Shown piece after piece: positions 1 to 64,000 of a stretch of 64,000 bases of DNA. The notes beneath the pieces were generated by a model. That model worked only from the letters and a program-made list of their open reading frames with translations, ran no database searches and was not told the DNA's origin. Within the stretch, counting starts at the first letter, position 1. Each line of letters opens with the position of its first letter. The stretch is taken from the NCBI GenBank assembly GCA_037443085.1, contig JBBIPA010000002.1, positions 13,739-77,738 of the forward strand, written 5' to 3'. Source of the DNA: Chloroflexota bacterium (GTDB taxonomy: Bacteria > Chloroflexota > Dehalococcoidia > GIF9 > UBA5629). A program made the position numbers and the translations under genes.

Positions 1-596
1 AGCTTTGCCGCCAGTTGCTCCAGGAGCTCTCGCTGGTGCTCATCGAGAGATGTCGGCGTGAGCACCGTTACATGCACCAGCAGGTCACCCGTGTTTTTCT
101 TGCCAAAGCGGGGAATGCCTTTGCCTTTGAGGCGGAAAATTTTGCCGGTCTGGGTGCCCGGCGAGATTTTTAATCTGGCTTCTTCCTTCAACGTGGGCAC
201 CATCACTTCAGTACCTAGGGCAACCTGGGGAAAGTTCAGGGACAGCTCATAGATGATGTCAGCGCCGGCGCGGCGGAAAAGCTTATGTGCCTTCACTGAG
301 ACCAGGACGTCAAGCTCTCCGGGGATTTTACCTTTTTGCTGGGGTGATGCTTTAGGTTTGACATGGAGCTGATAGCCATCCTCGACGCCTGCGGGGATGT
401 CTACCGGAAGAGGGTAGGTCTGATAGAGCCGTCCGGTGCCCTGACACCCGGGGCATACTGCGGAGCTGGAGCTTTTACCAGAGCCATTGCATGAAGGACA
501 TTTCTCGCTGGTTTTGATATCAATGATCTTGTGGCAACCGAAGGCTGCCTCTTCCAGGGAAATGCTGACCGCATAGCGGGGGACATGCTCGGCCAT
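1..596 (-). CDS. DnaJ-like C-terminal fragment (partial, runs off window start). It lacks the J domain and G/F region, and the zinc finger has only two CxxCxGxG repeats.
   Basis: Minus-strand translation from ATG 596..594 reads MAEHVPRYAVSISLEEAAFGCHKIIDIKTSEKCPSCNGSGKSSSSAVCPGCQGTGRLYQTYPLPVDIPAGVEDGYQL...GDLLVHVTVLTPTSLDEHQRELLEQLAAK. This is a clear DnaJ CTD-I/ZnF/CTD-II pattern with the frame open to position 1. The ORF track omits it because no stop lies inside the window. Upstream 599-755 is AT-rich and non-coding, with no J domain. Confidence 0.5.
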   Translation of the reverse strand, partial: MAEHVPRYAVSISLEEAAFGCHKIIDIKTSEKCPSCNGSGKSSSSAVCPGCQGTGRLYQTYPLPVDIPAGVEDGYQLHVKPKASPQQKGKIPGELDVLVSVKAHKLFRRAGADIIYELSLNFPQVALGTEVMVPTLKEEARLKISPGTQTGKIFRLKGKGIPRFGKKNTGDLLVHVTVLTPTSLDEHQRELLEQLAAK

Positions 597-755
597 AGCT
601 TAATTATATAGCATCTGGATTGAGTAAGGTATAGTAATTACTCTTTCCACTTGTTCCAGGTACAACCCCACTCCGGTCTAACATTAATACTGGACTTATT
701 TTCGGGGAAGAGGTCACTAATTATCGGCAAGAATAGTGTGGTGTAAAATAATTCT

Positions 756-2072
756 TCATTTCCCCATGATCAGATTAGGGAGAAACAAAGCAATATTTGG
801 AAAGATTAAGATCAGCACTAAAGCTGTGGCTTGTAACGCAACAAACGGGAACACGGAGCTGTAAATATCTTTTATTGTAACTCCTGGAGGACTGATGCCT
901 TTCAGATAGAATAGATTCCATCCAAAAGGCGGAGTGATGTATCCCATCTCCAAGTTCATCACAAATAATATCCCAAACCATATAAGGTCGTAACCTAATG
1001 CGGTTACTACTGGAATATAGATGGGTAATGTAATTAGCGTAATGCCGCTGGGGTCTAAAATCATTCCCAGGAGAAAAATAGTGATCTGCATCCCTATAAT
1101 GATTAATATCGGTGCTAAATTTATATCGGTAATAGTTTTACGGATTAAGTCGGTTGCTCCGAGTCCATTGTAAATAGATGCAAATGCAGAAGCTGCTGCG
1201 ATAATCCACATTACCATAGCTGTGGGCTTGAGAGTCTCTATGGCAGCATCTCTTAGGTTGTGCCAGTTAAATTTGCGATAAATGACGGTACTAATGATAC
1301 TGGCGAGTGCTCCAAGGGCGGATGCTTCTGTGGGAGTAGCGATTCCAGTAAAAATAGTACCGAGAACAGCGGCGATAATGAATATTGGTAAGATGACAAA
1401 CCTTATTGAGTTTATTTTTGTGCTCCAGCTACCTCGATCAGCCAGTGGTAACGCTGGTCCCAGGTTCGGTTTAAGCAGACATCTAATTCCGATATAGGCT
1501 ATAAATAAACCTGAGGTCATCAAACCAGGCACTATTCCCCCAATGAACATGCGACCAATAGATACCTGTGCAATAACACAATAAATAACCATGGCAATGC
1601 TGGGGGGAATTAAGATTCCCAGTGCGCCTCCAGCGAGTATGCATCCGATGGCAATATCTTTGTTATATCCACGTCTAAGCATGGCCGGTAAAGCTACAGT
1701 TCCCATAGTTAAAGTGCCAGCGGCGCTGACGCCACTCATGGCAGCGAAGATGGTGCATATTACTACTGTTCCCATGGCTAGGCCTCCATTTACAGGGCCG
1801 AACCAGTGATGCATCGTAGTATAAAGAGCATTGGCTATACCGGAGCGTTCCAGGAATTGGGCCATGAGGATAAATAAGGGAATGCACAGGAGCAGGAAGT
1901 TGTTCATATAGTTGAAAACGGAACTCGAGATGACCATTAATGATGTTGGTCCCCAGAGCGTAAATGCAAAAATAACTGCACCACAGCCAAGACAAAAAAC
2001 AATGGGAAGTCCTGTTGCTAAAAGTGCGAACAGGAGCAAGAACATTAAGATAGTAATGAGTTCAACGCTCAA
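756..2072 (-). CDS. dctM: TRAP transporter large permease subunit (DctM family)
   Basis: 438 aa polytopic membrane protein with a typical DctM sequence pattern, overlapping the dctQ stop. Confidence 0.9.
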   Translation of the reverse strand: MSVELITILMFLLLFALLATGLPIVFCLGCGAVIFAFTLWGPTSLMVISSSVFNYMNNFLLLCIPLFILMAQFLERSGIANALYTTMHHWFGPVNGGLAMGTVVICTIFAAMSGVSAAGTLTMGTVALPAMLRRGYNKDIAIGCILAGGALGILIPPSIAMVIYCVIAQVSIGRMFIGGIVPGLMTSGLFIAYIGIRCLLKPNLGPALPLADRGSWSTKINSIRFVILPIFIIAAVLGTIFTGIATPTEASALGALASIISTVIYRKFNWHNLRDAAIETLKPTAMVMWIIAAASAFASIYNGLGATDLIRKTITDINLAPILIIIGMQITIFLLGMILDPSGITLITLPIYIPVVTALGYDLIWFGILFVMNLEMGYITPPFGWNLFYLKGISPPGVTIKDIYSSVFPFVALQATALVLILIFPNIALFLPNLIMGK

Positions 2073-2568
2073 TTTTGGTTACCCCGGTAATAACAAAAAG
2101 ATTTCTTATAAAATCTGCAATAATCTGTAATATAAGCAAAGATGTGCCTATAGGAATCATCAATTTCACAGGATATACCGGTACATGCCATATCGTATCT
2201 GACATTTCCAGCCACTTAATCGAGCTTGAAGCCATACCTATCGATTTCCAGAGCAGGGCACTACAAAAAATTAGAGCAAATATTGTTGTACTTACATCTA
2301 TCAAGGCTTTTCTTTTTACTGACAGACGGCCGTAAAAGAGATCCATATTTACCATTGCTTTGTTCTTCAGGATATAGCCACCAGCTAGAACCCACATTGT
2401 TCCGAAAACATACAAGCTCAATTCATGAACCCATATTGTCGGACTGTTAAAAACACGTCGCATGATAACTTCATAAACGATTATGAGCATGATGACGATT
2501 ACAAACAGACTAATGATTCTGCCTAGCCATTCATTAATGTAGTTTATCGAATTTATTATTTTAGACAT
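2062..2568 (-). CDS. dctQ: TRAP transporter small permease subunit (DctQ family)
   Basis: 168 aa, 4-TM protein immediately upstream of and overlapping dctM. Confidence 0.8.
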   Translation of the reverse strand: MSKIINSINYINEWLGRIISLFVIVIMLIIVYEVIMRRVFNSPTIWVHELSLYVFGTMWVLAGGYILKNKAMVNMDLFYGRLSVKRKALIDVSTTIFALIFCSALLWKSIGMASSSIKWLEMSDTIWHVPVYPVKLMIPIGTSLLILQIIADFIRNLFVITGVTKIER

Positions 2569-2668
2569 TTGAATCAGTCTAAATTTGGAATAAAAATACT
2601 TGACTAAATATGTTAAGGGTGACTGGGGGAATATTTTCCCCCAGTCGAAACGAAGGGAAGGTGTCGGA

Positions 2669-3754
2669 CTATTTAATTCTACCTAGTTCTCTGAAGTAAT
2701 TTTTCACTATAGTTACCCCTTCTTTACAGTACTTGTCTCTTGCTTCCAATTCATTCCACACGTCGATTGCGATATTCTGCATATTTTGTAGCTCAGCTTC
2801 TGAGAATTGAACGAATTCGACACCTGCTGCTCTAAATTCAGCGGTTGCTTTTCTATTATATGATGCAGTGCCAATTAGAGTGCACCATACTGAATAGTAG
2901 CGGCATACATAGTCCAAAGTTATTTTAAGATCGTCCGATAAAGCATCCCAGGTTTTAAGGTTTACCAATAGGTCAATAGGATCGGCCCTTGTGATCGAGG
3001 GATTCATTAAGAGATACTTGCAGATTTCTTGATGCTTTAACGCATAGTGCTGCTCATATCCCAATATAGCACCATCAATGGTTCCAAGTTTTAGTGCCAT
3101 ATAGATTTCGCCCATCGGAAGATTCACAGCGCTGGCGCCAAGTTTCGTCATAAAATGGCCTAGCGTTCCAGTAGCTCTTATTTTCTTTCCTTTCAGATCG
3201 CTGACTGACCTAATAGGTTCTTTTGTCATTAGGCAGGCACCGGTACCTAATTCAAATCCCAGTAAATAAGCCCCCTGTTCTGCATATGCTTTTCGTAGCA
3301 CATCCTGCAGTCCTTTGTCCCACATTAATGTCCATGTATCCTGAAATGATTGGGACGCAAGTGGCATCCAATACTCTACGGAGCCGACTGGCATTTTGGG
3401 CGCCCAGAAGGTACCAACAGTTTGAGCCATTTGGACTGCTCCCTCGGCAACTGCAGCGGGAAGTTCAGCATTGGGCACTAATGAATCCATAGGATACGTT
3501 TCTATTTTTATTTGTCCTTTTGTAGCGTAATTCACCTGATCTTTAAAAAAGGAAAGGTAGATTTTATACCTATCATCACCGGAAGGAGCAAATGTAGCAA
3601 GTTTCCAGACCATTTGCTTTGCAGGTGCAGTTGCAGGGGATGTTGGTGTCATCCCCAAGCTTGGGTTGGGTTTTTCAGGACTACATCCGTATGATATGGA
3701 TAAAAGAATGGAAATTAAGATGACGCATGTAACAGCTAAAAATACTTTTTTCAT
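2669..3754 (-). CDS. dctP: TRAP transporter periplasmic substrate-binding protein (DctP family), lipoprotein
   Basis: N-terminal MKKVFLAVTCVILISILLSISYGC lipobox and a DctP-like body, preceded by an AAGGAGG RBS. Confidence 0.85.
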   Translation of the reverse strand: MKKVFLAVTCVILISILLSISYGCSPEKPNPSLGMTPTSPATAPAKQMVWKLATFAPSGDDRYKIYLSFFKDQVNYATKGQIKIETYPMDSLVPNAELPAAVAEGAVQMAQTVGTFWAPKMPVGSVEYWMPLASQSFQDTWTLMWDKGLQDVLRKAYAEQGAYLLGFELGTGACLMTKEPIRSVSDLKGKKIRATGTLGHFMTKLGASAVNLPMGEIYMALKLGTIDGAILGYEQHYALKHQEICKYLLMNPSITRADPIDLLVNLKTWDALSDDLKITLDYVCRYYSVWCTLIGTASYNRKATAEFRAAGVEFVQFSEAELQNMQNIAIDVWNELEARDKYCKEGVTIVKNYFRELGRIK

Positions 3755-3840
3755 TTTAATAAACCTCCTTTTTCAATTATGAGAGCTTATTTAAAAGATG
3801 TTTACATTTTTTATTCGTTACCTCCATTTCATGATTGATA

Positions 3841-4821
3841 CTATTTATGTACTGTGTACTGCACTCCATATCTTTCAGGATATTTCTTCAAATCTTTTTC
3901 AAATATTTCGATTATTTTGTCGGGAGTATCATACTGTGGTTTCCAGCCCCATTCTTCTCTGGCATAGCTATCATCAAATACTTTAATAATATTATGAGCG
4001 CGGGCTACGGGGAGAGATAAATCATCTTTATACGTAACCCTAGTTTCGGGGAAACGTTTCTGAAGAAATGTTTCAATATCTTTAGCATAAACAACATCTG
4101 GAACCCCTGTAACATTGTAATTAATCATTTTTATATTCTCTTTTGGCGCTTGCAATATCATATCTGCAGCACTAGCGGCATCTCTTACATATGTCATAGA
4201 AATTGTCGACTCTGCAGTAGCATAGATACAATTGTGTGGTTTGCCCAGTATGGCATCTTCAATCATCAACGGTGCCCAGTGACCTGGTGTACGAACGCCT
4301 GGCCCAATTATCGGAGTATAACGAACCGACCGGAAGTCTAGGCCAAACTTGTTACGGTAGAATCGCCCTATGCACTCACCGTATAGTTTGCAACAACCAT
4401 ACATACTAATGGGACGCTGAATGCTAAGATCTGTACATGCCTGGTCCACATGCAAACCAAAAGTCCCAATACTACTGGCGAACATCACCTTTTCTACAGA
4501 GAAAAGTCTAGCAGCTTCTAATACGTTGTAAGTTCCGATGACATTCGTTCGGAAAGAAACCCATGGATTACTATCAGATATAAAAGTAAGTACGGAGCCC
4601 ATATGATAGATTTCTTTAATATCATAATCCTTTATAGCATTAATTACTTCAGAAAAGTCACAAAGGTCTCCTCTGACAACTTTAACTTTGTTCTTAATGT
4701 CATTTATTCGGTAATGGTTGATAACAACATCGAATAGAACCACCTCTTCACTACGATCAACAAGTATGTGTGCAAGTTCCGCACCTATATATCCCGTTCC
4801 ACCCGTAATGAGTTTCGCCAC
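3841..4821 (-). CDS. NAD-dependent epimerase/dehydratase (SDR family, GalE-like)
   Basis: N-terminal GGTGYIGAEL Rossmann motif, 326 aa, 86 nt upstream of dctP on the same strand. Confidence 0.8.
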   Translation of the reverse strand: MAKLITGGTGYIGAELAHILVDRSEEVVLFDVVINHYRINDIKNKVKVVRGDLCDFSEVINAIKDYDIKEIYHMGSVLTFISDSNPWVSFRTNVIGTYNVLEAARLFSVEKVMFASSIGTFGLHVDQACTDLSIQRPISMYGCCKLYGECIGRFYRNKFGLDFRSVRYTPIIGPGVRTPGHWAPLMIEDAILGKPHNCIYATAESTISMTYVRDAASAADMILQAPKENIKMINYNVTGVPDVVYAKDIETFLQKRFPETRVTYKDDLSLPVARAHNIIKVFDDSYAREEWGWKPQYDTPDKIIEIFEKDLKKYPERYGVQYTVHK

Positions 4822-5075
4822 TGTATTTTTCTCCGTCTGCTATCTGTAAAATATCTTCTCTACAGGTCTTACACCACCTGTATCAAAACGAAAATCTCTA
4901 GTGTCAAAAATAAGACTGCTTGATTTAAATAGAGCCGGGTAGGGTGTATTAATCTTAAAAGTTGACTTTTGGAAATACAAGATGCTTTTGCCCATGTACT
5001 AATGGCCATTGTCTGTATATATGGGACATGCTATCATTACCTGCAAATATAACCTGTAATCATGTCTCTTTATAG

Positions 5076-5777
5076 GTGAATGCCGTGGAAACATGTGAAC
5101 CAATTGGTCGCCATCAAGATAAAACCACTATTATGCTGGCGGATGACCATCCACTCATACGTAGAGCAGTTAGGGATGTTCTGGAGGAAGTTGAGGATTT
5201 TAAAATTGTTGCAGAAGCCAGCGATGGTGAGGAAGCCGTGAAACTTGCCATGGAGCTTAATCCAGATGTGGTCCTTATGGACATAAGCATGCCTGGCCTA
5301 AATGGTTTGGAAGCAACTAGGGAAATTTTGTCAAAGTCTCCCCAGATTAAAGTATTGGTGTTGACGGTTCATACAGAAACCGAGCATATTCTAGGAATAT
5401 TGGAGGCTGGCGCTGCTGGCTACCTGACAAAAAAGGTATTTGGTCCAGAGATTATTCATGCAATCAGGGCACTGGTTTCCGGTGAATCCGTTCTTTCTGA
5501 AGAAGTCCAGAGGAAGGTTATTCGTCATGCGATTAAGTACATGCCGAAAGTTACCGCCTTGGGTCAACGAGAAAAACTCACGGTAAGAGAAAAGGAAATA
5601 CTACAGTGCATTGCTCTTGGCATGAGCAACAAAGATATTGCTAATAAATTAAACCTCAGCCAGCGAACTATAAAGAATTATCTTGCTGAAATTTTTTCCA
5701 AGCTTAGGGTGAATTCGAGGACCGAAGCTGTTATCTGTGCTGCGCGAAGTGGTTTTATTAGCATTGACCCTCAGTAA
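5076..5777 (+). CDS. Two-component response regulator, NarL/FixJ (LuxR) family. The true start is probably the internal MLADDH at 5133.
   Basis: REC domain (LADDHPLIRRAVRDVLE...DVVLMDISMPGLNG) plus a C-terminal LuxR HTH (REKEILQCIALGMSNKDIANKLNLSQRTIKNY). Confidence 0.85.
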   Translation: MNAVETCEPIGRHQDKTTIMLADDHPLIRRAVRDVLEEVEDFKIVAEASDGEEAVKLAMELNPDVVLMDISMPGLNGLEATREILSKSPQIKVLVLTVHTETEHILGILEAGAAGYLTKKVFGPEIIHAIRALVSGESVLSEEVQRKVIRHAIKYMPKVTALGQREKLTVREKEILQCIALGMSNKDIANKLNLSQRTIKNYLAEIFSKLRVNSRTEAVICAARSGFISIDPQ

Positions 5778-6873
5778 AATAAATCACTGCAATTTGGCTA
5801 ACCATATGGAAAATCAACACAAAAACAATTTAATAATATGTAACGTTCATTTCTGGATTATCGTTCTTATGATAATGGGCATTACTCTGCTGTATTACGG
5901 ACGAAATCTTAATGTTGCTGACGGTTTCCCTTGGTTTGACGCAATAAGGATTTTGGAAATTGCCTATAGTGTTCACGGCAGTTTATTTACAATCCCGTTT
6001 ATTTATGCGGCTTTTGTTTTTGGCTGGCGGGAGGCTATTATAGTCTGGTCGATCTCCTTGTCGATTATATCGTTTAAGATCTTCAATCTTTCCTTTGGCC
6101 CTGCCCCATTAGTGCGCAATATTTTATCTTCGCTGATTCCTTTGTCTGTGGTTATTTTTTTAACTCTCGAACAAAATAGGAGAAAAAAAGAAAGAGAGAG
6201 CTTAAAAAAACGCGAGGATGAAAGAAGGTTGTATTTAGGTCAGGTGATTAAAGCACAGGAGGATGAGCGACATCGTATTGCACAGGAACTGCACGATGAC
6301 TTCTTACAGTCATTAATAGTCATTGCTAACCGTGCTCATAAACTAATGCTTAATAATGGCAGAGGTTCTGCCACGCATGCGGAGCAGGTTTGTTATATAA
6401 GGGATGAGGCCCTTCGGCTTTCCGAAGATTTACGGAGGTTAAGTCGTGATTTAAGACCTAGTATTTTGGATAATCGAGGATTAGTATCGGCTCTGAGAGA
6501 ACTGGCAGCTCGTTTTAATCAGGAATATGGAATCCATACAAATGTTATTACTGATTCATTATCTTCGAAGATCAATCCAGAAGCTGAGGTTATGTTATTT
6601 CGCATAATTCAAGAAGCCTTAAACAATGTTAGACGCCACGCAGAAGCCACTGAAGTTACAATTAGCGTGAAATGTCTTTCAAAACACCTAAAACTGATTG
6701 TGAAGGATAATGGTAAGGGCTTCGATATACCAAAACCAATTAGTCGTTTCACGATCGAAGGTAAGCTAGGGATCGCTGGAATGCGTGAAAGAGCCAAATA
6801 TCTGGGGGGTAATATTTCTATTACCTCTCAAAAAGGCAAGTATACCATACTAGAAGTTACTTGCCCGAAGTAA
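5737..6873 (+). CDS. Sensor histidine kinase (membrane domain, HisKA_3, HATPase_c)
   Basis: N-terminal TM helices, an H-box HRIAQELHDDFLQSL, and the C-terminal ATPase motifs NNVRRHAEA, DNGKGF and GIAGMRERAKYLGG. Confidence 0.8.
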   Translation: MLREVVLLALTLSKINHCNLANHMENQHKNNLIICNVHFWIIVLMIMGITLLYYGRNLNVADGFPWFDAIRILEIAYSVHGSLFTIPFIYAAFVFGWREAIIVWSISLSIISFKIFNLSFGPAPLVRNILSSLIPLSVVIFLTLEQNRRKKERESLKKREDERRLYLGQVIKAQEDERHRIAQELHDDFLQSLIVIANRAHKLMLNNGRGSATHAEQVCYIRDEALRLSEDLRRLSRDLRPSILDNRGLVSALRELAARFNQEYGIHTNVITDSLSSKINPEAEVMLFRIIQEALNNVRRHAEATEVTISVKCLSKHLKLIVKDNGKGFDIPKPISRFTIEGKLGIAGMRERAKYLGGNISITSQKGKYTILEVTCPK

Positions 6874-6933
6874 TAAGGTCAGAGTAATCTTTAAAACCCA
6901 TTTGTGATAATTCGTACGCGTAGCTTCAAGTGC

Positions 6934-6954
6934 GCTCAATATTGAAGATTGAGC
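6934..6954. terminator. Hairpin GCTCAAT-ATTGAAG-ATTGAGC between the convergent kinase and hydrogenase protease genes; a possible bidirectional terminator.
   Basis: 7 bp perfect stem with a 7 nt loop in the 90 nt convergent intergenic region. There is no strong U tract. Confidence 0.3.
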
Positions 6955-6964
6955 ATTGCTGGAA

Positions 6965-7435
6965 CTATGGGCGGGGCTTTTTGTCCACTTCCTGCAAGAC
7001 CATCTCCACGCATTTGGGGATGGCCTTTTTGACCTTGGTGGTGCAGTGTTCGCTGAAGGTGGTGACGTCGGCTACCTCGATGGCGAATATGACGATTTCT
7101 GCGGGCAATGATAGCCCCAGTTTGCGGCCAAGCGCAAGGGCGGAGGCGAAGTTGACGTTGTGGGTGGAGGCGGTGTGGCGGGTGACAGCCAGGTCATTGG
7201 AGTTGAGTCGGTAGACCTGCCCCGTTTTTCCCTTCCTGGTCTGGATAGCGTCGATGACGATGGCTTTGTGGTAACCAGCGAGCAAGTCCAGCAGACCCAG
7301 ACCTGCCAGGCTTGCCTCAGTCACCGTGATGTCTTTATGGTCGGCGAGGATTTTTTTAAGCTCTCTGGCAACGTAGATGCCCACACCGTCATCGCAGAGT
7401 ATCTCGTTGCCCAGCCCCAGAACCAGGGTTTTCAT
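6965..7435 (-). CDS. Hydrogenase maturation protease (HyaD/HycI/FrhD family)
   Basis: MKTLVLGLGNEILCDDGVGIYVAREL is typical of this family. The start is trimmed from the ORF-track 7579 to ATG 7435 because the longer ORF would run into mvhA, which ends at 7446. Confidence 0.8.
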   Translation of the reverse strand: MKTLVLGLGNEILCDDGVGIYVARELKKILADHKDITVTEASLAGLGLLDLLAGYHKAIVIDAIQTRKGKTGQVYRLNSNDLAVTRHTASTHNVNFASALALGRKLGLSLPAEIVIFAIEVADVTTFSEHCTTKVKKAIPKCVEMVLQEVDKKPRP

Positions 7436-7445
7436 GCGTAGCTTA

Positions 7446-8915
7446 TTATAAGTTCTGGGTGAGCCTTTTGACCACTTCGCCCTTGCTGTCGCGGATGATG
7501 ACCTCCATTGGAGCCTGTCCCGGCAGGGTATGCGTGGCGCAGCCGAAGCAGGGGTCATAGGGGCGCCAGGCCATCTCAATGCGGTTGAGCAGCCCTTCGG
7601 TGATTTCCTTGCCCGGCTTAATCATTTCCATGGCAGCTTTTTTGATGGACATATTAATAGGCGCTGCATTGTTGACCGTAGCCACGATAAGGTTGGCTTT
7701 CTTGATGACGCCGCGCTCGTCGGTTATGTAGTGGTGGGTGAGCGTGCCGCGAGGAGCTTCCACGATGCCTATGCCCTCGTCAGGTTTGGCTGTCGGGATG
7801 GTGCGAATGTCAGGGCTGGTTATTTCGGGGTCCTGGCTGAGCTCCAATAGTCTTTCGGCAGCATAGAGCAGCTCAACAAGGCGTGCCCAGTGAGTGGCTA
7901 GAGTCTGGTGGACAGGCTTGCCGCCCAGCGTAGAGTAGAACTTTTCATAGGCTTCCTGTGCCAGAGGCGTGGCCATACCGTCAGCGGCGTTCAGCCGGGA
8001 AAGAGGCGTGGACCGGAACAGGCCGCTGTCCTTGCCATCAACGAAGCCTTTCCAGCCGATCTTCTTGAGATAGGGGAATTTGATATAGGTCCAGGGCTCA
8101 ACATGCTCGGCAACATGCTCCAGGTATTCACGCGGCGAGTATTTGACGAACTCCTTGCCGTCAGGGTCAACCACTCTCACCTTGCCATCGTAGAAGTTGA
8201 CCTTGTTCTTATCATCAACCATGCCCATATAGTAGGTGCGATGGGTGTAGGCATCGCTGAGAATCATGTCCACATAGGCTTTGTTCTTGAGCACGATGTC
8301 GTCAAAGACTTTCAGGGAGAGCTTGGCGAACTCCACCGCGTCTTTTGCAGTCTGTTCCACCTCTTTTCTCTCTTCTTCGTTCAGCCCCTTGCTGATGCCG
8401 CCGGGCAGGCCGAAGACGGGGTGCACTGCTCTGCCGCCGAGCATCTGGATGATGCGGTGATTTTTCATCCGGGTGTTGATGACCGCTTTGCCCAGCTCCA
8501 GCCCCACCTTGGCGATCACGCCCAGTATATTGCGCTCGGCCACAGGGGCATCGGGACCCATGACAAAGTCGGGACCGCCGAGGATATAGAAGTGGGTGGT
8601 GTGGTCGGTCACATAGAAAGCGCTGTAGAACAGCTCGCGGAGCTTCCTGGCGGCGCTGGGTGGTTCGGCATGGAACAAGTCATCCAGCGCCTTGGTAGCA
8701 GCCATGTGGTGGGCTTCAGGGCACACGCCGCAGATGCGCTGGGTGATTTGAGGCATATCCTCAGCCAGACGCCCTTCGGCAAACTTCTCAAACCCGCGTA
8801 GCTCCGGTATCTGGAGGTAGGCATTATCCACCCCTCCAGCGTCGTTGAGGAAAATTTCTATCTTACCGTGACCCTCGAGACGGGTAATCGGGTCTATGGT
8901 TACTCTTTTTGTCAT
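7446..8915 (-). CDS. mvhA: [NiFe] hydrogenase large subunit, MvhA/VhuA type (group 3c). The C-terminal Ni ligands are cysteines, not selenocysteine.
   Basis: N-terminal RICGVCPEAHHMAA (RxCGxC) and C-terminal DPCFGCATH motifs, 489 aa. Confidence 0.9.
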   Translation of the reverse strand: MTKRVTIDPITRLEGHGKIEIFLNDAGGVDNAYLQIPELRGFEKFAEGRLAEDMPQITQRICGVCPEAHHMAATKALDDLFHAEPPSAARKLRELFYSAFYVTDHTTHFYILGGPDFVMGPDAPVAERNILGVIAKVGLELGKAVINTRMKNHRIIQMLGGRAVHPVFGLPGGISKGLNEEERKEVEQTAKDAVEFAKLSLKVFDDIVLKNKAYVDMILSDAYTHRTYYMGMVDDKNKVNFYDGKVRVVDPDGKEFVKYSPREYLEHVAEHVEPWTYIKFPYLKKIGWKGFVDGKDSGLFRSTPLSRLNAADGMATPLAQEAYEKFYSTLGGKPVHQTLATHWARLVELLYAAERLLELSQDPEITSPDIRTIPTAKPDEGIGIVEAPRGTLTHHYITDERGVIKKANLIVATVNNAAPINMSIKKAAMEMIKPGKEITEGLLNRIEMAWRPYDPCFGCATHTLPGQAPMEVIIRDSKGEVVKRLTQNL

Positions 8916-9883
8916 TTTATCCTCGCCCTCCTTAGTAACGAGTCAGGCAAACTGTAGCGGTAGAAGGTACCTACCGGGTCGGGGATATCGTCGACGATTT
9001 TTTGAATTTCATTTTTGTCGCTAGAATCGATGACCGAAGCTACGGCGCTGAGGAAATGGGCGCCCTGGTCAGTGACACCCTGTGCTGGTCCGTAGCAGCC
9101 GGTGCAGGGCATATTTGCCTGCGGGCAGGGTGCTCCACAGCCGCCCCGGGTAGCCAGCCCGGCACATAGCAATCCCTGCTCCAGGAGGCATATCTGCGGG
9201 TCGGTGGTAATTTCATATGTTCGGTAGAACTTCTTGACCTTTTTCACATCACGCTTTCGCTGGCAGTCATCGCAGACTGCCTTGGCATTGTGACTTATCA
9301 CCGCGCCCACCGGTGGTAACTTGCCCTCGATAAGCGCTTCCAGCGCCATCCAGGTGGTCTTTTCTTCCGGCGGGCAGCCGGGGATGATGTATTCCACAGG
9401 TACTGTTTGAGGTAGGCTTTTCACTGTGTCATAAAGCTCGGGAATAGTAAGCTCGCCCTCAGTCACCTGGTGCTTCGTCTGGGGAGTGACCTTATTGGGG
9501 TTATCGGTAGACTGCGTTTCCAGATACACCCGCTCGAAAATCGACTGCTTATCGAACAGGTTTGCCAGACCGGGAATACCGCCTACATAGGCGCAGGCGC
9601 CGTAGGCAATGAGCACTTTCGACTTTTCCCGGAGCAGTTTGGCCAAGTGCTCCTGCTCGGAAGTCCTGATGCCGCCGTTGAACAAGCAGACATCGATGCT
9701 CTTATCGGGCATAGCCTCGACGTCCTTGTACTTGACATCGATTGCTACAGGCCAGAACACGATATCGGCGACTTCAGCCAGCTTGAGCAGTTTCTCGCCG
9801 ATCTGGAGCTGTGCAATTTCACAACCGCCGCAGCTAGCCGCCCAGTAGAGAGCCAGTTTCAGCTTAGCCATGAGCACCTCCAT
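8912..9883 (-). CDS. mvhG: [NiFe] hydrogenase small subunit, MvhG type
   Basis: N-terminal LALYWAASCGGCEIA proximal-cluster motif and multiple Cys clusters. It overlaps the mvhA start. Confidence 0.85.
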   Translation of the reverse strand: MEVLMAKLKLALYWAASCGGCEIAQLQIGEKLLKLAEVADIVFWPVAIDVKYKDVEAMPDKSIDVCLFNGGIRTSEQEHLAKLLREKSKVLIAYGACAYVGGIPGLANLFDKQSIFERVYLETQSTDNPNKVTPQTKHQVTEGELTIPELYDTVKSLPQTVPVEYIIPGCPPEEKTTWMALEALIEGKLPPVGAVISHNAKAVCDDCQRKRDVKKVKKFYRTYEITTDPQICLLEQGLLCAGLATRGGCGAPCPQANMPCTGCYGPAQGVTDQGAHFLSAVASVIDSSDKNEIQKIVDDIPDPVGTFYRYSLPDSLLRRARIK

Positions 9884-10292
9884 TACCGCGGCTTAGACCT
9901 AGCGGTCCCAGTTCCCTGAGCTGCTCCGTCATCTCGTTGACGATGGCGGCGAATCGGTCGCCTTCAGAAGCTGAGACCCAGTCCAGCCTGACTCGTTTAT
10001 CTTCTATGCCGAACTGGTTAAGCATTTTCTTGAGCAGGGGTATCCGGCGGGCTGCTTTAACATTACCTTCAAGGTAATGACATTCGCCGGGATGTCAGCC
10101 GCAGACCAGTACGCCATCTGCTCCTTTTTCGAAGGCTTTGAGGATAAAGGTAGGCTCGACGCGGCCGCTACACATCACCCGCACCACGCGCATATTGGGG
10201 GCATATTTCTTGCGGGAGGTGCCTGCCAGGTCAGCGCCAGCATAGGAACACCAGTTACATAAGAATCCTACAATCTTCGGCTCGTAGCTCAT
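9864..10292 (-). CDS. mvhD: MvhD, the hydrogenase delta subunit that bridges Hdr, selenocysteine-containing. The in-frame TGA at 10095-10097 is read as Sec.
   Basis: ORF-track 10095..10397 ends ...GADGVLVCG at a TGA. The same frame continues [48 protein letters not shown]... to TAA at 9864-9866, rebuilding the conserved MvhD GC(U)HPGxCHY core. The start is at [17 protein letters not shown] (ATG 10292), and the plus-strand tcat at 10289-10292 gives an ATGA overlap with the hdrA stop. Confidence 0.8.
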
Positions 10293-12250
10293 ACTAAAGC
10301 TCCTTCTATCTGTGCCATAATCTGCTCGGTGGTGAAATGCCTGGTAATGATGGCAGCGCTGGGACAGGCGGCAGCGCAGGTGCCACAGCCTTTGCACAGC
10401 GCTTCGTTGATTACGGACACTTTTTTATTCTCATCAAAGGAAATGGCATTGTAAGAGCACATTCCAATACAGGTCTTGCACCCGGAGCAAAGCTCCTCCT
10501 GCACCACGGCGGTGGCAGCCTCGATTTCCACACTGCCCTTGCTGATTATGGAGAGTACTCGTGCTGCAGCTGCTGATGCCTGGGCGACGGTATCAGGAAT
10601 ATCCTTCGGTCCCTGGCAACAGCCGGCGATAAATACGCCGTCGGTGGTGGTAGCTATGGGGTCAAGCTTGGGATGCTTTTCCAGGAAGAAGCCATCTTTG
10701 CTTCTGCTGATGGAGAGCTGTCGGGCAACTTCAGCCACATCAGCCCTTGCCTCCAGTGCGGTGCTCAGCACCACCATGTCAACGGGGATGCGGCGCTGCT
10801 TGCCGAGCAAGGTGTCTTCACAGATAACCACCAGCTTTCCCTGCTCTTCAGGACTTTCGGCGGCGTCGGTAACCTCGGCAGCACGGCCGCGGATGAAATT
10901 GACACCTTCTTCCTGAAGTCGGTTGTAGAACTCTTCATAGCCTTTTCCGAAGCAGCGCAGGTCGATGTAGAGCTGGTAGATATCGGCATCGTGATTTTTT
11001 TCCCTGATAAGGTGGGAGAACTTGAGCGAATACATGCAGCAGACTCGGGAGCAGTACTCATGGTAGTTGCTGTCACGGCTGCCCACACAATGAAGGATAG
11101 CCACGCTCTTGGGCATCGAACCGTCTTTGCGCATTATCTTGCCTCCAGTGGGACCTGAGGCGCTGCTCATTCTTTCGAACTGAATGCCGCTGATGACATT
11201 GTCCAGCCGTCCGTAGCCGAACTGGGAGACAATGGTGGGGTCGAAGTTGTCGAAGCCGGTGGTGACGATGATGCAACCCACGTTCACCTCGACTGTTTTC
11301 TCCGTTTGCTCGAAATCGATAGCCTTGGCTTCACAGAACTTTTCACAGGCGCGGCATTTACCTTTGAGGAAGTAGGTGCAGTGCTCGCGGTCGATGACGG
11401 GCACATTGGGCACTGCCTGCGGGAAGGGGGTATAGATTACTTTCCTGGTGCCGACACCGCCGTCAAATTCGCTTGATGCCTTCATGGGGCATTTCTCCTG
11501 GCAGGTGCCACAGCCATTGCATTTGCTTTCATCTACATAGCGGGGCTTCTGTTTAATTTTAACCTTGAAATTACCCACGTATCCTGAAACATCCACGATT
11601 TCGCTATAAGTCATCAGCTCGATGTTTTTGTGTGACCTCACCGAGGCCATTTTCGGGGTGAGTATTCAGGCGCTACAGTCTAAAGTGGGAAAGGTCTTGT
11701 CCAGTTGCGCCATATGGCCACCGATGGAAGGCTCGCGCTCCACCAGAAACACCTTGTTACCGGAGTCGGCGATTTCCAGTGCTGCCTGGATACCAGCGAT
11801 GCCGGCGCCGACGATGAGGGTGTTGGCGTTTACCGGCACCTCTTTGGTTTCCAGCGGCTGATGGTAGTAGACGCGTCTTACTGCACCACTCACCGCTGAC
11901 TTGGCTTTCTCCGTGGCTGCTGCCTTGTCTTCGATGACCCAGGAACACTGCTCGCGGATGTTCGCCATTTCAAAGAAGTAGGGGTTCAAGCCGGCGCTGG
12001 CCAGGGCTTGTCGGAAGGTTTGCTCATGCAACCTGGGTGAGCATGAGGCAACCACCACACGGTTGATTCCCTGCTCCTTAATGTCGTTTTTTATCAGCTC
12101 TTGCCCCGGGTCGGAACACATAAATTTATATTCGCGGGCAAGGGCTACTGATGGTAGACCTTTGGCGAAATTAGTCACCTGCTCAACATCGACCGTGCCG
12201 GCGATGTTAGCGCCACAATGACAGATATAGACGCCTATTCTGGGCTCCAT
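10289..12250 (-). CDS. hdrA: Heterodisulfide reductase subunit A (HdrA, FAD and FeS flavoprotein), selenocysteine-containing. The in-frame TGA at 11666-11668 is read as Sec.
   Basis: ORF-track entries 11666..12313 and 10289..11650 share one frame and are separated only by TGA plus ILTPK. Joined they read ...[48 protein letters not shown]..., matching the conserved HdrA FPTxDCSxC(I/L)LxPKM segment with Sec at a Cys position. The start is at [13 protein letters not shown] (ATG 12250), which has an AAGGAGG RBS. Confidence 0.85.
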
Positions 12251-12264
12251 TCGCGCCTCCTTAA

Positions 12265-13143
12265 TTATTTGCTCAAATATCCAGCCAGGGCTTTTTGGGG
12301 TGAAACGATACATTTCCCCAGGCCTAAGTCTTTGCTTTCAATGCCGAATGCCACCCCCATGAGTTGAGTGAAGAATAATACGGGGATGTTGAATTTGGTG
12401 TTAAATTTGTTATTTACCTTGCTCTGGTAGACATCGAGGTTGGTCTGACAGAGCGGGCAAACAGTGACTATGCACTGAGCACCGTTGTTGGCAGCGCTGT
12501 TAAACAGTTTATGCAGCAAGCCCAGGGCAATATCTTCTTCAGATAAGATGAGCGACCCTCCGCAGCAGCGGGCTTTCAGGGGGAAGGGCACTGCCTCGGC
12601 TCCCAGGCTGGTAACTAAACCATCGAGTGATTTAGGAAATTCTGGGTGGTCGAAGCTGGGTCCCGGCCTGACAATCTGACAGCCATAGTATGGGGCTACC
12701 TTCAGCCCGCTGAGGTCTTTTTTCACCCGTGTCTTAACCTGCTCGGAGCCAATATCATTGACGAACACATCGAGGAGATGGCGCACCTTCACCGTGCCGT
12801 TATATTCCAGCTTGCCGGCTGCCAGTGCTTCTTTTACCTCACCTCTCAGTTCAGGATATTCTTTGAGGGCAGTGTTGGTTTTTATGAGGAGGACAAAGCA
12901 GGCGCTGCAGGGGGTGACCAGGTCAAAGCCTCTTTTCTCCGCCAGCGCCAGGTTGCGCGCTGAGCAGCAATAGGAAGCCAGTTCATCCACAGAAGAATAT
13001 GGCGTTGACCCGCAGCAGTTCCAATTCTCCAGCTCGATAAGTTCCACGTCCAGCGCTTTGGCCACGGCCTGGGCGGAACGGTCATAGGCCGTCGAGTTGC
13101 CATGGGCGGCAGAGCAGCCGGGAAAGTAGGTATAGTATTTCAT
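12265..13143 (-). CDS. hdrB: Heterodisulfide reductase subunit B (two CCG domains)
   Basis: Contains NWNCCGSTP and a second CCGGSL motif. 292 aa. Confidence 0.85.
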   Translation of the reverse strand: MKYYTYFPGCSAAHGNSTAYDRSAQAVAKALDVELIELENWNCCGSTPYSSVDELASYCCSARNLALAEKRGFDLVTPCSACFVLLIKTNTALKEYPELRGEVKEALAAGKLEYNGTVKVRHLLDVFVNDIGSEQVKTRVKKDLSGLKVAPYYGCQIVRPGPSFDHPEFPKSLDGLVTSLGAEAVPFPLKARCCGGSLILSEEDIALGLLHKLFNSAANNGAQCIVTVCPLCQTNLDVYQSKVNNKFNTKFNIPVLFFTQLMGVAFGIESKDLGLGKCIVSPQKALAGYLSK

Positions 13144-13721
13144 TATCGGGTTCCTCCTATTACGATGGCCTCAGCCTTGTCCAGGATGGCTTTAAGCTGG
13201 GCCTCTGCCTCCGGTTTCATTCTTTTGGCTTTGGGGGACAGTCGCCCGTGCCTCAGCAGGCTGAGTGCTTGAGGCAGCATCTTGATGGCGCGTAAGGGAT
13301 TGGTCAGCAGATAGTACCACGTCATGAAACCCATTTCCGGGACACTGCCGATGCTATAGACAAAGTCACTGAAGCTGCGATACATCTTCGGTGTGTAACT
13401 GCGCCCGCTGCTGACATTATTGCGCAATGCCAGGCATTCCAGCGTGTGCATCAGGTCTGTAGGCTTGATGCCCCGCGGACAGCGCACCGTGCACAGGTAA
13501 CAGGAGAGACAGAGCCAGGGTGAATGACTGGAGAGTACCTCGTCTCGCATGCCCGCCCGCGCCATGGCGATAAGTTGACGGGGCGTATAGTCCATCCTGG
13601 TGGCATTGGGACAGGATGCAGAACAGGTGCCACACTGGATGCAGAGCTTGACCACTTCACCGCCAGGGATGGCGCTGATTTCATTTACGAAATTAGTAGT
13701 GCCTTGCTTCTTTATTTCCAT
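13143..13721 (-). CDS. hdrC: Heterodisulfide reductase subunit C (two 4Fe-4S clusters)
   Basis: Carries the CIQCGTCSASCP and CLSCYLCTVRCP ferredoxin motifs. Its stop overlaps the hdrB start as TAATG. Confidence 0.85.
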   Translation of the reverse strand: MEIKKQGTTNFVNEISAIPGGEVVKLCIQCGTCSASCPNATRMDYTPRQLIAMARAGMRDEVLSSHSPWLCLSCYLCTVRCPRGIKPTDLMHTLECLALRNNVSSGRSYTPKMYRSFSDFVYSIGSVPEMGFMTWYYLLTNPLRAIKMLPQALSLLRHGRLSPKAKRMKPEAEAQLKAILDKAEAIVIGGTR

Positions 13722-13968
13722 TGTACACCAACCTATGCTTTATTTGATGACTTTTGCGACTTATTTGGTGGGGCCTTGTGGTATGATTATTGTTGTAGTT
13801 TCATGTTGCCTGGTTAAGTATAACACCATTTCGTATCTTGACCAAACGGCTTCAGTTATACGTTATCTACACGCTAAAATTCGCCAGAATCCGCTGCAAG
13901 AAGGGGGGAGGAGCGAGATTAGGCTGAGGCTACCTGCAGCGGATCCTGGCAGTTAAAATAGGGAGGTA

Positions 13969-14145
13969 TTATCGTCGGGCAAGCTCTTCTGCGCCTTTGA
14001 GCACCATCTCTCTTCGCTTCTGGCGCTGGCGTGCATCGCGCATCACCTGGAGCAGGCCGCTGACGTTCATATACCAGATGAACGCTATAGGGAAGGCGAT
14101 GATCATTATGCCTATGATGATCGCCACTATGAAGTACCAGGGCAT
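13969..14145 (-). CDS. Small single-TM protein (58 aa), a paralog of the 14173..14355 gene. It is below the 60 aa cut-off, so it is absent from the ORF track.
   Basis: Manual translation gives MPWYFIVAIIIGIMIIAFPIAFIWYMNVSGLLQVMRDARQRQKRREMVLKGAEELARR. An AAAGGAG RBS sits 8 nt upstream. Confidence 0.5.
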   Translation of the reverse strand: MPWYFIVAIIIGIMIIAFPIAFIWYMNVSGLLQVMRDARQRQKRREMVLKGAEELARR

Positions 14146-14172
14146 TTCGCTTTCTCCTTTCTTTGCCTAAAT

Positions 14173-14355
14173 CTATTGAGTATTTCTCTCGGTTACCGCT
14201 GCCATTCTTTTCTGTTGCTCTCGGGCAGCCCGTCTCTTCCGCGCCTCGCGCACGGAGGCATAAATACCGCCGACGTTCAGGTACCAGATAAATGCCACCG
14301 GAAAGAGAATGATGGGTATGGCTATGATTAAAGCTACAATAAATTCCCAGTGCAT
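14173..14355 (-). CDS. Small single-TM protein (60 aa) with a basic C-terminal tail
   Basis: MHWEFIVALIIAIPIILFPVAFIWYLNVGGIYASVREARKRRAAREQQKRMAAVTERNTQ. A strong AAGGAGGTG RBS lies upstream, and the protein is about 50% identical to the adjacent small ORF. Confidence 0.55.
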   Translation of the reverse strand: MHWEFIVALIIAIPIILFPVAFIWYLNVGGIYASVREARKRRAAREQQKRMAAVTERNTQ

Positions 14356-14462
14356 TTCTCACACCTCCTTTCTGTCCACTCCGTTTGTTCTTCCAATCCC
14401 CTTTTATATCTGAGGGTAGAGGTAAGAGAAAGGAGAGAGGAACTAAGTCGGCGAAACTTTTT

Positions 14463-14488
14463 GTTGCTCTTGCCTGTTGCTCTTGCCT
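14463..14488. promoter_or_regulatory. Perfect 13 bp tandem direct repeat GTTGCTCTTGCCT x2 in the divergent intergenic region; a candidate regulator binding site.
   Basis: The exact repeat lies between the small-protein/hdr operon (minus) and the response regulator gene (plus). Confidence 0.3.
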
Positions 14489-14678
14489 CTATCCACTGTA
14501 TCTAGGCTAACATAGTCGTGCGAAACTGACTTCCGCCCTGATGCTTGTTTTAAACTGTTGAAAATACCTGGTTTGCCGGCAGAAATTGAGTATTTATGCT
14601 TATTGCGCTACTGCCCGGGCGAAACGCCGAGATGTAGCTGAGAATAGGCTCTATTCAAAGCAGGCTGCTGCGATTGTC

Positions 14679-14687
14679 TGGTATAAT
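14679..14687 (+). promoter_or_regulatory. Extended -10 promoter element TGGTATAAT for the response regulator gene
   Basis: A TGnTATAAT match sits about 30 nt upstream of a GGGAGAGGAGG RBS and a TTG start at 14719. The ORF-track ATG at 14674 overlaps this element. Confidence 0.35.
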
Positions 14688-14718
14688 GGACACAGGTATA
14701 CGGGAGAGGAGGCGTACC

Positions 14719-15384
14719 TTGGCGAAGATTAAAATTTTAATCGCTGATGACCATGCGGTGGTTCGCGAGGGGACACGGCGGATATTGAACCAGGAAGAGG
14801 ACATGGAAGTTGTGGCGGAAGCCAGCGATGGGGATGAGGCGGTAAGTCTGGCGGCTCAGTATAGACCTGATGTGGCTATCATCGATATCTCCATGCCCCG
14901 GCTCGACGGTATTGAGGCTACCAGGCAAATAAAAACTTCCTATCCGGAGATGGTGGTGTTAATTCTCAGCGCCTATGATGATGACCAGTTTGTCTTCAGT
15001 TTGCTTGAGGCCGGTGCTGCTGGATACCTGCTAAAAAGTGTGCACGGGCAGGAGCTGGTAGATGCTGTGCGGGAAGTGTATGCCGGCGAATCAGTATTGC
15101 ATCCTTCTATTGCTAAGAAGGTGTTGAGCAAGTTTGCCAGGACACCCGGCAGGGTGGTGGAGGAGAAGCCTGATGAGCTATTGAGCAAACGGGAGATAGA
15201 GGTGTTGAAGCTGGTGACCAGGGGATTAAGCAATAAAGAGATAGCCGATGAGCTTTGTTTGAGCATACGGACAGTGCAGGGGCACGTGGGCAATATCTTC
15301 AATAAGCTGAAGGTAAGCTCCCGGACGGAGGCGGTGGTGAATGCTTTGAAGAAGGGGTGGGTGACACTTGATGACGAGGCTTGA
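14719..15384 (+). CDS. Two-component response regulator, NarL/FixJ (LuxR) family
   Basis: KIKILIADDHAVVREG...DVAIIDISMPRLDG REC domain plus a LuxR HTH (REIEVLKLVTRGLSNKEIADELCLSIRTVQGH). The start is moved to TTG 14719, downstream of the promoter, and is preceded by an RBS. Confidence 0.85.
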   Translation: MAKIKILIADDHAVVREGTRRILNQEEDMEVVAEASDGDEAVSLAAQYRPDVAIIDISMPRLDGIEATRQIKTSYPEMVVLILSAYDDDQFVFSLLEAGAAGYLLKSVHGQELVDAVREVYAGESVLHPSIAKKVLSKFARTPGRVVEEKPDELLSKREIEVLKLVTRGLSNKEIADELCLSIRTVQGHVGNIFNKLKVSSRTEAVVNALKKGWVTLDDEA

Positions 15385-15411
15385 AAGCTGTTTTGCTGTA
15401 ATTGAGGCATA

Positions 15412-17346
15412 GTGATGCTGCCGCAACTATCGTTAAGCTGGATTAGAGTTGTTCGCAAACCGACGTTCTGGCTTATCATCGTACTGCTGGCGTTCATCAC
15501 CGTTTTGCATTACCGCGAGGCGGTACTGATACCGTCCTTCCTCGCTGACCTGATAACGCAACTGGGCTTAAGCCGGCATGCCTTTGAGAGAATACTGTAC
15601 CTGGCGGTTATTATCTGGTCGGGTTTTTTGTTCGGCTGGAAGGGCAGTGTGGCTACTTCACTGGTGGCTCTGGTTTGCATGCTGCCCCGGGCACTGGTCA
15701 TTTCCACAACTCCCCAGGATGCCCTTTTCGAGACTGGCACCGTTTTCATCGTGGGCAATCTGGTAGCGTTTACTTTTGAGGCACTGCGCCGGGAACGGGA
15801 GCATCGTATTAGGCTGGCTGCTCTCAATGAAATCGTGGGCGCGGCCTCACAGTCACTGGAGATGAGTCAGGTGTTGCACAGCAGTGTAGATAACATTGTG
15901 AATGTGATGAAGGTGGATGCCGTACTGCTGTTTTTGCTGGATGAGGAGAGTGAAGAGCTTTCTCTGGCGGCGTACAAAGGTGTGTCAGACGAATTTGTGC
16001 GCAGTGTGGGTAAACTCAAGCTGGGTGAAGGTCTTAACGGCATGGTGGCTCAGACCGGGGAACCTGCGTATATCGAAGATGCCTCTATAGACCCCAGACT
16101 GACCAGGATGGCAGTGGCAGAGGAGGGCATCCACTCCGAGATGATTGTGCCGCTGAAATTAAAAGGAAGGGTGATGGGTACGCTGTGTGTGGCTGCTCAT
16201 AGGCGCTATGAATTTACTCGGGACGAGGTGAAAACGCTCACTGCTATCGGTAATCAGATTGGTGTTGCCCTGGAAAATGCCCGGCTTTATGAAAAAGAGC
16301 GTGAGGTTGCTGAAAAGCTTCGTATCTCTGAGGAAAGATACCGTCAGCTATTCGAGAATGCCAACGATGCCATCTGGATTAACGACGTCGACGGTAATAT
16401 TGTTTCGGCAAACGATGCGGCTAACAGGCTGGTGGGAGGTAACCTGGAAAGCCTATCACATACCAGCAGCAGGTCTTCTCTTTCCGACGAAAGCCTGCGT
16501 CTGGCAAATGAAATCAGAACCAGATTGCTACGAGGAGAGGCCGTTGATGAACCTTATGAACAAAAGCTGGTAGGAGAAGGCGGAGTTGAAAGGATTTTGA
16601 AGCTAACCACCAATGTATTTAAAGTGGATGGCAAGCCAACCGGCTTTCAACATATCGCCAGAGACGTGACCCAGGAAATACGGATGCAGGAAAATCTGCG
16701 TTTCTATCTGGAGCAGGTGACCAAGGCTCAGGAAGATGAGAGGATGCGCATTGCCCGGGAGCTTCACGATGATACCATTCAGGCTCTGGTGGCTCTGGCG
16801 CGGGAGCTAGATATGCTGGCCTCCAGCGAAGAGGGAATCTCCGAAGACAAGAAACACCTTATGGAGAATTTGAGGCAGCAGGCCAATACTACCATGGCGG
16901 GGGTACGCCGGCTGAGCCAGGATTTGCGTCCGCCCACCCTGGATCGCCTGGGGCTGGCAGCAGCCCTGGACTGGCTCGCCTCCAATGTGGAGGGCCACTC
17001 TGGCATAGCGGTGACGATGAAAAAAAATGGCAAGGAGAGGAGACTTGCCAGCGAAGTGGAGTTGCTGCTATTCCGCATTACCCAGGAAGCGCTGAGTAAT
17101 GTATGGCGTCATTCCCAGGCAACGCATGCTGAGGTGATAGTAGAGTTTGACCGCGACAGAATCAGGATAACGGTTAAAGATAATGGCAAGGGATTTGCCC
17201 TGACTCATCCTGCGGATGACCTGTCCCGGCGGGGTAAGTTTGGCCTGGTGGGGATGAAAGAGCGCGCCAAGCTATTGGGCGGCAAGCTTGAAGTGGATTC
17301 CAAACCAGGCAAAGGCACTACTATTAGCGTTGAGGCGCCGATATAG
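15412..17346 (+). CDS. Sensor histidine kinase (membrane domain, GAF, PAS, HisKA_3, HATPase_c)
   Basis: N-terminal TM helices, a GAF-like segment (DAVLLFLLDEESEELSL...), a PAS segment (YRQLFENANDAIWINDVDGNIV), an H-box RIARELHDDTIQAL, and an ATPase domain with DNGKGF. Confidence 0.85.
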   Translation: MMLPQLSLSWIRVVRKPTFWLIIVLLAFITVLHYREAVLIPSFLADLITQLGLSRHAFERILYLAVIIWSGFLFGWKGSVATSLVALVCMLPRALVISTTPQDALFETGTVFIVGNLVAFTFEALRREREHRIRLAALNEIVGAASQSLEMSQVLHSSVDNIVNVMKVDAVLLFLLDEESEELSLAAYKGVSDEFVRSVGKLKLGEGLNGMVAQTGEPAYIEDASIDPRLTRMAVAEEGIHSEMIVPLKLKGRVMGTLCVAAHRRYEFTRDEVKTLTAIGNQIGVALENARLYEKEREVAEKLRISEERYRQLFENANDAIWINDVDGNIVSANDAANRLVGGNLESLSHTSSRSSLSDESLRLANEIRTRLLRGEAVDEPYEQKLVGEGGVERILKLTTNVFKVDGKPTGFQHIARDVTQEIRMQENLRFYLEQVTKAQEDERMRIARELHDDTIQALVALARELDMLASSEEGISEDKKHLMENLRQQANTTMAGVRRLSQDLRPPTLDRLGLAAALDWLASNVEGHSGIAVTMKKNGKERRLASEVELLLFRITQEALSNVWRHSQATHAEVIVEFDRDRIRITVKDNGKGFALTHPADDLSRRGKFGLVGMKERAKLLGGKLEVDSKPGKGTTISVEAPI

Positions 17347-17362
17347 TGGTTTCAGAAGAAAG

Positions 17363-19813
17363 TTAGCCTTTTTTCTTTGCCTTGGCTTCGGGCTCGGCGA
17401 ATTGTTTTAGCCTGGCTGCCATATCCTTCAGTTGCCTGGCTACTTTATAGTTGATGCTGTCTTTAGGATAAATCCCGTCTTTTCTCTTCTTGCCTGCGGG
17501 CATGCCGGTGAGTACTTCCAGGCCTTCATCGATGCTGCTTACGGAGTAGATGTGGAACTTGCCCTCCTTTACCGCATCGATTACTTCCGTCCGGAGCATC
17601 AGGTGAGAGACATTCTGACGGGGTATCATCACCCCCTGGTCTCCAGTAAGTCCTTTGGCTTTACATACCCGGAAGAAGCCTTCGATCTTCTGATTGACGC
17701 CGCCGATAGCCTGTATTTCACCTTTCTGGTTTACCGAGCCAGTGACGGCGATATTCTGCTTCAGCGGCACATCGGACAGGCTGGAGAGTAAAGCATATAG
17801 CTCTGTGGAGGAGGCGCTGTCTCCCTCCACGCCTTCATAAGACTGCTCGAAGCAGAGGCTGGCAGATAACGAGAGGGGATTATCCTGAGCGTATTTCCAG
17901 CCCAGATAGCCGCTGAGGATAAGGACGCCTTTATCATGGATTTTGCCGCTGAGCTGGGACTCCCGCTCAATATTAATAACGCCTCCACGCCCCAGGAAGG
18001 TCCTGCAGGTGATACGCGATGGTCTGCCGAAGGAGACATCGCCGAGGCTGTAGACGCTGAGTCCATTCACCTGCCCCACGGCAGCGCCGGCAACATCGAT
18101 CATGATGATACCACGTGCTATCATTTCTTTGATATGCTCATAGGGCAGATTATGGCGGAAAAATCTCTCCTCGACCGCCTTGTCTACATGACTGGCCGAT
18201 ACCAGCTCCACCTTTTCCTTACGTGCCCAGTATTCCGCCTCCTGCACCAGTTCCCGTATCTGGGCGAAGCGGGAGGTCAGCTTTTCCTGGTCGCCTGCCA
18301 TGCGTGAGGCATACTCCACTACCTTAGCTACGCCGGTGCGGTCGAAATGATGCATCTCGCACTTCTCACAGCAGCCGGCGACAAAAGCAGCGAAATGAAA
18401 CATATTCTCTTTGGTTCTATCAATCTGATAGTCGAAGTCGGCCTTCACCTTGAATATTTCCCAGAACTCTTCATCGTAGATGGAGAGCAACTGGTACAGT
18501 GTGACATCGCCGATGAGGAGCACCTTGACGTTGATGGGCATCGGCTGTGGCCGCAGGCCCTGAGGCGCGATAAGCCCCAATCCTTCCAGAGGCTCTTCAA
18601 TGCGCACCTCTTTAGTCTTGATAGTCCGCTTTAGCGCCGGCCAGACGCCCGGATTGGTCAGGACATCGGTGGCGTTTAGCAGCAGATAGCCGCCATTCGC
18701 CAGATGAAAAGCTCCCGGCTTCAGCATGGTATGGTCGCTGAGGTAGCCGCCGAAAAGAAAACGCCGTTCAATCCTGCCGAAAAGGTTGATGTAGGTGGGG
18801 TTGGACTCGATTATGACCGGCGGTCCTTTCAGCTCGCTATTATCCACGAAGACGTTTACCTGGAAGGGAAGGAACGGGTCACGGCCCTGCATCAGGAAAC
18901 TGGCAGGTATACCTAGCACAGCTTCTGGCTGTGCCTCCTTTTCTTTAAACAGGTTCAGATTGTCCAGAGTGTGTGACTGCAGCTCCATGAGAAACTGATG
19001 GACGAGTTCTATATTCTTGTATTCCTGGAGCAAGTCGATGAAGAGACGTGTCACGGTGAAGCCGGCGGTGGTCTTGTCTCCTTCTCGCAGCTTTTCCTCG
19101 GCATTTTTCTCCAGGTCTCTCACCTTTTCGTAGGTAGCCTGTAGCTTTTTCAGCAGGTCATCGCGCTTGTTTTCCAATTCTTTCCTGGCTGGTGCTTCCA
19201 GAGCCATGAATTCCTCTTCGGATATGGGTTTACCATTTGTCAGTGGAATCAATGCCTGCCCCAGGGGTGTCACCTGTATGGTAAAGCCCTGACGTTGTGC
19301 TTCCTCTCTCAGCTCTGAGGAGAGCCGCTGCCTTTCCTCCTGCGCTGCCTCGATGATGGCTTTCCTCTCCGACTTGTACGTTTCGCTGGAGAAAGCCTTG
19401 GCCAGGTCATCCTTGAGTCTTTGCAGCAGACCGCTGACCTGATTGCGAAACACCTTGCCTTTACCCTGTGGCAGGCTCAAAATGCGGGGACGGTCGGAAT
19501 CGGCAAAGTTGTACAGGTAGCACCAGTCCTGTGGTGGCTTCAGTTGATCCGAGGCTTGCTTCTCCTTGAGCAGCTTATCAATATGGGTTTTCACGGCTGA
19601 GGTTTTGCCGGTACCTGCAAGGCCGGCCACGTAGACATTGTAGCCATCATGGCTCATGGATAAACCAAAGTCGATGGCGCCGATAGCTCTATCCTGACCG
19701 ATAAACTCGCGTAATGGCGCCAGGTCTTTGGTGCAGTCGAAGTCAAAGATTTTGGGGTCGCAGTGCCAGCGCAGTTTCTTTGCCGGTACCTCATACTTGG
19801 CAATATTCACCAT
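17363..19813 (-). CDS. Lon-like ATP-dependent protease (AAA+ domain plus S16 peptidase domain; COG1067/LonB-like, stand-alone)
   Basis: Walker A motif GLAGTGKTS; a C-terminal Lon S16 domain with GVEGDSASSTELYALLSSL (catalytic Ser) and VNQKIEG (Lys). 816 aa. Confidence 0.85.
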   Translation of the reverse strand: MVNIAKYEVPAKKLRWHCDPKIFDFDCTKDLAPLREFIGQDRAIGAIDFGLSMSHDGYNVYVAGLAGTGKTSAVKTHIDKLLKEKQASDQLKPPQDWCYLYNFADSDRPRILSLPQGKGKVFRNQVSGLLQRLKDDLAKAFSSETYKSERKAIIEAAQEERQRLSSELREEAQRQGFTIQVTPLGQALIPLTNGKPISEEEFMALEAPARKELENKRDDLLKKLQATYEKVRDLEKNAEEKLREGDKTTAGFTVTRLFIDLLQEYKNIELVHQFLMELQSHTLDNLNLFKEKEAQPEAVLGIPASFLMQGRDPFLPFQVNVFVDNSELKGPPVIIESNPTYINLFGRIERRFLFGGYLSDHTMLKPGAFHLANGGYLLLNATDVLTNPGVWPALKRTIKTKEVRIEEPLEGLGLIAPQGLRPQPMPINVKVLLIGDVTLYQLLSIYDEEFWEIFKVKADFDYQIDRTKENMFHFAAFVAGCCEKCEMHHFDRTGVAKVVEYASRMAGDQEKLTSRFAQIRELVQEAEYWARKEKVELVSASHVDKAVEERFFRHNLPYEHIKEMIARGIIMIDVAGAAVGQVNGLSVYSLGDVSFGRPSRITCRTFLGRGGVINIERESQLSGKIHDKGVLILSGYLGWKYAQDNPLSLSASLCFEQSYEGVEGDSASSTELYALLSSLSDVPLKQNIAVTGSVNQKGEIQAIGGVNQKIEGFFRVCKAKGLTGDQGVMIPRQNVSHLMLRTEVIDAVKEGKFHIYSVSSIDEGLEVLTGMPAGKKRKDGIYPKDSINYKVARQLKDMAARLKQFAEPEAKAKKKG

Positions 19814-19979
19814 ACCTATGCTCCTGTGTTTTTTTCCTGCCTTGGTAGCTCGTCGTTGTTCATATGAAAACCTGGTTTGGGGTGCTGTTGTATACTGTAG
19901 GCAACTGGTGAGATTTTGTCAACAAGATTTTACGATGAGGCTATAGAATTGTCAGGAATTAATATGAGGGAGACTTTGC

Positions 19980-20186
19980 ATGAGAGAATGTACTGTAGAG
20001 AAAAATAAAGCTAAGTGCAATTGCACTTATGAGCCGTGTTCCCGGAAGGGCATTTGCTGCGAGTGCTTGAGCTATCATCGCAGCGCCGGCGAGCTGCCCG
20101 CCTGCTATTTCTCTGCTGATGTGGAGCGGACGTACGACCGCTCCATTGAGGAATTCTTAGAAATGTGCCGGCGCCGGGGACGGTGA
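19980..20186 (+). CDS. Cysteine-rich small protein (CxCx5Cx5CCxC), hypothetical
   Basis: 68 aa, preceded by a GAGGGAG RBS; 7 Cys in the first 35 residues. Confidence 0.5.
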
Positions 20187-20201
20187 CAGGCTACTCTACC
20201 T

Positions 20202-20732
20202 CTACTTCGCCAGTCTCATGCTATAGATGCAGCCGCAGTAGTTCTGCTGGTAAAGTCCCCATTGCCTGGCTAGCTGAGTCGCCCTTTTAAACCCCTCTTT
20301 TTTCTTAAAGTCTCTGGCCATGAACCTGTCTCCACCGAACTCATACCCGATTTTATTCACTGTCTCGGCGGATTTGTGGGGGCTGATAGTGAGGGTGGTG
20401 GTGAAGGCATCCCCGCCGCAGTCTTCAAGAAAGGCGAAGGTTTTTTCCAGTCGTATTCTTAAACAGACCCGGCATCTGTCGCCGCCTTCCGGCTCCTGTT
20501 TCAGATGCCCGGTTTTCTTAAGCCAGCTACCCGGCTGGTAAGGTGCGACCTCCAGGGGGAAATCAAGCTCTTGCGCCACTCTACGGGCTGCCTCTAACCT
20601 CTTATGGTATTCCTCTTTGGGGTGGATGTTGGGGTTGTAGAAAAAGCCGATGACCTGATGGCCCTCTTCGCTCAGCGTTTTCACTGCGCCGGCGGCGCAT
20701 ACTCCGCAGCAGATATGGATGACTATTTTCAT
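20202..20732 (-). CDS. queH: Epoxyqueuosine reductase QueH (DUF208)
   Basis: N-terminal VIHICCGVCAAG and C-terminal QNYCGCIYS, both characteristic of QueH. Confidence 0.85.
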   Translation of the reverse strand: MKIVIHICCGVCAAGAVKTLSEEGHQVIGFFYNPNIHPKEEYHKRLEAARRVAQELDFPLEVAPYQPGSWLKKTGHLKQEPEGGDRCRVCLRIRLEKTFAFLEDCGGDAFTTTLTISPHKSAETVNKIGYEFGGDRFMARDFKKKEGFKRATQLARQWGLYQQNYCGCIYSMRLAK

Positions 20733-20739
20733 TTAACCC

Positions 20740-21396
20740 TCAAATTGTTTTATACTTCTCAGTCTTGCTGTCCGGCGTAAGCCCCGCCTTGTCTAGAACA
20801 TCCTTGGTCACATAGATAGGCGCTTTAACCCGAATAGCAATAGCGATGGCATCACTGGGGCGGGAGTCAATTTCTATCTCCTGCCAATCAGCGCCAAGCA
20901 CCACCCTGGCATAGAAGATATTATCTTTGAGGTCGGTAATCATAATGGAATTAACCTTAGCCCCCAGCTTATCAACGATGGTGCACAGCAAATCGGGGGT
21001 GAGCGGGCGGGGCATGGCTATCCCTTCCGTGACCACTGCTATGGCATTCACCTCAACCACACCAATCCAGATAGGCAGATAGCGGTCGCCATTTTTCTGT
21101 TTCAGAAGCACCACCGGCTGAGAAGTAGCCCTGGTGATGCCAACGCTATCCACCACCATTTCCACCAGATTATCCTGCGCAATTTCCTTTGACCCTTGCT
21201 CACCCCTCATCCAGGCAGCAATATCGTTACCGCCCAGCCATCTTACAGCGGCAGTTACTCCACCGGGTAAAAACACCGAGCAAATCGCCAGCAGAACAAT
21301 AATAATCACACAACCCAGCAAACACCACTTCGCCTTGCTCAGTTTCACCATAGCACTCTTCTTTTTGGGTTCAGCCACATCATTTATTTGTTCCAT
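20740..21396 (-). CDS. Bifunctional nuclease family protein (DUF151) with an N-terminal membrane anchor
   Basis: A TM helix followed by a BFN-like core (VVLLKQKNGDRYLPIWIGVVEVNAI...SRPSDAIAIA). Confidence 0.7.
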   Translation of the reverse strand: MEQINDVAEPKKKSAMVKLSKAKWCLLGCVIIIVLLAICSVFLPGGVTAAVRWLGGNDIAAWMRGEQGSKEIAQDNLVEMVVDSVGITRATSQPVVLLKQKNGDRYLPIWIGVVEVNAIAVVTEGIAMPRPLTPDLLCTIVDKLGAKVNSIMITDLKDNIFYARVVLGADWQEIEIDSRPSDAIAIAIRVKAPIYVTKDVLDKAGLTPDSKTEKYKTI

Positions 21397-21488
21397 CGCC
21401 TACCTCCTATCTTCCTAACATTAGCACGCGTCACTGCTTAGCCCATGTTACGCCGAAAACCTGCCTGAAGGCAAGAAGACGGGGGGAA

Positions 21489-21516
21489 ATCCCTTCCCTT
21501 GCTAGGGGAAAGGGAT
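21489..21516 (-). terminator. Rho-independent terminator-like hairpin downstream of the PPC-domain gene
   Basis: ATCCCTTCCC-TTGCTA-GGGGAAAGGGAT, a roughly 10 bp stem, followed on the minus strand by a UUCCCCCCGUCUUCUU tract. Confidence 0.4.
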
Positions 21517-21537
21517 GCAGGAGATAGAGTTGATAAG

Positions 21538-21981
21538 TTAGCTAACATCCAGCAGAGAAAAGCCGCTATCCGAATCTTTAATCCGAGCCACTTTGGCGCC
21601 GATAATCTCGTAGATAATAACTTCGCCCACCAGCCAGGTAACCACACCAGGCCGTAGGCATCCCGTCATCGTTCCCCCGGCTCGCCCCAGCGCAGCATGG
21701 ATATGCAATGCAGGCTTTCCGCCTTCGCCGGGCGCCAGCACTCCCACTCCTACCACCTCATGGGCGCCATCTACTGGCAACAGCATCGACTCAGGCGGTC
21801 TTTCATCGGAGCGCCGGGGACCAACCACAATCTCGCCACCGCCAATGCCGCCTATCAGGATAACATGCCCCATAGCGATATTATTCTCCTCAGCAAAACG
21901 CTCAATGCACGCCGGCACCATGTCTCCAGCCTCGAGCCGTATTACAAAGACCCTACCTACGCGCCCTTCACTTGCTTTCAT
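21538..21981 (-). CDS. PPC-domain (DUF296) DNA-binding protein
   Basis: 147 aa with a PCC/DUF296 fold pattern (RVFVIRLEAGDMVPACIERFAEENNI..GHVILIGGIG). Confidence 0.7.
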   Translation of the reverse strand: MKASEGRVGRVFVIRLEAGDMVPACIERFAEENNIAMGHVILIGGIGGGEIVVGPRRSDERPPESMLLPVDGAHEVVGVGVLAPGEGGKPALHIHAALGRAGGTMTGCLRPGVVTWLVGEVIIYEIIGAKVARIKDSDSGFSLLDVS

Positions 21982-22136
21982 TCATTGCCTCCTTTTAATG
22001 TGGAGTGAGTTGCGCCGTTGTGCTTCCGTGTGCCAGGACACAAAGGACACTTTAAGTTGCCCAACCTTCTTTGTCAAGTGATATGAGCTTATTCATTTTT
22101 CAGGCAAGCAATCAGTAAATAGTGAAAAGCCCTTTC

Positions 22137-22165
22137 TTGACACTTTGTAGCTGGCGATGATAGAC
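22137..22165 (+). promoter_or_regulatory. Putative sigma-70 promoter (TTGACA, 17 nt spacer, ATAGAC) for nadK
   Basis: An exact -35 hexamer with a weak -10, 11 nt before the ATG. The transcript would be near-leaderless. Confidence 0.3.
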
Positions 22166-22176
22166 TCCACCTACCT

Positions 22177-23001
22177 ATGAAACAGGTCGGCATTCTGTAT
22201 CAACCGAAACGAGAGGAGGCGGTAGCTTTTAGCCATGAGCTGGAGACGTTCCTGAGCAGCCGGGATATCCGCATCTGGCGCTGTTCTGCCTGGGAGCCAG
22301 AAAGGGCGAAGCAGCTTATTGCCGGCACCGATTTACTGGTGAGCATCGGCGGTGATGGCACCATCCTGCGCGCCGCTCGCACCGTGATTCCTGACTCGGT
22401 GCCCATACTGGGAATAAACCTGGGCAGGCTGGGATTCATGGCAGAGCTGAAAGCGTCCGGGGCATTGAAGAAGCTGCCGGCGCTGCTCAACGGCAGGGGC
22501 TGGATTGAAGAACGAGCCATACTGGAGGCCGAGCTGCCCTCTCAGGGCAGGATGTTCCATGCTTTGAACGAGGTATTTGTGGGTCGCCGAAGCTCGGCAC
22601 GTCTGGTGACGGTTGACTGTAAAATAAATAATGCTGCCTTGACTACTTATCGAGCTGATGGCGTCATCATAGCTACTGCCAGCGGCAGTACCGGCTATAC
22701 GCTGGCGGCAGGAGGACCAATTTTGCATCCCCAGGCGAAAGAGTTGATTCTCATGCCAGTTTGCGCCCATTTCACCTTCGATAAGTCACTGGTGTTGCCA
22801 GCAAAAACGACTATCGAATTACAGGTAACCACCACCCACGAAGCTATGCTCAGCATCGATGGGCAAACTGAGCTACAATTGAATAGCGGCGATACCGTTA
22901 AGGTAAAGCTGAGTAAACATATGGTTAAATTTCTCAGGCTTCAGCCTAAAACCTATTTTTACAGGTCTCTGGATGCCAAGTTGAAGAGGAAAGTTGCATG
23001 A
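22177..23001 (+). CDS. nadK: NAD+ kinase
   Basis: GGDGT motif (VSIGGDGTILRAAR), the NEVFV motif, 274 aa. Confidence 0.9.
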   Translation: MKQVGILYQPKREEAVAFSHELETFLSSRDIRIWRCSAWEPERAKQLIAGTDLLVSIGGDGTILRAARTVIPDSVPILGINLGRLGFMAELKASGALKKLPALLNGRGWIEERAILEAELPSQGRMFHALNEVFVGRRSSARLVTVDCKINNAALTTYRADGVIIATASGSTGYTLAAGGPILHPQAKELILMPVCAHFTFDKSLVLPAKTTIELQVTTTHEAMLSIDGQTELQLNSGDTVKVKLSKHMVKFLRLQPKTYFYRSLDAKLKRKVA

Positions 23002-23456
23002 AAGTAGAAAAAGCTAAAATAAGTGATGCGCAGCAGATGCATGAGATGGTGAACAAGTTCGCCGAGAGAGGCGAAATGCTGCCCCGGGCACTGAGCGAAA
23101 TCTACGAAGACATCCGCGACTATTTCGTCATCAGGGATAAGAACGGCCAGGTTATCGCTTGCGTTGCTCTCCATATAAGCTGGTCAGACCTGGCTGAGAT
23201 ACGAACTCTGGCGGTGAGTGAAAATAAGCAGGAGCAAGGATTAGGCTCACTGCTGATTAAATCCTGCCTTGATGAAGCCAAACAATTAGGTATAGATAAG
23301 CTCTTCTGCCTCACCTATAAGCCAGCGTTTTTTGAGAAAAATGGCTTCGTCCAGGTCGATAAAATGGAATTGCCGCGCAAGATATGGTCGGAATGCTTCC
23401 GCTGTCCTAAATTCCCCGATTGCGATGAGGTGGCGCTTATTTATCAAATGAAGTGA
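22998..23456 (+). CDS. GNAT family N-acetyltransferase (short ArgA-like)
   Basis: Acetyl-CoA-binding pattern QEQGLGSLLIKSCLDEAKQLGIDKLFCLT; it overlaps the nadK stop. Confidence 0.75.
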   Translation: MKVEKAKISDAQQMHEMVNKFAERGEMLPRALSEIYEDIRDYFVIRDKNGQVIACVALHISWSDLAEIRTLAVSENKQEQGLGSLLIKSCLDEAKQLGIDKLFCLTYKPAFFEKNGFVQVDKMELPRKIWSECFRCPKFPDCDEVALIYQMK

Positions 23457-23476
23457 TGGAAACCTCTCACCTCTTG

Positions 23477-23515
23477 CCCCTCTCTCCTTAACAAGGAGAG
23501 AGGGGAACATATTTT
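23477..23515 (+). terminator. Rho-independent terminator after the GNAT gene
   Basis: A perfect 12 bp stem CCCCTCTCTCCT / AGGAGAGAGGGG with a TAACA loop, followed by AACATATTTT. Confidence 0.5.
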
Positions 23516-23575
23516 ATGAAAGGGGCCAAGCCCCTTTCTATCCCCCTGATAGATAATCATAATGGGGAGGGTAAG

Positions 23576-24103
23576 ATGCCAGGAAGTACACTTTCCAGTG
23601 AGCAGATTTACCAGGGTCGAGCGGTAAAGCTGCGCGTTGATACCATAGAGAAGCCCGACGGCAAAAAAACAACGCGGGAAATTGTGGAACATGCCGACTG
23701 CGTCGCGGTGGTGGCGCTGGATGAGCGGGAAAACGTGGTCATGGTGCGCCAATACCGCGAAGCTGTGGGCAAGACCCTTCTGGAAATTCCGGCTGGCGGC
23801 ATAGACCCAGGTGAAAATGCTGAGGAATCCGTCCGCCGAGAGCTACAGGAAGAGATAGGCTTTCTGCCGCAGAAGATAGAGAAAATCGGCGGATTCTACT
23901 CAACACCGGGCTACTGCACCGAATATCTGTACCTGTACCTGGCTACAGACCTGAAATCAAGCCGGCTTAGAGCAGAAGATACCGAGGACATCGAGGTGGT
24001 GAAAGTACCGCTTCCGCAGATACCGGCGCTTATTGCCTCGGGAGACATCTGCGATGCCAAAAGCATCGCCGGCTTGCTCAGATTTCTGCGCCTTAGAAGC
24101 TAA
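23576..24103 (+). CDS. NUDIX hydrolase (ADP-ribose pyrophosphatase-like)
   Basis: Nudix box GGIDPGENAEESVRRELQEEIGF. The start is moved to ATG 23576 (MPGSTLSSEQIYQGR) because it has a GGGGAGGG RBS, whereas the ORF-track start overlaps the upstream terminator. Confidence 0.8.
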   Translation: MPGSTLSSEQIYQGRAVKLRVDTIEKPDGKKTTREIVEHADCVAVVALDERENVVMVRQYREAVGKTLLEIPAGGIDPGENAEESVRRELQEEIGFLPQKIEKIGGFYSTPGYCTEYLYLYLATDLKSSRLRAEDTEDIEVVKVPLPQIPALIASGDICDAKSIAGLLRFLRLRS

Positions 24104-24107
24104 CAGA

Positions 24108-24671
24108 CTAAACCTTAACTTGATACTTGGCTTTGCCTTGCTCGTAGAGGTCGTTGCCATGGACATCGTTAATCACCGTAGCCGGGAAACTTTCCACTTC
24201 CAGGCGCAGGATAGCCTCGGCACCGAGGTCTTCATACGCTACCAGCTCTGATTTTTTGATACTCTGGGAAATCAGGGCGCCGGCACCGCCGATGGCGGCG
24301 AAGTACACTGACTTATATTTCCTCATAGCATCTTTCACTGCCTGGGTGCGGTTGCCCTTGCCAATCATGCCCTTGAGGCCTACCGACATAAGGCGGGGCG
24401 AGTAAACATCCATGCGGCCGCTGGTGGTAGGACCTGCCGAGCCGATGGCATGGCCTGGCTTGGCTGGAGACGGTCCCATGTAGTAGACGATTTGATTCTT
24501 AATATCAAAAGGGAGCTTCTCTCCCTTATCCAGCGCCTCGACCATACGTTTGTGGGCAGAATCTCTAGCTGAATAAATGACGCCGGTAATGAAGACCTGG
24601 TCGCCAGCTTCCAGGCTTTCCACAGTCTTCTCATCCAGCGGCGTGGTAATATGTACTGTCTTCATTATCAT
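24108..24671 (-). CDS. fumB: Class I fumarate hydratase, beta (C-terminal) subunit
   Basis: Fe-S hydro-lyase beta subunit pattern (GPSPAKPGHAIGSAGPTTSGRMD...AIGGAGAL). 187 aa. Confidence 0.85.
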   Translation of the reverse strand: MIMKTVHITTPLDEKTVESLEAGDQVFITGVIYSARDSAHKRMVEALDKGEKLPFDIKNQIVYYMGPSPAKPGHAIGSAGPTTSGRMDVYSPRLMSVGLKGMIGKGNRTQAVKDAMRKYKSVYFAAIGGAGALISQSIKKSELVAYEDLGAEAILRLEVESFPATVINDVHGNDLYEQGKAKYQVKV

Positions 24672-24692
24672 TCCTCCTTTAAAACAGTCGGG

Positions 24693-25538
24693 CTATTTCC
24701 CTTTGGCGGTAAACTCAGGCACCGGCACTTTGGGCTTGGTTGGCTCAGCGGGCAGCTTCGCCACCTGTGCTGGCTGTTTCTTTTTCTTGCTGCCAATAGC
24801 CCGGGAAACCAGGCTCCTCTTCATCAACTGTATTGCCAGGCCGGGGTCTAACCCCTTGGGGCAGACTTCGGAGCAGGCAGCGGCAAAATGGCAATGCCAG
24901 ATGCCGTGCTTGGTGTCCACAGAAGCTACCCTCTCCTCGGCGCCTTCATCCCTGCTATCGGCACAGTAGCGATAGCACTGTGCCAGTGCCTGCGGTCCCA
25001 GGAACTCGCTGTCGCTGGCTGAAGTGGGACAGGCAGCCACGCAGATGCCACATTTGATGCAGTAAGTGAACTGCAGGAAAGAATCCAGTTCCTTAGGCGC
25101 TTGCGTATACTCCGCAGTCGGCTGCTCCATCTCCTGCCGATCACTGCGGATGATGTACGGTTTTATGGATTTGTGATTGGCGAAGAATGTGCTCATGTCG
25201 GGCACCAGGTCTTTGATAATAGGCAGGTTGGGCAAAGGTTTCACCGTAAGCTTATCGGTATGAAGCTCCTCTATCTGCGTATGGCAGGCGAGGTGAGGAT
25301 AATCGTTGATAAGCATAGCACAGGAGCCGCAGATGCCCATGCGACATGAAGTGCGAAACGCCAGTGTGCTATCCATGTTCTCTTTGATATGGAGCAGCCC
25401 ATCGAGCACGGTCATGCCCTTGGTAAAGGGAACGGTGAACTCCTGGAGATGGGGAGCTTTGCCATTCTCAGGATTGTATCTCTGAACTTTGAACTTTATC
25501 TCAGTAAACTTAAACTCATGTTTGCTTTCTTCAGTCAT
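24693..25538 (-). CDS. sdhB: Succinate dehydrogenase / fumarate reductase iron-sulfur subunit
   Basis: 2Fe-2S motif CRMGICGSCAM and 4Fe-4S motifs CIKCGICVAACP and CHFAAACSEVCPKG. Confidence 0.9.
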   Translation of the reverse strand: MTEESKHEFKFTEIKFKVQRYNPENGKAPHLQEFTVPFTKGMTVLDGLLHIKENMDSTLAFRTSCRMGICGSCAMLINDYPHLACHTQIEELHTDKLTVKPLPNLPIIKDLVPDMSTFFANHKSIKPYIIRSDRQEMEQPTAEYTQAPKELDSFLQFTYCIKCGICVAACPTSASDSEFLGPQALAQCYRYCADSRDEGAEERVASVDTKHGIWHCHFAAACSEVCPKGLDPGLAIQLMKRSLVSRAIGSKKKKQPAQVAKLPAEPTKPKVPVPEFTAKGK

Positions 25539-25558
25539 TGCTTTTCAGTTCCTCCTAG

Positions 25559-25924
25559 TTATGATAGCAGGGCCAGCGGCGCATAAATGCCCAGTATAAG
25601 GAAAACCACGCCGACAAAGATGATGATGCCGGTGACCACTCGCTCGGCGCGGGCTGAAGGGGTCAGCTCCAGCACAATATTGCGCAATCCGTTAAAGGCA
25701 TGATAGAGAGTGAAAATCAGCAGGGCGATATAAATGAATGCCCAAATGCCCTGTCTAGAGCGCTCTATCATTGACGACCAGGATGTGGGATGTCCAATAT
25801 CGATGCCAAAGAAACCAAGGACAGCGTCAAGGTGCTGTGTCACCATGTGGATACCAAGCAAAACTGCTATCAAGATGCCGGTTATCAGTTGCACCAGTTG
25901 CAGGTATGTATTACGCATTACCAA
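25559..25924 (-). CDS. sdhD: Succinate dehydrogenase / fumarate reductase membrane anchor subunit
   Basis: 121 aa, 3-TM protein with conserved His residues, between sdhC and sdhB. Confidence 0.6.
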   Translation of the reverse strand: MVMRNTYLQLVQLITGILIAVLLGIHMVTQHLDAVLGFFGIDIGHPTSWSSMIERSRQGIWAFIYIALLIFTLYHAFNGLRNIVLELTPSARAERVVTGIIIFVGVVFLILGIYAPLALLS

Positions 25925-26364
25925 CCTCCTGCGATGAAGTCATAGAACACAACGATGGCTAGTATCACGATAACAACCATGAACACAATGGTGATCGGTC
26001 TCTTCTTGCGGATGGAATCCCTGTAGGGATAAATCGGAGGTATCGGCTTACCCAGGGTAAATCCTAATTCCTGCAAGAACAGGCGCAAGCCATTGAGCGC
26101 ATGGTAGACAAAGGCAACCACCACCAGGTATTCGCCGATTTTAAACCAGGGATTTCCGCTGAGCACACCCATGGTTGCCTCCCACACCCCCTGCCCCTGG
26201 ACACGGAACACCGTGGTTGCGGTGAGGTGGAACAGTATGAACAATACCAGGCCTAAGCCGGTGACGCGATGGAGAATATAGAGATAGCGTTCTAGCTGAT
26301 ATTTACCGCCGTAGACCCAACCCCTCACCCCCAATAAGTTTGGACGAGGTCGTATTTGTGCCAT
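25918..26364 (-). CDS. sdhC: Succinate dehydrogenase / fumarate reductase cytochrome b subunit
   Basis: 148 aa, 3-TM protein directly downstream of sdhA. Confidence 0.65.
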   Translation of the reverse strand: MAQIRPRPNLLGVRGWVYGGKYQLERYLYILHRVTGLGLVLFILFHLTATTVFRVQGQGVWEATMGVLSGNPWFKIGEYLVVVAFVYHALNGLRLFLQELGFTLGKPIPPIYPYRDSIRKKRPITIVFMVVIVILAIVVFYDFIAGGW

Positions 26365-26373
26365 AATAACCTC

Positions 26374-28086
26374 CTAGTATTTCCTTTCTACTGGCTGCCA
26401 CATGGTTATGGAGACAGGGATGTATTCCAGTCTGGGACCTTTGGGCGTATAGTATGCCAGTGTATGCTTCAGCCAGTTAGCATCGTCTCTCTGTTTATAG
26501 TCTCGCCGGGAGTGAGCGCCGCGGGATTCGGTACGGGCTAATGCTCCGGCCACCACGATATCAGACAACTCCAGGACTGTGTCCGCCTCCAGGGCGTTGA
26601 TGAGGTCGGTATTATAAATGCGGCCGCGGTCCTTCACCTGAACATCGGCAAGGCGTTGCTTGTATTCCTTGATTTTCCTCGAGGCTTCTTCCAGCTCAGG
26701 GCCAGTGCGAAAGACGCCCACTTTGACGTCCATCATTTTTTGTAATTCAGACCGAATGGCATAGCTGCTCTCCTTGCCCGTAGGACTGAATCGGTTGAAA
26801 ACGCTGGCCTCTTCGTCCTTTAGCCTGGACTCGCTGGGCATGGGCGGGAACTCCTTCTGCTTCTTCACATATTCGGCAGCCTTCTCTCCAGTTATTCTGC
26901 CCCAGACCAGACACTCAGCAGTTGAGTTCGAACCCAGGCGATTGGCGCCGTGTAGCGACTCACAGGCAACTTCTCCCGCTGCCCAGATGCCAGGAATCGG
27001 TGTGGCGCCATCGATATTGGTGTGTATGCCGCCCATAGTATAGTGGGCGGCCGGGTGAACCGGGATCGGCTCCGATATCGGGTCAATGAAATTGAACTTT
27101 ATGGCGACCTCTCGAATCAGAGGCAGCCGTTCATTAATCGTGTCTGCGCCCAGATGGCGCAGGTCGAGATGTATGGCTTGCATGCCACCTCGTGCCGGGA
27201 AGCCCCTGCCTTCCTCGATTTCAGTCTTTTCAGCGCGGGCAACAATGTCACGGGGCGCCAGTTCCATCATTTTGGCGGCATATTTCTCCATGAACCTCTC
27301 GCCCTTATTGTTGTACAGGTAGCCGCCTTCACCACGGGCTGCCTCGGTAATCAAAATACCCGAGGGAACCAGTCCGGTAGGATGGAACTGGAGAAACTCC
27401 AGGTCTTTAATTGCTATGCCAGCCCGATACGCCATGCCCATGCCATCACCGGTGGCAGTGAGCGAATAGGTGGTGAAGCCAAACATGCGGCAGGCACCAC
27501 CGGTAGCTATAATCAGGGCTTTACTTTGCATGAAGAAGAATTCGCCGCTGGTTAAATCCCAGACGGTGATGCCGCGGAACACCCCGTTTTCGATGATGAG
27601 GGAGTGCACATAGCACTCATCATACCTGGCGACATTAGCATGTTTCTGCAGGGTATCATACAGGGTTTGCATTTCAAAAAAGCCGGTCTTATCAGCGGCG
27701 AAGGTAGCCCGATTATAGCTGTGGCCTCCGAAAGCTCGCTGGTTAACCCTGCCGTCGGCACGGCGCGACCAGGGAATTCCCCAGTGGTCCAGAAGCTTTA
27801 TCTCCTCAGGCATCGCCTGGACGAAGCGCATGACTACATCCTGGTCGCAGAGAAAATCACCGCCTCTTACCGTATCCCAGGCATGTAGTTCCAGGCTATC
27901 GCCTTCGTCCGGTTGTATCACTGCGGCGGTACCGCCTTCAGCGCAGACGGAATGGGCGCGCATCAGTTGCACTTTGGAAACGATAGCCACATCGGCTTCG
28001 GAGTTTTTTCGGGCTACTTCCACTGCTGCCCGCAGTCCTGCTATGCCGGCACCCATCACGATAATGTCATGCTTGAGCGTCCTCAT
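26374..28086 (-). CDS. sdhA: Succinate dehydrogenase / fumarate reductase flavoprotein subunit
   Basis: FAD-binding IIVMGAGIAGLRAA, the catalytic HPTG and HYTMGG motifs. The start is trimmed to MRTLKHD (ATG 28086), which forms an ATGA overlap with the fumA stop. Confidence 0.9.
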   Translation of the reverse strand: MRTLKHDIIVMGAGIAGLRAAVEVARKNSEADVAIVSKVQLMRAHSVCAEGGTAAVIQPDEGDSLELHAWDTVRGGDFLCDQDVVMRFVQAMPEEIKLLDHWGIPWSRRADGRVNQRAFGGHSYNRATFAADKTGFFEMQTLYDTLQKHANVARYDECYVHSLIIENGVFRGITVWDLTSGEFFFMQSKALIIATGGACRMFGFTTYSLTATGDGMGMAYRAGIAIKDLEFLQFHPTGLVPSGILITEAARGEGGYLYNNKGERFMEKYAAKMMELAPRDIVARAEKTEIEEGRGFPARGGMQAIHLDLRHLGADTINERLPLIREVAIKFNFIDPISEPIPVHPAAHYTMGGIHTNIDGATPIPGIWAAGEVACESLHGANRLGSNSTAECLVWGRITGEKAAEYVKKQKEFPPMPSESRLKDEEASVFNRFSPTGKESSYAIRSELQKMMDVKVGVFRTGPELEEASRKIKEYKQRLADVQVKDRGRIYNTDLINALEADTVLELSDIVVAGALARTESRGAHSRRDYKQRDDANWLKHTLAYYTPKGPRLEYIPVSITMWQPVERKY

Positions 28087-28928
28087 AGAATCGCCTCCTT
28101 GTGACGAGCAGCATGGCACTGCATATTAATGGCCAGTGGCATGCTGGCGATATGTGCGGGGAAGGTCTCAACATGAACCGCCAGCGCCGTGTTCCTGCCG
28201 CCGAATCCCTGAGGGCCTATGCCCAGAGCATTGATTCGTTTCAACAGCTCTTTCTCCAGTTCGGCGACCTCGGCATCGGGATTAGGCTCGCCCACCTTGC
28301 GCAGCAACGCCTTTTTGGCGAGCTGCATTGTTTTCTCGGCAGTGCCTCCGATGCCGACACCGACGATGATCGGCGGGCAGGGATTACTGCCAGCATCATC
28401 AACTGCCTTGACCACGGCGTCAATAATGCCCTGGCGGCCAGCCGCCGGCGTAAGCATGTGGAGGCGGCTCATGTTCTCGCTGCCGCCGCCTTTAGGCACC
28501 ACCATTATCTTTACTTTATCGCCGGCAACGATATCGGTGTGGATGATAGCCGGCGTATTGTCTTTAGTATTGACACGAGCCGAAAACGGCTGTTTCACCA
28601 TGGATTTACGCAGGTAGCCCTTCTCATAGCCATCCTTGACACCGTCATTAACGGCTTTATAGATATCACCGCCGACAAAGTGGGCATCCTGCCCTACTTC
28701 CAGGTAGACTACAGTTGCCCCGCAATCCTGGCAATAAGCCATCTGCTCCTCTTTAGCCAGCTTGGCATTATCCAGAATTTGGTCCAGAGTCTGCTGGCCT
28801 ATGGGCGATTCCTCGGTTTTACGTGCCTTTTTCAGGGCATCGAGGACATCTTCAGGAAGAAAAAAATTAGCTTCCTGACACAAGCGGGAGACCGTTTTGG
28901 TTACTTCTTTGACGTCGATTTCTCTCAA
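28083..28928 (-). CDS. fumA: Class I fumarate hydratase, alpha (N-terminal) subunit
   Basis: Fe-S hydro-lyase alpha subunit pattern (QDCGATVVYLEVGQDAHFVGG...). 281 aa. Confidence 0.85.
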   Translation of the reverse strand: MREIDVKEVTKTVSRLCQEANFFLPEDVLDALKKARKTEESPIGQQTLDQILDNAKLAKEEQMAYCQDCGATVVYLEVGQDAHFVGGDIYKAVNDGVKDGYEKGYLRKSMVKQPFSARVNTKDNTPAIIHTDIVAGDKVKIMVVPKGGGSENMSRLHMLTPAAGRQGIIDAVVKAVDDAGSNPCPPIIVGVGIGGTAEKTMQLAKKALLRKVGEPNPDAEVAELEKELLKRINALGIGPQGFGGRNTALAVHVETFPAHIASMPLAINMQCHAARHKEAIL

Positions 28929-28965
28929 TTCTATATGTCTCCTTTCTCGATAGTATTGTTATTGC

Positions 28966-30321
28966 CTAATCTTCAGGCGCCTTGGGAATAAGTCCTTTCT
29001 TCATCAGAACCTCGGTTGTTTCCCTGGCATTCTTAATCATTGCCTCAGCTTGCCTGGTAAGCTGCTCGCGGCTCGCCTTAATCCGGGCAACACCCTGCTC
29101 CTGGGCTTTCAAACCTACAGCCACCGCTTCACGAATGAATGCTTCCCATTCTGACATGGTTGGGGCGATATTATCTTCGCTGATGCCGCGGTCTTCGGCG
29201 CATTTCGCCAGCTCATAGGCAGCAGCCAGACACATCTCATCAGTGATTGTCCTGGCTTTCACATCCAGTGTGCCACGGAATATCGCTGGAAAGCCAGTGG
29301 AGTTATTGACCTGATTGGGGAAATCAGACCTGCCAGTGGCCACAATCCTGGCTCCTGCTTCTTTTGCTTCCCATGGCCAGATTTCAGGAATAGGGTTGGC
29401 ACAGGCGAACAGGACGGAGTCCTTGGCCATTGCCTTCACCCAATCTTGAAGAATGACTCCGGGGCCCGACTGCGACAGCGAGATGCAGACATCCGCTCCT
29501 TTCAAAGCTTCTGCTATATCACCACTCCTCTTATCCGGGTTGGTTCGTTGGCACAGGTCCCATTTATACGGATTCTCTTTCTGTTTCTCTTCTAAATCTT
29601 TTCTGCCGATGTGTAGTATACCCTTGCTATCTACGACGAGAGTATTTTCCGGCTTAAAACCGTCAGCGAAAAGCAATCTCAATATGGCCACGTTAGCCGC
29701 ACCTATCCCATTAACAGTTAGTTTAACCTTATCTTTTCTCTTGCCCACAATCTTCAGGGCATTGATGAGACCGGCAAGCGTAACGGCAGCGGTACCCTGC
29801 TGGTCGTCATGCCATACTGGAATATTCGCCTCTGCTCTCAGCCTGTCAAGAATATAGAAGCATTTAGGGTTGGCGATGTCCTCCAGGTTGATGCCGCCAA
29901 AGGAAGGTTGCAGCCATTTCACTGCATTGATGAACTGCTCCGGGTCCTTGGTATCGAGACAAATAGGTACAGCATCCACGCCGCCAAGGTATTTGAACAG
30001 CAATGCCTTACCCTCCATCACTGGCATCGCTGCCTCTGGCCCGATGTCACCTAAGCCCAGAACTCTGGTGCCATCAGAGACCACTGCCACCGTATTCCAT
30101 TTATTAGTATGCTCGTAGACCTTTTCCTTGTCTGCTTTTATGTCCTTACAGGGTTCGGCAACTCCCGGAGTGTACCATATGGCAAAATCGTTGAAGTCAC
30201 GGACGCAGCACTTGGGAACGGTTTGCATCTTTCCCCGATAGTAGGGATGCAATTTCAGAGCATCCTTTGCCGGCCTTTGTGCTTTGGCCAGCAACTCCTC
30301 TTTAGTTACTTTTTTAGACAA
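28966..30321 (-). CDS. NAD(P)-dependent malic enzyme (malate dehydrogenase, oxaloacetate-decarboxylating)
   Basis: Malic-enzyme N-terminal and NAD-binding domains (YTPGVAEPC...VVSDGTRVLGLGDIG...TVNGIGAANVAI). Confidence 0.85.
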   Translation of the reverse strand: MSKKVTKEELLAKAQRPAKDALKLHPYYRGKMQTVPKCCVRDFNDFAIWYTPGVAEPCKDIKADKEKVYEHTNKWNTVAVVSDGTRVLGLGDIGPEAAMPVMEGKALLFKYLGGVDAVPICLDTKDPEQFINAVKWLQPSFGGINLEDIANPKCFYILDRLRAEANIPVWHDDQQGTAAVTLAGLINALKIVGKRKDKVKLTVNGIGAANVAILRLLFADGFKPENTLVVDSKGILHIGRKDLEEKQKENPYKWDLCQRTNPDKRSGDIAEALKGADVCISLSQSGPGVILQDWVKAMAKDSVLFACANPIPEIWPWEAKEAGARIVATGRSDFPNQVNNSTGFPAIFRGTLDVKARTITDEMCLAAAYELAKCAEDRGISEDNIAPTMSEWEAFIREAVAVGLKAQEQGVARIKASREQLTRQAEAMIKNARETTEVLMKKGLIPKAPED

Positions 30322-31405
30322 CGCAGTCCTCCTTAAGTTTATTTATCACAGCATCAGCAACTTGTGAGGTACCTGCTGCACATTGTCTTCGTTTCGGTTT
30401 TAAGTCATAGGTGACATGTTTGCCCTCAGCAATCACTTTGACTATGGCCTGTTCCAATCTATCCGCAGCCTCTTTCTCTCCGAGATGACGTAACATCATC
30501 TCTCCAGAGAGCATCATCGCCAGGGGATTGACCTTGTTCTGCCCCGCATATTTAGGAGCACTGCCATGGGTGGGCTCGAAAACTGCTGCCTTCTCCCCGA
30601 TGTTGGCCCCAGGGGCCAACCCCAGCCCACCCACTAACCCGGCACAAAGGTCGGAAACTATATCACCATAGAGATTGGGCAAAACGATAACATCAAAAGA
30701 TTGAGGATTTCGCACCAGGCGCATGCACAGAGCATCAATAACTACATCTTCAAACTCTATATCGGGATATTCTTTAGCTACCTCCCGGGCAACAACCAGG
30801 AAAAGACCATCGGAAAACTTGAGTATATTCGCTTTATGACCGGCGGAGACCTTCTTCCTTTTATTGGCTCTGGCATACTCGAATGCGAACTTCACAATTC
30901 GCCTCGAGCCATATTCAGAAATCATTTTGATGCTGAACCCGGAGTCCTGGTTTACCTTTGTTCCACTAGAATCCACGATAAGGTCAATAAGCCTGCCAGC
31001 TTCCGGTGTTCCTTTGGCGAATTCAATACCGGCATAAAGGTCCTCAGTATTCTCTCTGACCACGACGATATCTACATCGCTGAAAGGTGTCGGCGCGCCA
31101 CGATATGTCTTACAGGGGCGGATACAGGCATAAAGGTCAAGGCTTCTGCGGAGAGCAACGTTAACGCTGCGGAAACCGGTACCTATAGGAGTAGTAACGG
31201 GGCCCTTGAGGGCTACCTTGTTCCTCTTTATCGAGGAGAGGACTTCATCAGGGAGAGGTGTGCCGAATTGAGTCTGTGCCTTCTCACCAACTATCCCCGT
31301 ATCCCAGTTAAATTCGACTCCAGTTGCTTCTAAAACCCTTCGAGTTGCCTCGGTAACCTCAGGCCCTACACCATCCCCGGGAATCAAGGTTACCTTATAT
31401 GGCAT
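30314..31405 (-). CDS. icd: Isocitrate dehydrogenase (NAD(P)-dependent, beta-decarboxylating dehydrogenase family)
   Basis: GFRSVNVALRRSLDLYACIRP and KANILKFSDGLF resemble IDH, not LeuB. 363 aa. Confidence 0.75.
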   Translation of the reverse strand: MPYKVTLIPGDGVGPEVTEATRRVLEATGVEFNWDTGIVGEKAQTQFGTPLPDEVLSSIKRNKVALKGPVTTPIGTGFRSVNVALRRSLDLYACIRPCKTYRGAPTPFSDVDIVVVRENTEDLYAGIEFAKGTPEAGRLIDLIVDSSGTKVNQDSGFSIKMISEYGSRRIVKFAFEYARANKRKKVSAGHKANILKFSDGLFLVVAREVAKEYPDIEFEDVVIDALCMRLVRNPQSFDVIVLPNLYGDIVSDLCAGLVGGLGLAPGANIGEKAAVFEPTHGSAPKYAGQNKVNPLAMMLSGEMMLRHLGEKEAADRLEQAIVKVIAEGKHVTYDLKPKRRQCAAGTSQVADAVINKLKEDCVV

Positions 31406-31422
31406 ACCTCATGCCCTCATGG

Positions 31423-31935
31423 TCAGGTTTGCAGCTTGAAATCACCATGTTTTTTGATATATGGAATAAGCCCGCCTTCAGCTAATATATCAAGCATTAC
31501 TGGCGGGATTTTGCCGAACGTAAGCTGAATACCTTTGGTCAGGTTAGCGATTTTACCTGCCGATAAGTTTACTCCTACTGTGTCCCCTTCGTCAATCTTA
31601 TCGGTATCACAAATGAGCACTGGCAGTCCCTGATTGATGGCGTTCCTGAAGAAAATTCGAGCTACGGACTTCGCCAGAACAGCGCTGACACCAGCCATTT
31701 TAATTACCAGCGGGGCATGCTCCCTGCTGGAGCCAAGGCCAAAATTTTTTCCAGCAACGATAAAATCTCCCGGCTGCACTCTGGTGGCGAAGTTCTTATC
31801 GGCATCCTCCATGACATGCCTGGCAAGCTCAGGCAGGTTGCTCCGCAGGTGGGCGTATCTCCCCGGAATGATGAGGTCGGTAGAGATATTATCGCCGAAC
31901 TTAAATGCTCTGCCCTTCAATTCCGTGACTGACAT
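31423..31935 (-). CDS. leuD: 3-isopropylmalate dehydratase / aconitase family small subunit (LeuD-like)
   Basis: 170 aa with a swivel-domain pattern. Its function (LeuD versus aconitase small subunit) cannot be told from sequence alone. Confidence 0.75.
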   Translation of the reverse strand: MSVTELKGRAFKFGDNISTDLIIPGRYAHLRSNLPELARHVMEDADKNFATRVQPGDFIVAGKNFGLGSSREHAPLVIKMAGVSAVLAKSVARIFFRNAINQGLPVLICDTDKIDEGDTVGVNLSAGKIANLTKGIQLTFGKIPPVMLDILAEGGLIPYIKKHGDFKLQT

Positions 31936-33203
31936 TACCTTACCTTTCTCGGGTCAGTGATTTCGCCGGTGATGGCTGAAGTGGCGGCAGTGGCTGGGCT
32001 GGCCAGATAGATTGAAGATTCAGGATTACCCATCCTGCCCCTGAAATTGCGATTCGCTGTGGACAGGCAAACCTCGTTATCACCCAGCACACCCTGGTGC
32101 AGACCCAGACAGGCAGCGCAGCCCGGGGGCACCACTATTGCCCCCGCTTTGAGAAGCGACTGGATATAACCGGCTTTTATGGCGTCGGTGAATATCTGCC
32201 TTGATGCCGGAGCCACAATCAGCCTCACATTGGGGTGGCAGGTCCTGTTCTTAAGAATAGTGGCGGCTACTGCCAAATCCTCAAGTCGCCCATTAGTACA
32301 GGTGCCGATGAAGACCTGATTGAGCTTGATACCAGCCAGCGTACGTGCTGGAGCCACGTTGTCCACAGCATGAGGCATGGCTACCATCGGCTCCAGGCTG
32401 GAAGCATCAATAGCAATGGTTTGCTCGTAGCTGGCATCGGCATCAGCCGCCAGCGCCCGGTACTTATTGCTCCTCCTCTGAGCGGCTAAATATTTCCTGG
32501 TGACGTTATCGCTGGGGAAGAGGCCGACCTTGGCGCCGACCTCGATTGCCATATTGGCTATGGTCAGGCGCTGGGCAATGGTCATCTTTGCCACAGCTTC
32601 GCCCTGAAATTCCAGAGATTTATAGGTGGCGCCATCAGCTCCCAGTTGTCCGGCGATGTAGAGCACCAAATCCTTGGCAGTAACCCATCCGGTGAATCCG
32701 CCGCTGACAGTAATTTTGAAGCTCTCGGGCACGCGGAACCAGGTCTTGCCCAGGGCAAAAGCCACGGCAACATCGCTGGAACCCATGCCTGTAGCAAATG
32801 CTCCCAGGGCGCCACCGGTTACCGTGTGGGAGTCAGCACCGACAATAATATCGCCGGGATTAGCGAACGTCTCGGCGACTATCTGGTGACAGACGCCGCT
32901 GCCGCCTTCGAAGAGCACACAGCCAGACTCTCTGGCAAATGTGCGCATAAACTGCTGGTCATTGGATAGCTGGCTGTTGGGGCTGGGAACAGCGTGGTCA
33001 ATGAACAACACCGTTTTCTGCGGGTTGGCGAGCTTATTGAGCCCGCTTTGCTGGAACTGCCTCAGGGTGAGAGGTCCGGTGGTATCCTGAACAAAAGCCA
33101 GGTCTACCGGGGCGATGACTATATCTCCAGCTCGGGCATCGGCTCCTGATTTCTCGCTTAGGATTTTTTCACTGAGGGTCTTCCCCATGTAAACTCTAAC
33201 CAA
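31935..33203 (-). CDS. leuC: 3-isopropylmalate dehydratase / aconitase family large subunit (LeuC-like)
   Basis: Aconitase-family Fe-S ligand region (GTCTNGR...PGCAACLG). 422 aa. Confidence 0.8.
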   Translation of the reverse strand: MVRVYMGKTLSEKILSEKSGADARAGDIVIAPVDLAFVQDTTGPLTLRQFQQSGLNKLANPQKTVLFIDHAVPSPNSQLSNDQQFMRTFARESGCVLFEGGSGVCHQIVAETFANPGDIIVGADSHTVTGGALGAFATGMGSSDVAVAFALGKTWFRVPESFKITVSGGFTGWVTAKDLVLYIAGQLGADGATYKSLEFQGEAVAKMTIAQRLTIANMAIEVGAKVGLFPSDNVTRKYLAAQRRSNKYRALAADADASYEQTIAIDASSLEPMVAMPHAVDNVAPARTLAGIKLNQVFIGTCTNGRLEDLAVAATILKNRTCHPNVRLIVAPASRQIFTDAIKAGYIQSLLKAGAIVVPPGCAACLGLHQGVLGDNEVCLSTANRNFRGRMGNPESSIYLASPATAATSAITGEITDPRKVR

Positions 33204-35124
33204 TCACAGCCAGAACGTCACCCGCCCCCACCCTGGCACCGGGGCTGAATTTTATCGCCTTCATTTTACCAGATACTGGCGACTCGATGACATTTTCCAT
33301 CTTCATCGCTTCCAGGACGACGATGCCGACGCCGGCTTGGACCTCGTCGCCTTCCTGCACCAGATAACGAATAATGGTGCCGGGAATCGGTGCGGCAATC
33401 GGCGTTTCTCCTGCGGCAACCTCTACTTTCGGTGGAGGAGCAGCTTCAGTTTTCCTGGTGGGTTGCTTCGGGGACTCCTTCTCGGTTGCCGGACTTGCTG
33501 GCGTTGGTGCATAAACCGGAGGAGCTGCGAACGAGGCCGTGCCGCCTGCAGGTTCCACCTCGACTTTATAGTATTCATCGCCGACATAGACATTGAATGA
33601 CCGAAGGGCCTTCCCCTTTATCGGTGCTTTCATATCGACCCTCTCTACCACCTTGCCAGACCTGGCTTTGGCGATAAGTTCATCTTCCCGCTTTGCATCT
33701 TCAAGGGTCTTCGCCCTGGTTTCTGCGGGTGGTTGTTCCAGTCCATATTTCCACTTAAGAAAGCGCAGCCCTGTCGTAGGATAAAGGGCGTAAACCAGCA
33801 CATCACCTATGTCCCTGGCAATGCCTTTCGTTGCCTCCTTTGCCTTGGGCAATTCCGGCTCGAGGATATCAGCCGGTCGGCAGGTGATAGGCTTATCACC
33901 ACGGGAATACCCCTTGAGGATAATCTTCTGTACCGAGGGGTCTATCGGCGCTGGCAGCTTGCCGTATAGGCCATAGGCATAATCCTTGGTCTGGTCAGAA
34001 ACCATTTTGTATCTGCCGAAGAGGACATTTAGCACCGCCTGTGCCCCGATTATCTGGCTGGTAGGAGTGACCAAGGGTGGGTAACCCAGCTCCTTGCGGG
34101 TGCGAGGCAGTTCAGCGTAGACTTCCTGGATACGGTGAATGGCATTGGCTTCTTTCAACTGAGCTACCATATTGGTAAACATGCCACCGGGAATCTGATG
34201 CCCCAGCACGCCAGTATCAATCACTGACATCTTGGTGGTATCCAGAAAATCACGATACTTCGGCGCAATAGACTCATAGTATTCGCCCAGCTTAAGCAAA
34301 TGCCCCAGATTCAGTCCGGTATCCCGCGGCGTACCCTGCAAAGCCACTACCATGGGCTCTATCGCGGGATGAGAGGTACGCAGGGCAAAGGGAGCGATGC
34401 AGGTATCAATAAGGTCAACGCCGGCTTCCGCTGCTTTCAACAGGCTCATGCAGGCCATGCCGCTGGTAAAGTGACTGTGCAAATCCACCGGAATTTTGAG
34501 AGCCTGCTTTAAAGCCTTAACCAAATTGTAGGCATCGTCAGGAGCGATAAGTCCTGCCATATCTTTAATGCACAGGCTGTCGGCTCCCATATCCTGAATA
34601 ATCAGGGCTTTCTGCACATAGTAATCAATGGTATACACCTGACCGCCCAGCTTGGGCTCGGTCAGCGAGTAGGTCAACGTCCCCTGGATATGCTTGCCCC
34701 TCTCCTTTATTGCCTTAAAAGCGGTAATAAAATTGCGCTCATCGTTCACCGCATCAAAAACACGAAAGACATCGATGCCGCAATCGGCAGCGTGATGCAC
34801 AAAAGCGGTGACTACATCATCGGCATAGTTGCGGTAGCCCACCAGGTTCTGCCCGCGCAACAGCATTTGCAGCCGGGTATCCGGCATCAGTTTCTTTAAA
34901 ATGCGAATTCGCTCCCAGGGGTCTTCGTTTAGGAAACGGGTCATCACGTCAAAGGTGGCACCGCCCCACATCTCCATAGACCAGAACCCCGCCTTGTTCA
35001 TTTCCGGCGCGATCGCTTCCATGTCAGCAGTGCGCATACGGGTAGCAAATAATGATTGATGCCCATCACGAAAGGTGAGGTCAACAACCTTTACTGGATT
35101 GTCAGCTTTTTTCCTCGGTGCCAT
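33196..35124 (-). CDS. Biotin-dependent carboxyltransferase 5S subunit fused to a biotin carboxyl carrier domain (PycB/OadA/transcarboxylase 5S-like)
   Basis: N-terminal VDLTFRDGHQSL TIM-barrel motif and a C-terminal biotinyl domain EAMKMEN (AMKM). Confidence 0.8.
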   Translation of the reverse strand: MAPRKKADNPVKVVDLTFRDGHQSLFATRMRTADMEAIAPEMNKAGFWSMEMWGGATFDVMTRFLNEDPWERIRILKKLMPDTRLQMLLRGQNLVGYRNYADDVVTAFVHHAADCGIDVFRVFDAVNDERNFITAFKAIKERGKHIQGTLTYSLTEPKLGGQVYTIDYYVQKALIIQDMGADSLCIKDMAGLIAPDDAYNLVKALKQALKIPVDLHSHFTSGMACMSLLKAAEAGVDLIDTCIAPFALRTSHPAIEPMVVALQGTPRDTGLNLGHLLKLGEYYESIAPKYRDFLDTTKMSVIDTGVLGHQIPGGMFTNMVAQLKEANAIHRIQEVYAELPRTRKELGYPPLVTPTSQIIGAQAVLNVLFGRYKMVSDQTKDYAYGLYGKLPAPIDPSVQKIILKGYSRGDKPITCRPADILEPELPKAKEATKGIARDIGDVLVYALYPTTGLRFLKWKYGLEQPPAETRAKTLEDAKREDELIAKARSGKVVERVDMKAPIKGKALRSFNVYVGDEYYKVEVEPAGGTASFAAPPVYAPTPASPATEKESPKQPTRKTEAAPPPKVEVAAGETPIAAPIPGTIIRYLVQEGDEVQAGVGIVVLEAMKMENVIESPVSGKMKAIKFSPGARVGAGDVLAVIG

Positions 35125-35158
35125 GATTGCTTAACTCCATATTTAGATTTCATCTACA

Positions 35159-35413
35159 CTAAAAACCATTACCCCTGCCTCCTCCTGCTCCACGGCTCGC
35201 CCATGCTGTCATCAATTTCTCAAGACCGCAATACCGCCACAGTCCCCTCTCAGGTAGAGGTGTTAGCTGACGGGCATTATTCCGAGCGCTCATCTGTGCC
35301 CGCTGTCCTAAAAGCCGCCAGGCATTTATTCCAGAAGCGGACTGGCTGCTCTCTTCCTGTTGAATATAGAGGGCAACCGCCCCCATGATGGCAGTCAGCA
35401 GTTTTGGCTCCAT
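35159..35413 (-). CDS. Small hypothetical protein between the two carboxyltransferase genes; possibly an accessory subunit
   Basis: 84 aa, same strand, 14 nt after the 12S gene stop, with a weak GAGGA RBS. Confidence 0.3.
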   Translation of the reverse strand: MEPKLLTAIMGAVALYIQQEESSQSASGINAWRLLGQRAQMSARNNARQLTPLPERGLWRYCGLEKLMTAWASRGAGGGRGNGF

Positions 35414-35426
35414 TCAGTACTTATCC

Positions 35427-36977
35427 TCACAGAGGAATATTGCCGTGCTTTTTGGGTGGGTTGGTATCGACCTTGTTCTTAAGCATTTCCAGAGCTTTAA
35501 TCAGCTTGGGTCTGGTAGTTCGCGGGTCGATGACATCATCAAGATAGCCTTTGCCCGCAGCCACATAAGGGTTGGCAAATTTCTCCCGATAGTCATCGAT
35601 CAGCTTTTGCCGGGTTTCGGCGGGATTTTCTGATTTATCAATAGCATCTTTGAACACGATATTCACGGCGCCGTCAGGCCCCATAACTGCAATTTCAGCT
35701 GTAGGCCAGGCGTAGTTGATATCGCCGCGCAGGCTCTTGCTGCTCATAACCACATAGGCGCCGCCGTAAGCCTTGCGGGTAATCACGCTTATTTTGGGCA
35801 CGGTAGCCTCAGCATAGGCATAGAGAAACTTGGCTCCGTGCCGGATGATTCCTCGATACTCCTGGTCGGTGCCCGGCATATATCCCGGCACATCAACGAA
35901 AGTGATCACAGGAAGATTAAAACAATCGCAAAAGCGGACAAACCTGGCACCTTTATCCGAGGCGTCGACATCAATGACGCCGGCATTGAATGAAGGCTGC
36001 TGCGCCACTATGCCCACACTATGGCCGCCCAGCCTGGCAAATCCTACGATAAGGCTGCGACCAAACCTGCTGTGGGCTTCCATGAAGTCGCCGTTGTCCA
36101 CGACTTTGCCAATGACTTTCTTCATATCGTACACCTTGTTCGGGCTGTCTGGAATAATGGTAAGCAGTTCCTCATCCATGCGGTTAGGGTCGTCTCCCGT
36201 AGCCACATATAGCGGCTCCTCCCTGTTATTCTGGGGCAGGAAGCTCAGCAACTGCCGCACCATCTCCAGGCATTGCTGGTCATTATCAGCTACAAAATGG
36301 CAGTTGCCGGTCTTGGTAGCATGGGTCATAGCACCACCCAGCTCCTCGAAATCCACCTCTTCGCCAGTGACCGATTTAATCACGGCGGGGCCAGTTATAT
36401 ACATTTGACCTGTGCCTTTGACCATGAAAACAAAGTCGGTTATTGCTGGAGAGTACACGGCACCGCCAGCGCATGGTCCCATGACCACCGATATCTGCGG
36501 CACGACTCCGGAGAACAGGGTATTGCGGGTGAAAATATCGCCGTAGCCCACCAGGCTATCCACGCCTTCCTGGATACGGGCACCGCCCGAGTCGAGCAAG
36601 CCGATAACCGGTGCGCCAACTTTGGCTGCCATGTCCATAACCTTGCAGATTTTTTCTGAAGCTACTTTCGATAAGGAGCCACCAAAGACGGTAAAGTCTT
36701 GAGAGAATACAAAAGCGTCTCGGCCATTGATTTTTCCGTAGCCGGTAACCGCAGCATCACCCGGCGTTTTTTGTTGCTCCAGCCCAAAATCAGTGCAGCG
36801 ATGGACAGCAAATTGGTCTACTTCTTCGAAAGTGCCGGGGTCGAACAGCAGCCCGATGCGCTCCCTGGCGGTGAGCTTGCCCTTCTGGTGCTGAGTTTCG
36901 GTGCGTTTTGCCCCTCCGCCAGCCAGAGCTTGCTGCCTCAATTTCTCTAATTCAGTTACCTTGTCTTTGGTTCCCAT
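35427..36977 (-). CDS. Acyl-CoA carboxyltransferase 12S subunit (propionyl-CoA carboxylase beta / methylmalonyl-CoA carboxyltransferase family)
   Basis: Carboxyl_trans domain pattern. The start is moved to MGTKDKVTELEKL (ATG 36977), which has a GAAGGAAG RBS. Confidence 0.85.
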   Translation of the reverse strand: MGTKDKVTELEKLRQQALAGGGAKRTETQHQKGKLTARERIGLLFDPGTFEEVDQFAVHRCTDFGLEQQKTPGDAAVTGYGKINGRDAFVFSQDFTVFGGSLSKVASEKICKVMDMAAKVGAPVIGLLDSGGARIQEGVDSLVGYGDIFTRNTLFSGVVPQISVVMGPCAGGAVYSPAITDFVFMVKGTGQMYITGPAVIKSVTGEEVDFEELGGAMTHATKTGNCHFVADNDQQCLEMVRQLLSFLPQNNREEPLYVATGDDPNRMDEELLTIIPDSPNKVYDMKKVIGKVVDNGDFMEAHSRFGRSLIVGFARLGGHSVGIVAQQPSFNAGVIDVDASDKGARFVRFCDCFNLPVITFVDVPGYMPGTDQEYRGIIRHGAKFLYAYAEATVPKISVITRKAYGGAYVVMSSKSLRGDINYAWPTAEIAVMGPDGAVNIVFKDAIDKSENPAETRQKLIDDYREKFANPYVAAGKGYLDDVIDPRTTRPKLIKALEMLKNKVDTNPPKKHGNIPL

Positions 36978-37286
36978 GGCACACTTCCTTCTCGATGAAC
37001 TCGGTATGGGATTGGCCGTCAGGCCGCTTGTTATTCTAGCACAATAAGCAATGCTTTGGCTAATGTAAAACAGCTTCAAAGCGGCTTACTCGAATGCCAC
37101 TTATATGTCTTTTTATTATCTAAATCCCGTTAATGTTACGAAAAGCATCAGCAATCAAGCAATATACTTCTATTAATGGCATTTTACTTGCTGTATCCTG
37201 GCCACATTCGCAATGCACAGGCTTATCGACCATAGCGAAAGGTACCGAGAGGCGACATTTATATCTATGGTACAATAGTCATCCAG

Positions 37287-38192
37287 ATGGCTAAAAGATT
37301 AACCAGAGCCTCCTTAGCGAAGTGGCGAGGGGAGCGAAGCGCTGGCTCCAGCAGCGTCACCCGTTGTGGCAACACAGCGTTCCTCTGGGGGCAAAAAACC
37401 TATATCATGGGAATCGTCAATGTCTCGCCGGATTCTTTCTCTGGCGATGGGTTGGCAAGCGTTGATGATGCTGTAGCTCAGGCGCATCGGTTTGTTGCCG
37501 AGGGAGCCGACATTATTGACATCGGTGGCGAATCCACCCGCCCCGGCACCACCTCCAAATCAGATCAGGAGGCTATCGAGCAGGAGTTGCAGCGGGTTAT
37601 GCCGGTGCTGAAGAGACTGGCTGGCAATATAGCTGTGCCCTTGAGCATCGACACCTATCATCATGAGGTAGCTATCCAGGCGCTAAATGCCGGCGCTCAC
37701 CTGATCAACGATATCTGGGGCTTAAAAAAAGATGCCAGGTTGGCCAGTCTGGCAGCGGAGAGAAACGTGCCCCTCATCCTCATGGCAAATCATCGTGAAA
37801 ACCCCCAGCGCCATATCATGCCGTCGGTCATTGCCAGCCTCAAATGGGCAGTGGATACAGCACTGGATGCCGGTGTGCCCTGGGATAACATCATTATCGA
37901 CCCCGGCATAGGCTTTGGCCCAACCTACGAGCAAAACCTGGAGATTATCCGCCGTTTTGACGAGCTAAAGATAATGGGACTCCCGGTACTTCTGGCCACC
38001 TCGAGGAAATCGGTGATTGGCCTTACTTTGAACCTGCCCTTTGAGCAACGTATAGAAGGCACTGCCGCCACCGTCGCTATCGGTGTTGCCAGAGGAGCAG
38101 ATATGGTACGGGTACATGATGTCAAAGAAATGGTCCGGGTTTGCCGGATGAGCGATGCCGTCATCAGGGGACCAGCGCAGAGGCAACAGTAA
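37287..38192 (+). CDS. folP: Dihydropteroate synthase
   Basis: IMGIVNVSPDSFSGDG and GGESTRPG motifs. The N-terminal extent is uncertain. Confidence 0.85.
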   Translation: MAKRLTRASLAKWRGERSAGSSSVTRCGNTAFLWGQKTYIMGIVNVSPDSFSGDGLASVDDAVAQAHRFVAEGADIIDIGGESTRPGTTSKSDQEAIEQELQRVMPVLKRLAGNIAVPLSIDTYHHEVAIQALNAGAHLINDIWGLKKDARLASLAAERNVPLILMANHRENPQRHIMPSVIASLKWAVDTALDAGVPWDNIIIDPGIGFGPTYEQNLEIIRRFDELKIMGLPVLLATSRKSVIGLTLNLPFEQRIEGTAATVAIGVARGADMVRVHDVKEMVRVCRMSDAVIRGPAQRQQ

Positions 38193-38725
38193 TGGTAACG
38201 GTGTATCTCGGTCTGGGCTCAAATCTGGGTAACCGCAAGCAAAAGCTGGCACAAGCCCTGGAGATGCTCTCTCAACAAGCAGAAATAGAGCAGGTTTCCT
38301 CGGTATACGAAACCGAGCCAGTCGGCTTCATAGAACAACCTTTATTTCTTAACGCTGTCTGCCGGATTTCTACCAGTTTAAGTCCGACTAAGCTGCTCGC
38401 CTTTGCCAAGAAAATTGAGTCTACCCTGGGCAGGGTACCCAGTTTTGCTAATGCTCCCAGGCCCATAGACATAGATATTCTTTTCTATGGCAATAGAACT
38501 ATCAGAAGTAACGCTTTAGCCGTTCCGCACCCGCGTTTAATCCAGCGGGCTTTCGTGCTGGTGCCGCTTGCCGAAATCGCTCCTGACTTAATCCATCCGG
38601 AAAGTAAAAAAACCATAAAAGAACTGCTGGATAGCTTGGGAAATGACGAAGGCGTGCGGCGATGGTCTGAAGCCTCAGCAATTATAGGTAAAAGAAGGAG
38701 GCGTCATGTATCAGGTATCTGTTGA
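38189..38725 (+). CDS. folK: 2-amino-4-hydroxy-6-hydroxymethyldihydropteridine pyrophosphokinase (HPPK)
   Basis: MVTVYLGLGSNLGNR start motif; the start is trimmed to 38189, overlapping the folP stop. Confidence 0.8.
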   Translation, partial: VMVTVYLGLGSNLGNRKQKLAQALEMLSQQAEIEQVSSVYETEPVGFIEQPLFLNAVCRISTSLSPTKLLAFAKKIESTLGRVPSFANAPRPIDIDILFYGNRTIRSNALAVPHPRLIQRAFVLVPLAEIAPDLIHPESKKTIKELLDSLGNDEGVRRWSEASAIIGKRRRRHVSGIC

Positions 38726-39071
38726 GCAGCACTTTGATGCCGCTCATTATTTACGGGATTATCACGGCAAATGCGAAAACTTGCATGGCCACCGTTTCAA
38801 AGTAGTGGTTCACCTGAAGTCGGAAAAACTCAACGAAATCGGGTTAGCCTATGACTTTGTCGAGCTTAAACGGCATCTTGCTGATGTCCTCGCCACCTTC
38901 GACCATACTTGTATTAACGATGTACCACCTTTCGATAAGCTCAATGCCTCTTCGGAGAATATTGCCGCCACCATTTACCAGAAGCTTAAGCCCAAATTAC
39001 CCGGGGAAATGATGCTGGCAAGTGTGGAAGTCTGGGAGTCACCCCAAACCTATATCACCTACAGCCCCTGA
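38706..39071 (+). CDS. queD: 6-carboxy-5,6,7,8-tetrahydropterin synthase (QueD / PTPS family)
   Basis: CENLHGHRFKV catalytic motif. 121 aa. Confidence 0.85.
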   Translation: MYQVSVEQHFDAAHYLRDYHGKCENLHGHRFKVVVHLKSEKLNEIGLAYDFVELKRHLADVLATFDHTCINDVPPFDKLNASSENIAATIYQKLKPKLPGEMMLASVEVWESPQTYITYSP

Positions 39072-39123
39072 TGCCTTGCTTAAAACGACTGGAGTTGTTA
39101 AATGAGGGCATAGGCCCTTCGCC

Positions 39124-39300
39124 CTATGTTCCCGGCGGCAATAGATGAGGAATGCTATCCTTGATAGCATAGCTGTGGTTACATTTCTGACAGAAAAGAG
39201 ACCCCTTCACCACATCGCTATTTTTTTCCTCGGCAATGTCCAGCTTGAGCGACCCCTTACATGCCGGGCAAGCTAAAATATCTATCAGGTCTCGTTTCAT
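39124..39300 (-). CDS. Trm112 family small protein (58 aa), absent from the ORF track
   Basis: Manual minus-strand translation gives MKRDLIDILACPACKGSLKLDIAEEKNSDVVKGSLFCQKCNHSYAIKDSIPHLLPPGT. This is the Trm112/UPF0434 pattern (ILACPxCKG...C..C...Y.I.DGIP.LL). Confidence 0.6.
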   Translation of the reverse strand: MKRDLIDILACPACKGSLKLDIAEEKNSDVVKGSLFCQKCNHSYAIKDSIPHLLPPGT

Positions 39301-39361
39301 CTCTCGCTCCTTACCGCAATCTCAACAAATCGTCTCAATGGTTAAGAAAATGCCAAATTTG

Positions 39362-39949
39362 CTATTTGGGCGGCTCGAAAAACAGGTATGACCACAGCGA
39401 CATCCTCACATACTGGGTTACTTTTTTCTCTTTCTGCACCTGGGTGGGGACCTGTCGATATTTCACCACGTCCCTGTATTTGGTTACATTCCGATACCTG
39501 GTCACCTCTTCAGGGTATTTCACTGTGATGACCGCCCTGTTATTGCCATAACTGTCCCAGAAATATCTCCATGGATAGAACCGTGTCCGGTTATCACTTA
39601 CCCAGAAAAAGTACTGCGGGTAAGAGGAATAGCCCTGAAAGTTGACTGTAACAGAGGAATTCGCCCTGGTCACATCGAAGGTGTATGACCAGTTACTGGA
39701 ACCCACGTAGGCATCATAAACGGTGTCTGTCCTAGTTTCCGTTGCCATATAAGGCTCGGTCGCCGTATACGCTTCCTGCACTGTATAAGGCTCGTTCTTC
39801 ATCTCCATTTCCCAGTAAGTTTCTGTCACCTGGATAGGCACTATCTTGAGGGGCAAAGCGAAGATAATAACTAGCACAAGTAAAGGGGCAAGCCCCGCAA
39901 CAATAGGTTTCCAGTTCCCTGGAATTTTTATCGAAATATTATTTGCCAC
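39362..39949 (-). CDS. Membrane-anchored hypothetical protein with a Tyr/Thr/Arg-rich repetitive ectodomain
   Basis: An N-terminal TM helix, then repeats such as VTRYRNVTKYRDVVKYRQV. Confidence 0.5.
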   Translation of the reverse strand: MANNISIKIPGNWKPIVAGLAPLLVLVIIFALPLKIVPIQVTETYWEMEMKNEPYTVQEAYTATEPYMATETRTDTVYDAYVGSSNWSYTFDVTRANSSVTVNFQGYSSYPQYFFWVSDNRTRFYPWRYFWDSYGNNRAVITVKYPEEVTRYRNVTKYRDVVKYRQVPTQVQKEKKVTQYVRMSLWSYLFFEPPK

Positions 39950-40137
39950 CGCTAACCTCCTTTCCGAATATGCTGCTGGTATGAGCGCAATTACTATTAT
40001 AACACTGGAAGTATTTTTCAGATAAATTCAGAAGCAAAACACCAGCCCAACTCCGCAACTAAGTCGTAGTATCCCGCGGGTTCCTGTGACTGTGATTTTC
40101 GGACAGCTACATTATAGTGCGTAACCTGAAAACACTA

Positions 40138-40166
40138 TTGACACTGTGACAACTTAAATGTACTCT
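40138..40166 (+). promoter_or_regulatory. Putative sigma-70 promoter (TTGACA, 17 nt spacer, TACTCT) for the DUF4870 gene
   Basis: An exact -35 hexamer and a 4/6 -10 match, about 35 nt before ATG 40201. Confidence 0.3.
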
Positions 40167-40200
40167 TATGTTTAATCAATTTAAAAGGAGGAGGATCGCT

Positions 40201-40527
40201 ATGACAAAAACGTCGACCGGACTTGGGGAGAACGTTGCCGGGTTGTTGTGCTATGTCGTAGGCTGGATAACAGGTGTGATATTTATCATCATCGAAAAAG
40301 ACAATAAGTTTGTCCGCTTCCACGCCATGCAATCAATAATTGTGTTCGGCATACTCACTGTAGCTCGCATCCTTCTGGGGTGGATACCGTTTATTGGCTG
40401 GATTTTCGGCATTATCATCGGGATACTGGCTTTCATCCTTTGGATTATCTTAATGGTTAAAGCCTACCAGGGAGAAAAATACAAGCTCCCCTGGGCAGGC
40501 AGCTTTGCCGAGAAACAGGTCGGCTAA
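40201..40527 (+). CDS. DUF4870 family membrane protein (stand-alone)
   Basis: A strong AAAGGAGGAGG RBS before MTKTSTGL. The LLCYVVGWITG...FVRFHAMQSI pattern is shared with the N-termini of the two HD-GYP fusion genes. Confidence 0.6.
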   Translation: MTKTSTGLGENVAGLLCYVVGWITGVIFIIIEKDNKFVRFHAMQSIIVFGILTVARILLGWIPFIGWIFGIIIGILAFILWIILMVKAYQGEKYKLPWAGSFAEKQVG

Positions 40528-40597
40528 TACCACACTAAATAAGCTATTTTTCAAATGGGAACCTTAGAATAGTGGAGGTCCTATAAGGCAACGTTTC

Positions 40598-40900
40598 ATG
40601 AAAAGTCCAATGGAACTGCCCAGGCTCAACATCAATTTCTGCAAAGTCGTGGTCGGCGTCTGTTTCTCCTTGCTCTGGGCCAGGGTGATGTACATAATCT
40701 GGGAACAGCCTTCCTACCTGACTTTTATCTGGTTTTACCTGGTGATTGGCAGCGTCATTCTGAAATGGGTGCTGTTCACCGTCATCGACCGCATTCATTT
40801 CAGGCTAAGACTCAAGGCACTGAAGAAAGAGCTGGATGAATCGGCGAGAAGAGTGAACGAGGCATCGCATTCCGCCAGGCAGAGAGATGAATGCAGTTAG
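40598..40900 (+). CDS. Hypothetical small membrane protein
   Basis: 100 aa with two predicted TM helices; no good RBS. Confidence 0.3.
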   Translation: MKSPMELPRLNINFCKVVVGVCFSLLWARVMYIIWEQPSYLTFIWFYLVIGSVILKWVLFTVIDRIHFRLRLKALKKELDESARRVNEASHSARQRDECS

Positions 40901-40916
40901 TCTTCCGGTTACTATC

Positions 40917-42203
40917 TCATTTCTGTTTGCTGGCGAATTTCATATTGGACAGCCCGATGCCGATAACAGAGATAGCTATTCCCAGCCAGAAGGCCGGCTG
41001 ATAGTTGCCGACCACGTCAAAGATATAGCCAGCGAAATAGGAGCCAAAACTGGCAGCGATTGCTTCGGCAAGACCCAGTACCCCCATGACCACCCCGATT
41101 GAAGCCAGCCCGAATGCTTCAGAGGATACGGAAAATCTCAGAACCGCCTGTGCCCCCCAGCCAAAGCCGAAAACGATGCCATACAGATAAAGCCCCCCTA
41201 AATCAGTGACCAGTATCCCTAACACCAGAGCAACAGTGGTTAATATCTCGCTCACTATTAGTGCCGGCTTATTTCCGATAATATCAGCAACACGTCCCAT
41301 GATAACTCTGCCCAGCAGACTGGATACGGTAAGGGCTGCGGTAACATTAGCCCCATCGGTTAATGAGAATCCCTTATCCTGGACAAAAGCTGCGGTATGC
41401 GGTAGAAAGGCAGAGCGGCAAAAACCGAAGCTGAAATATAAGCCGGTGATTATCCAGAACCGTCCTGTTCTGAGTGCCTCCCCTAGCGAAAGCCCCGTTG
41501 ATGACGGATGTTCCTCTGCTCTGTCCACCTGAAGAGTCGCCATTTCGGATTTGCCGTCAGGTAACTGCCCCACATCTTTCGGGCTATTCTTGAAAAACAG
41601 CCCTGCGGCAATCATACAGACCAGCGCCATGATGCCCAGTATGACATAGGTCAGGCGCCAGCCATAGTTCAGGATAAGCCAGGCGGTCAACGGAGCAATG
41701 ACCGGACCGCCGATGCCTATCCCTGCCTGAACGATACCGGTCATCAGTCCACGCTGTCGGGCAAACCACCGTACTATGGTAGCCATCACCGGCACCGTCA
41801 CCACGCTTACCCCGATGGCGGCAACCAGGCCGAAGTTGAGCTGGAATTGCCACAGCGCATTAACCTGCGACATCAGCAAAAACGATATTCCCAGAAAGGA
41901 GCCAAACAACGTAATGACTACCCTGGGGCCGAGTCTGTCAGTCAGCCGTCCGGTGACAATTGCCAGAGCACCATACACGATAGTAGAGATGGCATAACCG
42001 ACCATGATATCACCCCTGGTCCAGCCAAATTCATTCGACATCGGCACCAGAAGCACACTGAAGGCAGGGGTGTATACCCCCCATCCCACCAGCCACACCA
42101 TGAATCCCGCCGCAGTCACCACATAGCCATAGAAGAACTTCGGACTGGCGGTGCTACCGGACGGTGAACGGACTTCTTTGCGGTTCAGATTGTCTCGATT
42201 CAT
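40917..42203 (-). CDS. MFS transporter
   Basis: 12-TM pattern, 428 aa, with an MFS motif-like GRLTDRLGPR. Confidence 0.8.
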   Translation of the reverse strand: MNRDNLNRKEVRSPSGSTASPKFFYGYVVTAAGFMVWLVGWGVYTPAFSVLLVPMSNEFGWTRGDIMVGYAISTIVYGALAIVTGRLTDRLGPRVVITLFGSFLGISFLLMSQVNALWQFQLNFGLVAAIGVSVVTVPVMATIVRWFARQRGLMTGIVQAGIGIGGPVIAPLTAWLILNYGWRLTYVILGIMALVCMIAAGLFFKNSPKDVGQLPDGKSEMATLQVDRAEEHPSSTGLSLGEALRTGRFWIITGLYFSFGFCRSAFLPHTAAFVQDKGFSLTDGANVTAALTVSSLLGRVIMGRVADIIGNKPALIVSEILTTVALVLGILVTDLGGLYLYGIVFGFGWGAQAVLRFSVSSEAFGLASIGVVMGVLGLAEAIAASFGSYFAGYIFDVVGNYQPAFWLGIAISVIGIGLSNMKFASKQK

Positions 42204-42279
42204 TTAAACCTTTTTGCGGGCAGCACGTATAATAGCTTTCATACCCACTTTCCTGCAACTTCTCTCCCCAAAAAATATG

Positions 42280-42308
42280 TTGACACCATCACTGAGCAGG
42301 TCTATACT
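42280..42308 (+). promoter_or_regulatory. Sigma-70 promoter (TTGACA, 17 nt spacer, TATACT) giving a near-leaderless transcript for the GalT-like gene
   Basis: An exact -35 hexamer and a 5/6 -10 match; the predicted start site is about 7 nt before ATG 42322. Confidence 0.45.
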
Positions 42309-42321
42309 CAAACGCAAACAA

Positions 42322-43365
42322 ATGATTCGCTTTAGAATCCACAAAGAAAAAGCTCTGCTGCATAACCCGCTCAAGGAGTTTGAGCTTGAGGCGCAGCCCA
42401 TAGAGTACCGCGTCGACCCACTTACTGGTTTCACCTCGACTTTCCACACCCGCCCTGCCTCGTCGCCGGTGATATATCAGATTGATGAAGCTGTTGTCAG
42501 CAAACTGGCCACCGAGACAGAGGTAAACTGCCTGTTCTGCCCGGACAAAGCTGGCACCGCCACCCCGAAATTCCCCGCCAGTCTAATACCTGACGGCAGA
42601 ATGAGCCGGGGTGAAGCCACCATGTTTCCCAATCTCTTTGCCCAGAAAGGGCATTCTGCCGTCATCGCCCTGAGCAAAAAGCACTTTCTCAGATTAAACG
42701 AGTTCCGCCCTGATATTCTGTACAACGCACTTAAATTAGCCGAGTTTTACCTGCGGCGCGCTTACGAGGTGGACGGCATAAAATACGCCGAGATCGGGCA
42801 GAACTATCTCTACCCCAGCGGCTCCAGCGTGCCCCATCCCCATATCCAGGCATTAGCCTCCTACTATCCCTATTACCTGCTCAAGCTCTACATGGCGAAG
42901 GCCAGAGAACACTACCGGAAATACTCGCATAACTACTGGGATGAACTGGTCAGGAAAGAAAAACGACTGAAGGTGAGGTATCTGGGTGCTTTGGACAACA
43001 CCGAGTGGTTCATCCCCTTTGCCCCCAGCCGCCATGACGAGGTGAACTTTGTAGTCCGGGGTAAGTCCGATTTCCTGGAGTTTGACGACTCCGACTGGAA
43101 GAGCCTGGCTGATGGGTTGAGCCGTGTGCTACAGTCTTATCACGATGCCGGGCTGTCCTGCTTCAACTTTGCCATGTATTCTGCTCCTTTGGGAAAGAAG
43201 CTCAACTATCTCTGGGCTGGAGGCAAAATTGTCTCCCGCTCCAGTGTGCAAACGTTCCCTACCAGCGATGTCTGGTATGGTCCCAATATACTCCTTTACG
43301 GTTTTATCACCGTGCCGCCGGAGGAGGTGGCCAGAACTATCCGTCCCTATTTCGCCGAGCCATGA
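42322..43365 (+). CDS. Galactose-1-phosphate uridylyltransferase-like HIT-family protein
   Basis: SSVPHPHIQ histidine-triad motif (HxHxQ) and the GalT-like CxxC region (CLFCPDKAG). The start is taken at MIRFRIHKEK, downstream of the promoter. Confidence 0.7.
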   Translation: MIRFRIHKEKALLHNPLKEFELEAQPIEYRVDPLTGFTSTFHTRPASSPVIYQIDEAVVSKLATETEVNCLFCPDKAGTATPKFPASLIPDGRMSRGEATMFPNLFAQKGHSAVIALSKKHFLRLNEFRPDILYNALKLAEFYLRRAYEVDGIKYAEIGQNYLYPSGSSVPHPHIQALASYYPYYLLKLYMAKAREHYRKYSHNYWDELVRKEKRLKVRYLGALDNTEWFIPFAPSRHDEVNFVVRGKSDFLEFDDSDWKSLADGLSRVLQSYHDAGLSCFNFAMYSAPLGKKLNYLWAGGKIVSRSSVQTFPTSDVWYGPNILLYGFITVPPEEVARTIRPYFAEP

Positions 43366-44135
43366 ACAGAAGCAGAGACAGTGTTCCGTTAAAATCATTG
43401 AAGTGGTATAAAGACCTTGCCACCATCAAAGGGCGCCGTAAAGCCGGGGCTTTTATTATCGAAGGCGACAGGGCTATCCAGCAAATCATTGATAGTCATC
43501 CTGATGCTGTAATTGAAATTGTCTCGATTAACCAACCGCTACCAGCCTACCGCCATTATCCAGTGCGGCTGGTCACCGAAAGCCAGTTCCGCTCTCTATG
43601 CTCCACCGAAACTCCCCAGGGAATCCTTGCCGTCGTCCGCATACCTGTGGATACTTACTCCGATACATTGCCGGATAAGCCTGGCAACAGGGTATTGCTC
43701 TTGGAAGATATCCAGGACCCCGGCAATGTAGGGACTCTCATCCGCACCGCTGCCGCCTTTGATTATGACGGAGTTATCCTTACTGAAAAATGCGCTGACC
43801 CGTTCTCTCCCAAATGCGTTCAATCCACCGCTGGCAGCGTGTTATCGGTATGGCTCCGGAGAACTAAAAACCACCTTAAGCTTATGGAATCGCTGCGGGA
43901 AAGTGCCTACCCCCTTATTGCCACCGACTTGAATGGCAGAGAGGAGCCATCCATCCTCATTTGTAGCCACAAAGTGCTGCTGGCACTGGGCAATGAAGCC
44001 ACCGGCTTGTCCGCATCGCTGTTAAAAGCGGCAGAGCACCGCATTAAAATCCCTATTGACCGCAACAAAGCCGAATCACTCAACGTTGCCATCTCCGGCG
44101 CCATCCTGATGTACCTCAGTTCCGCAGAAGAATAA
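43362..44135 (+). CDS. TrmH/SpoU family RNA 2'-O-methyltransferase
   Basis: SpoU methylase motifs (LLLEDIQDPGNVGTLIRTAAAF...LALGNEATGL...NVAISGAILMY). Confidence 0.8.
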   Translation: MNRSRDSVPLKSLKWYKDLATIKGRRKAGAFIIEGDRAIQQIIDSHPDAVIEIVSINQPLPAYRHYPVRLVTESQFRSLCSTETPQGILAVVRIPVDTYSDTLPDKPGNRVLLLEDIQDPGNVGTLIRTAAAFDYDGVILTEKCADPFSPKCVQSTAGSVLSVWLRRTKNHLKLMESLRESAYPLIATDLNGREEPSILICSHKVLLALGNEATGLSASLLKAAEHRIKIPIDRNKAESLNVAISGAILMYLSSAEE

Positions 44136-44180
44136 CAGAAGCGGCTTTCAGCTCCTTCACAGGGTGAGAGGTCGGTAAAT

Positions 44181-44209
44181 TTGACAAATTTCCCCAAAAG
44201 TCATATAAA
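44181..44209 (+). promoter_or_regulatory. Near-consensus sigma-70 promoter (TTGACA, 17 nt spacer, TATAAA) that places the transcription start at about ATG 44216
   Basis: An exact -35 hexamer, a 17 nt spacer and a 5/6 -10 match. The first ATG lies 7 nt after the -10 element. Confidence 0.5.
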
Positions 44210-44323
44210 CGAAATATGCGTTATATTAAGCTGCTCCTGTACGCAGCTATGGCATCGCTGCTGTCAATCATTGCCTTGCCCACACCAGCAGACGGTGCTG
44301 GCTGAGGTCCCAGTGGATGTCCT

Positions 44324-45598
44324 GTGTCAGGTCTGACACCAAACACCGGCTGGGTGGGTAGCTCGACCACCATGATCGTCTCCAGCAACAACTTCCCCAT
44401 AGAAGGTGACTATAAAATCATGTGGGGCACATCCCCCAAATTCGACGATGGCAAAGCTATCATAGTCAAAGAAGGCACCTCTCCCAGAGGCAACCAAGTC
44501 GTAACCGTCAGTTTTCCGATTCCTGAAGCTGCCTTCGGGATGTACTACGTAGGATTCGTCCGCCCTGGCCGTGATGACCATACCATATTCTCATTCAATG
44601 TCCTGCCCCGTCTGAGCGTCCAGCCTGTTTCGGCGTCACCTGGCAACACCGTCACCATCTATGGCACCGGCTTCCCCGCCAACGATGCTATCTCTTTTAC
44701 TTTCGATAGTAAGTCCACTGAAGCCAATACCACCGCCAATAGTAATGGTAGCTTCACCACGGGTTTTACCATTCCCGGCGCCGTTGCTGCGGAGCACCAG
44801 ATATCAGCTAAGTCATCAAAGTTAACCAGTACTCTCGCCCCGGCCATAATGGTGGTGAAACCGGGGATTGCCGTCAACCCTCAATCGCCTCAAGCTGGTG
44901 GCAATGTCACTATTACCGGGCGTGGTTTTGCTGCCAAGGTGCTGATAGCCATCAAGTACAATGAGCATGTTATTACGAACTCGCCAACTACCGATGACAC
45001 GGGTAACTTCACCTATAGCTTTGCGCTACCTCCAAGCGCTGAAACAGGAATAAGATTAGTGGCTACCGACCCCCTGGGCAATACCACCACATTCTCGGTT
45101 GGAAGTAAGACGCCATCGTCGCCACCACCACCATTACCACCGTCTCCAATGCCGGGAGCACCCCAGAGCCCCGTCACGACAACGGGCAAAACGCTGCCCA
45201 AGCCAGCAACAGTAGCGCCCAAAGAAGAAAGCTTCGGTTTATTTGGTGCCCAGGAGGTGACCTTTGTCTGGACACAGGCATCCTCTTTCCCCGGTAACAT
45301 CACCTATACCCTGGAAGTGTCCGGCAACCATAAATTCCAGTCGGCTAAGAAAGTGTCTGGCATTGCCCAGACCAACCACACCCTTAAGCTGGAGGCAGGC
45401 ACCTATTACTGGCGCGTTAAAGCGGTTGGCAGCCTGGGCAATGAAAGTGAGTGGGCTAACTCGCGGTACAGTTTCAAAGTAGGCTCGCTGCCAGTCTGGC
45501 TGATTGTCATCGGAGTCATTATTTATCTCGTCATCTTCTGGCTGCTCGTCCGAACACTGCTGCGCCGGCGAAATCGTGACCCTTACTACGATTACTAA
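44324..45598 (+). CDS. Cell-surface protein with Ig-like/FN3-like repeats and a C-terminal TM anchor. The conservative call is a GTG start at 44324; the in-frame upstream signal-peptide ORF (44216-44302, ending at a TGA) is discussed in the findings.
   Basis: Repeated beta-rich modules (NVTITGRGF, TVTIYGTGF), a Pro-rich linker PSSPPPPLPPSPMP, and a C-terminal anchor LPVWLIVIGVIIYLVIFWLLV followed by RRRNRD. Confidence 0.6.
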   Translation: MSGLTPNTGWVGSSTTMIVSSNNFPIEGDYKIMWGTSPKFDDGKAIIVKEGTSPRGNQVVTVSFPIPEAAFGMYYVGFVRPGRDDHTIFSFNVLPRLSVQPVSASPGNTVTIYGTGFPANDAISFTFDSKSTEANTTANSNGSFTTGFTIPGAVAAEHQISAKSSKLTSTLAPAIMVVKPGIAVNPQSPQAGGNVTITGRGFAAKVLIAIKYNEHVITNSPTTDDTGNFTYSFALPPSAETGIRLVATDPLGNTTTFSVGSKTPSSPPPPLPPSPMPGAPQSPVTTTGKTLPKPATVAPKEESFGLFGAQEVTFVWTQASSFPGNITYTLEVSGNHKFQSAKKVSGIAQTNHTLKLEAGTYYWRVKAVGSLGNESEWANSRYSFKVGSLPVWLIVIGVIIYLVIFWLLVRTLLRRRNRDPYYDY

Positions 45599-45731
45599 AG
45601 CCAGAGCCTATCCCCACCATACCTTAACAACCACTACTTCCCCACGATTTCAATCACCTTGTTCTTGCTGCCCAGACCGCTGACCACACTGACAGAAGTT
45701 TGCGGAACTTTGAAATGGTCTGCCAGTATCT

Positions 45732-47078
45732 TTATGAAACCACCTCTCCCCACGAGCCATCCTGGTATGTCTTGGTTAGCTTTGCTGGCAGGATGGTGTT
45801 GCTTATCTGTTGGGGACTTTCGGCGAATACCCTGATATAGTTGCCAGTGAGTCCTGAATAGAGGCTGCTGCCCTGGTGAACCTCCGTCTCCCAGAGCACT
45901 GGCATAGTCCGTCCCAGAAATCGCTCCTGAAAGCTGCGGGAGCTTTCTTTTGACAGGGCCAGCATCCGCAGACTGCGCTCTTTCTTCAGTTTATCGTTAA
46001 CCTGCCCCTTCATTTCAGCCGCCGCTGTTCCTGGGCGTGGGGAATAAGTGAAGACATGAATAGCGGCAAAGCCGATATCACGGTAAAATCGGTAGCTTTC
46101 CTCATGCTCGGCAGCACTTTCACCGGGGAAGCCCACCATGATGTCGGTGGTGATTGCCACAGCGGGCACAGCCTTCCTGATAAAAGACACTGCCTTTATG
46201 TAATCGGCGAGAGAATACTGGCGCTTCATCCGTTTCAGCACCGTATCGCTGCCGCTCTGCAATGCCAGATGAAAATGATGGCAGAGTCGCTGGTTCTGCC
46301 ACAAACCGAGCAGGTCTTCAGAAATCTCCTGCGGCTGCAGAGAGGAAAGGTGCAGCCGCGGTATCTCTGTCTCGGCTAAAATACGATGAACTAGCTGCTT
46401 GAGGTCAATACCGTTATAGTGATAAGCGCCGATCTTGGTTCCGGTAAGTATCACTTCCTTGTAGTCGGCGGCGACTTTAGCTTTCACTGTAGCGATGATG
46501 TCTTCCGCCGGCAGGCAAGATTCGCTGCCCCGCACCAGGGGCACAATGCAGTAGGCACAGAAATCATCGCAGCCGTCTTGAATTTTCACGAAGCTGCGAA
46601 CCCGGAGCGAGCTATCTAAACCCCGCTCCCCTGTTAAGCAACTGGATTTAGCGTCAAGCGTCCTCTTCACCAGTTGCGGTATATTCATCTTTTGCTCATT
46701 GCCGATAATCAGGTCAACGCCTATCTCAGATAAATCCTGCGGTGCTCTTTCGGCATAGCAGCCGGTAACCACTATCAGCGCATCGGGGTTATTTTTCCGC
46801 AGCAGCCGAAGCAGATGACGCGATTTCCGGTCGGCAATGTGGGTGACCGTGCAGGTATTGAGAATACAGACATCAGCGTTGGTACCACTGGCTATACCAA
46901 AACCAGCTTCAGCAAACTGAGCCGCCAGAAGCTCCGTCTCCGCCTGGTTGAGCTTGCATCCCAGAGTTTGAAATGTCACCGCAGGTTTGCGCGCCATGAT
47001 TACATCAAAGAGATTATATTGATGCGCCATTTGCCAGGTCAACTCAGGAGGTAGTGGCCTGTTGTAATAAGGAAACAT
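45732..47078 (-). CDS. Radical SAM methylthiotransferase (MiaB/MtaB/RimO family; MtaB-like)
   Basis: An MTTase N-terminal domain (FQTLGCKLNQAE), a radical SAM CxxxCxxC (CDDFCAYC), and a C-terminal TRAM-like region. Confidence 0.85.
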   Translation of the reverse strand: MFPYYNRPLPPELTWQMAHQYNLFDVIMARKPAVTFQTLGCKLNQAETELLAAQFAEAGFGIASGTNADVCILNTCTVTHIADRKSRHLLRLLRKNNPDALIVVTGCYAERAPQDLSEIGVDLIIGNEQKMNIPQLVKRTLDAKSSCLTGERGLDSSLRVRSFVKIQDGCDDFCAYCIVPLVRGSESCLPAEDIIATVKAKVAADYKEVILTGTKIGAYHYNGIDLKQLVHRILAETEIPRLHLSSLQPQEISEDLLGLWQNQRLCHHFHLALQSGSDTVLKRMKRQYSLADYIKAVSFIRKAVPAVAITTDIMVGFPGESAAEHEESYRFYRDIGFAAIHVFTYSPRPGTAAAEMKGQVNDKLKKERSLRMLALSKESSRSFQERFLGRTMPVLWETEVHQGSSLYSGLTGNYIRVFAESPQQISNTILPAKLTKTYQDGSWGEVVS

Positions 47079-47228
47079 GTTGAATTCAAACGAAGGTAAT
47101 CATCCCGGGAAACATTAATTTTCAAGCTGGCCTGCTGAAATCCCTAAACAAAAAGGCAGATTTCATCGTTATACTCTATCAACACTACAAGGACCATTAG
47201 TATTATGGCTATTCATGGAAGGAGTTTG

Positions 47229-48371
47229 ATGTTCGATTATCAGGCGTTGCAGAAAACAGGCTGTTTTCCCAAACAGCTTCAGTACAAGCACGTGACGTTT
47301 AGCTGGCATCTTAAAATACAGCAAATATATGCTGCTATCAGGCAGCACGCCACTATTTTCGGGCTCCTCTGTTACGTAGTTGGTTGGATATCGGGAATAG
47401 TTATGCTGTGCGCAAAGAGGCAAGACAGCTTCGTCCGTTTTCATGCCTGGCAATCTATTGTACTGTTCGGCATATTGACAATACCCATAGTAGTTCTCAA
47501 CACAATTCCTCCTGCCGGCGACATCGTCTATGAAATCTTAATTGCTCTGTACTGGATTGTCATAGCCCTTACCGTCATCGTCTGGATTATGCTCATGCTC
47601 AAAGCCTATCATGGACAGGTCTACAGTGTGCCGCTGGTCAGCGGTATAGTATCTGCGCTCTCTAATGTTCAAAATATAAAGACGTATCCTGTAATATCTA
47701 TAGCAGCGGTCGAAGAGTCCGGAAGCCCGGCAGCCATAACAGTGGCGACTAAACTGGAGACGGAAACCCGGCAGGAGGTCAGAAGGTTACATGGAGTATT
47801 AACCGAAGCAGTCAGGTCCATTGTAACCCTGTATGAGACTAGAGACCCTTATACTGCTTCTCACCAGCATCGAGTAGCACAACTGGCCTGTGCCATCGCC
47901 CGCGAGATGGGGCTTCCCGAAGATAGTATTGAAGGCATCCGTATCATGGGAGTTATGCATGATATCGGCAAGGTTGCCGTGCCATCGGAAATCCTGAGCA
48001 AGCCGGGCAAAATAAGCGATTATGAGTTCGGCATTATCAAGACTCATCCCAGAGTGGGCTATGACATATTGAAAGGTCTGGAGTTTCCCTGGCCGGTGGC
48101 GCAGGCCGTATTCCAGCACCACGAAAGACTGGATGGTTACGGTTACCCCAATGGTCTTTCCGGGGAAGACATTATACTCGAGGCGAGGATTCTCGCTGTG
48201 AGCGACGTGGTTGAAGCCATGGCCTCCCATCGTCCTTACCGACCGACATTGGGCATAGATGTGGCTCTTAAAGAAATTTCACAGAAAAAGGGCATTTTCT
48301 ACGACAGTAAGGTGGTAGAAACTTGCTTAATGCTATTCACCCGGAATCGATTCAAATTGGAGCAGGACTAG
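47229..48371 (+). CDS. Membrane-anchored HD-GYP domain phosphohydrolase with an N-terminal DUF4870 domain (paralog A)
   Basis: The N-terminal LLCYVVGWISG...FVRFHAWQSI TM domain; an HD motif (HDIGKV) and a GYP motif (HHERLDGYGYPNGL). The start is moved to ATG 47229 (MFDYQ), which has a GGAAGGAG RBS. Confidence 0.75.
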   Translation: MFDYQALQKTGCFPKQLQYKHVTFSWHLKIQQIYAAIRQHATIFGLLCYVVGWISGIVMLCAKRQDSFVRFHAWQSIVLFGILTIPIVVLNTIPPAGDIVYEILIALYWIVIALTVIVWIMLMLKAYHGQVYSVPLVSGIVSALSNVQNIKTYPVISIAAVEESGSPAAITVATKLETETRQEVRRLHGVLTEAVRSIVTLYETRDPYTASHQHRVAQLACAIAREMGLPEDSIEGIRIMGVMHDIGKVAVPSEILSKPGKISDYEFGIIKTHPRVGYDILKGLEFPWPVAQAVFQHHERLDGYGYPNGLSGEDIILEARILAVSDVVEAMASHRPYRPTLGIDVALKEISQKKGIFYDSKVVETCLMLFTRNRFKLEQD

Positions 48372-48537
48372 GCAAAAAGCCATTCCGACAGACGTTCTCT
48401 TTTACCCCATTACTGCCGCCCAACCAATCTCATCATAATTGACCCGATATCGCAGACTGGGTCAATATCTTTAACCTGGTAGCCGCATATTTTAGCTGCC
48501 GTTTTGATGTATAATGCAGGTTAAGGAGGGAGCTGTC

Positions 48538-50805
48538 ATGGAATATGTATACTCGTTTCACAGCGACTGCGAGGATAAGGCTGTCCTGGGTAACAAGGGA
48601 GCCAACCTGGTAACTATGACCAAGCTTGGGCTGCCAGTTCCTGCCGGATTTATTGTCTCTGTTGAGGGATATATTGAATATAAAAAGAGTGGTCGTCTGC
48701 CGGAAAAAGAGATCGTGCAGGCACTTGCTGACCTTGAGAAACAAATGCATGGAAAACTGGGTAATGGCCTGAAACTTTCAGTCCGCTCATCGGCGCCGGT
48801 ATCCATGCCCGGTATGATGGACACCGTGCTCAATATCGGCGGACTGGCTGAGATGAGAACGGCCATAAAGCGCATCTTTGATTCCTGGGATAACCTCCGT
48901 GCTGTTGAATACCGCCGCCTCAATAAGATTCCGTCAAATTTAGGCACATCCGCCGTCGTCCAGGCGATGGTATTTGGTAATAAGGATGCTCTGTCCGGGA
49001 CAGGCGTTGTCTTCAGCCGAAATCCCAGCACCGGAGAGAAGGGGTTATTCGGTGAATATATCGAATGTGCCCAGGGCGAAGATATCGTATCTGGAACCAG
49101 AACACCAGTTCCCATTTCCCATCTTCAGTCTGCAATGCCAGATGTATATGAAGAGCTGGTGCAGAAAGCCACCTTCCTTGAGAGACATTTTCGGGATGTG
49201 CAGGACATCGAGTTCACTATTGAATCCCGCAAACTCTACATTCTGCAAACCCGGTCGGCGAAAAGGAGCGGGCAGGCTGCGGTAAAAGTAGCCGTAGATA
49301 TGGTGCACGAAGGCCTCATCACTCAGGAAGAGGCTATTCTTCGCCTAAGCCCTGACGATCTGAGGGCGCTTTTGCACAAGCATATCAAGTCTACTCAATC
49401 ACATGAACCCCTGACCAGAGGTTTGGCTGCAGCGCCGGGCGCCGTAAGTGGCCAGATAGTATTTGGTGTGGCTGAAGCTATGAACCTGGCCAGGAAAAGC
49501 ATTCCTGCCATACTGGTCAGACCGGAAACCAGCCCGGACGATATCCAGGGGATTGCTGCTGCCGATGGAGTGCTCACATCAAGAGGCGGGCTGACGTCCC
49601 ATGCCGCTATAGTAACCAGAGCAATGGGCAAACCCTGTATCTGCGGAGCCGAAGACATCGAGATAGACCTCAAAAAGGAGCAATTAACCTGCAAAGGACA
49701 GACTTTGCGCAGAGGAGACATTATCACCATAGACGGCACCAGCGGTATGGTTTATATCGGCACTCTTCCGTTAGAGGAAGGAACCATGATCGAAGAGCTT
49801 GAAGAGTTGCTCACCTGGACGGATGGTGCCAAGCGGCTTGGGGTTAGAGCCAATGCCGACGTACCGGAGATGGTGGCACAGGCTATCAGGCTCGGCGCCG
49901 AAGGCATCGGCCTCTGTCGAACGGAGCGACAATTCAATGGGCCAGAGCGCCTTTCTGCTATCAGGGAATATATAATGGCAGAGACCGCCGGCCAGAAGGC
50001 AGCGGCGCTGGTACATCTCAGCAAGCTTCAAAAAGAGGATTTTGTCGCACTGTTCAAAGAATTAAAGGGGCTGCCGATTATCATCAGGCTTCTTGATTTA
50101 CCGCTCCATGAGTTCCTTCCTTCGGAGGCAGAGACCAAGGACGAGAGGATTAAACAACGCATAGCTGAGCTTAAAGAGATTAATCCTATGCTGGGACACC
50201 GCGGTGTGCGGGTTGCAGTAACCAACCCCGATATCTACAAAATGCAAATCGAAGCCATAGAGGCAGCGAAGAAGGAAGTCCCGGCAGACGTCTCCGTTAT
50301 GATCCCTCAGGTTATCACATCGCGAGAACTGATAATGATCAGGAAAAGCTGTGTTGAAGGTTCTACTCTCCAGGTAGGAACCATGATGGAAACAGTCCGC
50401 GCTTGCATGAGGGCTGGGCGATTAGCCAGAGAGGCAGCCTTTCTTTCTTTTGGTACCAATGACCTCACCCAGGCGGTGTTCTCTTTTAGCCGGGAAGATG
50501 CCGAAAAGAAATTCCTCTCCACATATCTGGAAATCGGCATTCTCGAGGATAATCCCTTTGGAATCATCGATGTTAAAGGTGTGGGGCGGCTTATGGAGAC
50601 GGCCATATTCTGGGCACGAAGGGCTAAGAAGGACATTCAAATCGGTGTCTGTGGAGAGCAGGCTGGTGAGCCGCGTTCGATAGCCTTTTTCCACGCAATT
50701 AACGTTGACTACGTAAGCTGCAGTCCTTTCCGTGTGCCCATCGCCAAGCTCATTGCAGCACAGGCAGCCATCAAGCAGAAGGAGCAAGCTGAAGTCAAAG
50801 TATAG
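48538..50805 (+). CDS. ppdK: Pyruvate phosphate dikinase family PEP-utilizing enzyme (compact, about 755 aa)
   Basis: N-terminal YVYSFHS...LGNKGANLVTMTKLGLPVPAGF, a phosphohistidine motif GGLTSHAAIVTRAMGKPCICG, and a C-terminal PEP-binding FLSFGTNDLTQAVFSFSRED. The start is ATG 48538 after an AAGGAGGGAG RBS. Confidence 0.8.
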   Translation: MEYVYSFHSDCEDKAVLGNKGANLVTMTKLGLPVPAGFIVSVEGYIEYKKSGRLPEKEIVQALADLEKQMHGKLGNGLKLSVRSSAPVSMPGMMDTVLNIGGLAEMRTAIKRIFDSWDNLRAVEYRRLNKIPSNLGTSAVVQAMVFGNKDALSGTGVVFSRNPSTGEKGLFGEYIECAQGEDIVSGTRTPVPISHLQSAMPDVYEELVQKATFLERHFRDVQDIEFTIESRKLYILQTRSAKRSGQAAVKVAVDMVHEGLITQEEAILRLSPDDLRALLHKHIKSTQSHEPLTRGLAAAPGAVSGQIVFGVAEAMNLARKSIPAILVRPETSPDDIQGIAAADGVLTSRGGLTSHAAIVTRAMGKPCICGAEDIEIDLKKEQLTCKGQTLRRGDIITIDGTSGMVYIGTLPLEEGTMIEELEELLTWTDGAKRLGVRANADVPEMVAQAIRLGAEGIGLCRTERQFNGPERLSAIREYIMAETAGQKAAALVHLSKLQKEDFVALFKELKGLPIIIRLLDLPLHEFLPSEAETKDERIKQRIAELKEINPMLGHRGVRVAVTNPDIYKMQIEAIEAAKKEVPADVSVMIPQVITSRELIMIRKSCVEGSTLQVGTMMETVRACMRAGRLAREAAFLSFGTNDLTQAVFSFSREDAEKKFLSTYLEIGILEDNPFGIIDVKGVGRLMETAIFWARRAKKDIQIGVCGEQAGEPRSIAFFHAINVDYVSCSPFRVPIAKLIAAQAAIKQKEQAEVKV

Positions 50806-50880
50806 TTTGATGGGCATTCCGCTGTGCTACCATGTACTTTAGCCTGTCACTATGCTTTACTCTTGATAACGGAAGTCGGC

Positions 50881-52083
50881 ATGGTCAACGTAACACCCAG
50901 ACTGGCACTGATAACTAGCTCGATTACTGCCGTGAGAGCGAAGTTGGCAGAACGTATCAAACTGTTCTACTACATGTGCCTGACGGCAACCCGGCAGCTC
51001 CAGGTTCAGTATAAAGCGGCGATTGACAGACTACCGTTCAACAAGCTGGGACTGCTCTGTTACCTGTTTGGCTGGATATCTGGACTAATAATGTTGTTCT
51101 CGAAGAAGGAAGATAGCTTCGTCCGCTTTCATGCCTGGCAATCCATTGTAACGTTCGGCATAATGACAGCATTGGTGGTGTTTCTCAATTTGCTTTCCCC
51201 TGCTGAAGATATTGTCCACCTGGCTTTGACGATTGTGTACTGGCTGGTTATTGCCTTCATTGTGTTCCTGTGGGCTGTGCTCATGCAAAAAGCCTATCAG
51301 GGACAGGTCTACGGACTGCCCATGGTCAGCGATGTAGTCTCCGGACTCTCCGGCGTTGAGGCTAAAAAGAGTCCTCCCCAGAGCCCTGCGGTGGCAATTG
51401 AAGAAGTCAGAACCGCGACAGCTGTAGTAGCGACGCCCGCAGAAGAGGGGGTAACCGGACAGGACACTGACAGACTACGCGGGGTGCTGACCGAAGCAGT
51501 GAGGTCCATAGTGACCCTGTGTGAGACCAGAGACCCCTACACCGCTTCTCACCAGCATCGAGTGGCGCCACTGGCCTGTGCTATTGCCCGGGAGATGGGA
51601 TTTCCCGAAGACCGTATTGAAGGCATCCGTATTATGAGCGTTATCCATGATATCGGCAAAGTAGCCGTGCCTGCAGAGATTCTGAGCAAGCCGGGCAAAA
51701 TAGGCGACTATGAATTCGGCATTATCAAGTCACACCCCAAGGTTGCCTATGATATCCTCAAAGGTTTAGAATTTCCCTGGCCGGTAGCACAAGCCATACT
51801 CCAGCACCATGAGAAATTAAACGGCTCTGGCTATCCCAGCGGGCTTTCCGGAGACGACATCATACTCGAGGCGCGGATATTGGCGGTGAGCGATGTGGTT
51901 GAAGCCATGTCCGCTCATCGTCCTTACCGACCGGCATTGGGCATAGGAGCCGCCCTCAAGGAGATTACCAAGAATAAAGGCATACTTTATGATGCCGCTG
52001 TCGTCGAAGTCTGCTTGAAGCTTTTCCACCATAAACACTTCAAACTGGATCAGGATGAGGTAAAAAGCAAATCCTCAAAGTAG
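50881..52083 (+). CDS. Membrane-anchored HD-GYP domain phosphohydrolase with an N-terminal DUF4870 domain (paralog B)
   Basis: About 80% nucleotide identity to 47229..48371 across the HD-GYP region (HDIGKV; HHEKLNGSGYPSGL). The start (MVNVTP at 50881) is tentative. Confidence 0.7.
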   Translation: MVNVTPRLALITSSITAVRAKLAERIKLFYYMCLTATRQLQVQYKAAIDRLPFNKLGLLCYLFGWISGLIMLFSKKEDSFVRFHAWQSIVTFGIMTALVVFLNLLSPAEDIVHLALTIVYWLVIAFIVFLWAVLMQKAYQGQVYGLPMVSDVVSGLSGVEAKKSPPQSPAVAIEEVRTATAVVATPAEEGVTGQDTDRLRGVLTEAVRSIVTLCETRDPYTASHQHRVAPLACAIAREMGFPEDRIEGIRIMSVIHDIGKVAVPAEILSKPGKIGDYEFGIIKSHPKVAYDILKGLEFPWPVAQAILQHHEKLNGSGYPSGLSGDDIILEARILAVSDVVEAMSAHRPYRPALGIGAALKEITKNKGILYDAAVVEVCLKLFHHKHFKLDQDEVKSKSSK

Positions 52084-52115
52084 CGGACTCCGGGTACCTT
52101 GCCTGTATATAGCAG

Positions 52116-52688
52116 TTATTGTGGCGGTTTGTCCTTGCACTTGACTGCCCGGTAATAACCACCATCGGCACAAGCCCTGCAAAAAGTAGCCCCTTCACGA
52201 ACGACAGCTCTGCCGTCCACCACCCGTTCTCCGCAGGCAGCACATACTGCTCTATCCCTCGGCGGTCCCGGCAGGTCGTTTTCCGGAATCGTAACCTGTA
52301 CTTGCTGTAGAATTACCATATCGTCGTATGGAGTTTGGGCAATAGCCCGGATTATTTCCTCCTTGCCCCCTTTGGTGGAGAAATCCTCTCTGATAGTAGC
52401 CCGCACCGCCTTGCCAGTGGGGATGTTCACGAATGTGGCGGCAAACTTGCCATAATCAACGTGTTTCAGAGAACGCCTCCCCAGAGAGCAGCCGGTAATT
52501 GCCTGCACGGCATCGGTCATGCAGCGGTCAATCTCGGCATAAACAATGAGGTCTCGTGTTTTCCGTGATGGGTCCAGACCCAGCGCACGCATTGCTGCCA
52601 GTGTTATCTTGGTGCCCATGGCTATCCCCACGCAAACACCACCGTGGAACTTAGCCGCCACTTCCAGGTGAGCATCGAAATCTTCCAT
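52116..52688 (-). CDS. FmdE/FwdE family protein with a C-terminal zinc ribbon
   Basis: FHGGVCVGIAMG (an FmdE FHGHxCPG-like motif) and a C-terminal CAACGERVV...CRAC. Confidence 0.7.
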   Translation of the reverse strand: MEDFDAHLEVAAKFHGGVCVGIAMGTKITLAAMRALGLDPSRKTRDLIVYAEIDRCMTDAVQAITGCSLGRRSLKHVDYGKFAATFVNIPTGKAVRATIREDFSTKGGKEEIIRAIAQTPYDDMVILQQVQVTIPENDLPGPPRDRAVCAACGERVVDGRAVVREGATFCRACADGGYYRAVKCKDKPPQ

Positions 52689-52820
52689 ATTTACTTGACC
52701 ACCCCCAATAATTCTACACCTTTTATGTCAGTGTTGGTGACTACGAGATTGCTGCCAGAGCTTGCAGCCAGCCACCAGTTATGATATAACACAGCCAGAC
52801 GTGATGACCAAGGAAACGGT

Positions 52821-54503
52821 TTGAGCCATACCCACTGGAACTTACTGCCACCAGCAGAAAAGCTAATCAATCTGGACGGTGTGCATCCGCTGGTGGCTCA
52901 ATTGCTCCACAATCGTGGCATCTCAGACCCCTCCCAGATCGAGCTTTTCCTCAGCAATGACCGGCGATTAGAAGCTGACCCTTTGCTGCTCCCTGATATG
53001 CCCCGGGCGGTTCTCCGGGCTAATCAGGCGCTGTACTCCGGTGAAAAAATTGCCATCTACGGCGATTTCGATGCCGACGGTATCACTGCCACGGCGCTGC
53101 TGACACAGGGAATCTCCGCTCTCGGCGGCAAAGTCATCCCTTATATCCCACGCCGTTCCGCAGAAGGCTACGGTTTGAAAGCCACGGCGCTGGAAAAGCT
53201 GCACCAGCAGGGGGTGAGCCTGGTCATCACCGTGGATACCGGCATCACTGCCACTGCCGAAGTGGCACATGCCAGGCAACTGGGCATGGACGTCATTGTC
53301 ACCGACCACCATATCCCCCCCAGCCAGTTGCCCGCGGCCGTTGCCGTGGTCAATCCCAAGAGAAGTGACTCCTCCTATCCCCGCTTCGACCTTGCCGGCG
53401 TGGGTGTTGCCTTCAAATTCCTCCAGGCGCTCATCCCGGACAGAGGTCCGCGGCAGGAAATAGTGAACAGTACGCTGGACCTGGTAGCTATGGGCACGGT
53501 GACCGACATGGTGCCGTTACTCGGCGAGAATCGCTACTGGGTAAAGTCAGGATTGGAACTGCTCAATAAGACGCAGCGAGTTGGTCTGCAGGAGCTAATG
53601 CGCTGTGCCAACTTGCAGCCGGGCAAGCTCGATGCCCAGAGTATCTCTTGGACACTGGGTCCGCGCATCAACGCCGCCGGCAGAATCGATAATGCCACTA
53701 CCAGCTACCGGCTGCTGGTGACCGAGAATGTGCAGGAGGCGAGCTTCCTGGCCACGGAGCTGGAGAAAAAGAATGCCGAGCGCATGAAACAGACCAATGA
53801 TCTGATGGCTAAAGCCTGCCAGGCAGTCATCGCCGCCGGCGTGGAGCAGCCATTGCTGCTGGCTGGCGGCGAGGATTATAACTCCGGTGTCATGGGCCTG
53901 GTGGCAGGCAGGCTGGCGGAAAAGTATTACCGCCCCGTCATCCTGCTCAAAATCGGGCAGGAGTTCACCCGGGGCAGCGGGCGCAGCATCGATGAGTTCA
54001 ACCTGATGGCAGCCCTGGAAGCCTGCAGCGACCTGCTCTCCAACTTCGGCGGGCATACCAAGGCCGCCGGCTTCAGCGTGCCCACCACTAGCCTGGAGCA
54101 GTTCCAGCAAAGAATTCTCAACCTGGCAAAGGAAAAACTGGAGGGGCTTGACCTCAAACCGCATGTGGATATCGATGCCGAAGTGTCCCTCTCCGTTTTC
54201 AGTGGTGATACATATCAGCAGATGCAGCAACTGGCGCCTTTCGGCAGCGGCAATCCCGAGCCTGCCTTCCTCAGCCGCAGGGTGGAAGTGCTGGAACAGC
54301 GCTTGGTGGGCACTCAGAACGAACATCTCAGGCTGAAGGTGAGGCAGGTGGGAGTTACCTGGGATGCGATTGGCTTTGGACTGGGAGCCTGCAGCGGCGA
54401 GATGACGCCGTACCTGGATATCGTCTATAACCTGGAGCTGAACCGCTGGAACGGCAACGAGACGTTGCGGCTCAACCTTATCGACTTTGAACCGTCCAAA
54501 TGA
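52821..54503 (+). CDS. recJ: Single-stranded-DNA-specific exonuclease RecJ
   Basis: DHH motifs (IYGDFDADGITA, VTDHH) and a DHHA1 domain (GGGHTKAAG). It begins at a TTG. Confidence 0.85.
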   Translation: MSHTHWNLLPPAEKLINLDGVHPLVAQLLHNRGISDPSQIELFLSNDRRLEADPLLLPDMPRAVLRANQALYSGEKIAIYGDFDADGITATALLTQGISALGGKVIPYIPRRSAEGYGLKATALEKLHQQGVSLVITVDTGITATAEVAHARQLGMDVIVTDHHIPPSQLPAAVAVVNPKRSDSSYPRFDLAGVGVAFKFLQALIPDRGPRQEIVNSTLDLVAMGTVTDMVPLLGENRYWVKSGLELLNKTQRVGLQELMRCANLQPGKLDAQSISWTLGPRINAAGRIDNATTSYRLLVTENVQEASFLATELEKKNAERMKQTNDLMAKACQAVIAAGVEQPLLLAGGEDYNSGVMGLVAGRLAEKYYRPVILLKIGQEFTRGSGRSIDEFNLMAALEACSDLLSNFGGHTKAAGFSVPTTSLEQFQQRILNLAKEKLEGLDLKPHVDIDAEVSLSVFSGDTYQQMQQLAPFGSGNPEPAFLSRRVEVLEQRLVGTQNEHLRLKVRQVGVTWDAIGFGLGACSGEMTPYLDIVYNLELNRWNGNETLRLNLIDFEPSK

Positions 54504-54515
54504 ACCCGCGGGAAA

Positions 54516-55298
54516 CTACTGCGCTGAAGTCTTCCGCCGGTAGAGCCACATCCTGACCAGCAGCAAGGGTACAGTGACCACCAGCATCAGTATGCCGATT
54601 ACCTGAGCCTGTTGCAAGCCGAAAAGATAGGGGTGGTCGCCATCCCGGACGAAGCGTATTAGCAGGTCGCCAGCAGCATAGAAGGCTAAATAGATGAGGA
54701 ATACCGAGCCCTGCGGCTTGAGCCGGCGGCGCAACGCCCATAGCACCCCGAATGCAGCCAGATTCCAGATGATATGGTACATTTGCGTGGGATGGAGTGG
54801 CACACCCAGCGGGGCATAGCTGGCAGGGCAGGTATACCCCACCGCCCAGGGGAACGAGGTGGTCAGCCCATAGCAGCAGCCGTTCAGCACACAGCCCACC
54901 CTGCCGATGGCCATGCCCACCAGTGCACCCGGCGATACCAGATCGGCAATCAGCCAGATGGATAATTGCTTGATCAGGCAATAGATAATAATTGCCAGAA
55001 TCACCCCGATTACCGCCCCGTACACCGCCAGTCCTTCAAAGGTGAAAATCTGTGTGGGGTGAGCAATATAGTAGTCCCACTTATCGATGACATGAATTAC
55101 CCGCGAGAACACCACCCCGCCGATAACCGCCCAGGCGCCCAAGCTGTAGATATGGTCGTCGGCAATGCCCACGCGCTTTGCCTCCAACAAGGTGATGGCG
55201 ATAATCGCGATCACCGCCAGCACCACCATGATGCCATACCATCTCACCTCGATAGGTCCGATGTTGAAAGCGATGGGGCTGATATCAATCTCAATCAT
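54516..55298 (-). CDS. lgt: Prolipoprotein diacylglyceryl transferase
   Basis: Lgt signature region (IGRVGCVLNGCCYG). 260 aa, polytopic. Confidence 0.85.
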   Translation of the reverse strand: MIEIDISPIAFNIGPIEVRWYGIMVVLAVIAIIAITLLEAKRVGIADDHIYSLGAWAVIGGVVFSRVIHVIDKWDYYIAHPTQIFTFEGLAVYGAVIGVILAIIIYCLIKQLSIWLIADLVSPGALVGMAIGRVGCVLNGCCYGLTTSFPWAVGYTCPASYAPLGVPLHPTQMYHIIWNLAAFGVLWALRRRLKPQGSVFLIYLAFYAAGDLLIRFVRDGDHPYLFGLQQAQVIGILMLVVTVPLLLVRMWLYRRKTSAQ

Positions 55299-55307
55299 AG
55301 TTCTCCC

Positions 55308-56255
55308 TTAGCTGGCAAAAATAGCCTCGACAAATGCCCGTGCCTCAAACGGCGCCATGTCATCCACCTGCTCGCCGGTGCCGATATAGGCAATCGGTAT
55401 TTTAAGCTCATCGCTTATTGCCAGCACGATGCCGCCCTTGGCGGTGCCATCGAGCTTGGTCAGAAAAATGCCGTTCACCCCCACCGCTTCAGTGAAATTC
55501 CTGGCTTGCAGCAAGCCGTTCTGCCCCGTGGTGGCATCCATCACCAGCAACACCTCCTGCGGGGCCCGGTACTTGCTGGCTACCCGCTGCACCTTTTTTA
55601 GCTCCTCCATCAGATTAAACTTGGTATGGAGGCGGCCGGCGGTATCCACGATGACTACCTGAGCTTGCCGGTTCTGCGCTGCCTGGATAGCGTCGAATAC
55701 CACCGCTCCGGGGTCGCCGCCGTGCTGATGGGCTACCACCGGCACGCCGATACGCTCGCCCCACAGCTTGAGCTGGTCGATAGCCGCCGCTCTGAAGGTA
55801 TCTGCCGCCGCCAGCACCACCTGCTTTCCTCTATTCCTAAAATCATATGCCAGCTTGGCGATGCTGGTGGTCTTCCCTGAGCCGTTGACGCCAACTACCA
55901 GGACAATCCGCAGAGCCTCACCATCAGAAACAAGTTTGGCGCCGCTGTCGAAGCTCAGCACTCTAACCATTTCCTCTTTTAAGGCGGAGCGCACCTGGGC
56001 GCTTTCGCTCAGTTTCTCCTCTTTCACCCGCTGCTTTACCCTTTGAATCAACTTGCCCGTGGTAGCCACGCCGACGTCCGCAGCGATGAGCAGCTCTTCC
56101 ATCTCGTCCCAGGTTTCGGTTTCTATCTTCGGTCGGTTAAACAGGCTGGCTACCTTGCCAAACCAGCTTTCCCGGCTGCGTTTTACCCCTTGCTCTGTCT
56201 TGCTCAATAATTCCGGCATAGCCATTCCAAAAAACAATCGCAGGTATCTTAACAC
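55308..56255 (-). CDS. ftsY: Signal recognition particle receptor FtsY
   Basis: SRP GTPase NG domain (VVGVNGSGKTTSIAKLA, DTAGR, TKLDG). Confidence 0.9.
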   Translation of the reverse strand: MLRYLRLFFGMAMPELLSKTEQGVKRSRESWFGKVASLFNRPKIETETWDEMEELLIAADVGVATTGKLIQRVKQRVKEEKLSESAQVRSALKEEMVRVLSFDSGAKLVSDGEALRIVLVVGVNGSGKTTSIAKLAYDFRNRGKQVVLAAADTFRAAAIDQLKLWGERIGVPVVAHQHGGDPGAVVFDAIQAAQNRQAQVVIVDTAGRLHTKFNLMEELKKVQRVASKYRAPQEVLLVMDATTGQNGLLQARNFTEAVGVNGIFLTKLDGTAKGGIVLAISDELKIPIAYIGTGEQVDDMAPFEARAFVEAIFAS

Positions 56256-56352
56256 ATCGATTTGAGACGGGCAAAAAGGAAGTGGTCACCTCCAATGTTA
56301 ATGGAGGACTCTAATTGCAGTCATCACTGTTTTCGGGGAAAAGGTCACTACT

Positions 56353-58653
56353 CTAAATCCCCGGCAGACCGCTAAGCAATAGTATGGCGGCTTTTTTATC
56401 CAGAGGTTCGTTGTTGTTGCCGCATTTGGGTGACTGGATGCAACTGGGGCAGCCATCCTGGCAGGGGCATTTCTCTATGGTAACAAGCGTGGCTGCCCAC
56501 AGGTCGGTGATAATGTCGTAGCCCTTTTCCACAATGCCAATCCCGCCGGGATAAGCATCGTAGATAAATATCTGCGCTTTTCCGGTATCAGCATGAAACG
56601 GCGTGGAAACACCGCCGATATCGTTCCTATCGCACAGGGCAAAGAGGGGCAGCAGTGCTATGGCGGCATGCTCGGCAGCATGCAAACCGCCGGCAAAATC
56701 GAGGCGTCTCTCGGCAATCTGGGTAACCGCTTTCTGGGGTAAGTCGAACCACACAGCCTCGGTGATAAAGTGCTGCGGCGGCAAGTCCAGAGGCTCCTCC
56801 CCGATAACCTCCTCGGTGAACTGCCTCTTTTTGCGGAAGCCTACCACGGTAGTGGTAACCTCCACCTCCCCAAAACAGACAGTGGCATCGAGGTGGCGCT
56901 TCTCGCGAGTCAGCTTCAGCACCCTGATATCGGTTAAGTCTTTGGTCTGGGTGTAGTAAGGCACATTTGCCGGGGTTGCCACCGCAATCCGTTTCTCCAG
57001 GTCAAGCTCATTGATGAGATACGCCTCACCCTGATGCAGGTAGATAGCGCCGGGATGCGCCTGGTAAAAGGCTCTGCTGGATTCGATGGTCTCCAGTAGT
57101 TCATAGCCCCGGGAGGTATCGATAATGGCATAGTGCCTGTCGGAAGTCGACCGGATATTGATGTTTTGAGCGGGATGGGCAATGCGGGGCGATAGATACC
57201 ACCGGCTCTTTGCCTTCCTGACCACCCCCTCCTGTTCCAATTCAGCCAGTGCCTGGTAAAGGGCATTGCCGAAATATTTTTCATCGCTCTCGCTCAAAGG
57301 CTGCTCCCAGGCAGCGCAAAGCAGATGCGGTTTCAGGATATTATTGTTTTCCAGATTGATGAGGGCATGCTCACAGGCTTTGCCAAAGAAGTAGTCAGGG
57401 TTATTCATGAAATACTGGTCCAGCGGATTATCCTGGGCAACCAGAAAGCTCAAGGAGCGCTCACCGCTCCTGCCACTCCGCCCCGCTTGCTGCCAGGTGC
57501 TGGCAATGCTGCCGGGATACCCCGCCAGTACGGTAGCATCCAGGTCGCCCACATCAATCCCCAACTCCAGAGCAGTGGTCGCTACCACACCAAGCAGCTT
57601 GCCGTGGAACAGCTCCTGTTCGATCTGCCTCCTGTCCTCGGCAAGATAGCCGGCGCGGTAGGGCTTAATCAGGTCAGCCAACCGGGCGCCCAGATGGTCG
57701 CGACTATAAATACAAATCAGCTCAGCCAGCTTTCGGGTGCGGGCAAAGACGAGGCTGCGGATACTGTGGCGTATCAGCTCGGTGAACAGGAAAGCAGCTT
57801 CACTGCTGGCGCTTCCCCGGATGGATTTCACCTTATCGGCAATAGGGGGATTCCAGAAAATAAAGGACTTGCCCCCGGAGGAAGAGCCGTCTTTATCAAT
57901 TACCTCGAATGTCTCCCCCACCAGCTTCTCGGCATGTTCTTTGGGATTGGCGATAGTCGCCGAGCAGCAGATGAACTGCGGGCTGGAGCCATAGTGCCGG
58001 CACAGCCGCCGCAGCCGCCGCAACACCTGCGCCACATGAGAGCCAAAAACCCCGCGGTATACATGCGCCTCGTCTACCACCACATACTTTAGCTGATTCA
58101 GCAGCTTGGACCATGACTCGTGGTTGGGCAAAATACCCACGTGAAGCATGTCGGGGTTGGTCAGCACTATCCTGCCCCTCTTTTTTATGTCACCACGCTC
58201 AGGCTGCGGCGTGTCCCCATCGAAGGTGGCACATTCCCCGAAGGGCAGCAGGTCGGGGTAAGCCAGCTCGCTTAGCTTTCGTAGCTGGTCCTGAGCCAGA
58301 GCTTTGGTGGGGAAAAGGTAGAGAGCGCGGCTGGCACGGTCGCTCAGCAGCGACTCCAGAACCGGCACGTTGTAGCATAACGTTTTGCCGCTGGCACTGG
58401 CAGTAGCCACCATGACGTTCTTGCCACTGAGTGCATGATTGACCGCCATCGCCTGATGCGTGTACAGAGAAGAAATGCCGGAAGATTCGAGGCGAGACTG
58501 GAGCAGAGGATTGAGAGGTTTATCCAGTATGCCGAAGATGGCATCACGCGGTGGAATATACTGGGTATGGACTATTTGCTGCTCATAATCAGGCAAATCG
58601 ATGAGATGATGAATGAAGGCATCAGCAAGCATGGTAATATACGAAAAAATCAC
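56353..58653 (-). CDS. DEAD/DEAH-box helicase with a C-terminal DUF1998 zinc domain (MrfA/YprA-like)
   Basis: Helicase motifs (TASASGKT, VVDEAH), the HELICc domain, and a C-terminal four-Cys DUF1998 segment CPCQDGCPSCIQSPKCGN. Confidence 0.8.
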   Translation of the reverse strand: MIFSYITMLADAFIHHLIDLPDYEQQIVHTQYIPPRDAIFGILDKPLNPLLQSRLESSGISSLYTHQAMAVNHALSGKNVMVATASASGKTLCYNVPVLESLLSDRASRALYLFPTKALAQDQLRKLSELAYPDLLPFGECATFDGDTPQPERGDIKKRGRIVLTNPDMLHVGILPNHESWSKLLNQLKYVVVDEAHVYRGVFGSHVAQVLRRLRRLCRHYGSSPQFICCSATIANPKEHAEKLVGETFEVIDKDGSSSGGKSFIFWNPPIADKVKSIRGSASSEAAFLFTELIRHSIRSLVFARTRKLAELICIYSRDHLGARLADLIKPYRAGYLAEDRRQIEQELFHGKLLGVVATTALELGIDVGDLDATVLAGYPGSIASTWQQAGRSGRSGERSLSFLVAQDNPLDQYFMNNPDYFFGKACEHALINLENNNILKPHLLCAAWEQPLSESDEKYFGNALYQALAELEQEGVVRKAKSRWYLSPRIAHPAQNINIRSTSDRHYAIIDTSRGYELLETIESSRAFYQAHPGAIYLHQGEAYLINELDLEKRIAVATPANVPYYTQTKDLTDIRVLKLTREKRHLDATVCFGEVEVTTTVVGFRKKRQFTEEVIGEEPLDLPPQHFITEAVWFDLPQKAVTQIAERRLDFAGGLHAAEHAAIALLPLFALCDRNDIGGVSTPFHADTGKAQIFIYDAYPGGIGIVEKGYDIITDLWAATLVTIEKCPCQDGCPSCIQSPKCGNNNEPLDKKAAILLLSGLPGI

Positions 58654-58946
58654 TACGGGCCATGAATAATTTCCATCTCCCGATTCACTATCTCCAGCTC
58701 CGGATAATTCTGGGCAATAAATTTAATAATGCTGGTAATGGTCTCGTCCACATGCTGGTCATGATTGCTCACGCAGCTTATGCCCAGCGTTGTCAGTTGC
58801 CACAGGTCATGGTCGTCAACCTCGGCTACTGATATGTTGTACTGGTTGCGCAGCCTGGAGATGAGGGACTTCACAATACGCCGCTTGTCCTTGAGCGACT
58901 GATTATCGGGGAGGTGAAGCTGGATTCTGCATATGCCGGTATTCAT
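58653..58946 (-). CDS. DUF503 family protein (YlxP-like)
   Basis: 97 aa, with a stop/start overlap with the downstream helicase gene. Confidence 0.7.
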   Translation of the reverse strand: MNTGICRIQLHLPDNQSLKDKRRIVKSLISRLRNQYNISVAEVDDHDLWQLTTLGISCVSNHDQHVDETITSIIKFIAQNYPELEIVNREMEIIHGP

Positions 58947-59122
58947 CTGCTCACTTAAACTAACAGAGGATGGTCGGAATAAGGTTAATTACTCAGCGGC
59001 CTTCTATCAATTGACAGGCCGGACTGTTGCCATAAAACCGGAAACCGTACTTTGCCTGTGCTGTCATTGTAGGTTATAATAACTGTCAGGTCAAATACAA
59101 AAACTATTTTCGACTTTCTCAA

Positions 59123-59674
59123 ATGCCCGATAATAATTCATCAAGCCGACAACGGACAAAAGCCATAATAAGCCTGGTAGCCAGCGTCATCCTGGGATTG
59201 ACATTCATCGCGGCTGGCAGCGGCAAGGTCATTGGCTTTGGCGAGGTGCCGGGACAAACCATAGAATTCATCGGCGACATCCTGCCTGATGCTTTTATCA
59301 CTCCCACCACTGTGTTCATACTCTTTGAAATCTTTATTCCCTATGTACTCCCCGGCTTAGAGTTGCTTTTAGGCATTCTGTTGCTGGTGGGGCTAGTGCC
59401 ACGGCTGATAGCCGTTCTCTACATTCCCCTTACCCTGGCTTTCATAAGCAACAATATCTGGGCAATCAGTCAGGGCATGGACAAGTTTCCTGAATGCGTC
59501 TGTTTCGGTATCTGGGAAAGAATCCTCGGCGGATTAACCCCGGTGCAGGCCCTTGTCTATGACATTTTGCTTTTAATTCTTGCTATAGTTATAATCCTTA
59601 TATATCCAGGCGGATTTCTATCATCGCGAGACTGGCTCACCAGGCTCATGAAGAAGAAGTCTGCCGAAGATTGA
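59123..59674 (+). CDS. DoxX/MauE-like membrane protein
   Basis: Four predicted TM helices, 183 aa. Confidence 0.55.
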   Translation: MPDNNSSSRQRTKAIISLVASVILGLTFIAAGSGKVIGFGEVPGQTIEFIGDILPDAFITPTTVFILFEIFIPYVLPGLELLLGILLLVGLVPRLIAVLYIPLTLAFISNNIWAISQGMDKFPECVCFGIWERILGGLTPVQALVYDILLLILAIVIILIYPGGFLSSRDWLTRLMKKKSAED

Positions 59675-59688
59675 AGGATAGAAAAGCA

Positions 59689-60414
59689 ATGTCGTCGAGA
59701 ACGAACCTCGGCAAACTGGCTGTTCCAGCATTGATTATAGTATTACTGCTGGCTACTGGCTGCACACTTGTGGCACCTCAGCCACCAGCTCCCACTATTA
59801 TTCCACCGCCAGCTCCAGAGACGGAGAACCGCAAACCTGTTATCAACTACATGACGTCCCAGCAACAGGTTACCTCCGCAACCAGCTCGCGGATAACCTG
59901 CGTAGCCTCTGATGCTGATGGAGATACCCTCACCTATGCCTGGTCAGCCGCCAGCGGGACGCTGGTAGGCACGGGAGACACGGTGACCTGGAATTCACCC
60001 GCAGCAACAGGGACGTATACTATTACGGTTACAGTGACCGACAGCAAAGGCGGTCAGGCCAAAGACGCAGTCACCATAGCAGTTGTTGCCAAGCCTAACC
60101 GGACACCGACGGCCACATTGATAGTTACTAAGAGGAATGAGCCACCAGTCACAGTCACGACGGCAACCGAGCTGATAAGGGTGAAGCAATGGAGCACGAC
60201 ATTAATCGAATGTAAAGCCGAAGACCAGGATGGCGACCCACTCACCTATAAATGGTCGGCCACTGACGGCAAAGTTGAGGGTGAAGGCGCTAAGGTGCAA
60301 TACATTGCCACCGCTACAGGTGATATTGCAGTCATGGTTACGGTATCTGACCCCAAAGGGGCACAGGCAAAAACCTCGGTGTATTTCCACGTGCCCTGCT
60401 GCGGCGGATTCTAA
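59689..60414 (+). CDS. Lipoprotein with two PKD/Ig-like domains
   Basis: The start is taken at MSSRTNLGKLAVPALIIVLLLATGC (lipobox LATGC) after a GAAGGA RBS. Two repeated ITCVASDADGDTLTYAWSA and IECKAEDQDGDPLTYKWSA PKD-like modules follow. Confidence 0.6.
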   Translation: MSSRTNLGKLAVPALIIVLLLATGCTLVAPQPPAPTIIPPPAPETENRKPVINYMTSQQQVTSATSSRITCVASDADGDTLTYAWSAASGTLVGTGDTVTWNSPAATGTYTITVTVTDSKGGQAKDAVTIAVVAKPNRTPTATLIVTKRNEPPVTVTTATELIRVKQWSTTLIECKAEDQDGDPLTYKWSATDGKVEGEGAKVQYIATATGDIAVMVTVSDPKGAQAKTSVYFHVPCCGGF

Positions 60415-60442
60415 TATCAGGTTTGAACTAAGCCACGTCTCC

Positions 60443-61165
60443 TCATTGAGACACTAACTTCACTTTACCCCACAAACCTATCCTGTCATCTTTGATGATG
60501 ACCAGCCCCGTAAGCCCGTACTTGTCCCCGGCCTGCTCTATCTCGACATCAATATCCTGTGCACTCATAATATGATTCCCGATAGCAGTGGCTGCCGCAT
60601 CCGCCAGCGATGCAGAGGGAGCCAGGGTAATCACGGCATCGGCCACGCCAAGGCTGAGCGAAGGGCCAACCGTCCCCGATGAAGTGCATATTCCCAGCGG
60701 GGTATCCTCGGCCTCAATTTCCAGAGCGAGCTTGCCGGTAAACGGTGAACTGCCGGCGTAGATACCGATGAGTCGCTTCTTCAGGCTCTTCATGAAGATA
60801 TCACCGCCATTCTCCACAATTACCTCCGGCGAGTAGTCCAGCAAATCCCGGCCCACTGCCTCGGCAATAGCACCAGCCACCGTCGCCATAGGTCCGACAC
60901 CTGCACTTCGAGCCGCGATTGCCATTTCCTTAACGATAGCCGGGGCATCGTTTTCTACAGCAACAGGCTCAAGGCTGTGCAGGAAAAGGGGGTGGCTGGC
61001 AATATACTGTTCCAGCGGCTGGCGGCATTTCTTGATGGACTTGATGACAGTTTGTTTCAGGTTGCTCTGAGCACGGATATGAAGGTCGGTTTCCCTGACC
61101 ACGGCATTGAAGGAAACCAGGTCGCGGTCTTTAATCCAGTGGCGGTACGTTCTGGGCTGATACAT
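60443..61165 (-). CDS. UPF0280 family protein (ApbE-like fold)
   Basis: 240 aa with a conserved GPMATVAGAIAE...GICTSSGTVGPSLSLG pattern. Confidence 0.65.
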   Translation of the reverse strand: MYQPRTYRHWIKDRDLVSFNAVVRETDLHIRAQSNLKQTVIKSIKKCRQPLEQYIASHPLFLHSLEPVAVENDAPAIVKEMAIAARSAGVGPMATVAGAIAEAVGRDLLDYSPEVIVENGGDIFMKSLKKRLIGIYAGSSPFTGKLALEIEAEDTPLGICTSSGTVGPSLSLGVADAVITLAPSASLADAAATAIGNHIMSAQDIDVEIEQAGDKYGLTGLVIIKDDRIGLWGKVKLVSQ

Positions 61166-61234
61166 CTCAGGACATTATGAGAGCTACCGGAGTAAAAAAG
61201 CAAGCTGAAATCAGATTTCCTCAAGCCCAGGGCT

Positions 61235-61645
61235 TTAGAAGCGCAAATCCATGGCGCGGGGCGGACAGGCTTTGACACACAATTCGCATACCACGCACTT
61301 GGTATCGTCAAATTTTACTTTCCTGGTGCCCTTTTCAACAGTAAAAGCAGCGGTCGGACACAGGGTGATACAGGCACCGCAGTGAGTACATCTCGCCTCA
61401 TTGCGCACCACATCCTGGCTGAGCGACTGTATCTTCACCCCGGCATCGGTAAGATACTTCACACCTTTATCATAGTCCGCCTTTTTTCCAGTCAATTCCA
61501 TGATAAGAAGACCCTCTTCGCCAGGAGTAACCGAGGCCTTGAGTATATTGAAGTCCAGATTAAAATCTCTCACCAGATGACTCACTATCGGCTTGTCCAC
61601 CGAACGTGGTGGGAAATGCAATACTAATCTTCTGGAAACTGCCAT
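61235..61645 (-). CDS. NIL-domain 4Fe-4S ferredoxin, the partner protein in sulfide-dependent homocysteine biosynthesis
   Basis: N-terminal NIL domain plus CTHCGACITLCP and CVVCELCVKACP. Confidence 0.75.
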   Translation of the reverse strand: MAVSRRLVLHFPPRSVDKPIVSHLVRDFNLDFNILKASVTPGEEGLLIMELTGKKADYDKGVKYLTDAGVKIQSLSQDVVRNEARCTHCGACITLCPTAAFTVEKGTRKVKFDDTKCVVCELCVKACPPRAMDLRF

Positions 61646-61663
61646 CTGCTACCTCCTTCAATG

Positions 61664-62866
61664 CTATATAGGACGCTCCTGGAGCGGTTTGATTACCACA
61701 CCGGATTCCACTCCAGGCAAGGGCGCTACCATCTCTGTAAGCAAAAACTCACCGCTTTTTATCCATTGCTTTAGAGTAGCGGCGATCTCCACCGCTTTGG
61801 GGTAACTGGATAGCGATGCGGTGGGCACCTCTTTGCCCTGAACCATTATTTTACCACTTTTCAGTTCTGTATAGTTGACCTCGCCCAGAATATCCGGCTT
61901 CCGCTGGGGGTACGCCTCGGAATAATCGATAATAGGTGCATAGATGTCACTATCCGTTACCAGGGTGAACTTTAGTATTTCCTCCGAGAGAATGGGAATC
62001 GGGACACCGATGCCTACTGTTATGGTAGCTCCATAGCCGAGGAAGCTGGTACCTACCAGCCAATGCGGCTTCATCTGCTTAAGGTCGCCAATTACCGCCA
62101 GCGTGCCTCCCGGTCTCTTGGGGACGCCATTTTCTCCTCGAGGAACACCGGGATTATGCTGTGTGCCCTGCCAGGCAACATAGCCCACACCACCACCCAG
62201 AAATATCCTGGTGCCGACACCGATAGTTTTGTAACGCGGGTCATTGAGCAACGGGGAAAGCTGACCGGCGCTGCAAAAATTGGCATTAGCCAGCCTGGGC
62301 TTGAGCACACCCATATAGGTGTAAATAATGCGGTCGGACAGATTGACGGCGACACCATAGTTCTGATAGGCATTTCTGACATCGAACAGAACCGCCTCAT
62401 TAACCTCTTTAATGTTAATCAGCGTTTCCAGTTTCTTCCGGGGATAGCAGTCAGTCCCGTAAGCTGTCGCCACCAGCCGGATGTCCTTTCCTGCTACCAG
62501 TTCCTCGATGACATGGCCACCACCGTAGTTGAATTCGCCCGGATATATTCTGTTTCTGGGGTCATCGTCAGGTATGGCGGTCGCCCCCAGAAAGATATCC
62601 ACGGCAGCCAAGCCGGTATAGACCGGAACGTCGTTAAGGGTTACCTTGCCGCCACCAAGCTTGATTCTTGGCTTGGTATGCCCCACATTGAGATAGGCGC
62701 CCGAGCTGCACATCGGCCCGAAGGTACCGGTGGTCACCACATCAACCTCCTCAGCAGCCTTGCTGATGCCCTTCTTCTTGGCGATATTAATTATCTCTTC
62801 AGCAGTTACCACCACCGCCTTGCCTTTTTTAATTTTCTCGTTGATCTCGGCAATTGTCTTCGGCAT
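61664..62866 (-). CDS. DUF39 homocysteine biosynthesis protein (MA1821-like)
   Basis: DUF39 pattern (VVTTGTFGPMCSSGAYLN...), 400 aa, with a GGAGGTGA RBS. Confidence 0.8.
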   Translation of the reverse strand: MPKTIAEINEKIKKGKAVVVTAEEIINIAKKKGISKAAEEVDVVTTGTFGPMCSSGAYLNVGHTKPRIKLGGGKVTLNDVPVYTGLAAVDIFLGATAIPDDDPRNRIYPGEFNYGGGHVIEELVAGKDIRLVATAYGTDCYPRKKLETLINIKEVNEAVLFDVRNAYQNYGVAVNLSDRIIYTYMGVLKPRLANANFCSAGQLSPLLNDPRYKTIGVGTRIFLGGGVGYVAWQGTQHNPGVPRGENGVPKRPGGTLAVIGDLKQMKPHWLVGTSFLGYGATITVGIGVPIPILSEEILKFTLVTDSDIYAPIIDYSEAYPQRKPDILGEVNYTELKSGKIMVQGKEVPTASLSSYPKAVEIAATLKQWIKSGEFLLTEMVAPLPGVESGVVIKPLQERPI

Positions 62867-62927
62867 CTCAGGTCACCTCCTTCGTCTCGTTCTCACAACG
62901 TGAGCACTCTATTATAATGCAAGCCTA

Positions 62928-62942
62928 CCCATTAATAATGGG
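62928..62942. promoter_or_regulatory. Perfect palindrome CCCATTA-A-TAATGGG in the promoter region of the DUF39 operon; a candidate operator.
   Basis: A 7-1-7 inverted repeat about 10 nt upstream of a TATAAT on the minus strand (plus 62911-62916). Confidence 0.3.
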
Positions 62943-63036
62943 ATTTAATAGCTGTAATCGGTGAAAAAGCACCCTATTTTTGTTTATTAGACTCGTATGT
63001 GCGCCAATTATTACCGTCATACACAAGAAAACAAGA

Positions 63037-63594
63037 CTAAGACTGAGGTTGGCCCCAGCTTTCGTAGAAAACGGTCTCCGTTAGCTCTTTGCGCCTGGGG
63101 GTTTTCCCTTCCACCGCGGGATATCCCAGCGGCATCATCTCCACCACGGCAAAACCTTCCGGGACATTCAATATACGGGCGACTCTGGCGGCATCGAACA
63201 AGCCCACATGCACCGTGCCCATCCCCAGCGAAAGAGCCGCTAAGGTTATGTTCTGCATCGCCAGCGCCACATCGAACATAAACCAGTCGCCCTTATCAGT
63301 CATTGCCTGCCCTTCTTTATAATAGCCAGACCGCTTCAGTTCGGCACAGGCAACCATCACTATCGGCGCTTGGATCATAGCTGAGGTGGCGGGATTTCCT
63401 GAAGCCAGTACTTCCGCCAGTTTGGCTTTGGTTTGGTTGTCCCTGACCACCACAAATCGAGTGCACTGTGTATTTGCCCAGGATGGCGCCCAGCGGGCAG
63501 CTTCCAGTACAATAGCAAGGTCATTGTCACTTACTGGATTGGGTTGGTACTGCCTGATGCTCCTTCTGGTTTTAATGGCTTCGATTACGTCCAT
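63037..63594 (-). CDS. Nitroreductase family protein
   Basis: Nitroreductase fold pattern (RRSIRQY...AARWAPSWANTQ). 185 aa. Confidence 0.75.
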   Translation of the reverse strand: MDVIEAIKTRRSIRQYQPNPVSDNDLAIVLEAARWAPSWANTQCTRFVVVRDNQTKAKLAEVLASGNPATSAMIQAPIVMVACAELKRSGYYKEGQAMTDKGDWFMFDVALAMQNITLAALSLGMGTVHVGLFDAARVARILNVPEGFAVVEMMPLGYPAVEGKTPRRKELTETVFYESWGQPQS

Positions 63595-63633
63595 TTAGTC
63601 TCCTTTCCAACAGGTAATTATTGTCGCAGAAGC

Positions 63634-64000
63634 CTAGTGGAGCAGCTCTGCCAGTTTGTTCATAGCTACTGTTTGCTGCTCACTGGTTGCCATCTGACGC
63701 AGTGTTACGTTCTGGCTCTTAACCTCATCCTCGCCAATGATAGCGGCATAGTCCACACCCAGGCCGTTAGCCTGTCTGAGTTGGGCTTTCAAGCTCCGGT
63801 CACCGGTGGCCATTAGCACCGGAATATTTTTCTGACGCAAATCTCCAGCCAGCTTCATCGCTGCGGATCTGGCTTCATCTCCCAAACAGGCAATGAACAG
63901 TCCAGGCCTGGCTATGTCCGGGACATCAACCTGCTGCTTTCTCAGGTTAAGCACAATCCGCTCCATGCCCGTAGCAAAACCAATAGCCGGCGCAGGCTTA
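63634..64000 (-). CDS. hisS: Histidyl-tRNA synthetase, C-terminal part (partial; the N-terminus lies beyond the window end)
   Basis: The frame is open to position 64000. Manual upstream translation gives ...KPAPAIGFATGMERIVLNL, the class II motif 3 and HisRS pattern, followed by the anticodon-binding domain. Confidence 0.55.
   Translation of the reverse strand, partial: KPAPAIGFATGMERIVLNLRKQQVDVPDIARPGLFIACLGDEARSAAMKLAGDLRQKNIPVLMATGDRSLKAQLRQANGLGVDYAAIIGEDEVKSQNVTLRQMATSEQQTVAMNKLAELLH

Follow-up and report, generated by a model that had tools for sequence, protein, structure and literature searches.

Within the 64,000-nt stretch of DNA analyzed here (the window), a tightly joined set of minus-strand genes, hdrC-hdrB-hdrA-mvhD-mvhG-mvhA and a maturation protease gene (13721-6965), raises two questions: which enzyme it encodes, and whether the neighboring genes control it. 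An earlier note had read the locus as a complete bacterial Hdr-Mvh operon that includes two small membrane protein genes and is bracketed by two two-component systems. The results presented below make it probable that the locus holds an Hdr-Mvh bifurcase with selenocysteine (Sec) in HdrA and MvhD and a portable control cassette upstream.

Identity of the Hdr-Mvh Gene Set

All seven enzymes were named by Pfam and NCBIfam profile searches, and the closest solved-structure matches of the six core proteins were the corresponding chains of the Hdr-Mvh complexes 5ODC, 8RVU and 9SW2. The set is predicted to encode a cytoplasmic MvhADG/HdrABC-type complex together with its own maturation protease. The NCBIfam equivalog scores of the Hdr and Mvh subunits were all below the curated cutoffs, and therefore these subunits are not the methanogen equivalogs.

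The [NiFe]-hydrogenase large subunit MvhA (7446-8915, minus strand, as are all the genes of this set) has cysteine ligands, not Sec, in the motifs RICGVC near the N-terminus and DPCFGCATH near the C-terminus, the latter followed by a 27-aa tail for cleavage. Its top PDB match was the MvhA chain 5odc_F (397 bits), and it scored 411 bits against NCBIfam VhuA and at most 181 bits against other hydrogenase groups. Since the bifurcating NiFe hydrogenase of Acetomicrobium almost equaled the 5odc_F score (379 bits), the assignment to group 3c draws mainly on MvhG, MvhD and synteny. The small subunit MvhG (8912-9871, 319 aa) matched 5odc_E over its full length with 236 bits, the next non-Mvh small subunit reaching 103 bits, and VhuG with 252 bits. 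MvhD (9864-10292, 142 aa) was recognized by Pfam FlpD (8e-57) and matched the solved MvhD chains with 169-176 bits. The maturation endopeptidase of the HycI/HyaD family (Pfam HycI, 2e-17) scored 113.5 bits against TIGR00072, exceeding its cutoff; the gene is present as previously proposed, but it spans 6965-7435 (156 aa) and not the longer open reading frame 6965-7579.

HdrA (10289-12250, 653 aa) matched 5odc_A with 786 bits across residues 2-651, and its true start is the ATG at 12250, with a GGAGG Shine-Dalgarno sequence, not the start at 12313 of the ORF list. HdrB (12265-13143, 292 aa) contains two complete CCG motifs (two Pfam CCG domains) with all ten motif cysteines present in the translation, and matched the solved HdrB chains over its full length with 164-175 bits. 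HdrC (13143-13721, 192 aa), a 2x[4Fe-4S] ferredoxin-like subunit (Fer4_8 and related Pfam families), scored 91 bits against TIGR03290, under the cutoff of that model, and 78-81 bits against the solved HdrC chains. HdrB and HdrC share only some 35-40% identity with their methanogen counterparts (read by eye from the alignments), so that the disulfide substrate may be a different one.

The overlaps TAATG at hdrC/hdrB (1 nt) and ATGA at hdrA/mvhD and mvhG/mvhA (4 nt each), pointed out in the earlier note, were each seen in the sequence. Additionally, mvhD and mvhG overlap by 8 nt, a 14-nt spacer carrying a Shine-Dalgarno sequence separates hdrB from hdrA, and mvhA and the protease gene are 10 nt apart. 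Genes, junctions, and profile and structure matches thus agree with the earlier claim of a complete bacterial hdrCBA-mvhDGA set, tightly coupled from hdrC through the protease.

Selenocysteine Codons and SECIS-Like Hairpins

In-frame TGA codons were found at codon 195 of hdrA (11668-11666, minus) and codon 66 of mvhD (10097-10095, minus). In the alignments, U195 of HdrA coincides with the second cysteine of DCSIC, and U66 of MvhD with the first cysteine of GCHxGDCHY. In the HdrA of methanogens, the position of residue 195 adjoins the flavin. Leaving out the window's own sequence (L001), TGA was present at the hdrA codon in 10 related loci, with TGY in remoter homologues, and at the mvhD codon in 12, with TGY elsewhere.

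A SECIS-like hairpin begins 18 nt past the U of the UGA in mvhD (10061-10079, minus; CAUUACC-UUGAA-GGUAAUG; -12.4 kcal/mol, z -2.3) and 6 nt past it in hdrA (11637-11662, minus; CUCACCCC...GG....GGUGAG; -9.5 kcal/mol, z -1.2), both z values being weak single-sequence statistics. All TGA-bearing relatives retain the mvhD hairpin and differ only at its loop or stem end, and TGY homologues lack it with the exception of L006 (TGC). The hdrA hairpin complement GGCCUCGGYGAGG occurs in every TGA-bearing relative and not in the closest Cys homologues, and a GGCCGAGGUGG-like stretch was seen in a few distant ones. With TGA against TGY at the cysteine columns and hairpins accompanying TGA, the Sec residues proposed earlier in both proteins were supported. 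None of selA, selB, selC, selD or tRNA-Sec was found within the window.

The Region Upstream of hdrC

Two small membrane protein genes precede hdrC. The product of tm1 (14173-14355, minus) is a 60-aa single-pass protein of the WYLNVGGIY...EARKRRAA type; among the matches listed, its 200 homologues were all unnamed or "hypothetical" and those bearing an organism name were from Dehalococcoidia or Chloroflexota, and at least 548 relatives occur in metagenome contigs. The product of tm2 (13969-14145, minus; own Shine-Dalgarno sequence) is a 58-aa single-pass protein of the SG-LxQV...ARQRQKRR type with no match in Pfam or NCBIfam; the family bears a coding signature, with entropies by codon position of 0.75/0.36/1.35 (147 genes).

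A gap of 247 nt (fold z -2.9) lies between tm2 and hdrC, and therefore the two genes are not coupled. This gap contains, 3' of tm2, a long hairpin with a stem of about 19 bp (inverted repeat I1, 13883-13950, minus) followed by GAAUUUUAG, a possible attenuator or terminator. Downstream of it, before hdrC, is a promoter-like site, TGGTCA-16-TG-TATACT (13817-13844, minus), nearly matched at the equivalent place in L018; it is a consensus match only, and in the promoter consensus scan such sites were no more numerous than in shuffled sequence.

Upstream of tm1 lies a conserved, covarying, structured leader RNA of about 125 nt (14411-14535, minus), which matched no Rfam family. Its covariance model gave a single hit in the window (67 bits, E 1e-13), and the hits of the model were confined to regions upstream of tm genes; the sense strand scored far above the antisense strand, and G-U pairing occurs. 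Helix P3 (arms 14491-14480 and 14428-14417) was 94% paired with changes on both sides in 6 of 10 pairs in a 26-sequence MAFFT alignment, and 92% paired with such changes in all 10 pairs in a 72-sequence model-fitted alignment. Helix P2 was just 67-69% paired in the two alignments, P1 forms the pseudoknot between 14532-14528 and 14449-14445, and the single-sequence fold of the whole leader, a weak statistic, gave a z of +0.1.

The 13-bp direct repeat, put forward earlier as a possible control site, does exist as a perfect tandem (minus-strand GGCAAGAGCAACA x2; chance expectation in the 363-nt spacer about 5e-6 by our own estimate), at 14462-14487, one base off the 14463-14488 given before. Its regulatory role was not supported: the repeat is not conserved, relatives carrying unrelated sequence of equal length at this position. 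It sits within a conserved RNA hairpin, where it covers part of the variable interior and of the 5' arm of P3. Candidate regulator boxes and a promoter lie at 14541-14602 (minus), comprising CAAGCAT (14547-14541), CAGGTAT (14570-14564) and TAAGCAT-AA-ATACTCA (14602-14587). When 41 orthologous promoters were aligned by the anchor CGGAAG, TARGYRT heptamers were counted at -12 (21), -35 (18), about -68 (21) and about -102 (22). These heptamers are conserved candidates for regulator binding, and we infer that RR2 would be the binder.

The Two-Component Systems

Both systems are of the LuxR type, as the earlier note had recognized, with LuxR/GerE response regulators and HisKA_3 kinases according to Pfam. 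RR2 (14719-15384, plus) is a NarL/LuxR-type regulator of 221 aa (Response_reg and GerE) that starts at a TTG with a Shine-Dalgarno sequence, and HK2 (15412-17346, plus) is a membrane sensor kinase with an N-terminal hydrophobic region and GAF, PAS, HisKA_3 and HATPase_c domains. The view that the two pairs bracket the operon was sustained for RR2/HK2 only. RR2 orthologues (65-76% identity) are divergent from tm genes in about 25 loci and HK2 is conserved jointly with RR2, a synteny consistent with dedicated control. By contrast, RR1/HK1 (5076-6873, plus) is convergent with the protease gene and divergent from the epimerase-DctPQM (TRAP-transporter) genes at 756-4821; RR1 is only 44% identical to RR2, and the pair was not found at the 3' flank of the operon in relatives. 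It is probably not part of the hdr-mvh system.

Among relatives, RR2/HK2 orthologues divergent from 1-5 tm genes are followed by hdr-mvh in 17 loci, by a Tat/Sec-FDH with NrfD in 6, and by a protease and a second RR2-like regulator in L163 and L166, the latter with another NiFe hydrogenase farther downstream.

Discussion

By analogy with the solved methanogen complex, H2 would be oxidized at the [NiFe] site of MvhA, and the electrons would travel via the clusters of MvhG and the [2Fe-2S] cluster of MvhD to reach the FAD of HdrA. There, bifurcation would send one electron uphill to ferredoxin by way of the HdrA clusters and the other downhill via HdrC to HdrB, whose two non-cubane clusters would reduce a disulfide. 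Sec195 of HdrA and Sec66 of MvhD would be inserted at UGA with bacterial-type hairpins within the coding sequence. Public gene calls imply instead that the TGAs are true stops in split or decaying genes: the automatic annotation of an identical contig gives HdrA as pieces of 194 and 453 aa and MvhD as a 65-aa piece, the remainder uncalled. This is extremely improbable, given TGAs exactly at the conserved cysteine column of 10-12 related loci with the frame open on both sides, hairpins that L006 alone clearly shares among TGY homologues, and the fact that HdrA and the MvhD-like FrhD are established selenoprotein families (PMC1794560). Less far-fetched, yet still unlikely, is an enzyme that does not work as an H2-consuming bifurcase, either evolving H2 by confurcation from ferredoxin and thiol or serving as HdrABC-MvhD with another donor, the hydrogenase being optional. 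In the Dehalococcoidia loci L098 and L113, hdrCBA-mvhD is followed by FDH-like genes in place of mvhGA, the HdrA of other relatives contains a GltD/NfnB-like NAD(P)H module as an insertion, and HdrBCA-MvhD-FdhBA and HdrABC-MvhD-MetVF have been described in Chloroflexi (PMC5736913). However, mvhG and mvhA are here translationally coupled to mvhD with a dedicated protease next, and the solved six-subunit complexes are all H2:heterodisulfide/ferredoxin reductases by their PDB molecule names; the direction of the reaction is not readable from sequence. An H2-oxidizing bifurcase is the preferred reading.

The inclusion of tm1 and tm2 in the operon, claimed by the earlier note, was not upheld. Adjacency on one strand, kept between tm genes and hdrC in no fewer than 17 loci from metagenomes and in several from genomes, would suit membrane anchors or subunits of Hdr-Mvh and a single nine-gene operon. 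As Hdr-Mvh components the tm proteins were nevertheless rejected, and this reading is improbable: the tm pair, leader and RR2/HK2 orthologues also precede other hydrogenases and Tat/Sec-FDH-NrfD operons that have their own anchor, tm copy number ranges from 1 to 5, and hdr-mvh clusters of other phyla lack tm genes. The gap with its stable hairpin and promoter-like site also argues against it, as do the terminator-like hairpins with T tails in 18 of the 34 distinct tm-hdrC gaps of relatives. It is the two-component system and leader that the tm genes accompany, rather than Hdr. Small single-pass peptides, encoded in tandem copies behind a highly structured 5' leader with Shine-Dalgarno-like and anti-Shine-Dalgarno-like arms, would also fit a selfish module, type I toxin-antitoxin-like or other, that has no part in redox-operon regulation. 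This alternative is very unlikely in view of the fixed place between orthologous two-component systems and H2 or formate enzyme operons in dozens of loci, the strong amino-acid conservation under purifying selection in at least 147 distinct genes, the two conserved tm subtypes retained as a pair, and low reverse-strand model scores, with no antisense RNA signal.

The favored reading is a control cassette, in the order RR2/HK2, TARGYRT promoter, pseudoknotted leader, two small membrane proteins, hairpin and second promoter-like site. It is portable and lineage-specific, set before several H2- or formate-oxidizing operons, and its most likely role is to tune how electron-donor modules are expressed. 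The tm genes would be the targets it acts on most directly, so that control of hdr-mvh would depend on read-through of the hairpin.

The exact MvhA sequence of the window was found on MAG contig GCA_034432715.1, and its nearest relatives are Dehalococcoidia; the evidence supports an uncultured member of the Dehalococcoidia as the source of the window. The order hdrCBA-mvhDGA-protease was also found in Dehalococcoidia, NC10, Planctomycetota, Ignavibacteriales and one Chloroflexota MAG, and Bacteroidales and Omnitrophota loci show the identical hdrCBA-mvhDGA order up to their contig ends. The hdr-mvh cluster is real, and since its gene order is spread over many phyla of bacteria, with published reports from Chloroflexi, it is of an already familiar kind. 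The more interesting part of the locus is the upstream control cassette, which is apparently undescribed.

The Hdr-Mvh Gene Cluster

The gene inventory, compiled from a six-frame ORF list and the minus-strand sequence, comprises nine genes on the minus strand: tm1 (14355-14173, 60 aa) and tm2 (14145-13969, 58 aa), which encode small membrane proteins, followed by hdrC (13721-13143), hdrB (13143-12265), hdrA (12250-10289, with an in-frame TGA at 11668-11666), mvhD (10292-9864, in-frame TGA at 10097-10095), mvhG (9871-8912), mvhA (8915-7446) and a maturation protease gene (7435-6965). The hdrC and hdrB genes overlap by 1 nt (TAATG), a 14-nt spacer with GGAGG precedes hdrA, and the following junctions are a 4-nt overlap at hdrA/mvhD (ATGA), an 8-nt overlap at mvhD/mvhG, a second 4-nt ATGA overlap at mvhG/mvhA and a 10-nt spacer before the protease gene. 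A 27-nt spacer separates tm1 from tm2, and a gap of 247 nt lies between tm2 and hdrC. The earlier note had described the operon, with the two small genes in its gene list, as translationally coupled; because of these junction forms, the coupling holds only from hdrC to the protease gene, and the two small genes fall outside it.

The ORFs, Pfam, NCBIfam and the junctions agree that all six Hdr and Mvh subunits are encoded together. The Pfam domains were those expected for each product (Fer4 dicluster, two CCG, FAD/Fer4, FlpD, Oxidored_q6, NiFeSe_Hases and HycI), and the top NCBIfam models for the subunits were HdrC, HdrB and HdrA2 and VhuD, VhuG and VhuA. None of the six equivalog cutoffs was reached (HdrA2 876 vs 1100, HdrB 214 vs 345, HdrC 92 vs 160, VhuA 411 vs 800, VhuG 252 vs 450 and VhuD 142 vs 215), so that the proteins are homologues of the methanogen subunits and not equivalogs. 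Among solved structures, the top match of every subunit was its counterpart chain in the methanogen Hdr-Mvh complexes. HdrA aligned end to end with 5odc_A (786 bits, residues 2-651 of 653), an alignment in which the FAD domain, three ferredoxin domains (N-terminal, inserted and C-terminal) and the Cys/Sec close to the flavin were recognized. HdrB (164-175 bits to the solved chains) has two CCG motifs (CXnCCXnCXXC) and HdrC (78-81 bits) two CX2CX2CX3C motifs, with the cysteines visible in the translations. MvhD matched the solved MvhD chains with 169-176 bits and carries the motifs CNWC and G(U)HxGxCH, and MvhG matched over its full length with 236 bits, against 103 for the closest non-Mvh small subunit. 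The NiFe ligand motifs of MvhA, RICGVC and DPCFGCATH (N- and C-terminal CxxC), were found in its translation; this subunit scored 397 bits with 5odc_F, and 411 bits with the VhuA model against at most 181 with the other NCBIfam hydrogenase models. Since it also scored 379 bits with the NiFe bifurcating hydrogenase of Acetomicrobium (7t2r_D), its assignment to group 3c leans on MvhG, MvhD and synteny. These assignments and structural matches confirmed the proposal of a complete bacterial hdrABC-mvhADG set. The remark that no methanogenesis genes were in view also held, as no mcr, CoM or CoB genes were found among the window ORFs examined.

The presence of selenocysteine in both HdrA and MvhD was likewise supported, by TGA at Cys columns and by hairpins that accompany the TGA. 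In the alignment with 5odc_A, the hdrA TGA (U195) falls on the second Cys of DCSIC, and the mvhD TGA falls on the first Cys of GCHxGDCHY in solved MvhD. Among the fetched loci, TGA was observed at the hdrA column in 10 and at the mvhD column in 12 related Dehalococcoidia loci besides the window's own; more distant homologues had TGT or TGC at both columns in all cases. Every TGA-bearing hdrA or mvhD gene keeps the downstream in-ORF hairpin, which begins 6 nt past the U in hdrA (CUCACM-CCGAARAUGGCC-UCGGYGAG) and 18 nt past it in mvhD (CAUUACC-loop-GGUAAU(G/A)). Among the Cys homologues, the mvhD hairpin was clearly kept in only one. In this related locus (L006:13076) the Sec column is occupied by TGC (Cys) and the SECIS-like hairpin CAUUACC-AGGAA-GGUAAU remains, suggesting a recent Sec-to-Cys change. 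The SECIS-like folds themselves are modest (hdrA, -9.5 kcal/mol, z -1.2; mvhD, -12.4 kcal/mol, z -2.3). Some methanococci also carry Sec at the HdrA and VhuD positions. A tRNA scan detected no tRNA gene within the window. Among bacterial selenoproteins, HdrA and the MvhD-like FrhD family are well established (PMC1794560).

The exact MvhA sequence is also present on a MAG contig of GCA_034432715.1, in whose gene calls hdrA is split at the TGA and mvhD is called for its first 65 codons only. The closest relatives of HdrB come from Dehalococcoidia or Chloroflexota MAGs (65-89% identity). The order hdrCBA-mvhDGA-protease was also found in NC10, Planctomycetota, Ignavibacteriales and a Chloroflexota MAG and, as far as the contigs reach, in Bacteroidales and Omnitrophota loci. 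Mvh together with Hdr has been reported in Chloroflexi genomes and MAGs (PMC3971608; PMC5736913). Therefore, this is an enzyme cluster of an already known type, and the Hdr-Mvh enzyme is ordinary for the host lineage.

Several variants of the cluster were observed among the related loci. In two of them (L098:8864-15979 and L113:4963-10695), FDH-like genes take the place of mvhG and mvhA after hdrCBA-mvhD. This formate-linked variant is preceded by the two-component system, leader and tm genes that also precede the window operon. In a set of Dehalococcoidia relatives (L124:4714-8055; also L015, L021-L023, L079, L092, L098 and L122), the inserted-ferredoxin domain of HdrA is itself interrupted by about 470 aa, assigned by Pfam to Fer4_20 and Pyr_redox_2 (a GltD/NfnB-like NAD(P)H module). 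The L124 gene retains the Sec TGA, and at this site the window HdrA has no more than a 5-residue insertion. Four NC10/Methylomirabilis MAG loci (L017, L019, L020 and L024) carry a tandem arrangement, hdrA-mvhDGA and then hdrCBA-mvhDGA, with two proteases and Cys throughout.

By homology, H2 would be oxidised at MvhA, and the electrons would pass through MvhG and MvhD to the FAD of HdrA, where they would be split, one share going to ferredoxin and the other to a disulfide that HdrB would reduce. The parts and their motifs are shown by the sequence; the coupling of the two reductions and its direction we infer by homology. No partner was pointed to among the window ORFs examined (TCA/C4 genes, PPDK, HD-domain, FmdE-domain and HcyBio).

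These ORFs include a C4/TCA block on the minus strand (24108-37079), in which SdhB-like and SdhA-like proteins were confirmed by Pfam. A small membrane subunit, fumarate hydratase alpha and beta, malic enzyme, isocitrate/isopropylmalate dehydrogenase, aconitase-like large and small subunits, a biotin carboxyl-carrier carboxylase and a carboxyltransferase were read there from the translations only, and no thiol:fumarate reductase was found among the genes of the block. A pyruvate phosphate dikinase-like gene (48514-50805) lies between the genes of two paralogous HD_5/HD-domain membrane proteins (47205-48371 and 50824-52083). An FmdE-domain protein with a C4 zinc finger (52116-52688) and a HcyBio protein (homocysteine biosynthesis, sulfur-incorporation; 61664-62866) are also encoded; both families are more familiar from methanogens, and neither is a methanogenesis gene.

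Two-Component Systems and Promoter

Pfam confirmed the two LuxR-type two-component systems flanking the operon, each with a receiver and GerE (LuxR-type helix-turn-helix) response regulator and a HisKA_3/HATPase_c kinase. Dedicated control of the operon by both systems had been proposed from this bracketing arrangement, and conserved synteny is consistent with it for one of them. RR2/HK2 (14719-17346) is divergent from tm1, and its kinase has a hydrophobic N-terminal region followed by GAF and PAS domains. Of the 37 metagenome loci with a length of 3.5 kb or more, about 25 have an RR2 orthologue (65-76% identity) in this position, as do several genome loci. RR1/HK1 (5076-6873), which is convergent with the protease gene and divergent from an epimerase and TRAP DctPQM operon (756-4821), was not found at the corresponding place in relatives, and RR1 shares only 44% identity with RR2. 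On orientation, neighbours and absent synteny, RR1/HK1 was rejected as an hdr-mvh regulator, and its adjacency to the operon is regarded as incidental.

The 13-bp direct repeat suggested earlier as a control site is real (14487-14462, minus strand). It is not conserved in orthologues, whose leaders carry unrelated sequence of equal length in its place, and it was rejected as a regulator site. A different candidate emerged when 41 orthologous promoters were aligned on an invariant CGGAAG (14535-14530 in the window). The heptamer TARGYRT recurs in register at -12 (21/41), -35 (18/41), about -68 (21/41) and about -102 (22/41); the window boxes at this register are CAAGCAT, CAGGTAT and TAAGCAT-AA-ATACTCA, and perfect palindromes of the 7-2-7 type (TAGGCAT-NN-ATGCCTA) occur in some of the orthologous promoters. 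As the heptamer is not enriched across the whole window (31 matches against 29.7 expected), it is the register across orthologous promoters that points to these candidate boxes.

A Conserved Leader RNA Upstream of tm1

Downstream of CGGAAG, 26 leaders align well. In these, RNAalifold predicted a 10-bp helix, P3 (GGAGGUAAGAG / CUCUUACCUCC), with 6 covarying pairs, and a pseudoknot helix, P1, was added to the model, in which a 5' AAGYY pairs with RRCUU within the P3 loop. When P1 was included, 85.6% of the cells pair, against at most 50% with the partners slid, and the observed covariation was reached by 0 of 500 shuffles. A covariance model matched the window once, at 14535-14411 (67 bits, E 1e-13), and gave about 45 matches above 50 bits in the 80 metagenome loci, almost all of the strong ones on the tm strand and immediately upstream of a tm gene. 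No match was obtained in non-Dehalococcoidia loci. In 72 sequences, in an alignment fitted to the model, all 10 pairs of P3 show changes on both sides; helix P2 is only 67-69% paired, and the outer two pairs of P1 are likewise poorly supported. The conserved structure of the leader is firmly shown, and the G-U pairs and the strand asymmetry of the scores indicate an RNA read in the tm direction. The comparative evidence was relied on here because single-sequence folding was weak for the SECIS-like elements and the whole-leader folding statistic was null. In Rfam no family matched the leader at gathering thresholds, and a search at E ≤10 gave only chance miRNA/snoRNA matches.

The 5' arm of P3 is Shine-Dalgarno-like and its 3' arm anti-Shine-Dalgarno-like, and in short-leader variants the 5' arm is kept and the 3' arm is missing altogether. 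Taken together, these sequence features suggest that the leader may control tm translation. Long leaders were also found (L084:5700-5860, L096 and L133). In these an extra ORF of about 44 aa (MGLHWTEVVYAAVLGIGCVGLFYAG...), which encodes a small membrane protein of a third type, separates the RNA motif from the tm genes.

The Small Membrane Protein Genes and Their Neighbourhood

Among the at least 200 homologues listed for tm1, no informative name and no Pfam domain was found, and those with an organism name were from Dehalococcoidia or Chloroflexota. A profile scan of metagenome contigs, seeded with a narrow tm alignment, detected at least 548 relatives. The codon-position entropy of 147 distinct genes (0.75/0.36/1.35) indicates that they encode proteins and are under purifying selection. 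In relatives, the RR2/HK2 orthologues are followed by 1-5 tm genes, after which three kinds of downstream module were seen. In 17 loci this is hdrCBA-mvhD(GA), and in 6 it is a Tat/Sec formate dehydrogenase accompanied by a Fer4_11 protein and NrfD; in L163 and L166 it is a protease and a second RR2-like regulator, with another NiFe hydrogenase further downstream in L166. Outside Dehalococcoidia, the hdr-mvh clusters lack tm genes. Both the tm family and this synteny are firmly established.

The assignment of the two small genes to the hdr-mvh operon did not hold, as the same tm genes precede formate dehydrogenase and other hydrogenases. The possibility that their products are Hdr subunits was rejected for a related reason, namely that the tm genes travel with the two-component system.

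The gap between tm2 and hdrC (fold z -2.9) contains a hairpin 3' of tm2 (13950-13883, stem of about 19 bp) and, after it, a promoter-like TGGTCA-16-TG-TATACT (13844-13817) that is near-identical in related locus L018. Terminator-like hairpins with a T tail were detected in 18 of 34 distinct tm-hdrC gaps. The window hairpin was excluded by the simple terminator criterion because its loop is 26 nt, and its role as a terminator is uncertain. In another relative (L005:8741-9431), a second set of heptamer boxes with a CGGAAG-like promoter lies in the gap before hdrC, so that in some genomes the regulated promoter abuts hdrC itself.

Discussion

With this enzyme cluster there is a further bacterial case of a question already posed, that of the disulfide used by HdrABC-MvhADG in a non-methanogen. 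The part worth following is not the enzyme but what lies upstream of it, and the new lead is regulation. RR2/HK2, the heptamer promoter, the leader RNA and the tm genes form a cassette that probably tunes the expression of electron-donor modules, which would be Hdr-Mvh, Hdr-Fdh, a periplasmic FDH and another hydrogenase; the tm genes are probably what it acts on most directly. How it would do so is conjecture. Our tentative reading, which we consider possible but somewhat less than even in likelihood, is that RR2/HK2, the TARGYRT boxes, the pseudoknotted 125-nt leader and the tandem tm genes make up a new Dehalococcoidia-specific cassette, in which the leader would be a cis-regulatory RNA of a new class. 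Translation of the tm genes would be gated by the Shine-Dalgarno-like and anti-Shine-Dalgarno-like arms of the leader, and the small proteins would feed back on the membrane kinase HK2. Among the papers listed in a literature search on Dehalococcoidia, two-component systems and small membrane proteins, none combined all three, and no report of this cassette was found.

In a widespread sediment lineage that is still uncultured, this portable cassette precedes several operons for the oxidation of H2 or formate. It offers three handles on the choice of electron donor: a candidate binding motif; an RNA motif, seen in more than 50 examples, which is a candidate RNA family absent from Rfam; and a small-protein family of at least 548 members.

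Like the methanogen MvhADG-HdrABC complexes of Methanothermococcus thermolithotrophicus (PDB 5ODC) and Methanothermobacter (8RVU, 9SW2), the window cluster encodes all six subunits, and the FAD fold, the Cys positions visible in the alignment, both HdrB CCG motifs, the MvhD cluster motif and the NiFe ligands are kept. It differs from them in its bacterial host, in HdrB and HdrC being far more diverged than HdrA, in one HdrA ferredoxin motif (CX7CX2CX3C instead of CX2CX2CX3C), in SECIS elements of the bacterial in-ORF type and in the order hdrCBA-mvhDGA within a single cluster. The protein families are the same as in the Hdr/Mvh-type clusters reported from sulfate reducers and Syntrophobacter, from Chloroflexi RBG-2 and from marine Chloroflexi. 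By contrast with the HdrBCA-MvhD-FdhBA and HdrABC-MvhD-MetVF arrangements of marine Chloroflexi, the window couples a full hydrogenase (MvhG and MvhA) to Hdr.

For the upstream cassette, the nearest parallels are regulatory. RR2, with receiver and GerE domains, and HK2, with HisKA_3, resemble NarL/NarX, as do the 7-2-7 palindromes of some promoters. The heptamer consensus of NarL is TACYYMT, whereas the predicted RR2 sites follow TARGYRT and are mostly direct repeats spaced 23, 33 and 34 nt. The leader shares with riboswitches and Shine-Dalgarno-sequestering leaders its place just upstream of a coding gene, a covarying helix, highly conserved unpaired stretches, and a Shine-Dalgarno-like arm opposite an anti-Shine-Dalgarno-like one; unlike known cis-regulatory leaders, it matches no Rfam family and has short variants without the 3' arm. 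As with MgrB and SafA, which act with PhoQ, the tm proteins have fewer than 70 aa and a single TM helix, and their genes lie beside a promoter apparently controlled by the neighbouring two-component system, an arrangement that suggests feedback on the kinase. By analogy only, from this adjacency and co-occurrence, the tm proteins may be sensor-kinase modulators. They differ from MgrB and SafA in having no sequence relationship to them (no match in Pfam or NCBIfam) and in being kept as a pair of two subtypes, in 1-5 tandem copies.

Follow-up and report, generated by a model that had tools for sequence, protein, structure and literature searches.

An in-frame UGA as the probable selenocysteine codon of mvhD in a Dehalococcoidales Hdr-Mvh operon

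In the 64-kb stretch of Dehalococcoidales (Chloroflexota) DNA analysed here, which we call the window, public gene calls end the hydrogenase-linked gene mvhD at a TGA and leave a 65-residue stub, and the hdrA gene directly before it is cut into pieces of 194 and 453 aa. The question raised by this locus is whether the TGA of mvhD terminates a real gene, disables a former one, or is a codon that is read. According to our analysis mvhD is very probably an intact selenoprotein gene, in which the UGA at codon 66 would encode a selenocysteine (Sec) of MvhD. The main value of this reading is for annotation.

Reading frame of mvhD and its operon

The features on which the argument rests are the following.

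13143-13721, minus strand: hdrC, upstream in the same operon (profile matches)
12265-13143, minus strand: hdrB, upstream in the same operon (profile matches)
10289..12250, minus strand: hdrA, putative selenoprotein gene, with start MEPRIGVY at 12250, putative Sec-UGA at 11668-11666 and stop TGA at 10291-10289
11633..11649, minus strand: candidate SECIS hairpin of hdrA, UGGCCUC-GGU-GAGGUCA, beginning 16 nt past the hdrA UGA
10300..10304, minus strand: Shine-Dalgarno sequence AGGAG of mvhD, 7 nt 5' of the ATG (read from the sequence)
9864..10292, minus strand: mvhD, ATG at 10292, putative Sec-UGA at codon 66, TAA at 9866-9864; translated product of 141 residues
10095..10097, minus strand: in-frame UGA of mvhD, putative selenocysteine residue 66, in the motif V-C-G-U-H-P-G-E-C-H-Y
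10061..10079, minus strand: candidate bacterial SECIS hairpin inside the mvhD coding sequence, CAUUACC-UUGAA-GGUAAUG
8912..9871, minus strand: mvhG, [NiFe]-hydrogenase small subunit (Pfam Oxidored_q6, NCBIfam VhuG-like; 319-aa call in L002)
7446..8915, minus strand: mvhA, group 3c [NiFe]-hydrogenase large subunit, Cys form, C-terminal DPCFGCATH
6965..7435, minus strand: HycI-type hydrogenase maturation protease, last gene of the cluster (Pfam HycI; 156-aa call in L002)

The order hdrC-hdrB-hdrA-mvhD-mvhG-mvhA-hycI runs entirely along the minus strand, and there are overlaps of stop and start codons. The mvhD start codon (10292-10290) shares the letters ATGA with the hdrA stop (10291-10289), the ATG of mvhG at 9871, with GGAGG 5 nt before it, creates an 8-nt overlap with the end of mvhD, and mvhG and mvhA overlap by 4 nt. 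In the open reading frame track the entry at 10095..10397 (minus strand) begins with GTG and gives 100 aa, ending ...GADGVLVCG at the TGA 10097-10095. The GTG at 10397 was rejected as the start of mvhD because it lies within hdrA, and the true N-terminal part is taken as the 65 codons from ATG 10292 because the homologs begin MS[YF]EPKIVG. Past the TGA the same frame stays open for 76 codons, beginning [17 protein letters not shown], down to the TAA at 9866-9864. A first-pass annotation, made from the sequence alone, had already described the 100-aa frame, its 76-codon continuation and the ATGA overlap, and all three are present in the sequence as described.

That annotation had also taken the continuation for the C-terminal half of MvhD, and the profile search bears this out. 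The joined read-through product matches Pfam PF02662 (FlpD) over positions 1-123 of 123, with 191 bits against a cut-off of 22.3 and E 8e-57, the N-terminal half covering positions 1-59 and the C-terminal half 61-123. In the PDB, chains of MvhD/VhuD align over residues 1-132 (E 1e-49 to 6e-51). The score against NCBIfam NF045873 (F420_non_VhuD) is 141.6 bits, below the cut-off of 215, and by these profile scores the window protein is a bacterial MvhD that falls outside this archaeal VhuD model. Among the TGA-separated frame pairs of the window, conserved protein was seen by eye on both sides only in hdrA and mvhD, a judgement confirmed for these two genes by translation and profile match. In hdrA the in-frame TGA 11668-11666 reads [14 protein letters not shown], and its Sec motif is identical to that of the published Moorella HdrA selenoprotein (comparison with Zhang et al. 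2006).

Conservation of the UGA and of the sequence past it

The column of the UGA is occupied by Cys in all 120 of the nearest protein homologs, and in the Cys-form mvhD genes the codon is TGC or TGT in 136 of 136; as the first-pass annotation had stated, the UGA stands where homologs have Cys. The columns C12, C15, C41, C66 and C71 (window numbering, position 66 being the UGA) are all five invariant in the 120 homologs. Solved MvhD homologs bind a [2Fe-2S] cluster and hand electrons to HdrA (PMC6019823, PMC12350162); an assignment of the cysteines that ligate the cluster was not found in the literature searched.

The TGA itself recurs. It occupies the same codon in 18 other unique mvhD genes of the same Dehalococcoidales clade (L003-L009, which are seven other Dehalococcoidales species representatives, and 11 metagenome contigs), and outside the clade the mvhD of Desulforudis sp. 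Tu-874 also carries TGA at the equivalent of codon 66. The exact window variant of mvhD, TGA included, is found in five independent assemblies or datasets, and the 18 clade genes with TGA diverge at many synonymous sites. Over codons 67-131 dN/dS is about 0.04-0.17 at dS of about 1-2. That the TGA is an error of sequencing or assembly, or that a recent mutation made mvhD a pseudogene, would agree with the way gene callers stop at the TGA with a 65-aa stub. Yet recurrence in 18 clade genes and five assemblies excludes sequencing error, as the first-pass annotation had expected from the presence of a second Sec codon in the same operon, and in the neighbouring hdrA this second UGA does occupy the canonical Sec site. 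Together with the strong purifying selection downstream, conservation of the TGA refutes the pseudogene or error reading, to which we assign next to no probability.

A second alternative is that the UGA is a true stop and MvhD a split protein, made as an N-terminal fragment of 65 residues, either alone or beside a C-terminal fragment with an initiation of its own. An in-frame ATG at 10025 (codon 90) does open a 53-aa frame, but no evident Shine-Dalgarno sequence precedes it and the Cys-binding motif would be severed. Moreover, codons 67-89, which lie before this first possible internal start and hold no ATG, GTG or TTG, encode the invariant H67, C71, H72, Y73, G76, N77, K79 and R83, and their dN/dS is low in most pairs. 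Since this segment has no start and is nevertheless conserved, it must be translated, which is possible only by read-through, and a split protein appears to us extremely improbable.

RNA-level selection on a hairpin spaced like a SECIS

Read from the UGA, a spacer at 10094-10080 is followed by the 5' arm CAUUACC (10079-10073), the loop UUGAA (10072-10068) and the 3' arm GGUAAUG (10067-10061). The 7-bp hairpin of the first-pass annotation is therefore present, but its onset is 15 nt after the UGA and not 12. Its stem counts 7 bp, or 8 bp with a loop-closing U-A pair, which makes the loop 5 nt or 3 nt long; the loop begins 22-23 nt past the UGA, the loop G at 10070 lies 25 nt past it, and the hairpin has an energy of -7.8 kcal/mol. 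According to the published model, a bacterial SECIS has an upper stem of 4-16 bp, an apical loop of 3-9 nt, 16-37 nt from UGA to loop and an MFE <= -7.5 kcal/mol (PMC13188914), and the window hairpin lies inside these limits of stem, loop, spacing and energy. The local hairpin of some relatives is weaker, at -5.3 kcal/mol over a 33-nt segment. Compared with dinucleotide shuffles, the fold of the 71-nt stretch containing the window hairpin has z = -2.96.

The same model includes a loop rule, a G in either of the first two apical-loop positions within the pattern N1-G-[G/U]-N-N2 (PMC13188914). All 18 relatives have UGGAN, an exact match; the UUGAA of the window has its G in second place only when the U-A closing pair is taken into account, and the base that follows is A instead of G or U. 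In both hdrA and mvhD the distance from the UGA to the apical-loop G is about 24-25 nt. For the hdrA hairpin an RNAalifold consensus of 9 sequences contains 2 pairs with compensatory double changes in one sequence.

In mvhD the 6-bp stem core is invariant in 17 of 17 aligned relatives, and within the clade no base-pair covariation was found in the stem. Because an invariant stem precludes support from covariation, a test of synonymous sites was used instead. In 19 unique Sec-clade genes, just 5 of the 70 codon columns with an invariant residue have zero synonymous variation, and these are the arm codons 72, 73, 76 and 77 and the codon directly 5' of the UGA (hypergeometric P = 2.7e-5 for enrichment of hairpin arms among the frozen columns). 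In the Cys-form genes the arm-codon columns vary freely, and CATTAC..GGTAAT is found in only 4 of 136. Judging from these synonymous sites, the mvhD hairpin is under RNA-level selection. Hairpin stability also differs between Sec and Cys forms (Mann-Whitney P = 2e-4), which is weak evidence because the Sec forms all belong to one clade. At the same place the Desulforudis mvhD has a differing hairpin, GCCACUA-UGU-UAGUGGC. A scan of the window against Rfam returned no match; we know of no Rfam model for in-frame bacterial SECIS elements, and for this reason the null is probably uninformative.

The hairpin also bears on a third alternative, in which the UGA is read through by a near-cognate tRNA (Trp or Cys), a suppressor tRNA or a reassigned code and no selenocysteine is inserted. 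The codon context of mvhD is UGA-C, a leaky stop context in E. coli, and the Sec machinery was not found in the sequence covered. Scans for tRNA-Sec had no hit in the 64-kb window, in any of nine Sec-form loci or across the 1.36 Mb of compared loci; selA, selB and selD were not found in the window or in the 1.36 Mb; ten window ORFs size-matched to SelA/SelB/SelD had no match in NCBIfam; and tblastn with approximate E. coli SelA and SelD queries gave one marginal match, in a Cys-form locus. Against this alternative, TGA terminates 18 of the 63 long ORFs of the window, hdrA among them, and therefore the code is not reassigned. Simple leakiness gives no role to a conserved, RNA-selected hairpin at SECIS spacing, and the position is the catalogued Sec site of the family. 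Dehalococcoidia are, besides, documented as selenoprotein-rich, BSepDB listing MAGs with 46-49 selenoproteins at the level of the class. We consider read-through by anything other than selenocysteine insertion very unlikely.

Proposed decoding and relation to known selenoproteins

Taking these data together with the selenocysteine reading, it would be logical to suggest the following course of events. MvhD would be the small [2Fe-2S] electron-transfer subunit that joins the MvhAG [NiFe]-hydrogenase to the HdrA flavin in an electron-bifurcating HdrABC-MvhAGD complex. When the ribosome reaches the UGA at codon 66, the hairpin 15 nt downstream would act as a bacterial SECIS and recruit SelB-GTP-Sec-tRNA(Sec), selenocysteine would be inserted in competition with RF2, and translation would then proceed via the H-P-G-E-C-H-Y half of MvhD to the TAA at 9864. 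Directly upstream, hdrA would be decoded likewise, with a UGA and a hairpin of its own. Binding of SelB, incorporation of selenium and the presence of sel genes in the genome are thus predicted.

One may even suggest that the two UGA codons form a selenium-dependent gate for the whole hydrogenase, an idea we regard as unlikely. If it were true, selenium shortage would lead to termination at the hdrA UGA or at mvhD codon 66, ribosomes would be released at least 230 nt before the next start, and translation of the Cys-type MvhG and MvhA would be uncoupled. More probable than the gate, and still tentative, is that different SECIS hairpins arose in the same H-Y-x-x-G-N codons of Desulforudis and of the Dehalococcoidales clade, a convergent conversion of Cys to Sec at a single site.

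No new mechanism is revealed by the locus, and the consequences lie elsewhere. Gene callers routinely mis-annotate the Sec-UGA mvhD: the 90%-identity cluster of the stub has 608 members, and 9 of the 15 members listed are 65-residue stubs. With so many stubs, metabolic reconstructions for communities of the subsurface and of sediments systematically under-call the Hdr-Mvh complexes of Dehalococcoidales. A Chloroflexota lineage is added to those with Sec in both HdrA and MvhD, which qualifies the claim of a recent review that selenoproteins associated with hydrogenases are confined to sulfate reducers and methanogens. It would also mean that H2-linked electron bifurcation in these Dehalococcoidales requires selenium.

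The Sec position of the window MvhD is not new, being catalogued in bacterial MvhD/FrhD beside Sec-HdrA since 2006. Zhang et al. (2006, PMC1794560, additional file 4) listed HdrA with DCSxU and bacterial selenoproteins of the FrhD/MvhD family with G-U-H-x-G-x-C-H-Y, and G-U-H-[PLEI]-G-[DE]-C-H-Y is present in ten bacterial sequences of that file. The FrhD/MvhD selenoproteins of this type are from Moorella thermoacetica, Carboxydothermus hydrogenoformans, Desulfotomaculum reducens, Desulfotalea psychrophila, Syntrophobacter fumaroxidans (2/3/5/8) and Syntrophomonas wolfei. The comparison with known MvhD selenoproteins places the window protein in the same Pfam family with Sec at exactly the same motif residue; the published genes usually adjoin a Sec-hdrA with DCSxU, as in the window, and their bacterial Sec decoding, with the SECIS inside the coding sequence, is of the type predicted here. 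They share 47-60% identity with the window MvhD, and a rough NJ tree places other sequences nearer to it; their hosts are Firmicutes or deltaproteobacteria, whereas ours belongs to the Dehalococcoidales.

The deltaproteobacterial operons come closest in arrangement. The gene order hdrA-mvhD-mvhG-mvhA is common to the window and to S. fumaroxidans and D. psychrophila (PMC1794560) and Desulfobacterium autotrophicum HRM2, in which Sec-hdrA1 is clustered with mvhA2DG (PMC2702500). These hdrA-frhD-frhG-frhA or hdrA1-mvhA2DG operons have Sec in HdrA and MvhD, as is predicted for the window. The large subunit is often also a selenoprotein in them, and a Sec-GlpC gene may be attached, whereas in the window MvhA is of the Cys form (DPCFGC) and hdrC and hdrB stand ahead of hdrA.

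Archaeal VhuD (Methanococcus, Methanocaldococcus, Methanopyrus, Lokiarchaeia) belongs to the same family and probably has the same role as a [2Fe-2S] connector from hydrogenase or Fdh to HdrA. It is described as having two Sec, '50 codons apart', and a CxxU motif (PMC4989117, PMC13188914). C15 and U66 of the window MvhD are 51 apart, and from this spacing and the literature we infer that the putative Sec66 is the counterpart of the second archaeal position. Archaeal VhuD combines its two Sec with a SECIS in the 3' UTR and archaeal machinery, in contrast to the one putative Sec and the in-frame bacterial hairpin of the window. The Cys-type MvhD chains from Hdr complexes of solved structure (PDB 5ODC D, 7BKB F, 8RVU F and 9SW2 D), finally, align with the window protein without gaps over about 130 residues and share all its conserved Cys positions, with Cys where the window has the putative Sec.

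Reading frame, protein family and operon of mvhD

At mvhD we observe a reading frame, a protein homology, a conservation and a selection at the RNA level, and the proposal of the first-pass annotation, that the in-frame UGA 66 of this gene is a selenocysteine (Sec) codon, is supported with high confidence. The minus-strand ORF 10095..10397 finishes, as had been described, with ...GADGVLVCG at the TGA 10097-10095, and the same frame stays open through to the TAA at 9866-9864. The GTG at 10397 is a spurious start falling within hdrA; the true one is the ATG 10292-10290, preceded by AGGAG at 10304-10300 (minus strand), and it does overlap the hdrA stop (TGA 10291-10289) in an ATGA. The gene thus consists of 65 codons, the UGA and 75 sense codons. 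Among all the frame pairs of the window with a single TGA between them, a list judged by eye, a conserved protein lies on both sides only for hdrA (TGA 11668-11666) and mvhD, these two being confirmed by translation and Pfam match.

Translated with Cys at the UGA, the protein covers positions 1-123 of the 123 of Pfam PF02662 (FlpD, MvhD family) at 191 bits. Taken by pieces, the N-terminal part covers 1-59 and the C-terminal part 61-123, which places the UGA at profile position 60. The protein can be aligned gaplessly with solved MvhD/VhuD chains (8RVU_F, 7BKB_F, 9SW2_D, 5ODC_D) for some 130 residues, the E-values running from 1e-49 to 6e-51. Against the NCBIfam archaeal VhuD model the score is 141.6, under the cut-off of 215, so that we consider the protein a bacterial MvhD outside that archaeal model.

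On its upstream side mvhD is flanked by hdrC, hdrB and hdrA, and on its downstream side by mvhG, mvhA and the gene of a HycI-type protease. All of these are on the minus strand, and the stop and start codons of the cluster overlap or nearly abut:

10289-10292, minus strand: hdrA/mvhD overlap, ATGA
9864-9871, minus strand: mvhD/mvhG overlap of 8 nt, ATGGCTAA
8912-8915, minus strand: mvhG/mvhA overlap of 4 nt

Such overlaps suggest translational coupling, which premature termination at either UGA could interrupt. MvhA (7446-8915, minus strand) ends in DPCFGCATH and is therefore of the Cys-type [NiFe] form; Sec use in this operon is confined to HdrA and MvhD. A tandem pair of short paralogous ORFs sits immediately upstream of hdrC on the minus strand, one of 58 aa at 13969-14145 and the other of 60 aa at 14173-14355. 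Both have a basic tail and a single hydrophobic helix (..FIVA.II.I.II.FP.AFIWY.NV.G); public assemblies annotate both as genes, and neither belongs to a Pfam family. Elsewhere in the window, next to a small ORF of 136 aa, the minus strand at 61235-62866 encodes a protein similar to methanogenesis marker 16 (TIGR03287-like, 127 bits, below cut-off), here in a bacterial genome.

Proteins identical to those of the window are present in the MAG GCA_034432715.1 (contig DAOUAX010000079.1), where the gene calls split hdrA into 194 + 453 aa and reduce mvhD to a 65-aa stub; among representative genomes, the nearest to the window are MAGs of Dehalococcoidales/Chloroflexota. The 90%-identity cluster of this stub (P0121, with P0001 as representative) has 608 members, and many other 65-aa stubs are among the members listed (9 of 15). 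Gene calls from public metagenomes thus often truncate Sec-form mvhD, and the practical outcome of our analysis is a correction of this annotation.

Conservation of the UGA and of the codons beyond it

The Cys claimed for this site in MvhD homologs occupies the UGA column in 120 of the 120 nearest full-length proteins, within the motif G-C-H-P-G-D/E-C-H-Y, a set biased against Sec forms because these are truncated in protein databases; DNA loci were therefore compared. In a sample of 80 loci, with one genome per species, TGA stands at this codon in all seven nearest loci (L003-L009, 81-87% identity) and in Desulforudis sp. Tu-874, and TGC or TGT in the remaining ones; a second sample of 80 loci, taken from metagenomes, adds 11 more with TGA. 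The exact variant of the window, with the same terminal TGA, was assembled in five independent datasets. This recurrence across loci and datasets excludes both a sequencing error, against which the first-pass annotation had argued, and a recent pseudogene.

Comparison of the window gene with 18 other unique genes of the Sec clade gives a dN/dS of 0.04-0.17 for codons 67-131, where synonymous sites are almost saturated; the upstream half is similar, at 0.02-0.06. A split gene, with the second half translated from a start of its own, is ruled out by codons 67-89. This stretch lies ahead of ATG 10025, the earliest candidate for an internal start, and has no ATG, GTG or TTG of its own, yet it encodes invariant residues of the family and its dN/dS is low for most pairs; read-through is the only way in which it can be translated. 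A reassigned genetic code, under which TGA would be an ordinary sense codon, is also rejected, since TGA terminates 18 of the 63 long ORFs of the window, hdrA included.

Hairpins downstream of the two UGA codons

The hairpin that had been noted behind the mvhD UGA exists, at an offset of 15 nt rather than the 12 originally given, and hdrA has one of its own:

10079-10073, minus strand: 5' arm of the mvhD hairpin
10072-10068, minus strand: its loop, UUGAA
10067-10061, minus strand: its 3' arm
11649-11633, minus strand: putative hdrA SECIS hairpin UGGCCUC-GGU-GAGGUCA, beginning 16 nt after the UGA

Compared with dinucleotide shuffles, the fold of a 71-nt region reaches z = -2.96. The bacterial SECIS consensus asks for an upper stem of 4-16 bp, a loop of 3-9 nt with G in its first two positions (usually N1-G-[G/U]-N-N2), a UGA-to-loop distance of 16-37 nt and an MFE <= -7.5 kcal/mol (PMC13188914). 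Compared with this published model, the mvhD hairpin is within the limits of stem (7 bp, or 8 bp counting the loop-closing U-A pair), loop size (5 nt, or 3 nt with that pair closed), spacing (the loop begins 22-23 nt after the UGA) and energy (-7.8 kcal/mol). In 18 related Sec-form genes the loop is U-G-G-A-N, an exact fit to N1-G-[G/U]-N-N2, whereas that of the window (10068-10072) alone is U-U-G-A-A and fits the G rule only when the closing U-A pair is counted, the first loop G having become U in this organism only.

Among the 17 aligned relatives no base-pair covariation was found in the mvhD stem, because its core AUUACC/GGUAAU is invariant in 17/17, and frozen synonymous sites were therefore tested instead. 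Of the 70 codon columns in which 19 unique genes of the clade all encode the same, degenerate amino acid, only five have a synonymous diversity of zero (codons 65, 72, 73, 76 and 77), the last four of which (CAT TAC .. GGT AAT) form the two arms of the hairpin; the chance of four of the five arm columns falling among the five frozen ones is 2.7e-5. Arm codon 74 comes next (0.10, tied with codon 41), and other columns reach 0.76, being mostly at 0.3-0.7. In 136 Cys-form genes (TGC or TGT at codon 66) all synonymous codons are used in the arm columns, and CATTAC..GGTAAT occurs in only four. Codon 65 (10098-10100, minus strand), just 5' of the UGA, is GGC in 19/19 genes of the Sec clade and GGT, GGC, GGG or GGA in Cys forms, which suggests that the bases ahead of the presumed Sec codon are under selection as well. 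On these sequence patterns, the mvhD hairpin appears to behave as a bacterial SECIS.

The second Sec codon claimed for the adjacent hdrA is borne out by its UGA (11668-11666, minus strand) followed by that hairpin. Consensus folding of nine sequences recovers the hdrA stem, and a relative's locus, L095, keeps it via two compensatory pair changes. The loop G stands 24-25 nt after the UGA in both genes, as is expected if one SelB reads both, and the two Sec codons occur together in eight of the nine loci where both are readable. We regard hdrA as independent support for the likely Sec reading of mvhD. Standard bacterial Sec insertion is most likely the mechanism: SelB-GTP-Sec-tRNA(Sec), bound to the in-frame hairpin, would decode UGA 66 in competition with RF2.

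Origin of the Sec form and comparison with known selenoproteins

A rough tree, computed by neighbour-joining from this short protein, unites Sec-form MvhD of Dehalococcoidales in one clade, within which two Cys-form loci (L010, L086) are nested, and whose sisters are the Cys-form Dehalococcoidales loci L012, L092 and L011. The last of these (JAOAEN010000051.1, about 6060) has TGA in hdrA and TGC in mvhD, and its hairpin codons, CAC TAC CTT GAA GGT AAC, differ from those of the window at two synonymous sites and nothing else. Taken together, L010, L011 and L086 resemble cases of reversion from Sec to Cys in which the SECIS is decaying. This pattern suggests a lineage-specific origin of Sec followed by reversions to Cys, the tree being too weak to be sure, and such a dynamic has already been reported for FrhD/MvhD by Zhang et al. 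(PMC1794560). The Desulforudis locus (L069, NZ_CP187479.1, about 6193-6240), a distant Firmicute MvhD, has TGA at the same codon and, 13 nt downstream, over the same C-H-Y-x-x-G codons, a hairpin GCCACUA-UGU-UAGUGGC of unrelated sequence.

Zhang et al. 2006 (additional file 4) catalogue 21 bacterial FrhD (= MvhD, PF02662) selenoproteins, in which Sec occupies either of two sites, C-x-x-U near residue 15 or G-U-H-x-G-x-C-H-Y near 66, the latter in Carboxydothermus, Moorella, two Desulfotomaculum genes, Desulfotalea, four Syntrophobacter genes and Syntrophomonas (PMC1794560). The comparison with MvhD selenoproteins that had been advised places the Sec of the window at this second site, at only 47-60% identity to the 2006 proteins. 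In the same work the HdrA selenoprotein motif ends in [AS]-U-I (PMC1794560), and the window HdrA motif equals that of the Moorella selenoprotein. For archaeal VhuD, a CxxU motif and two Sec residues '50 codons apart' are described (PMC4989117, PMC13188914); since C15 and U66 of the window MvhD are 51 apart, its Sec probably corresponds, by spacing, to the second archaeal site.

Sec-bearing hdrA-frhD-frhG-frhA operons are described in archaea and Deltaproteobacteria (PMC1794560), and Desulfobacterium autotrophicum has four Sec-mvhD genes, with a Sec-hdrA1 clustered with mvhA2DG (PMC2702500). In several deltaproteobacterial and archaeal operons the large subunit is a selenoprotein too, unlike the Cys-form MvhA of the window. 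In BSepDB, Dehalococcoidia MAGs with 49 and 46 selenoproteins figure among the bacteria richest in such proteins. The 2006 list, the operon reports and BSepDB thus already document the family, the position and the operon, as well as the use of Sec by this class, and the mvhD described here would join a long-known selenoprotein family.

What the first reader, a model, noticed from the sequence alone, without database searches (positions are those of the whole stretch)
10289..12313. HdrA is a single selenoprotein gene that the ORF track splits at an in-frame TGA (11666-11668)
Seen in sequence: ORF-track entries 11666..12313 and 10289..11650 are in the same frame and are separated only by TGA plus 15 nt. 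Read through, the join is ...[35 protein letters not shown]..., which is the conserved HdrA FPTxDCSxC(I/L)LxPKM segment with the TGA exactly at a conserved Cys. Downstream of the UGA the mRNA (UGA AUA CUCACC CCGAAAAUGGCCUC GGUGAG G) can form a 6 bp stem CUCACC/GGUGAG with a G/U-containing loop, in the position of a bacterial SECIS. Sec-containing HdrA occurs in Methanococcus and in some bacteria, so this is not new. It does mean the organism decodes Sec and that automated annotation will mis-call the gene.
Basis: partly seen in the sequence, partly recalled or inferred. Interest (0 to 1): 0.8.

Follow-up and report, generated by a model that had tools for sequence, protein, structure and literature searches.

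The report
Selenocysteine codon inside one hdrA gene
The two ORFs are one heterodisulfide reductase A gene whose in-frame TGA encodes selenocysteine at a conserved cysteine position; this is a well-known selenoprotein family, so the result is mainly an annotation fix.

Summary
A minus-strand TGA at 11668..11666 joins two same-frame ORFs into a 653-residue HdrA (10289..12250). It aligns end to end with solved HdrA structures. The TGA falls on Cys197 of the 5ODC enzyme, which is Sec197 in Methanococcus maripaludis. All 120 best full-length homologues have Cys there. More than 240 public loci carry TGA at this codon with the frame continuing. TGA is otherwise a normal stop here (8 of 32 confirmed genes, including hdrA itself).

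One correction. The supported SECIS is UGGCCUC-GGU-GAGGUCA at 11633..11649, a 7 bp stem with a GGU triloop 23 nt after the UGA. It pairs in 33 of 33 distinct relatives, shows three compensatory pairs, and sits in the deepest trough of synonymous variation in the gene.

The next gene, mvhD, has a second Sec-TGA (10097..10095) with a hairpin of identical geometry. No selA, selB, selD or tRNA-Sec lies in the window, so the machinery is untested. Public gene calls split hdrA and truncate mvhD. Sec-HdrA and Sec-MvhD have been described since 2006, so this is already known and of low interest.

The parts
10289..12250 (-). hdrA, a single CDS of 653 residues plus the TGA stop at 10291..10289, with selenocysteine at residue 195
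   Evidence: Translation. End-to-end phmmer match to HdrA structures 5odc_A, 8rvu_a and 7bkb_A. Pfam finds FAD/pyridine-nucleotide-disulfide and 4Fe-4S ferredoxin domains.
12256..12262 (-). Shine-Dalgarno AAGGAGG, 5 nt upstream of the ATG at 12250
   Evidence: Read from the sequence. The public call of a 194-aa N-terminal fragment implies the same start.
11666..11668 (-). In-frame UGA read as selenocysteine (U195), within the motif C192-S-A-U195
   Evidence: Aligns to Cys197 of 5ODC. The position is Cys in 120 of 120 full-length homologues. TGA is conserved at this codon in 120 genome loci and 120 metagenome loci, with the ORF continuing.
11633..11649 (-). Best-supported bacterial SECIS: UGGCCUC GGU GAGGUCA, a 7 bp stem (nt 20-26 with 30-36 counted from the U of UGA) and triloop G27 G28 U29
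   Evidence: All 231 cells pair in 33 distinct relatives, 3 pairs show compensatory changes, and 0 of 500 shuffles reach this. It sits in the lowest synonymous-codon entropy window of 450 codons scanned. MFE is -8.6 kcal/mol, z = -2.8. It meets all four bSECIS consensus criteria.
11637..11662 (-). GGUGAG, nt 7-12 with 27-32). It is present in this sequence but not supported as the functional element
   Evidence: Only 86.9% of cells pair, two pairs are frequently broken, and 243 of 500 shuffles do as well. The 14-nt loop and the 9-11 nt spacing lie outside the consensus.
9864..10292 (-). mvhD (FlpD family), 142 residues, a second selenoprotein gene. Its ATG overlaps the hdrA stop (ATGA)
   Evidence: The read-through aligns over residues 1-132 with solved MvhD chains (8rvu_F, E = 6e-51), with U66 on the first Cys of GCHxGDCHY. 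The public call truncates it to 65 aa.
10095..10097 (-). In-frame UGA of mvhD (U66)
   Evidence: TGA is conserved in 18 loci of the same lineage.
10061..10079 (-). mvhD SECIS-type hairpin CAUUACCU UGA AGGUAAUG (nt 19-26 with 30-37), with triloop U27 G28 A29. It has the same geometry as the hdrA hairpin
   Evidence: MFE is -7.8 kcal/mol, z = -2.9. The block CAU UAC CUG GAA GGU AAU is invariant in all 18 related TGA-bearing loci; the window itself has CUU for CUG, giving loop UGA instead of GGA. Cys-type paralogues lack it. It is one of only 3 of 2176 TGAs in the window with this geometry.
12265..13143 (-). hdrB (two CCG domains)
   Evidence: Pfam PF02754, E = 2.3e-26.
13143..13721 (-). hdrC (4Fe-4S dicluster protein)
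   Evidence: Pfam Fer4_8 and related families.
8912..9871 (-). mvhG-like [NiFe] hydrogenase small subunit
   Evidence: Pfam PF01058. The public call is 319 aa.
7446..8915 (-). mvhA-like [NiFe] hydrogenase large subunit. The C-terminal motif DPCFGCATH has Cys, not Sec
   Evidence: Pfam PF00374. Translation.
6965..7435 (-). HycI-type hydrogenase maturation protease
   Evidence: Pfam PF01750. The public call is 156 aa.

Best explanation
hdrA (10289..12250, minus strand) is one gene for a 653-residue selenoprotein. It is the flavin- and iron-sulfur-containing subunit A of an HdrABC-MvhADG-type electron-bifurcating complex. The complex is encoded by the operon hdrC-hdrB-hdrA-mvhD-mvhG-mvhA-protease in a Dehalococcoidia-like bacterium. 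The UGA at 11668..11666 is decoded as selenocysteine (U195) rather than stop. The cause is a 17-nt hairpin starting 16 nt after the codon: a 7 bp stem and a GGU triloop, with 23 nt between the UGA and the loop. This hairpin is inferred to act as a bacterial SECIS that recruits SelB-GTP-Sec-tRNASec to the ribosome. U195 replaces the second Cys of the CxxC-like motif in the thioredoxin-reductase-like domain. That residue is Cys197 in the crystallised enzyme, where it ligates the N-terminal [4Fe-4S] cluster of the partner HdrA. In M. maripaludis it is Sec197, where a Cys-Sec bridge between that cluster and FAD has been proposed. The adjacent mvhD uses the same mechanism at U66. Shown here: gene unity, the Cys/Sec alignment, conservation of the UGA, the conserved RNA hairpin and its geometry, and the mis-annotation. 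Inferred: actual Sec insertion, SelB binding, and the chemical role of U195.
For: The read-through matches solved HdrA structures end to end, with the TGA on Cys197. All 120 best full-length homologues have Cys there. TGA sits at the same codon in 120 genome loci across Desulfobacterota, Chloroflexota, Bacillota, Planctomycetota and Asgard archaea, and every one has an open HdrA frame beyond it. A further 120 metagenome loci show the same. The hairpin at nt 20-36 pairs in 33 of 33 distinct relatives, which share only 68-75% nucleotide identity across the operon; it has 3 compensatory pairs and 0 of 500 shuffles match it. An unbiased scan of 450 codons puts the deepest synonymous-variation trough at codons +6 to +11 (0.08 bits against a gene mean of 1.19; the next unrelated window is 0.69). 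The hairpin meets the published bSECIS consensus for loop, stem, G position, spacing and MFE. Five Cys-type hdrA paralogues in the same loci lack both the hairpin and the synonymous invariance. mvhD carries a second Cys-aligned TGA with a hairpin of the same geometry. Only 3 of 2176 TGAs in the window have that geometry, and two of them are these. TGA terminates 8 of 32 family-confirmed genes, including hdrA itself. Literature: Sec197 in M. maripaludis HdrA (PMC13518236); Sec-HdrA and Sec-FrhD operons in bacteria (PMC1794560); Sec use and SelB in Chloroflexi (PMC4959059; PMC5736913).
Against: No selA, selB, selD or tRNA-Sec is present in the 64-kb window or in the 240 related loci, which were scanned for tRNA-Sec only. 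The rest of the genome could not be read. No Rfam family matches the hairpin. Compensatory changes come from a few sequences (L132, L135, L178, L205, L210). There is no protein-level evidence.
Confidence: 0.93

Rival explanations
1. The gene is genuinely split: an N-terminal 194-aa protein ends at the TGA, and a separate 453-aa protein starts at the ATG at 11650.
For: Gene callers produce exactly this. An ATG lies 15 nt after the TGA.
Against: That ATG encodes the conserved Met of the family motif C-I-L-x-P-K-M. The 15-nt spacer translates to ILTPK, which is the consensus of Cys-containing homologues. No purine-rich ribosome-binding site precedes the ATG; the sequence there is CACCCCGAAA. A split would cut through the FAD-binding domain in the solved structure alignment. 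The TGA is conserved at this one codon in more than 240 loci.
Confidence: 0.03
2. The TGA is a nonsense mutation, a pseudogene lesion, or a sequencing or assembly error.
For: A single in-frame stop could arise this way.
Against: The same TGA is found in an independent NCBI assembly and in more than 240 diverged loci. Both halves remain under purifying selection. A conserved RNA hairpin follows the codon.
Confidence: 0.01
3. UGA is reassigned genome-wide to another amino acid, as in genetic codes 4 or 25, or is read through without SECIS or Sec.
For: Two in-frame TGAs occur in one operon.
Against: TGA ends 8 of 32 confirmed genes, including hdrA itself. A six-frame scan found only these two TGAs flanked by long coding frames on real genes. 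Both align to Cys at positions reported as Sec sites in these families.
Confidence: 0.02
4. Sec is inserted, but the functional SECIS is the reader's hairpin (nt 7-12 with 27-32), or the two overlapping hairpins alternate as a switch.
For: That hairpin is the MFE structure in this sequence, at -9.5 kcal/mol. Four of its six pairs are kept in all relatives.
Against: The four kept pairs involve first or second codon positions or the invariant 3' arm that belongs to the other hairpin. The two pairs that include freely varying third positions break in 17 of 33 and 9 of 33 sequences with no compensation. The loop size and the 9-11 nt spacing violate the consensus. mvhD has no equivalent structure, but it does have the nt 19-37 hairpin.
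Confidence: 0.06

Closest known systems
[quoted passage not shown]
   Same: The protein family and the selenocysteine position are the same: U195 here aligns to residue 197. The partner VhuD/MvhD is also a selenoprotein. The gene order hdrA-mvhD-mvhG-mvhA is the same.
   Different: That enzyme is archaeal, so its SECIS is expected in the 3' UTR as in other archaea (PMC13188914). Here a hairpin lies inside the coding sequence just after the UGA, as in bacteria. The hydrogenase large subunit here has Cys, not Sec. The host is not a methanogen, so the disulfide substrate is unknown.
HdrA of Methanothermococcus thermolithotrophicus (PDB 5ODC) and Methanothermobacter wolfeii
   Same: The 653-aa read-through aligns with 5odc_A over residues 2-651 at E = 2.5e-235. 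All four domains are present.
   Different: Those enzymes have Cys197, described as a ligand of the partner protomer's N-terminal [4Fe-4S] cluster (PMC9012536). Here that residue is Sec.
Bacterial Sec-HdrA and Sec-FrhD(MvhD) operons of Deltaproteobacteria and Clostridia (Zhang et al. 2006, PMC1794560)
   Same: The UGA is at the same Cys. hdrA and frhD/mvhD selenoprotein genes are adjacent, with the hydrogenase subunits downstream. The SECIS is in-frame and bacterial in type.
   Different: The host lineage is Chloroflexota, class Dehalococcoidia. There is no GlpC selenoprotein and no Sec in the hydrogenase large subunit. The SECIS sequence is lineage-specific: a GGU triloop at nt 27-29, against stem GGAUGCC/GGCAUCC with loop GGUC at nt 31-34 in many of the Desulfobacterota-type loci.
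E. coli fdhF SECIS and the bSECIS consensus (PMC13188914)
   Same: It is a hairpin immediately 3' of the UGA with a small apical loop beginning G-G/U. Spacing is within 16-37 nt and MFE is at or below -7.5 kcal/mol.
   Different: No bulged U or extended lower helix was detected. The loop is a triloop rather than GGUC. SelB binding has not been tested.

Membership tests
HdrA (heterodisulfide reductase subunit A, MvhD-associated type) | Full-length sequence homology to structurally characterised HdrA | tested here: met
   phmmer against 5odc_A gives E = 2.5e-235 over residues 2-651. Chains 8rvu_a, 9sfi_A and 7bkb_A give similar matches.
HdrA (heterodisulfide reductase subunit A, MvhD-associated type) | Domain set: N-terminal Cys-rich domain, FAD-binding thioredoxin-reductase-like domain, inserted ferredoxin domain and C-terminal ferredoxin domain | tested here: met
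   Pfam finds Pyr_redox_2, FAD_oxidored and NAD_binding_8 at residues 141-221, and Fer4 at 237-258 and 581-637. The N-terminal CHCG...C...C...C residues align with 5ODC.
HdrA (heterodisulfide reductase subunit A, MvhD-associated type) | Operon context with hdrB (CCG domains), hdrC and mvhD | tested here: met
HdrA (heterodisulfide reductase subunit A, MvhD-associated type) | Flavin-based electron bifurcation and disulfide reductase activity | not testable with these tools
   This needs biochemistry. The physiological disulfide in a non-methanogen is unknown.
Bacterial selenoprotein | In-frame UGA aligned with Cys (or Sec) in homologues | tested here: met
   The position is Cys in 120 of 120 full-length homologues, Cys197 in 5ODC and Sec197 in M. 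maripaludis.
Bacterial selenoprotein | UGA conserved in orthologues, with coding sequence conserved on both sides | tested here: met
Bacterial selenoprotein | UGA is otherwise a stop codon in the genome | tested here: met
   8 of 32 family-confirmed genes end in TGA, including hdrA.
Bacterial selenoprotein | Sec machinery (selA, selB, selC/tRNA-Sec, selD) in the same genome | tested here: inconclusive
   None is in the 64-kb window (ARAGORN; NCBIfam on 30 large ORFs). The rest of assembly GCA_034432715.1 is not readable with these tools. SelB and Sec enzymes are reported in Chloroflexi.
Bacterial selenoprotein | Selenium actually incorporated | not testable with these tools
   This needs 75Se labelling or mass spectrometry.
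bSECIS consensus (Zhang and Gladyshev model as summarised in PMC13188914) | Apical loop of 3-9 nt on an upper stem of 4-16 bp, with G in one of the first two loop positions | tested here: met
The hairpin at nt 20-36 has a 7 bp stem and loop GGU.
bSECIS consensus (Zhang and Gladyshev model as summarised in PMC13188914) | Spacing of 16-37 nt between the UGA and the apical loop, and MFE at or below -7.5 kcal/mol | tested here: met
Spacing is 23 nt and MFE is -8.6 kcal/mol.
bSECIS consensus (Zhang and Gladyshev model as summarised in PMC13188914) | Structure conserved by covariation in orthologues | tested here: met
   All cells pair, 3 pairs have changes on both sides, and 0 of 500 shuffles reach this. 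The sister lineage has a register-shifted hairpin that is 97.5% paired and includes an A-U for G-C swap.
Rfam SECIS families | Covariance-model match | tested here: not met
   There were no hits at gathering score in the window and no SECIS hit at E up to 10 in 9950..11750. This may reflect how short and lineage-specific the hairpin is.

The most novel reading that the evidence does not exclude
This Dehalococcoidia lineage uses a minimal 17-19 nt SECIS, a 7-8 bp stem with a G-containing triloop at exactly nt 27-29 after the UGA. The same geometry is shared by two different selenoprotein genes in one operon. The RNA requirement may also have reshaped the protein: codon +10 is AGG (Arg) in 29 of 33 lineage members, where 119 of 120 Cys-containing homologues have Gly, and A31 forms a Watson-Crick pair with U25. 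Several relatives also carry a Cys-type hdrA-mvhD paralogue beside the Sec-type copy. That could be a selenium-responsive isoenzyme pair like Vhu/Vhc in Methanococcus.
Probability: 0.4. Interest if true: 0.3.

Novelty: already known. Interest (0 to 1): 0.2.

Why it matters
The practical value is annotation. In the public gene calls for this organism, hdrA is split into 194-aa and 453-aa pieces and mvhD is truncated to 65 of 142 residues. Metabolic reconstructions would therefore miss or mis-size two subunits of the only Hdr-Mvh bifurcating hydrogenase complex in this region. The result also marks the organism as a selenium user. It gives a clean, comparatively validated SECIS for this Dehalococcoidia lineage that could seed a lineage-specific selenoprotein search. 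It does not change what is known about HdrA or Sec decoding.

Tried and rejected
- Rfam found nothing at gathering score over the whole window. An E-value scan up to 10 around both TGAs gave no SECIS family, only two chance hits.
- ARAGORN found no tRNA at all in the window and no tRNA-Sec in the 240 fetched loci.
- NCBIfam scans of the 30 largest ORFs found no SelA, SelB or SelD. The 644-aa ORF at 15412..17346, a SelB-sized candidate, is a GAF/PAS histidine kinase.
- Folding 81 nt around the UGA gave z = 0.29, which is uninformative. Only the isolated 24-nt hairpin stands out.
- A single consensus structure for the ASVRSH and VSVGRH lineages was considered and dropped. Their stems are shifted by one nucleotide (pair sums 56 against 58), so they were tested separately.
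- The synonymous-only variation in the ILTPK spacer within the metagenome set was not used as evidence, because the search pattern itself imposed those codons.
Full report
**Observation**

On the minus strand the sequence reads GAC TGT AGC GCC TGA ATA CTC ACC CCG AAA ATG, with the TGA at 11668..11666. ORFs 11666..12313 and 10289..11650 share one frame and are separated by that TGA plus 15 nt. Translating from the ATG at 12250 gives 653 codons with a single internal stop at codon 195. That ATG has AAGGAGG 5 nt upstream. The ATG at 12313 lies inside hdrB.

**What the protein is**

With Cys placed at the stop, the protein matches solved HdrA chains end to end. The match to 5odc_A covers residues 2-651 at E = 2.5e-235, and 8rvu_a, 9sfi_A and 7bkb_A match similarly. 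There is no indel at the junction, and the stop falls on the second Cys of FPTNDCSIC-ILAPKM, which is Cys197. Pfam finds the FAD-binding domain and two ferredoxin regions.

The neighbours on the same strand form one operon:
- hdrC at 13143..13721
- hdrB at 12265..13143, with two CCG domains
- mvhD at 9864..10292
- an mvhG-like small subunit at 8912..9871
- an mvhA-like [NiFe] large subunit at 7446..8915, with C-terminal motif DPCFGCATH (Cys, not Sec)
- a HycI-type protease at 6965..7435

The best full-length homologues are 70-74% identical. Where a source names them, they are called Dehalococcoidia or Chloroflexota.

**Is the TGA a Sec codon?**

- All 120 best full-length homologues have Cys at the aligned column, and the flanking residues [14 protein letters not shown] are almost invariant.
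Every hit is an HdrA homologue whose frame stays open and HdrA-like for all of the up to 33 codons read after the TGA. The hosts span Desulfobacterota, Chloroflexota, Bacillota, Planctomycetota and Asgard archaea.
- A metagenome scan restricted to the Chloroflexi-type motif also hit 120 rows and gave 124 distinct downstream sequences.
- TGA is a normal stop in this genome. It ends 8 of 32 family-confirmed genes, including hdrA itself, whose TGA overlaps the mvhD start as ATGA.
- A six-frame scan for TGAs flanked by long open frames found only two on real genes, in hdrA and mvhD.

Together these exclude a pseudogene, a sequencing error and a genome-wide reassignment.

**The SECIS**

I number from the U of UGA as nt 1, so the window coordinate equals 11669 minus n.

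That pairing is real and is the local minimum-energy fold at -9.5 kcal/mol. It does not survive comparison across 33 distinct sequences of the window's lineage (peptide [12 protein letters not shown] and close variants). Pair 12-27 is broken in 17 sequences and pair 9-30 in 9, without compensation. The structure does no better than shuffles, 243 of 500 of which reach it.

An overlapping and mutually exclusive hairpin is supported instead. U20-C26 pairs with G30-A36, with triloop G27 G28 U29, at window 11633..11649.
- It pairs in 231 of 231 cells.
- Three pairs change on both sides: C23-G33 to G-C, U25-A31 to C-G, and C26-G30 to A-U.
- No shuffle out of 500 reaches it.
- Folded alone it gives -8.6 kcal/mol with z = -2.8.

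These relatives are only 68-75% identical to the window across the operon. I ran an unbiased synonymous-codon entropy scan over 450 codons in 25 of them. The deepest trough is at codons +6 to +11, at 0.08 bits against a gene mean of 1.19. The next unrelated window is 0.69. Third positions at nt 9, 12, 15 and 18, and at nt 39-48, vary freely. Those at nt 24, 27, 33 and 36 are fixed, or in one case compensated.

The sister lineage (VSVGRH, 81 distinct sequences) has a hairpin shifted by one nucleotide, G21-C27 with G31-C37, and loop G28 U29 N30. The third loop base varies freely. It is 97.5% paired and includes a G-C to A-U swap. Many of the Desulfobacterota-type loci use stem GGAUGCC/GGCAUCC with loop GGUC at nt 31-34.

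The published bSECIS model sets four criteria: an apical loop of 3-9 nt on a stem of 4-16 bp, G in one of the first two loop positions, 16-37 nt between the UGA and the loop, and MFE at or below -7.5 kcal/mol (PMC13188914). The nt 20-36 hairpin meets all four, with 23 nt spacing.

Five Cys-type hdrA paralogues found in the same loci show synonymous variation across this segment. They keep only 3-4 of the 7 pairs in this register.

**Independent support from mvhD**

The next gene has an in-frame TGA at 10097..10095, in the context VLVCG-*-HPGECHY. The 142-residue read-through aligns with solved MvhD chains (8rvu_F, E = 6e-51). The stop falls on the first Cys of GCHxGDCHY.

The TGA is conserved in 18 loci of the lineage. 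All 18 keep the block CAU UAC CUG GAA GGU AAU unchanged; the window itself has CUU in place of CUG. The four Cys-type paralogues found in these loci (one of them, in L135, being that locus's only mvhD) vary at synonymous sites and lose the pairing.

The hairpin is C19-U26 pairing with A30-G37, with triloop U27 G28 A29 here and GGA in relatives. MFE is -7.8 kcal/mol, z = -2.9. The stem closes at 26-30 and the loop is at nt 27-29, exactly as in hdrA.

I scanned all 2176 TGA triplets in the window for this geometry. Three matched, against about 0.7 expected by chance. Two of the three are the hdrA and mvhD Sec codons. The third, at 13576-13578 on the plus strand, lies on the strand opposite hdrC with stop codons in frame around it.

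**What could not be shown**

The window has no tRNA gene. Its 30 largest ORFs include no SelA, SelB or SelD. The fetched loci contain no tRNA-Sec. Rfam has no matching family. The Sec machinery of this organism is therefore untested. At lineage level, Sec-containing dehydrogenases and SelB have been reported in Chloroflexi and Dehalococcoidia (PMC4959059; PMC5736913).

**Mechanism and role of U195**

Decoding is inferred to follow the standard bacterial route, from the SECIS geometry. SelB-GTP-Sec-tRNASec binds the hairpin as the ribosome reaches the UGA.

U195 completes a C192-x-x-U195 motif in the thioredoxin-reductase-like domain. In the crystallised enzyme the equivalent Cys197 ligates the N-terminal [4Fe-4S] cluster of the partner HdrA protomer (PMC9012536). 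In the M. maripaludis cryo-EM structure, Sec197 and a Cys show density interpreted as a possible selenylsulfide relay between that cluster and FAD. Those authors state that its role remains unresolved (PMC13518236). Nothing here distinguishes between these two roles.

**Comparison with what is known, and novelty**

Sec-HdrA and Sec-FrhD/MvhD, and their clustering with the hydrogenase subunits, were described in archaea, Deltaproteobacteria and Clostridia in 2006 (PMC1794560). A 2026 review covers them again (PMC13188914). This locus is an ordinary member of that family in a Chloroflexota host. The only new elements are the lineage-specific SECIS and the correction of which hairpin it is.

The public gene calls on NCBI GCA_034432715.1 (contig DAOUAX010000079.1, which matches the window at 6866..21650 almost exactly) split hdrA into 194 + 453 aa and truncate mvhD to 65 aa.

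**Verdict**

The feature is already known, and the interest is low (0.2).

Noticed in passing
window 9864..10292 (-), TGA at 10095..10097: mvhD, directly downstream of hdrA, is a second selenoprotein gene. U66 sits on the first Cys of GCHxGECHY, followed by a SECIS-type hairpin at 10061..10079. Public gene calls truncate the protein to 65 aa.
   Followed up: yes
window 11636..11638 (-), codon +10 after the UGA: Codon +10 is AGG (Arg) here and in 29 of 33 lineage members, whereas 119 of 120 Cys-containing homologues have Gly. Its first base, A31, pairs with U25 in the SECIS stem, so the RNA structure may have driven an amino-acid change.
   Followed up: partly
L122, L126, L131, L141, L147, L154, L164, L181, L182, L187, L192, L200 (metagenome loci): Many related contigs carry two Sec-type hdrA genes about 2-3.7 kb apart. 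This recalls the hdrA-hdrA arrangements reported in Deltaproteobacteria. The window has only one hdrA.
   Followed up: no
L132, L143, L201, L205, L240: These relatives encode a Cys-type hdrA near the Sec-type copy, and L143 and L201 also a Cys-type mvhD. These could be selenium-dependent and selenium-independent isoenzyme pairs like Vhu/Vhc in Methanococcus.
   Followed up: partly
window 7446..8915 (-): The MvhA-like hydrogenase large subunit ends in DPCFGCATH, with Cys at the position that is Sec in [NiFeSe] enzymes. Only two of the three selenoproteins commonly found in this operon type use Sec here.
   Followed up: partly
window 13576..13578 (+): This is the only other TGA in the window with the nt 20-36 hairpin geometry. 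It lies on the strand opposite hdrC with stop codons in frame around it, and it matches the chance expectation of about 0.7 per window.
   Followed up: yes
window 13722..14673: About 950 bp lie between hdrC and the divergently oriented response regulator and histidine kinase pair (14674..17346). The region holds only two small called ORFs of 58 and 60 aa with no family hit. It may be the regulatory region of the hdr-mvh operon.
   Followed up: no
window 24693..37079 (-): This is a long same-strand cluster of central-carbon genes. It encodes succinate dehydrogenase/fumarate reductase subunits B and A, Fe-S fumarate hydratase, malic enzyme, isocitrate dehydrogenase, an aconitase-family large subunit, an oxaloacetate decarboxylase alpha / pyruvate carboxylase B-type protein and a methylmalonyl-CoA carboxyltransferase.
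   Followed up: no
window 61664..62866 (-): A 400-aa ORF matches the 'methanogenesis marker 16 metalloprotein' model at E = 4.4e-37, well below its curated cutoff. This is unexpected in a bacterial genome.
   Followed up: no
window 6866..21650 compared with L241: The NCBI contig DAOUAX010000079.1 spans this stretch with matching ends and length but is not an exact substring of the window. The window therefore probably comes from a different, near-identical assembly.
   Followed up: partly
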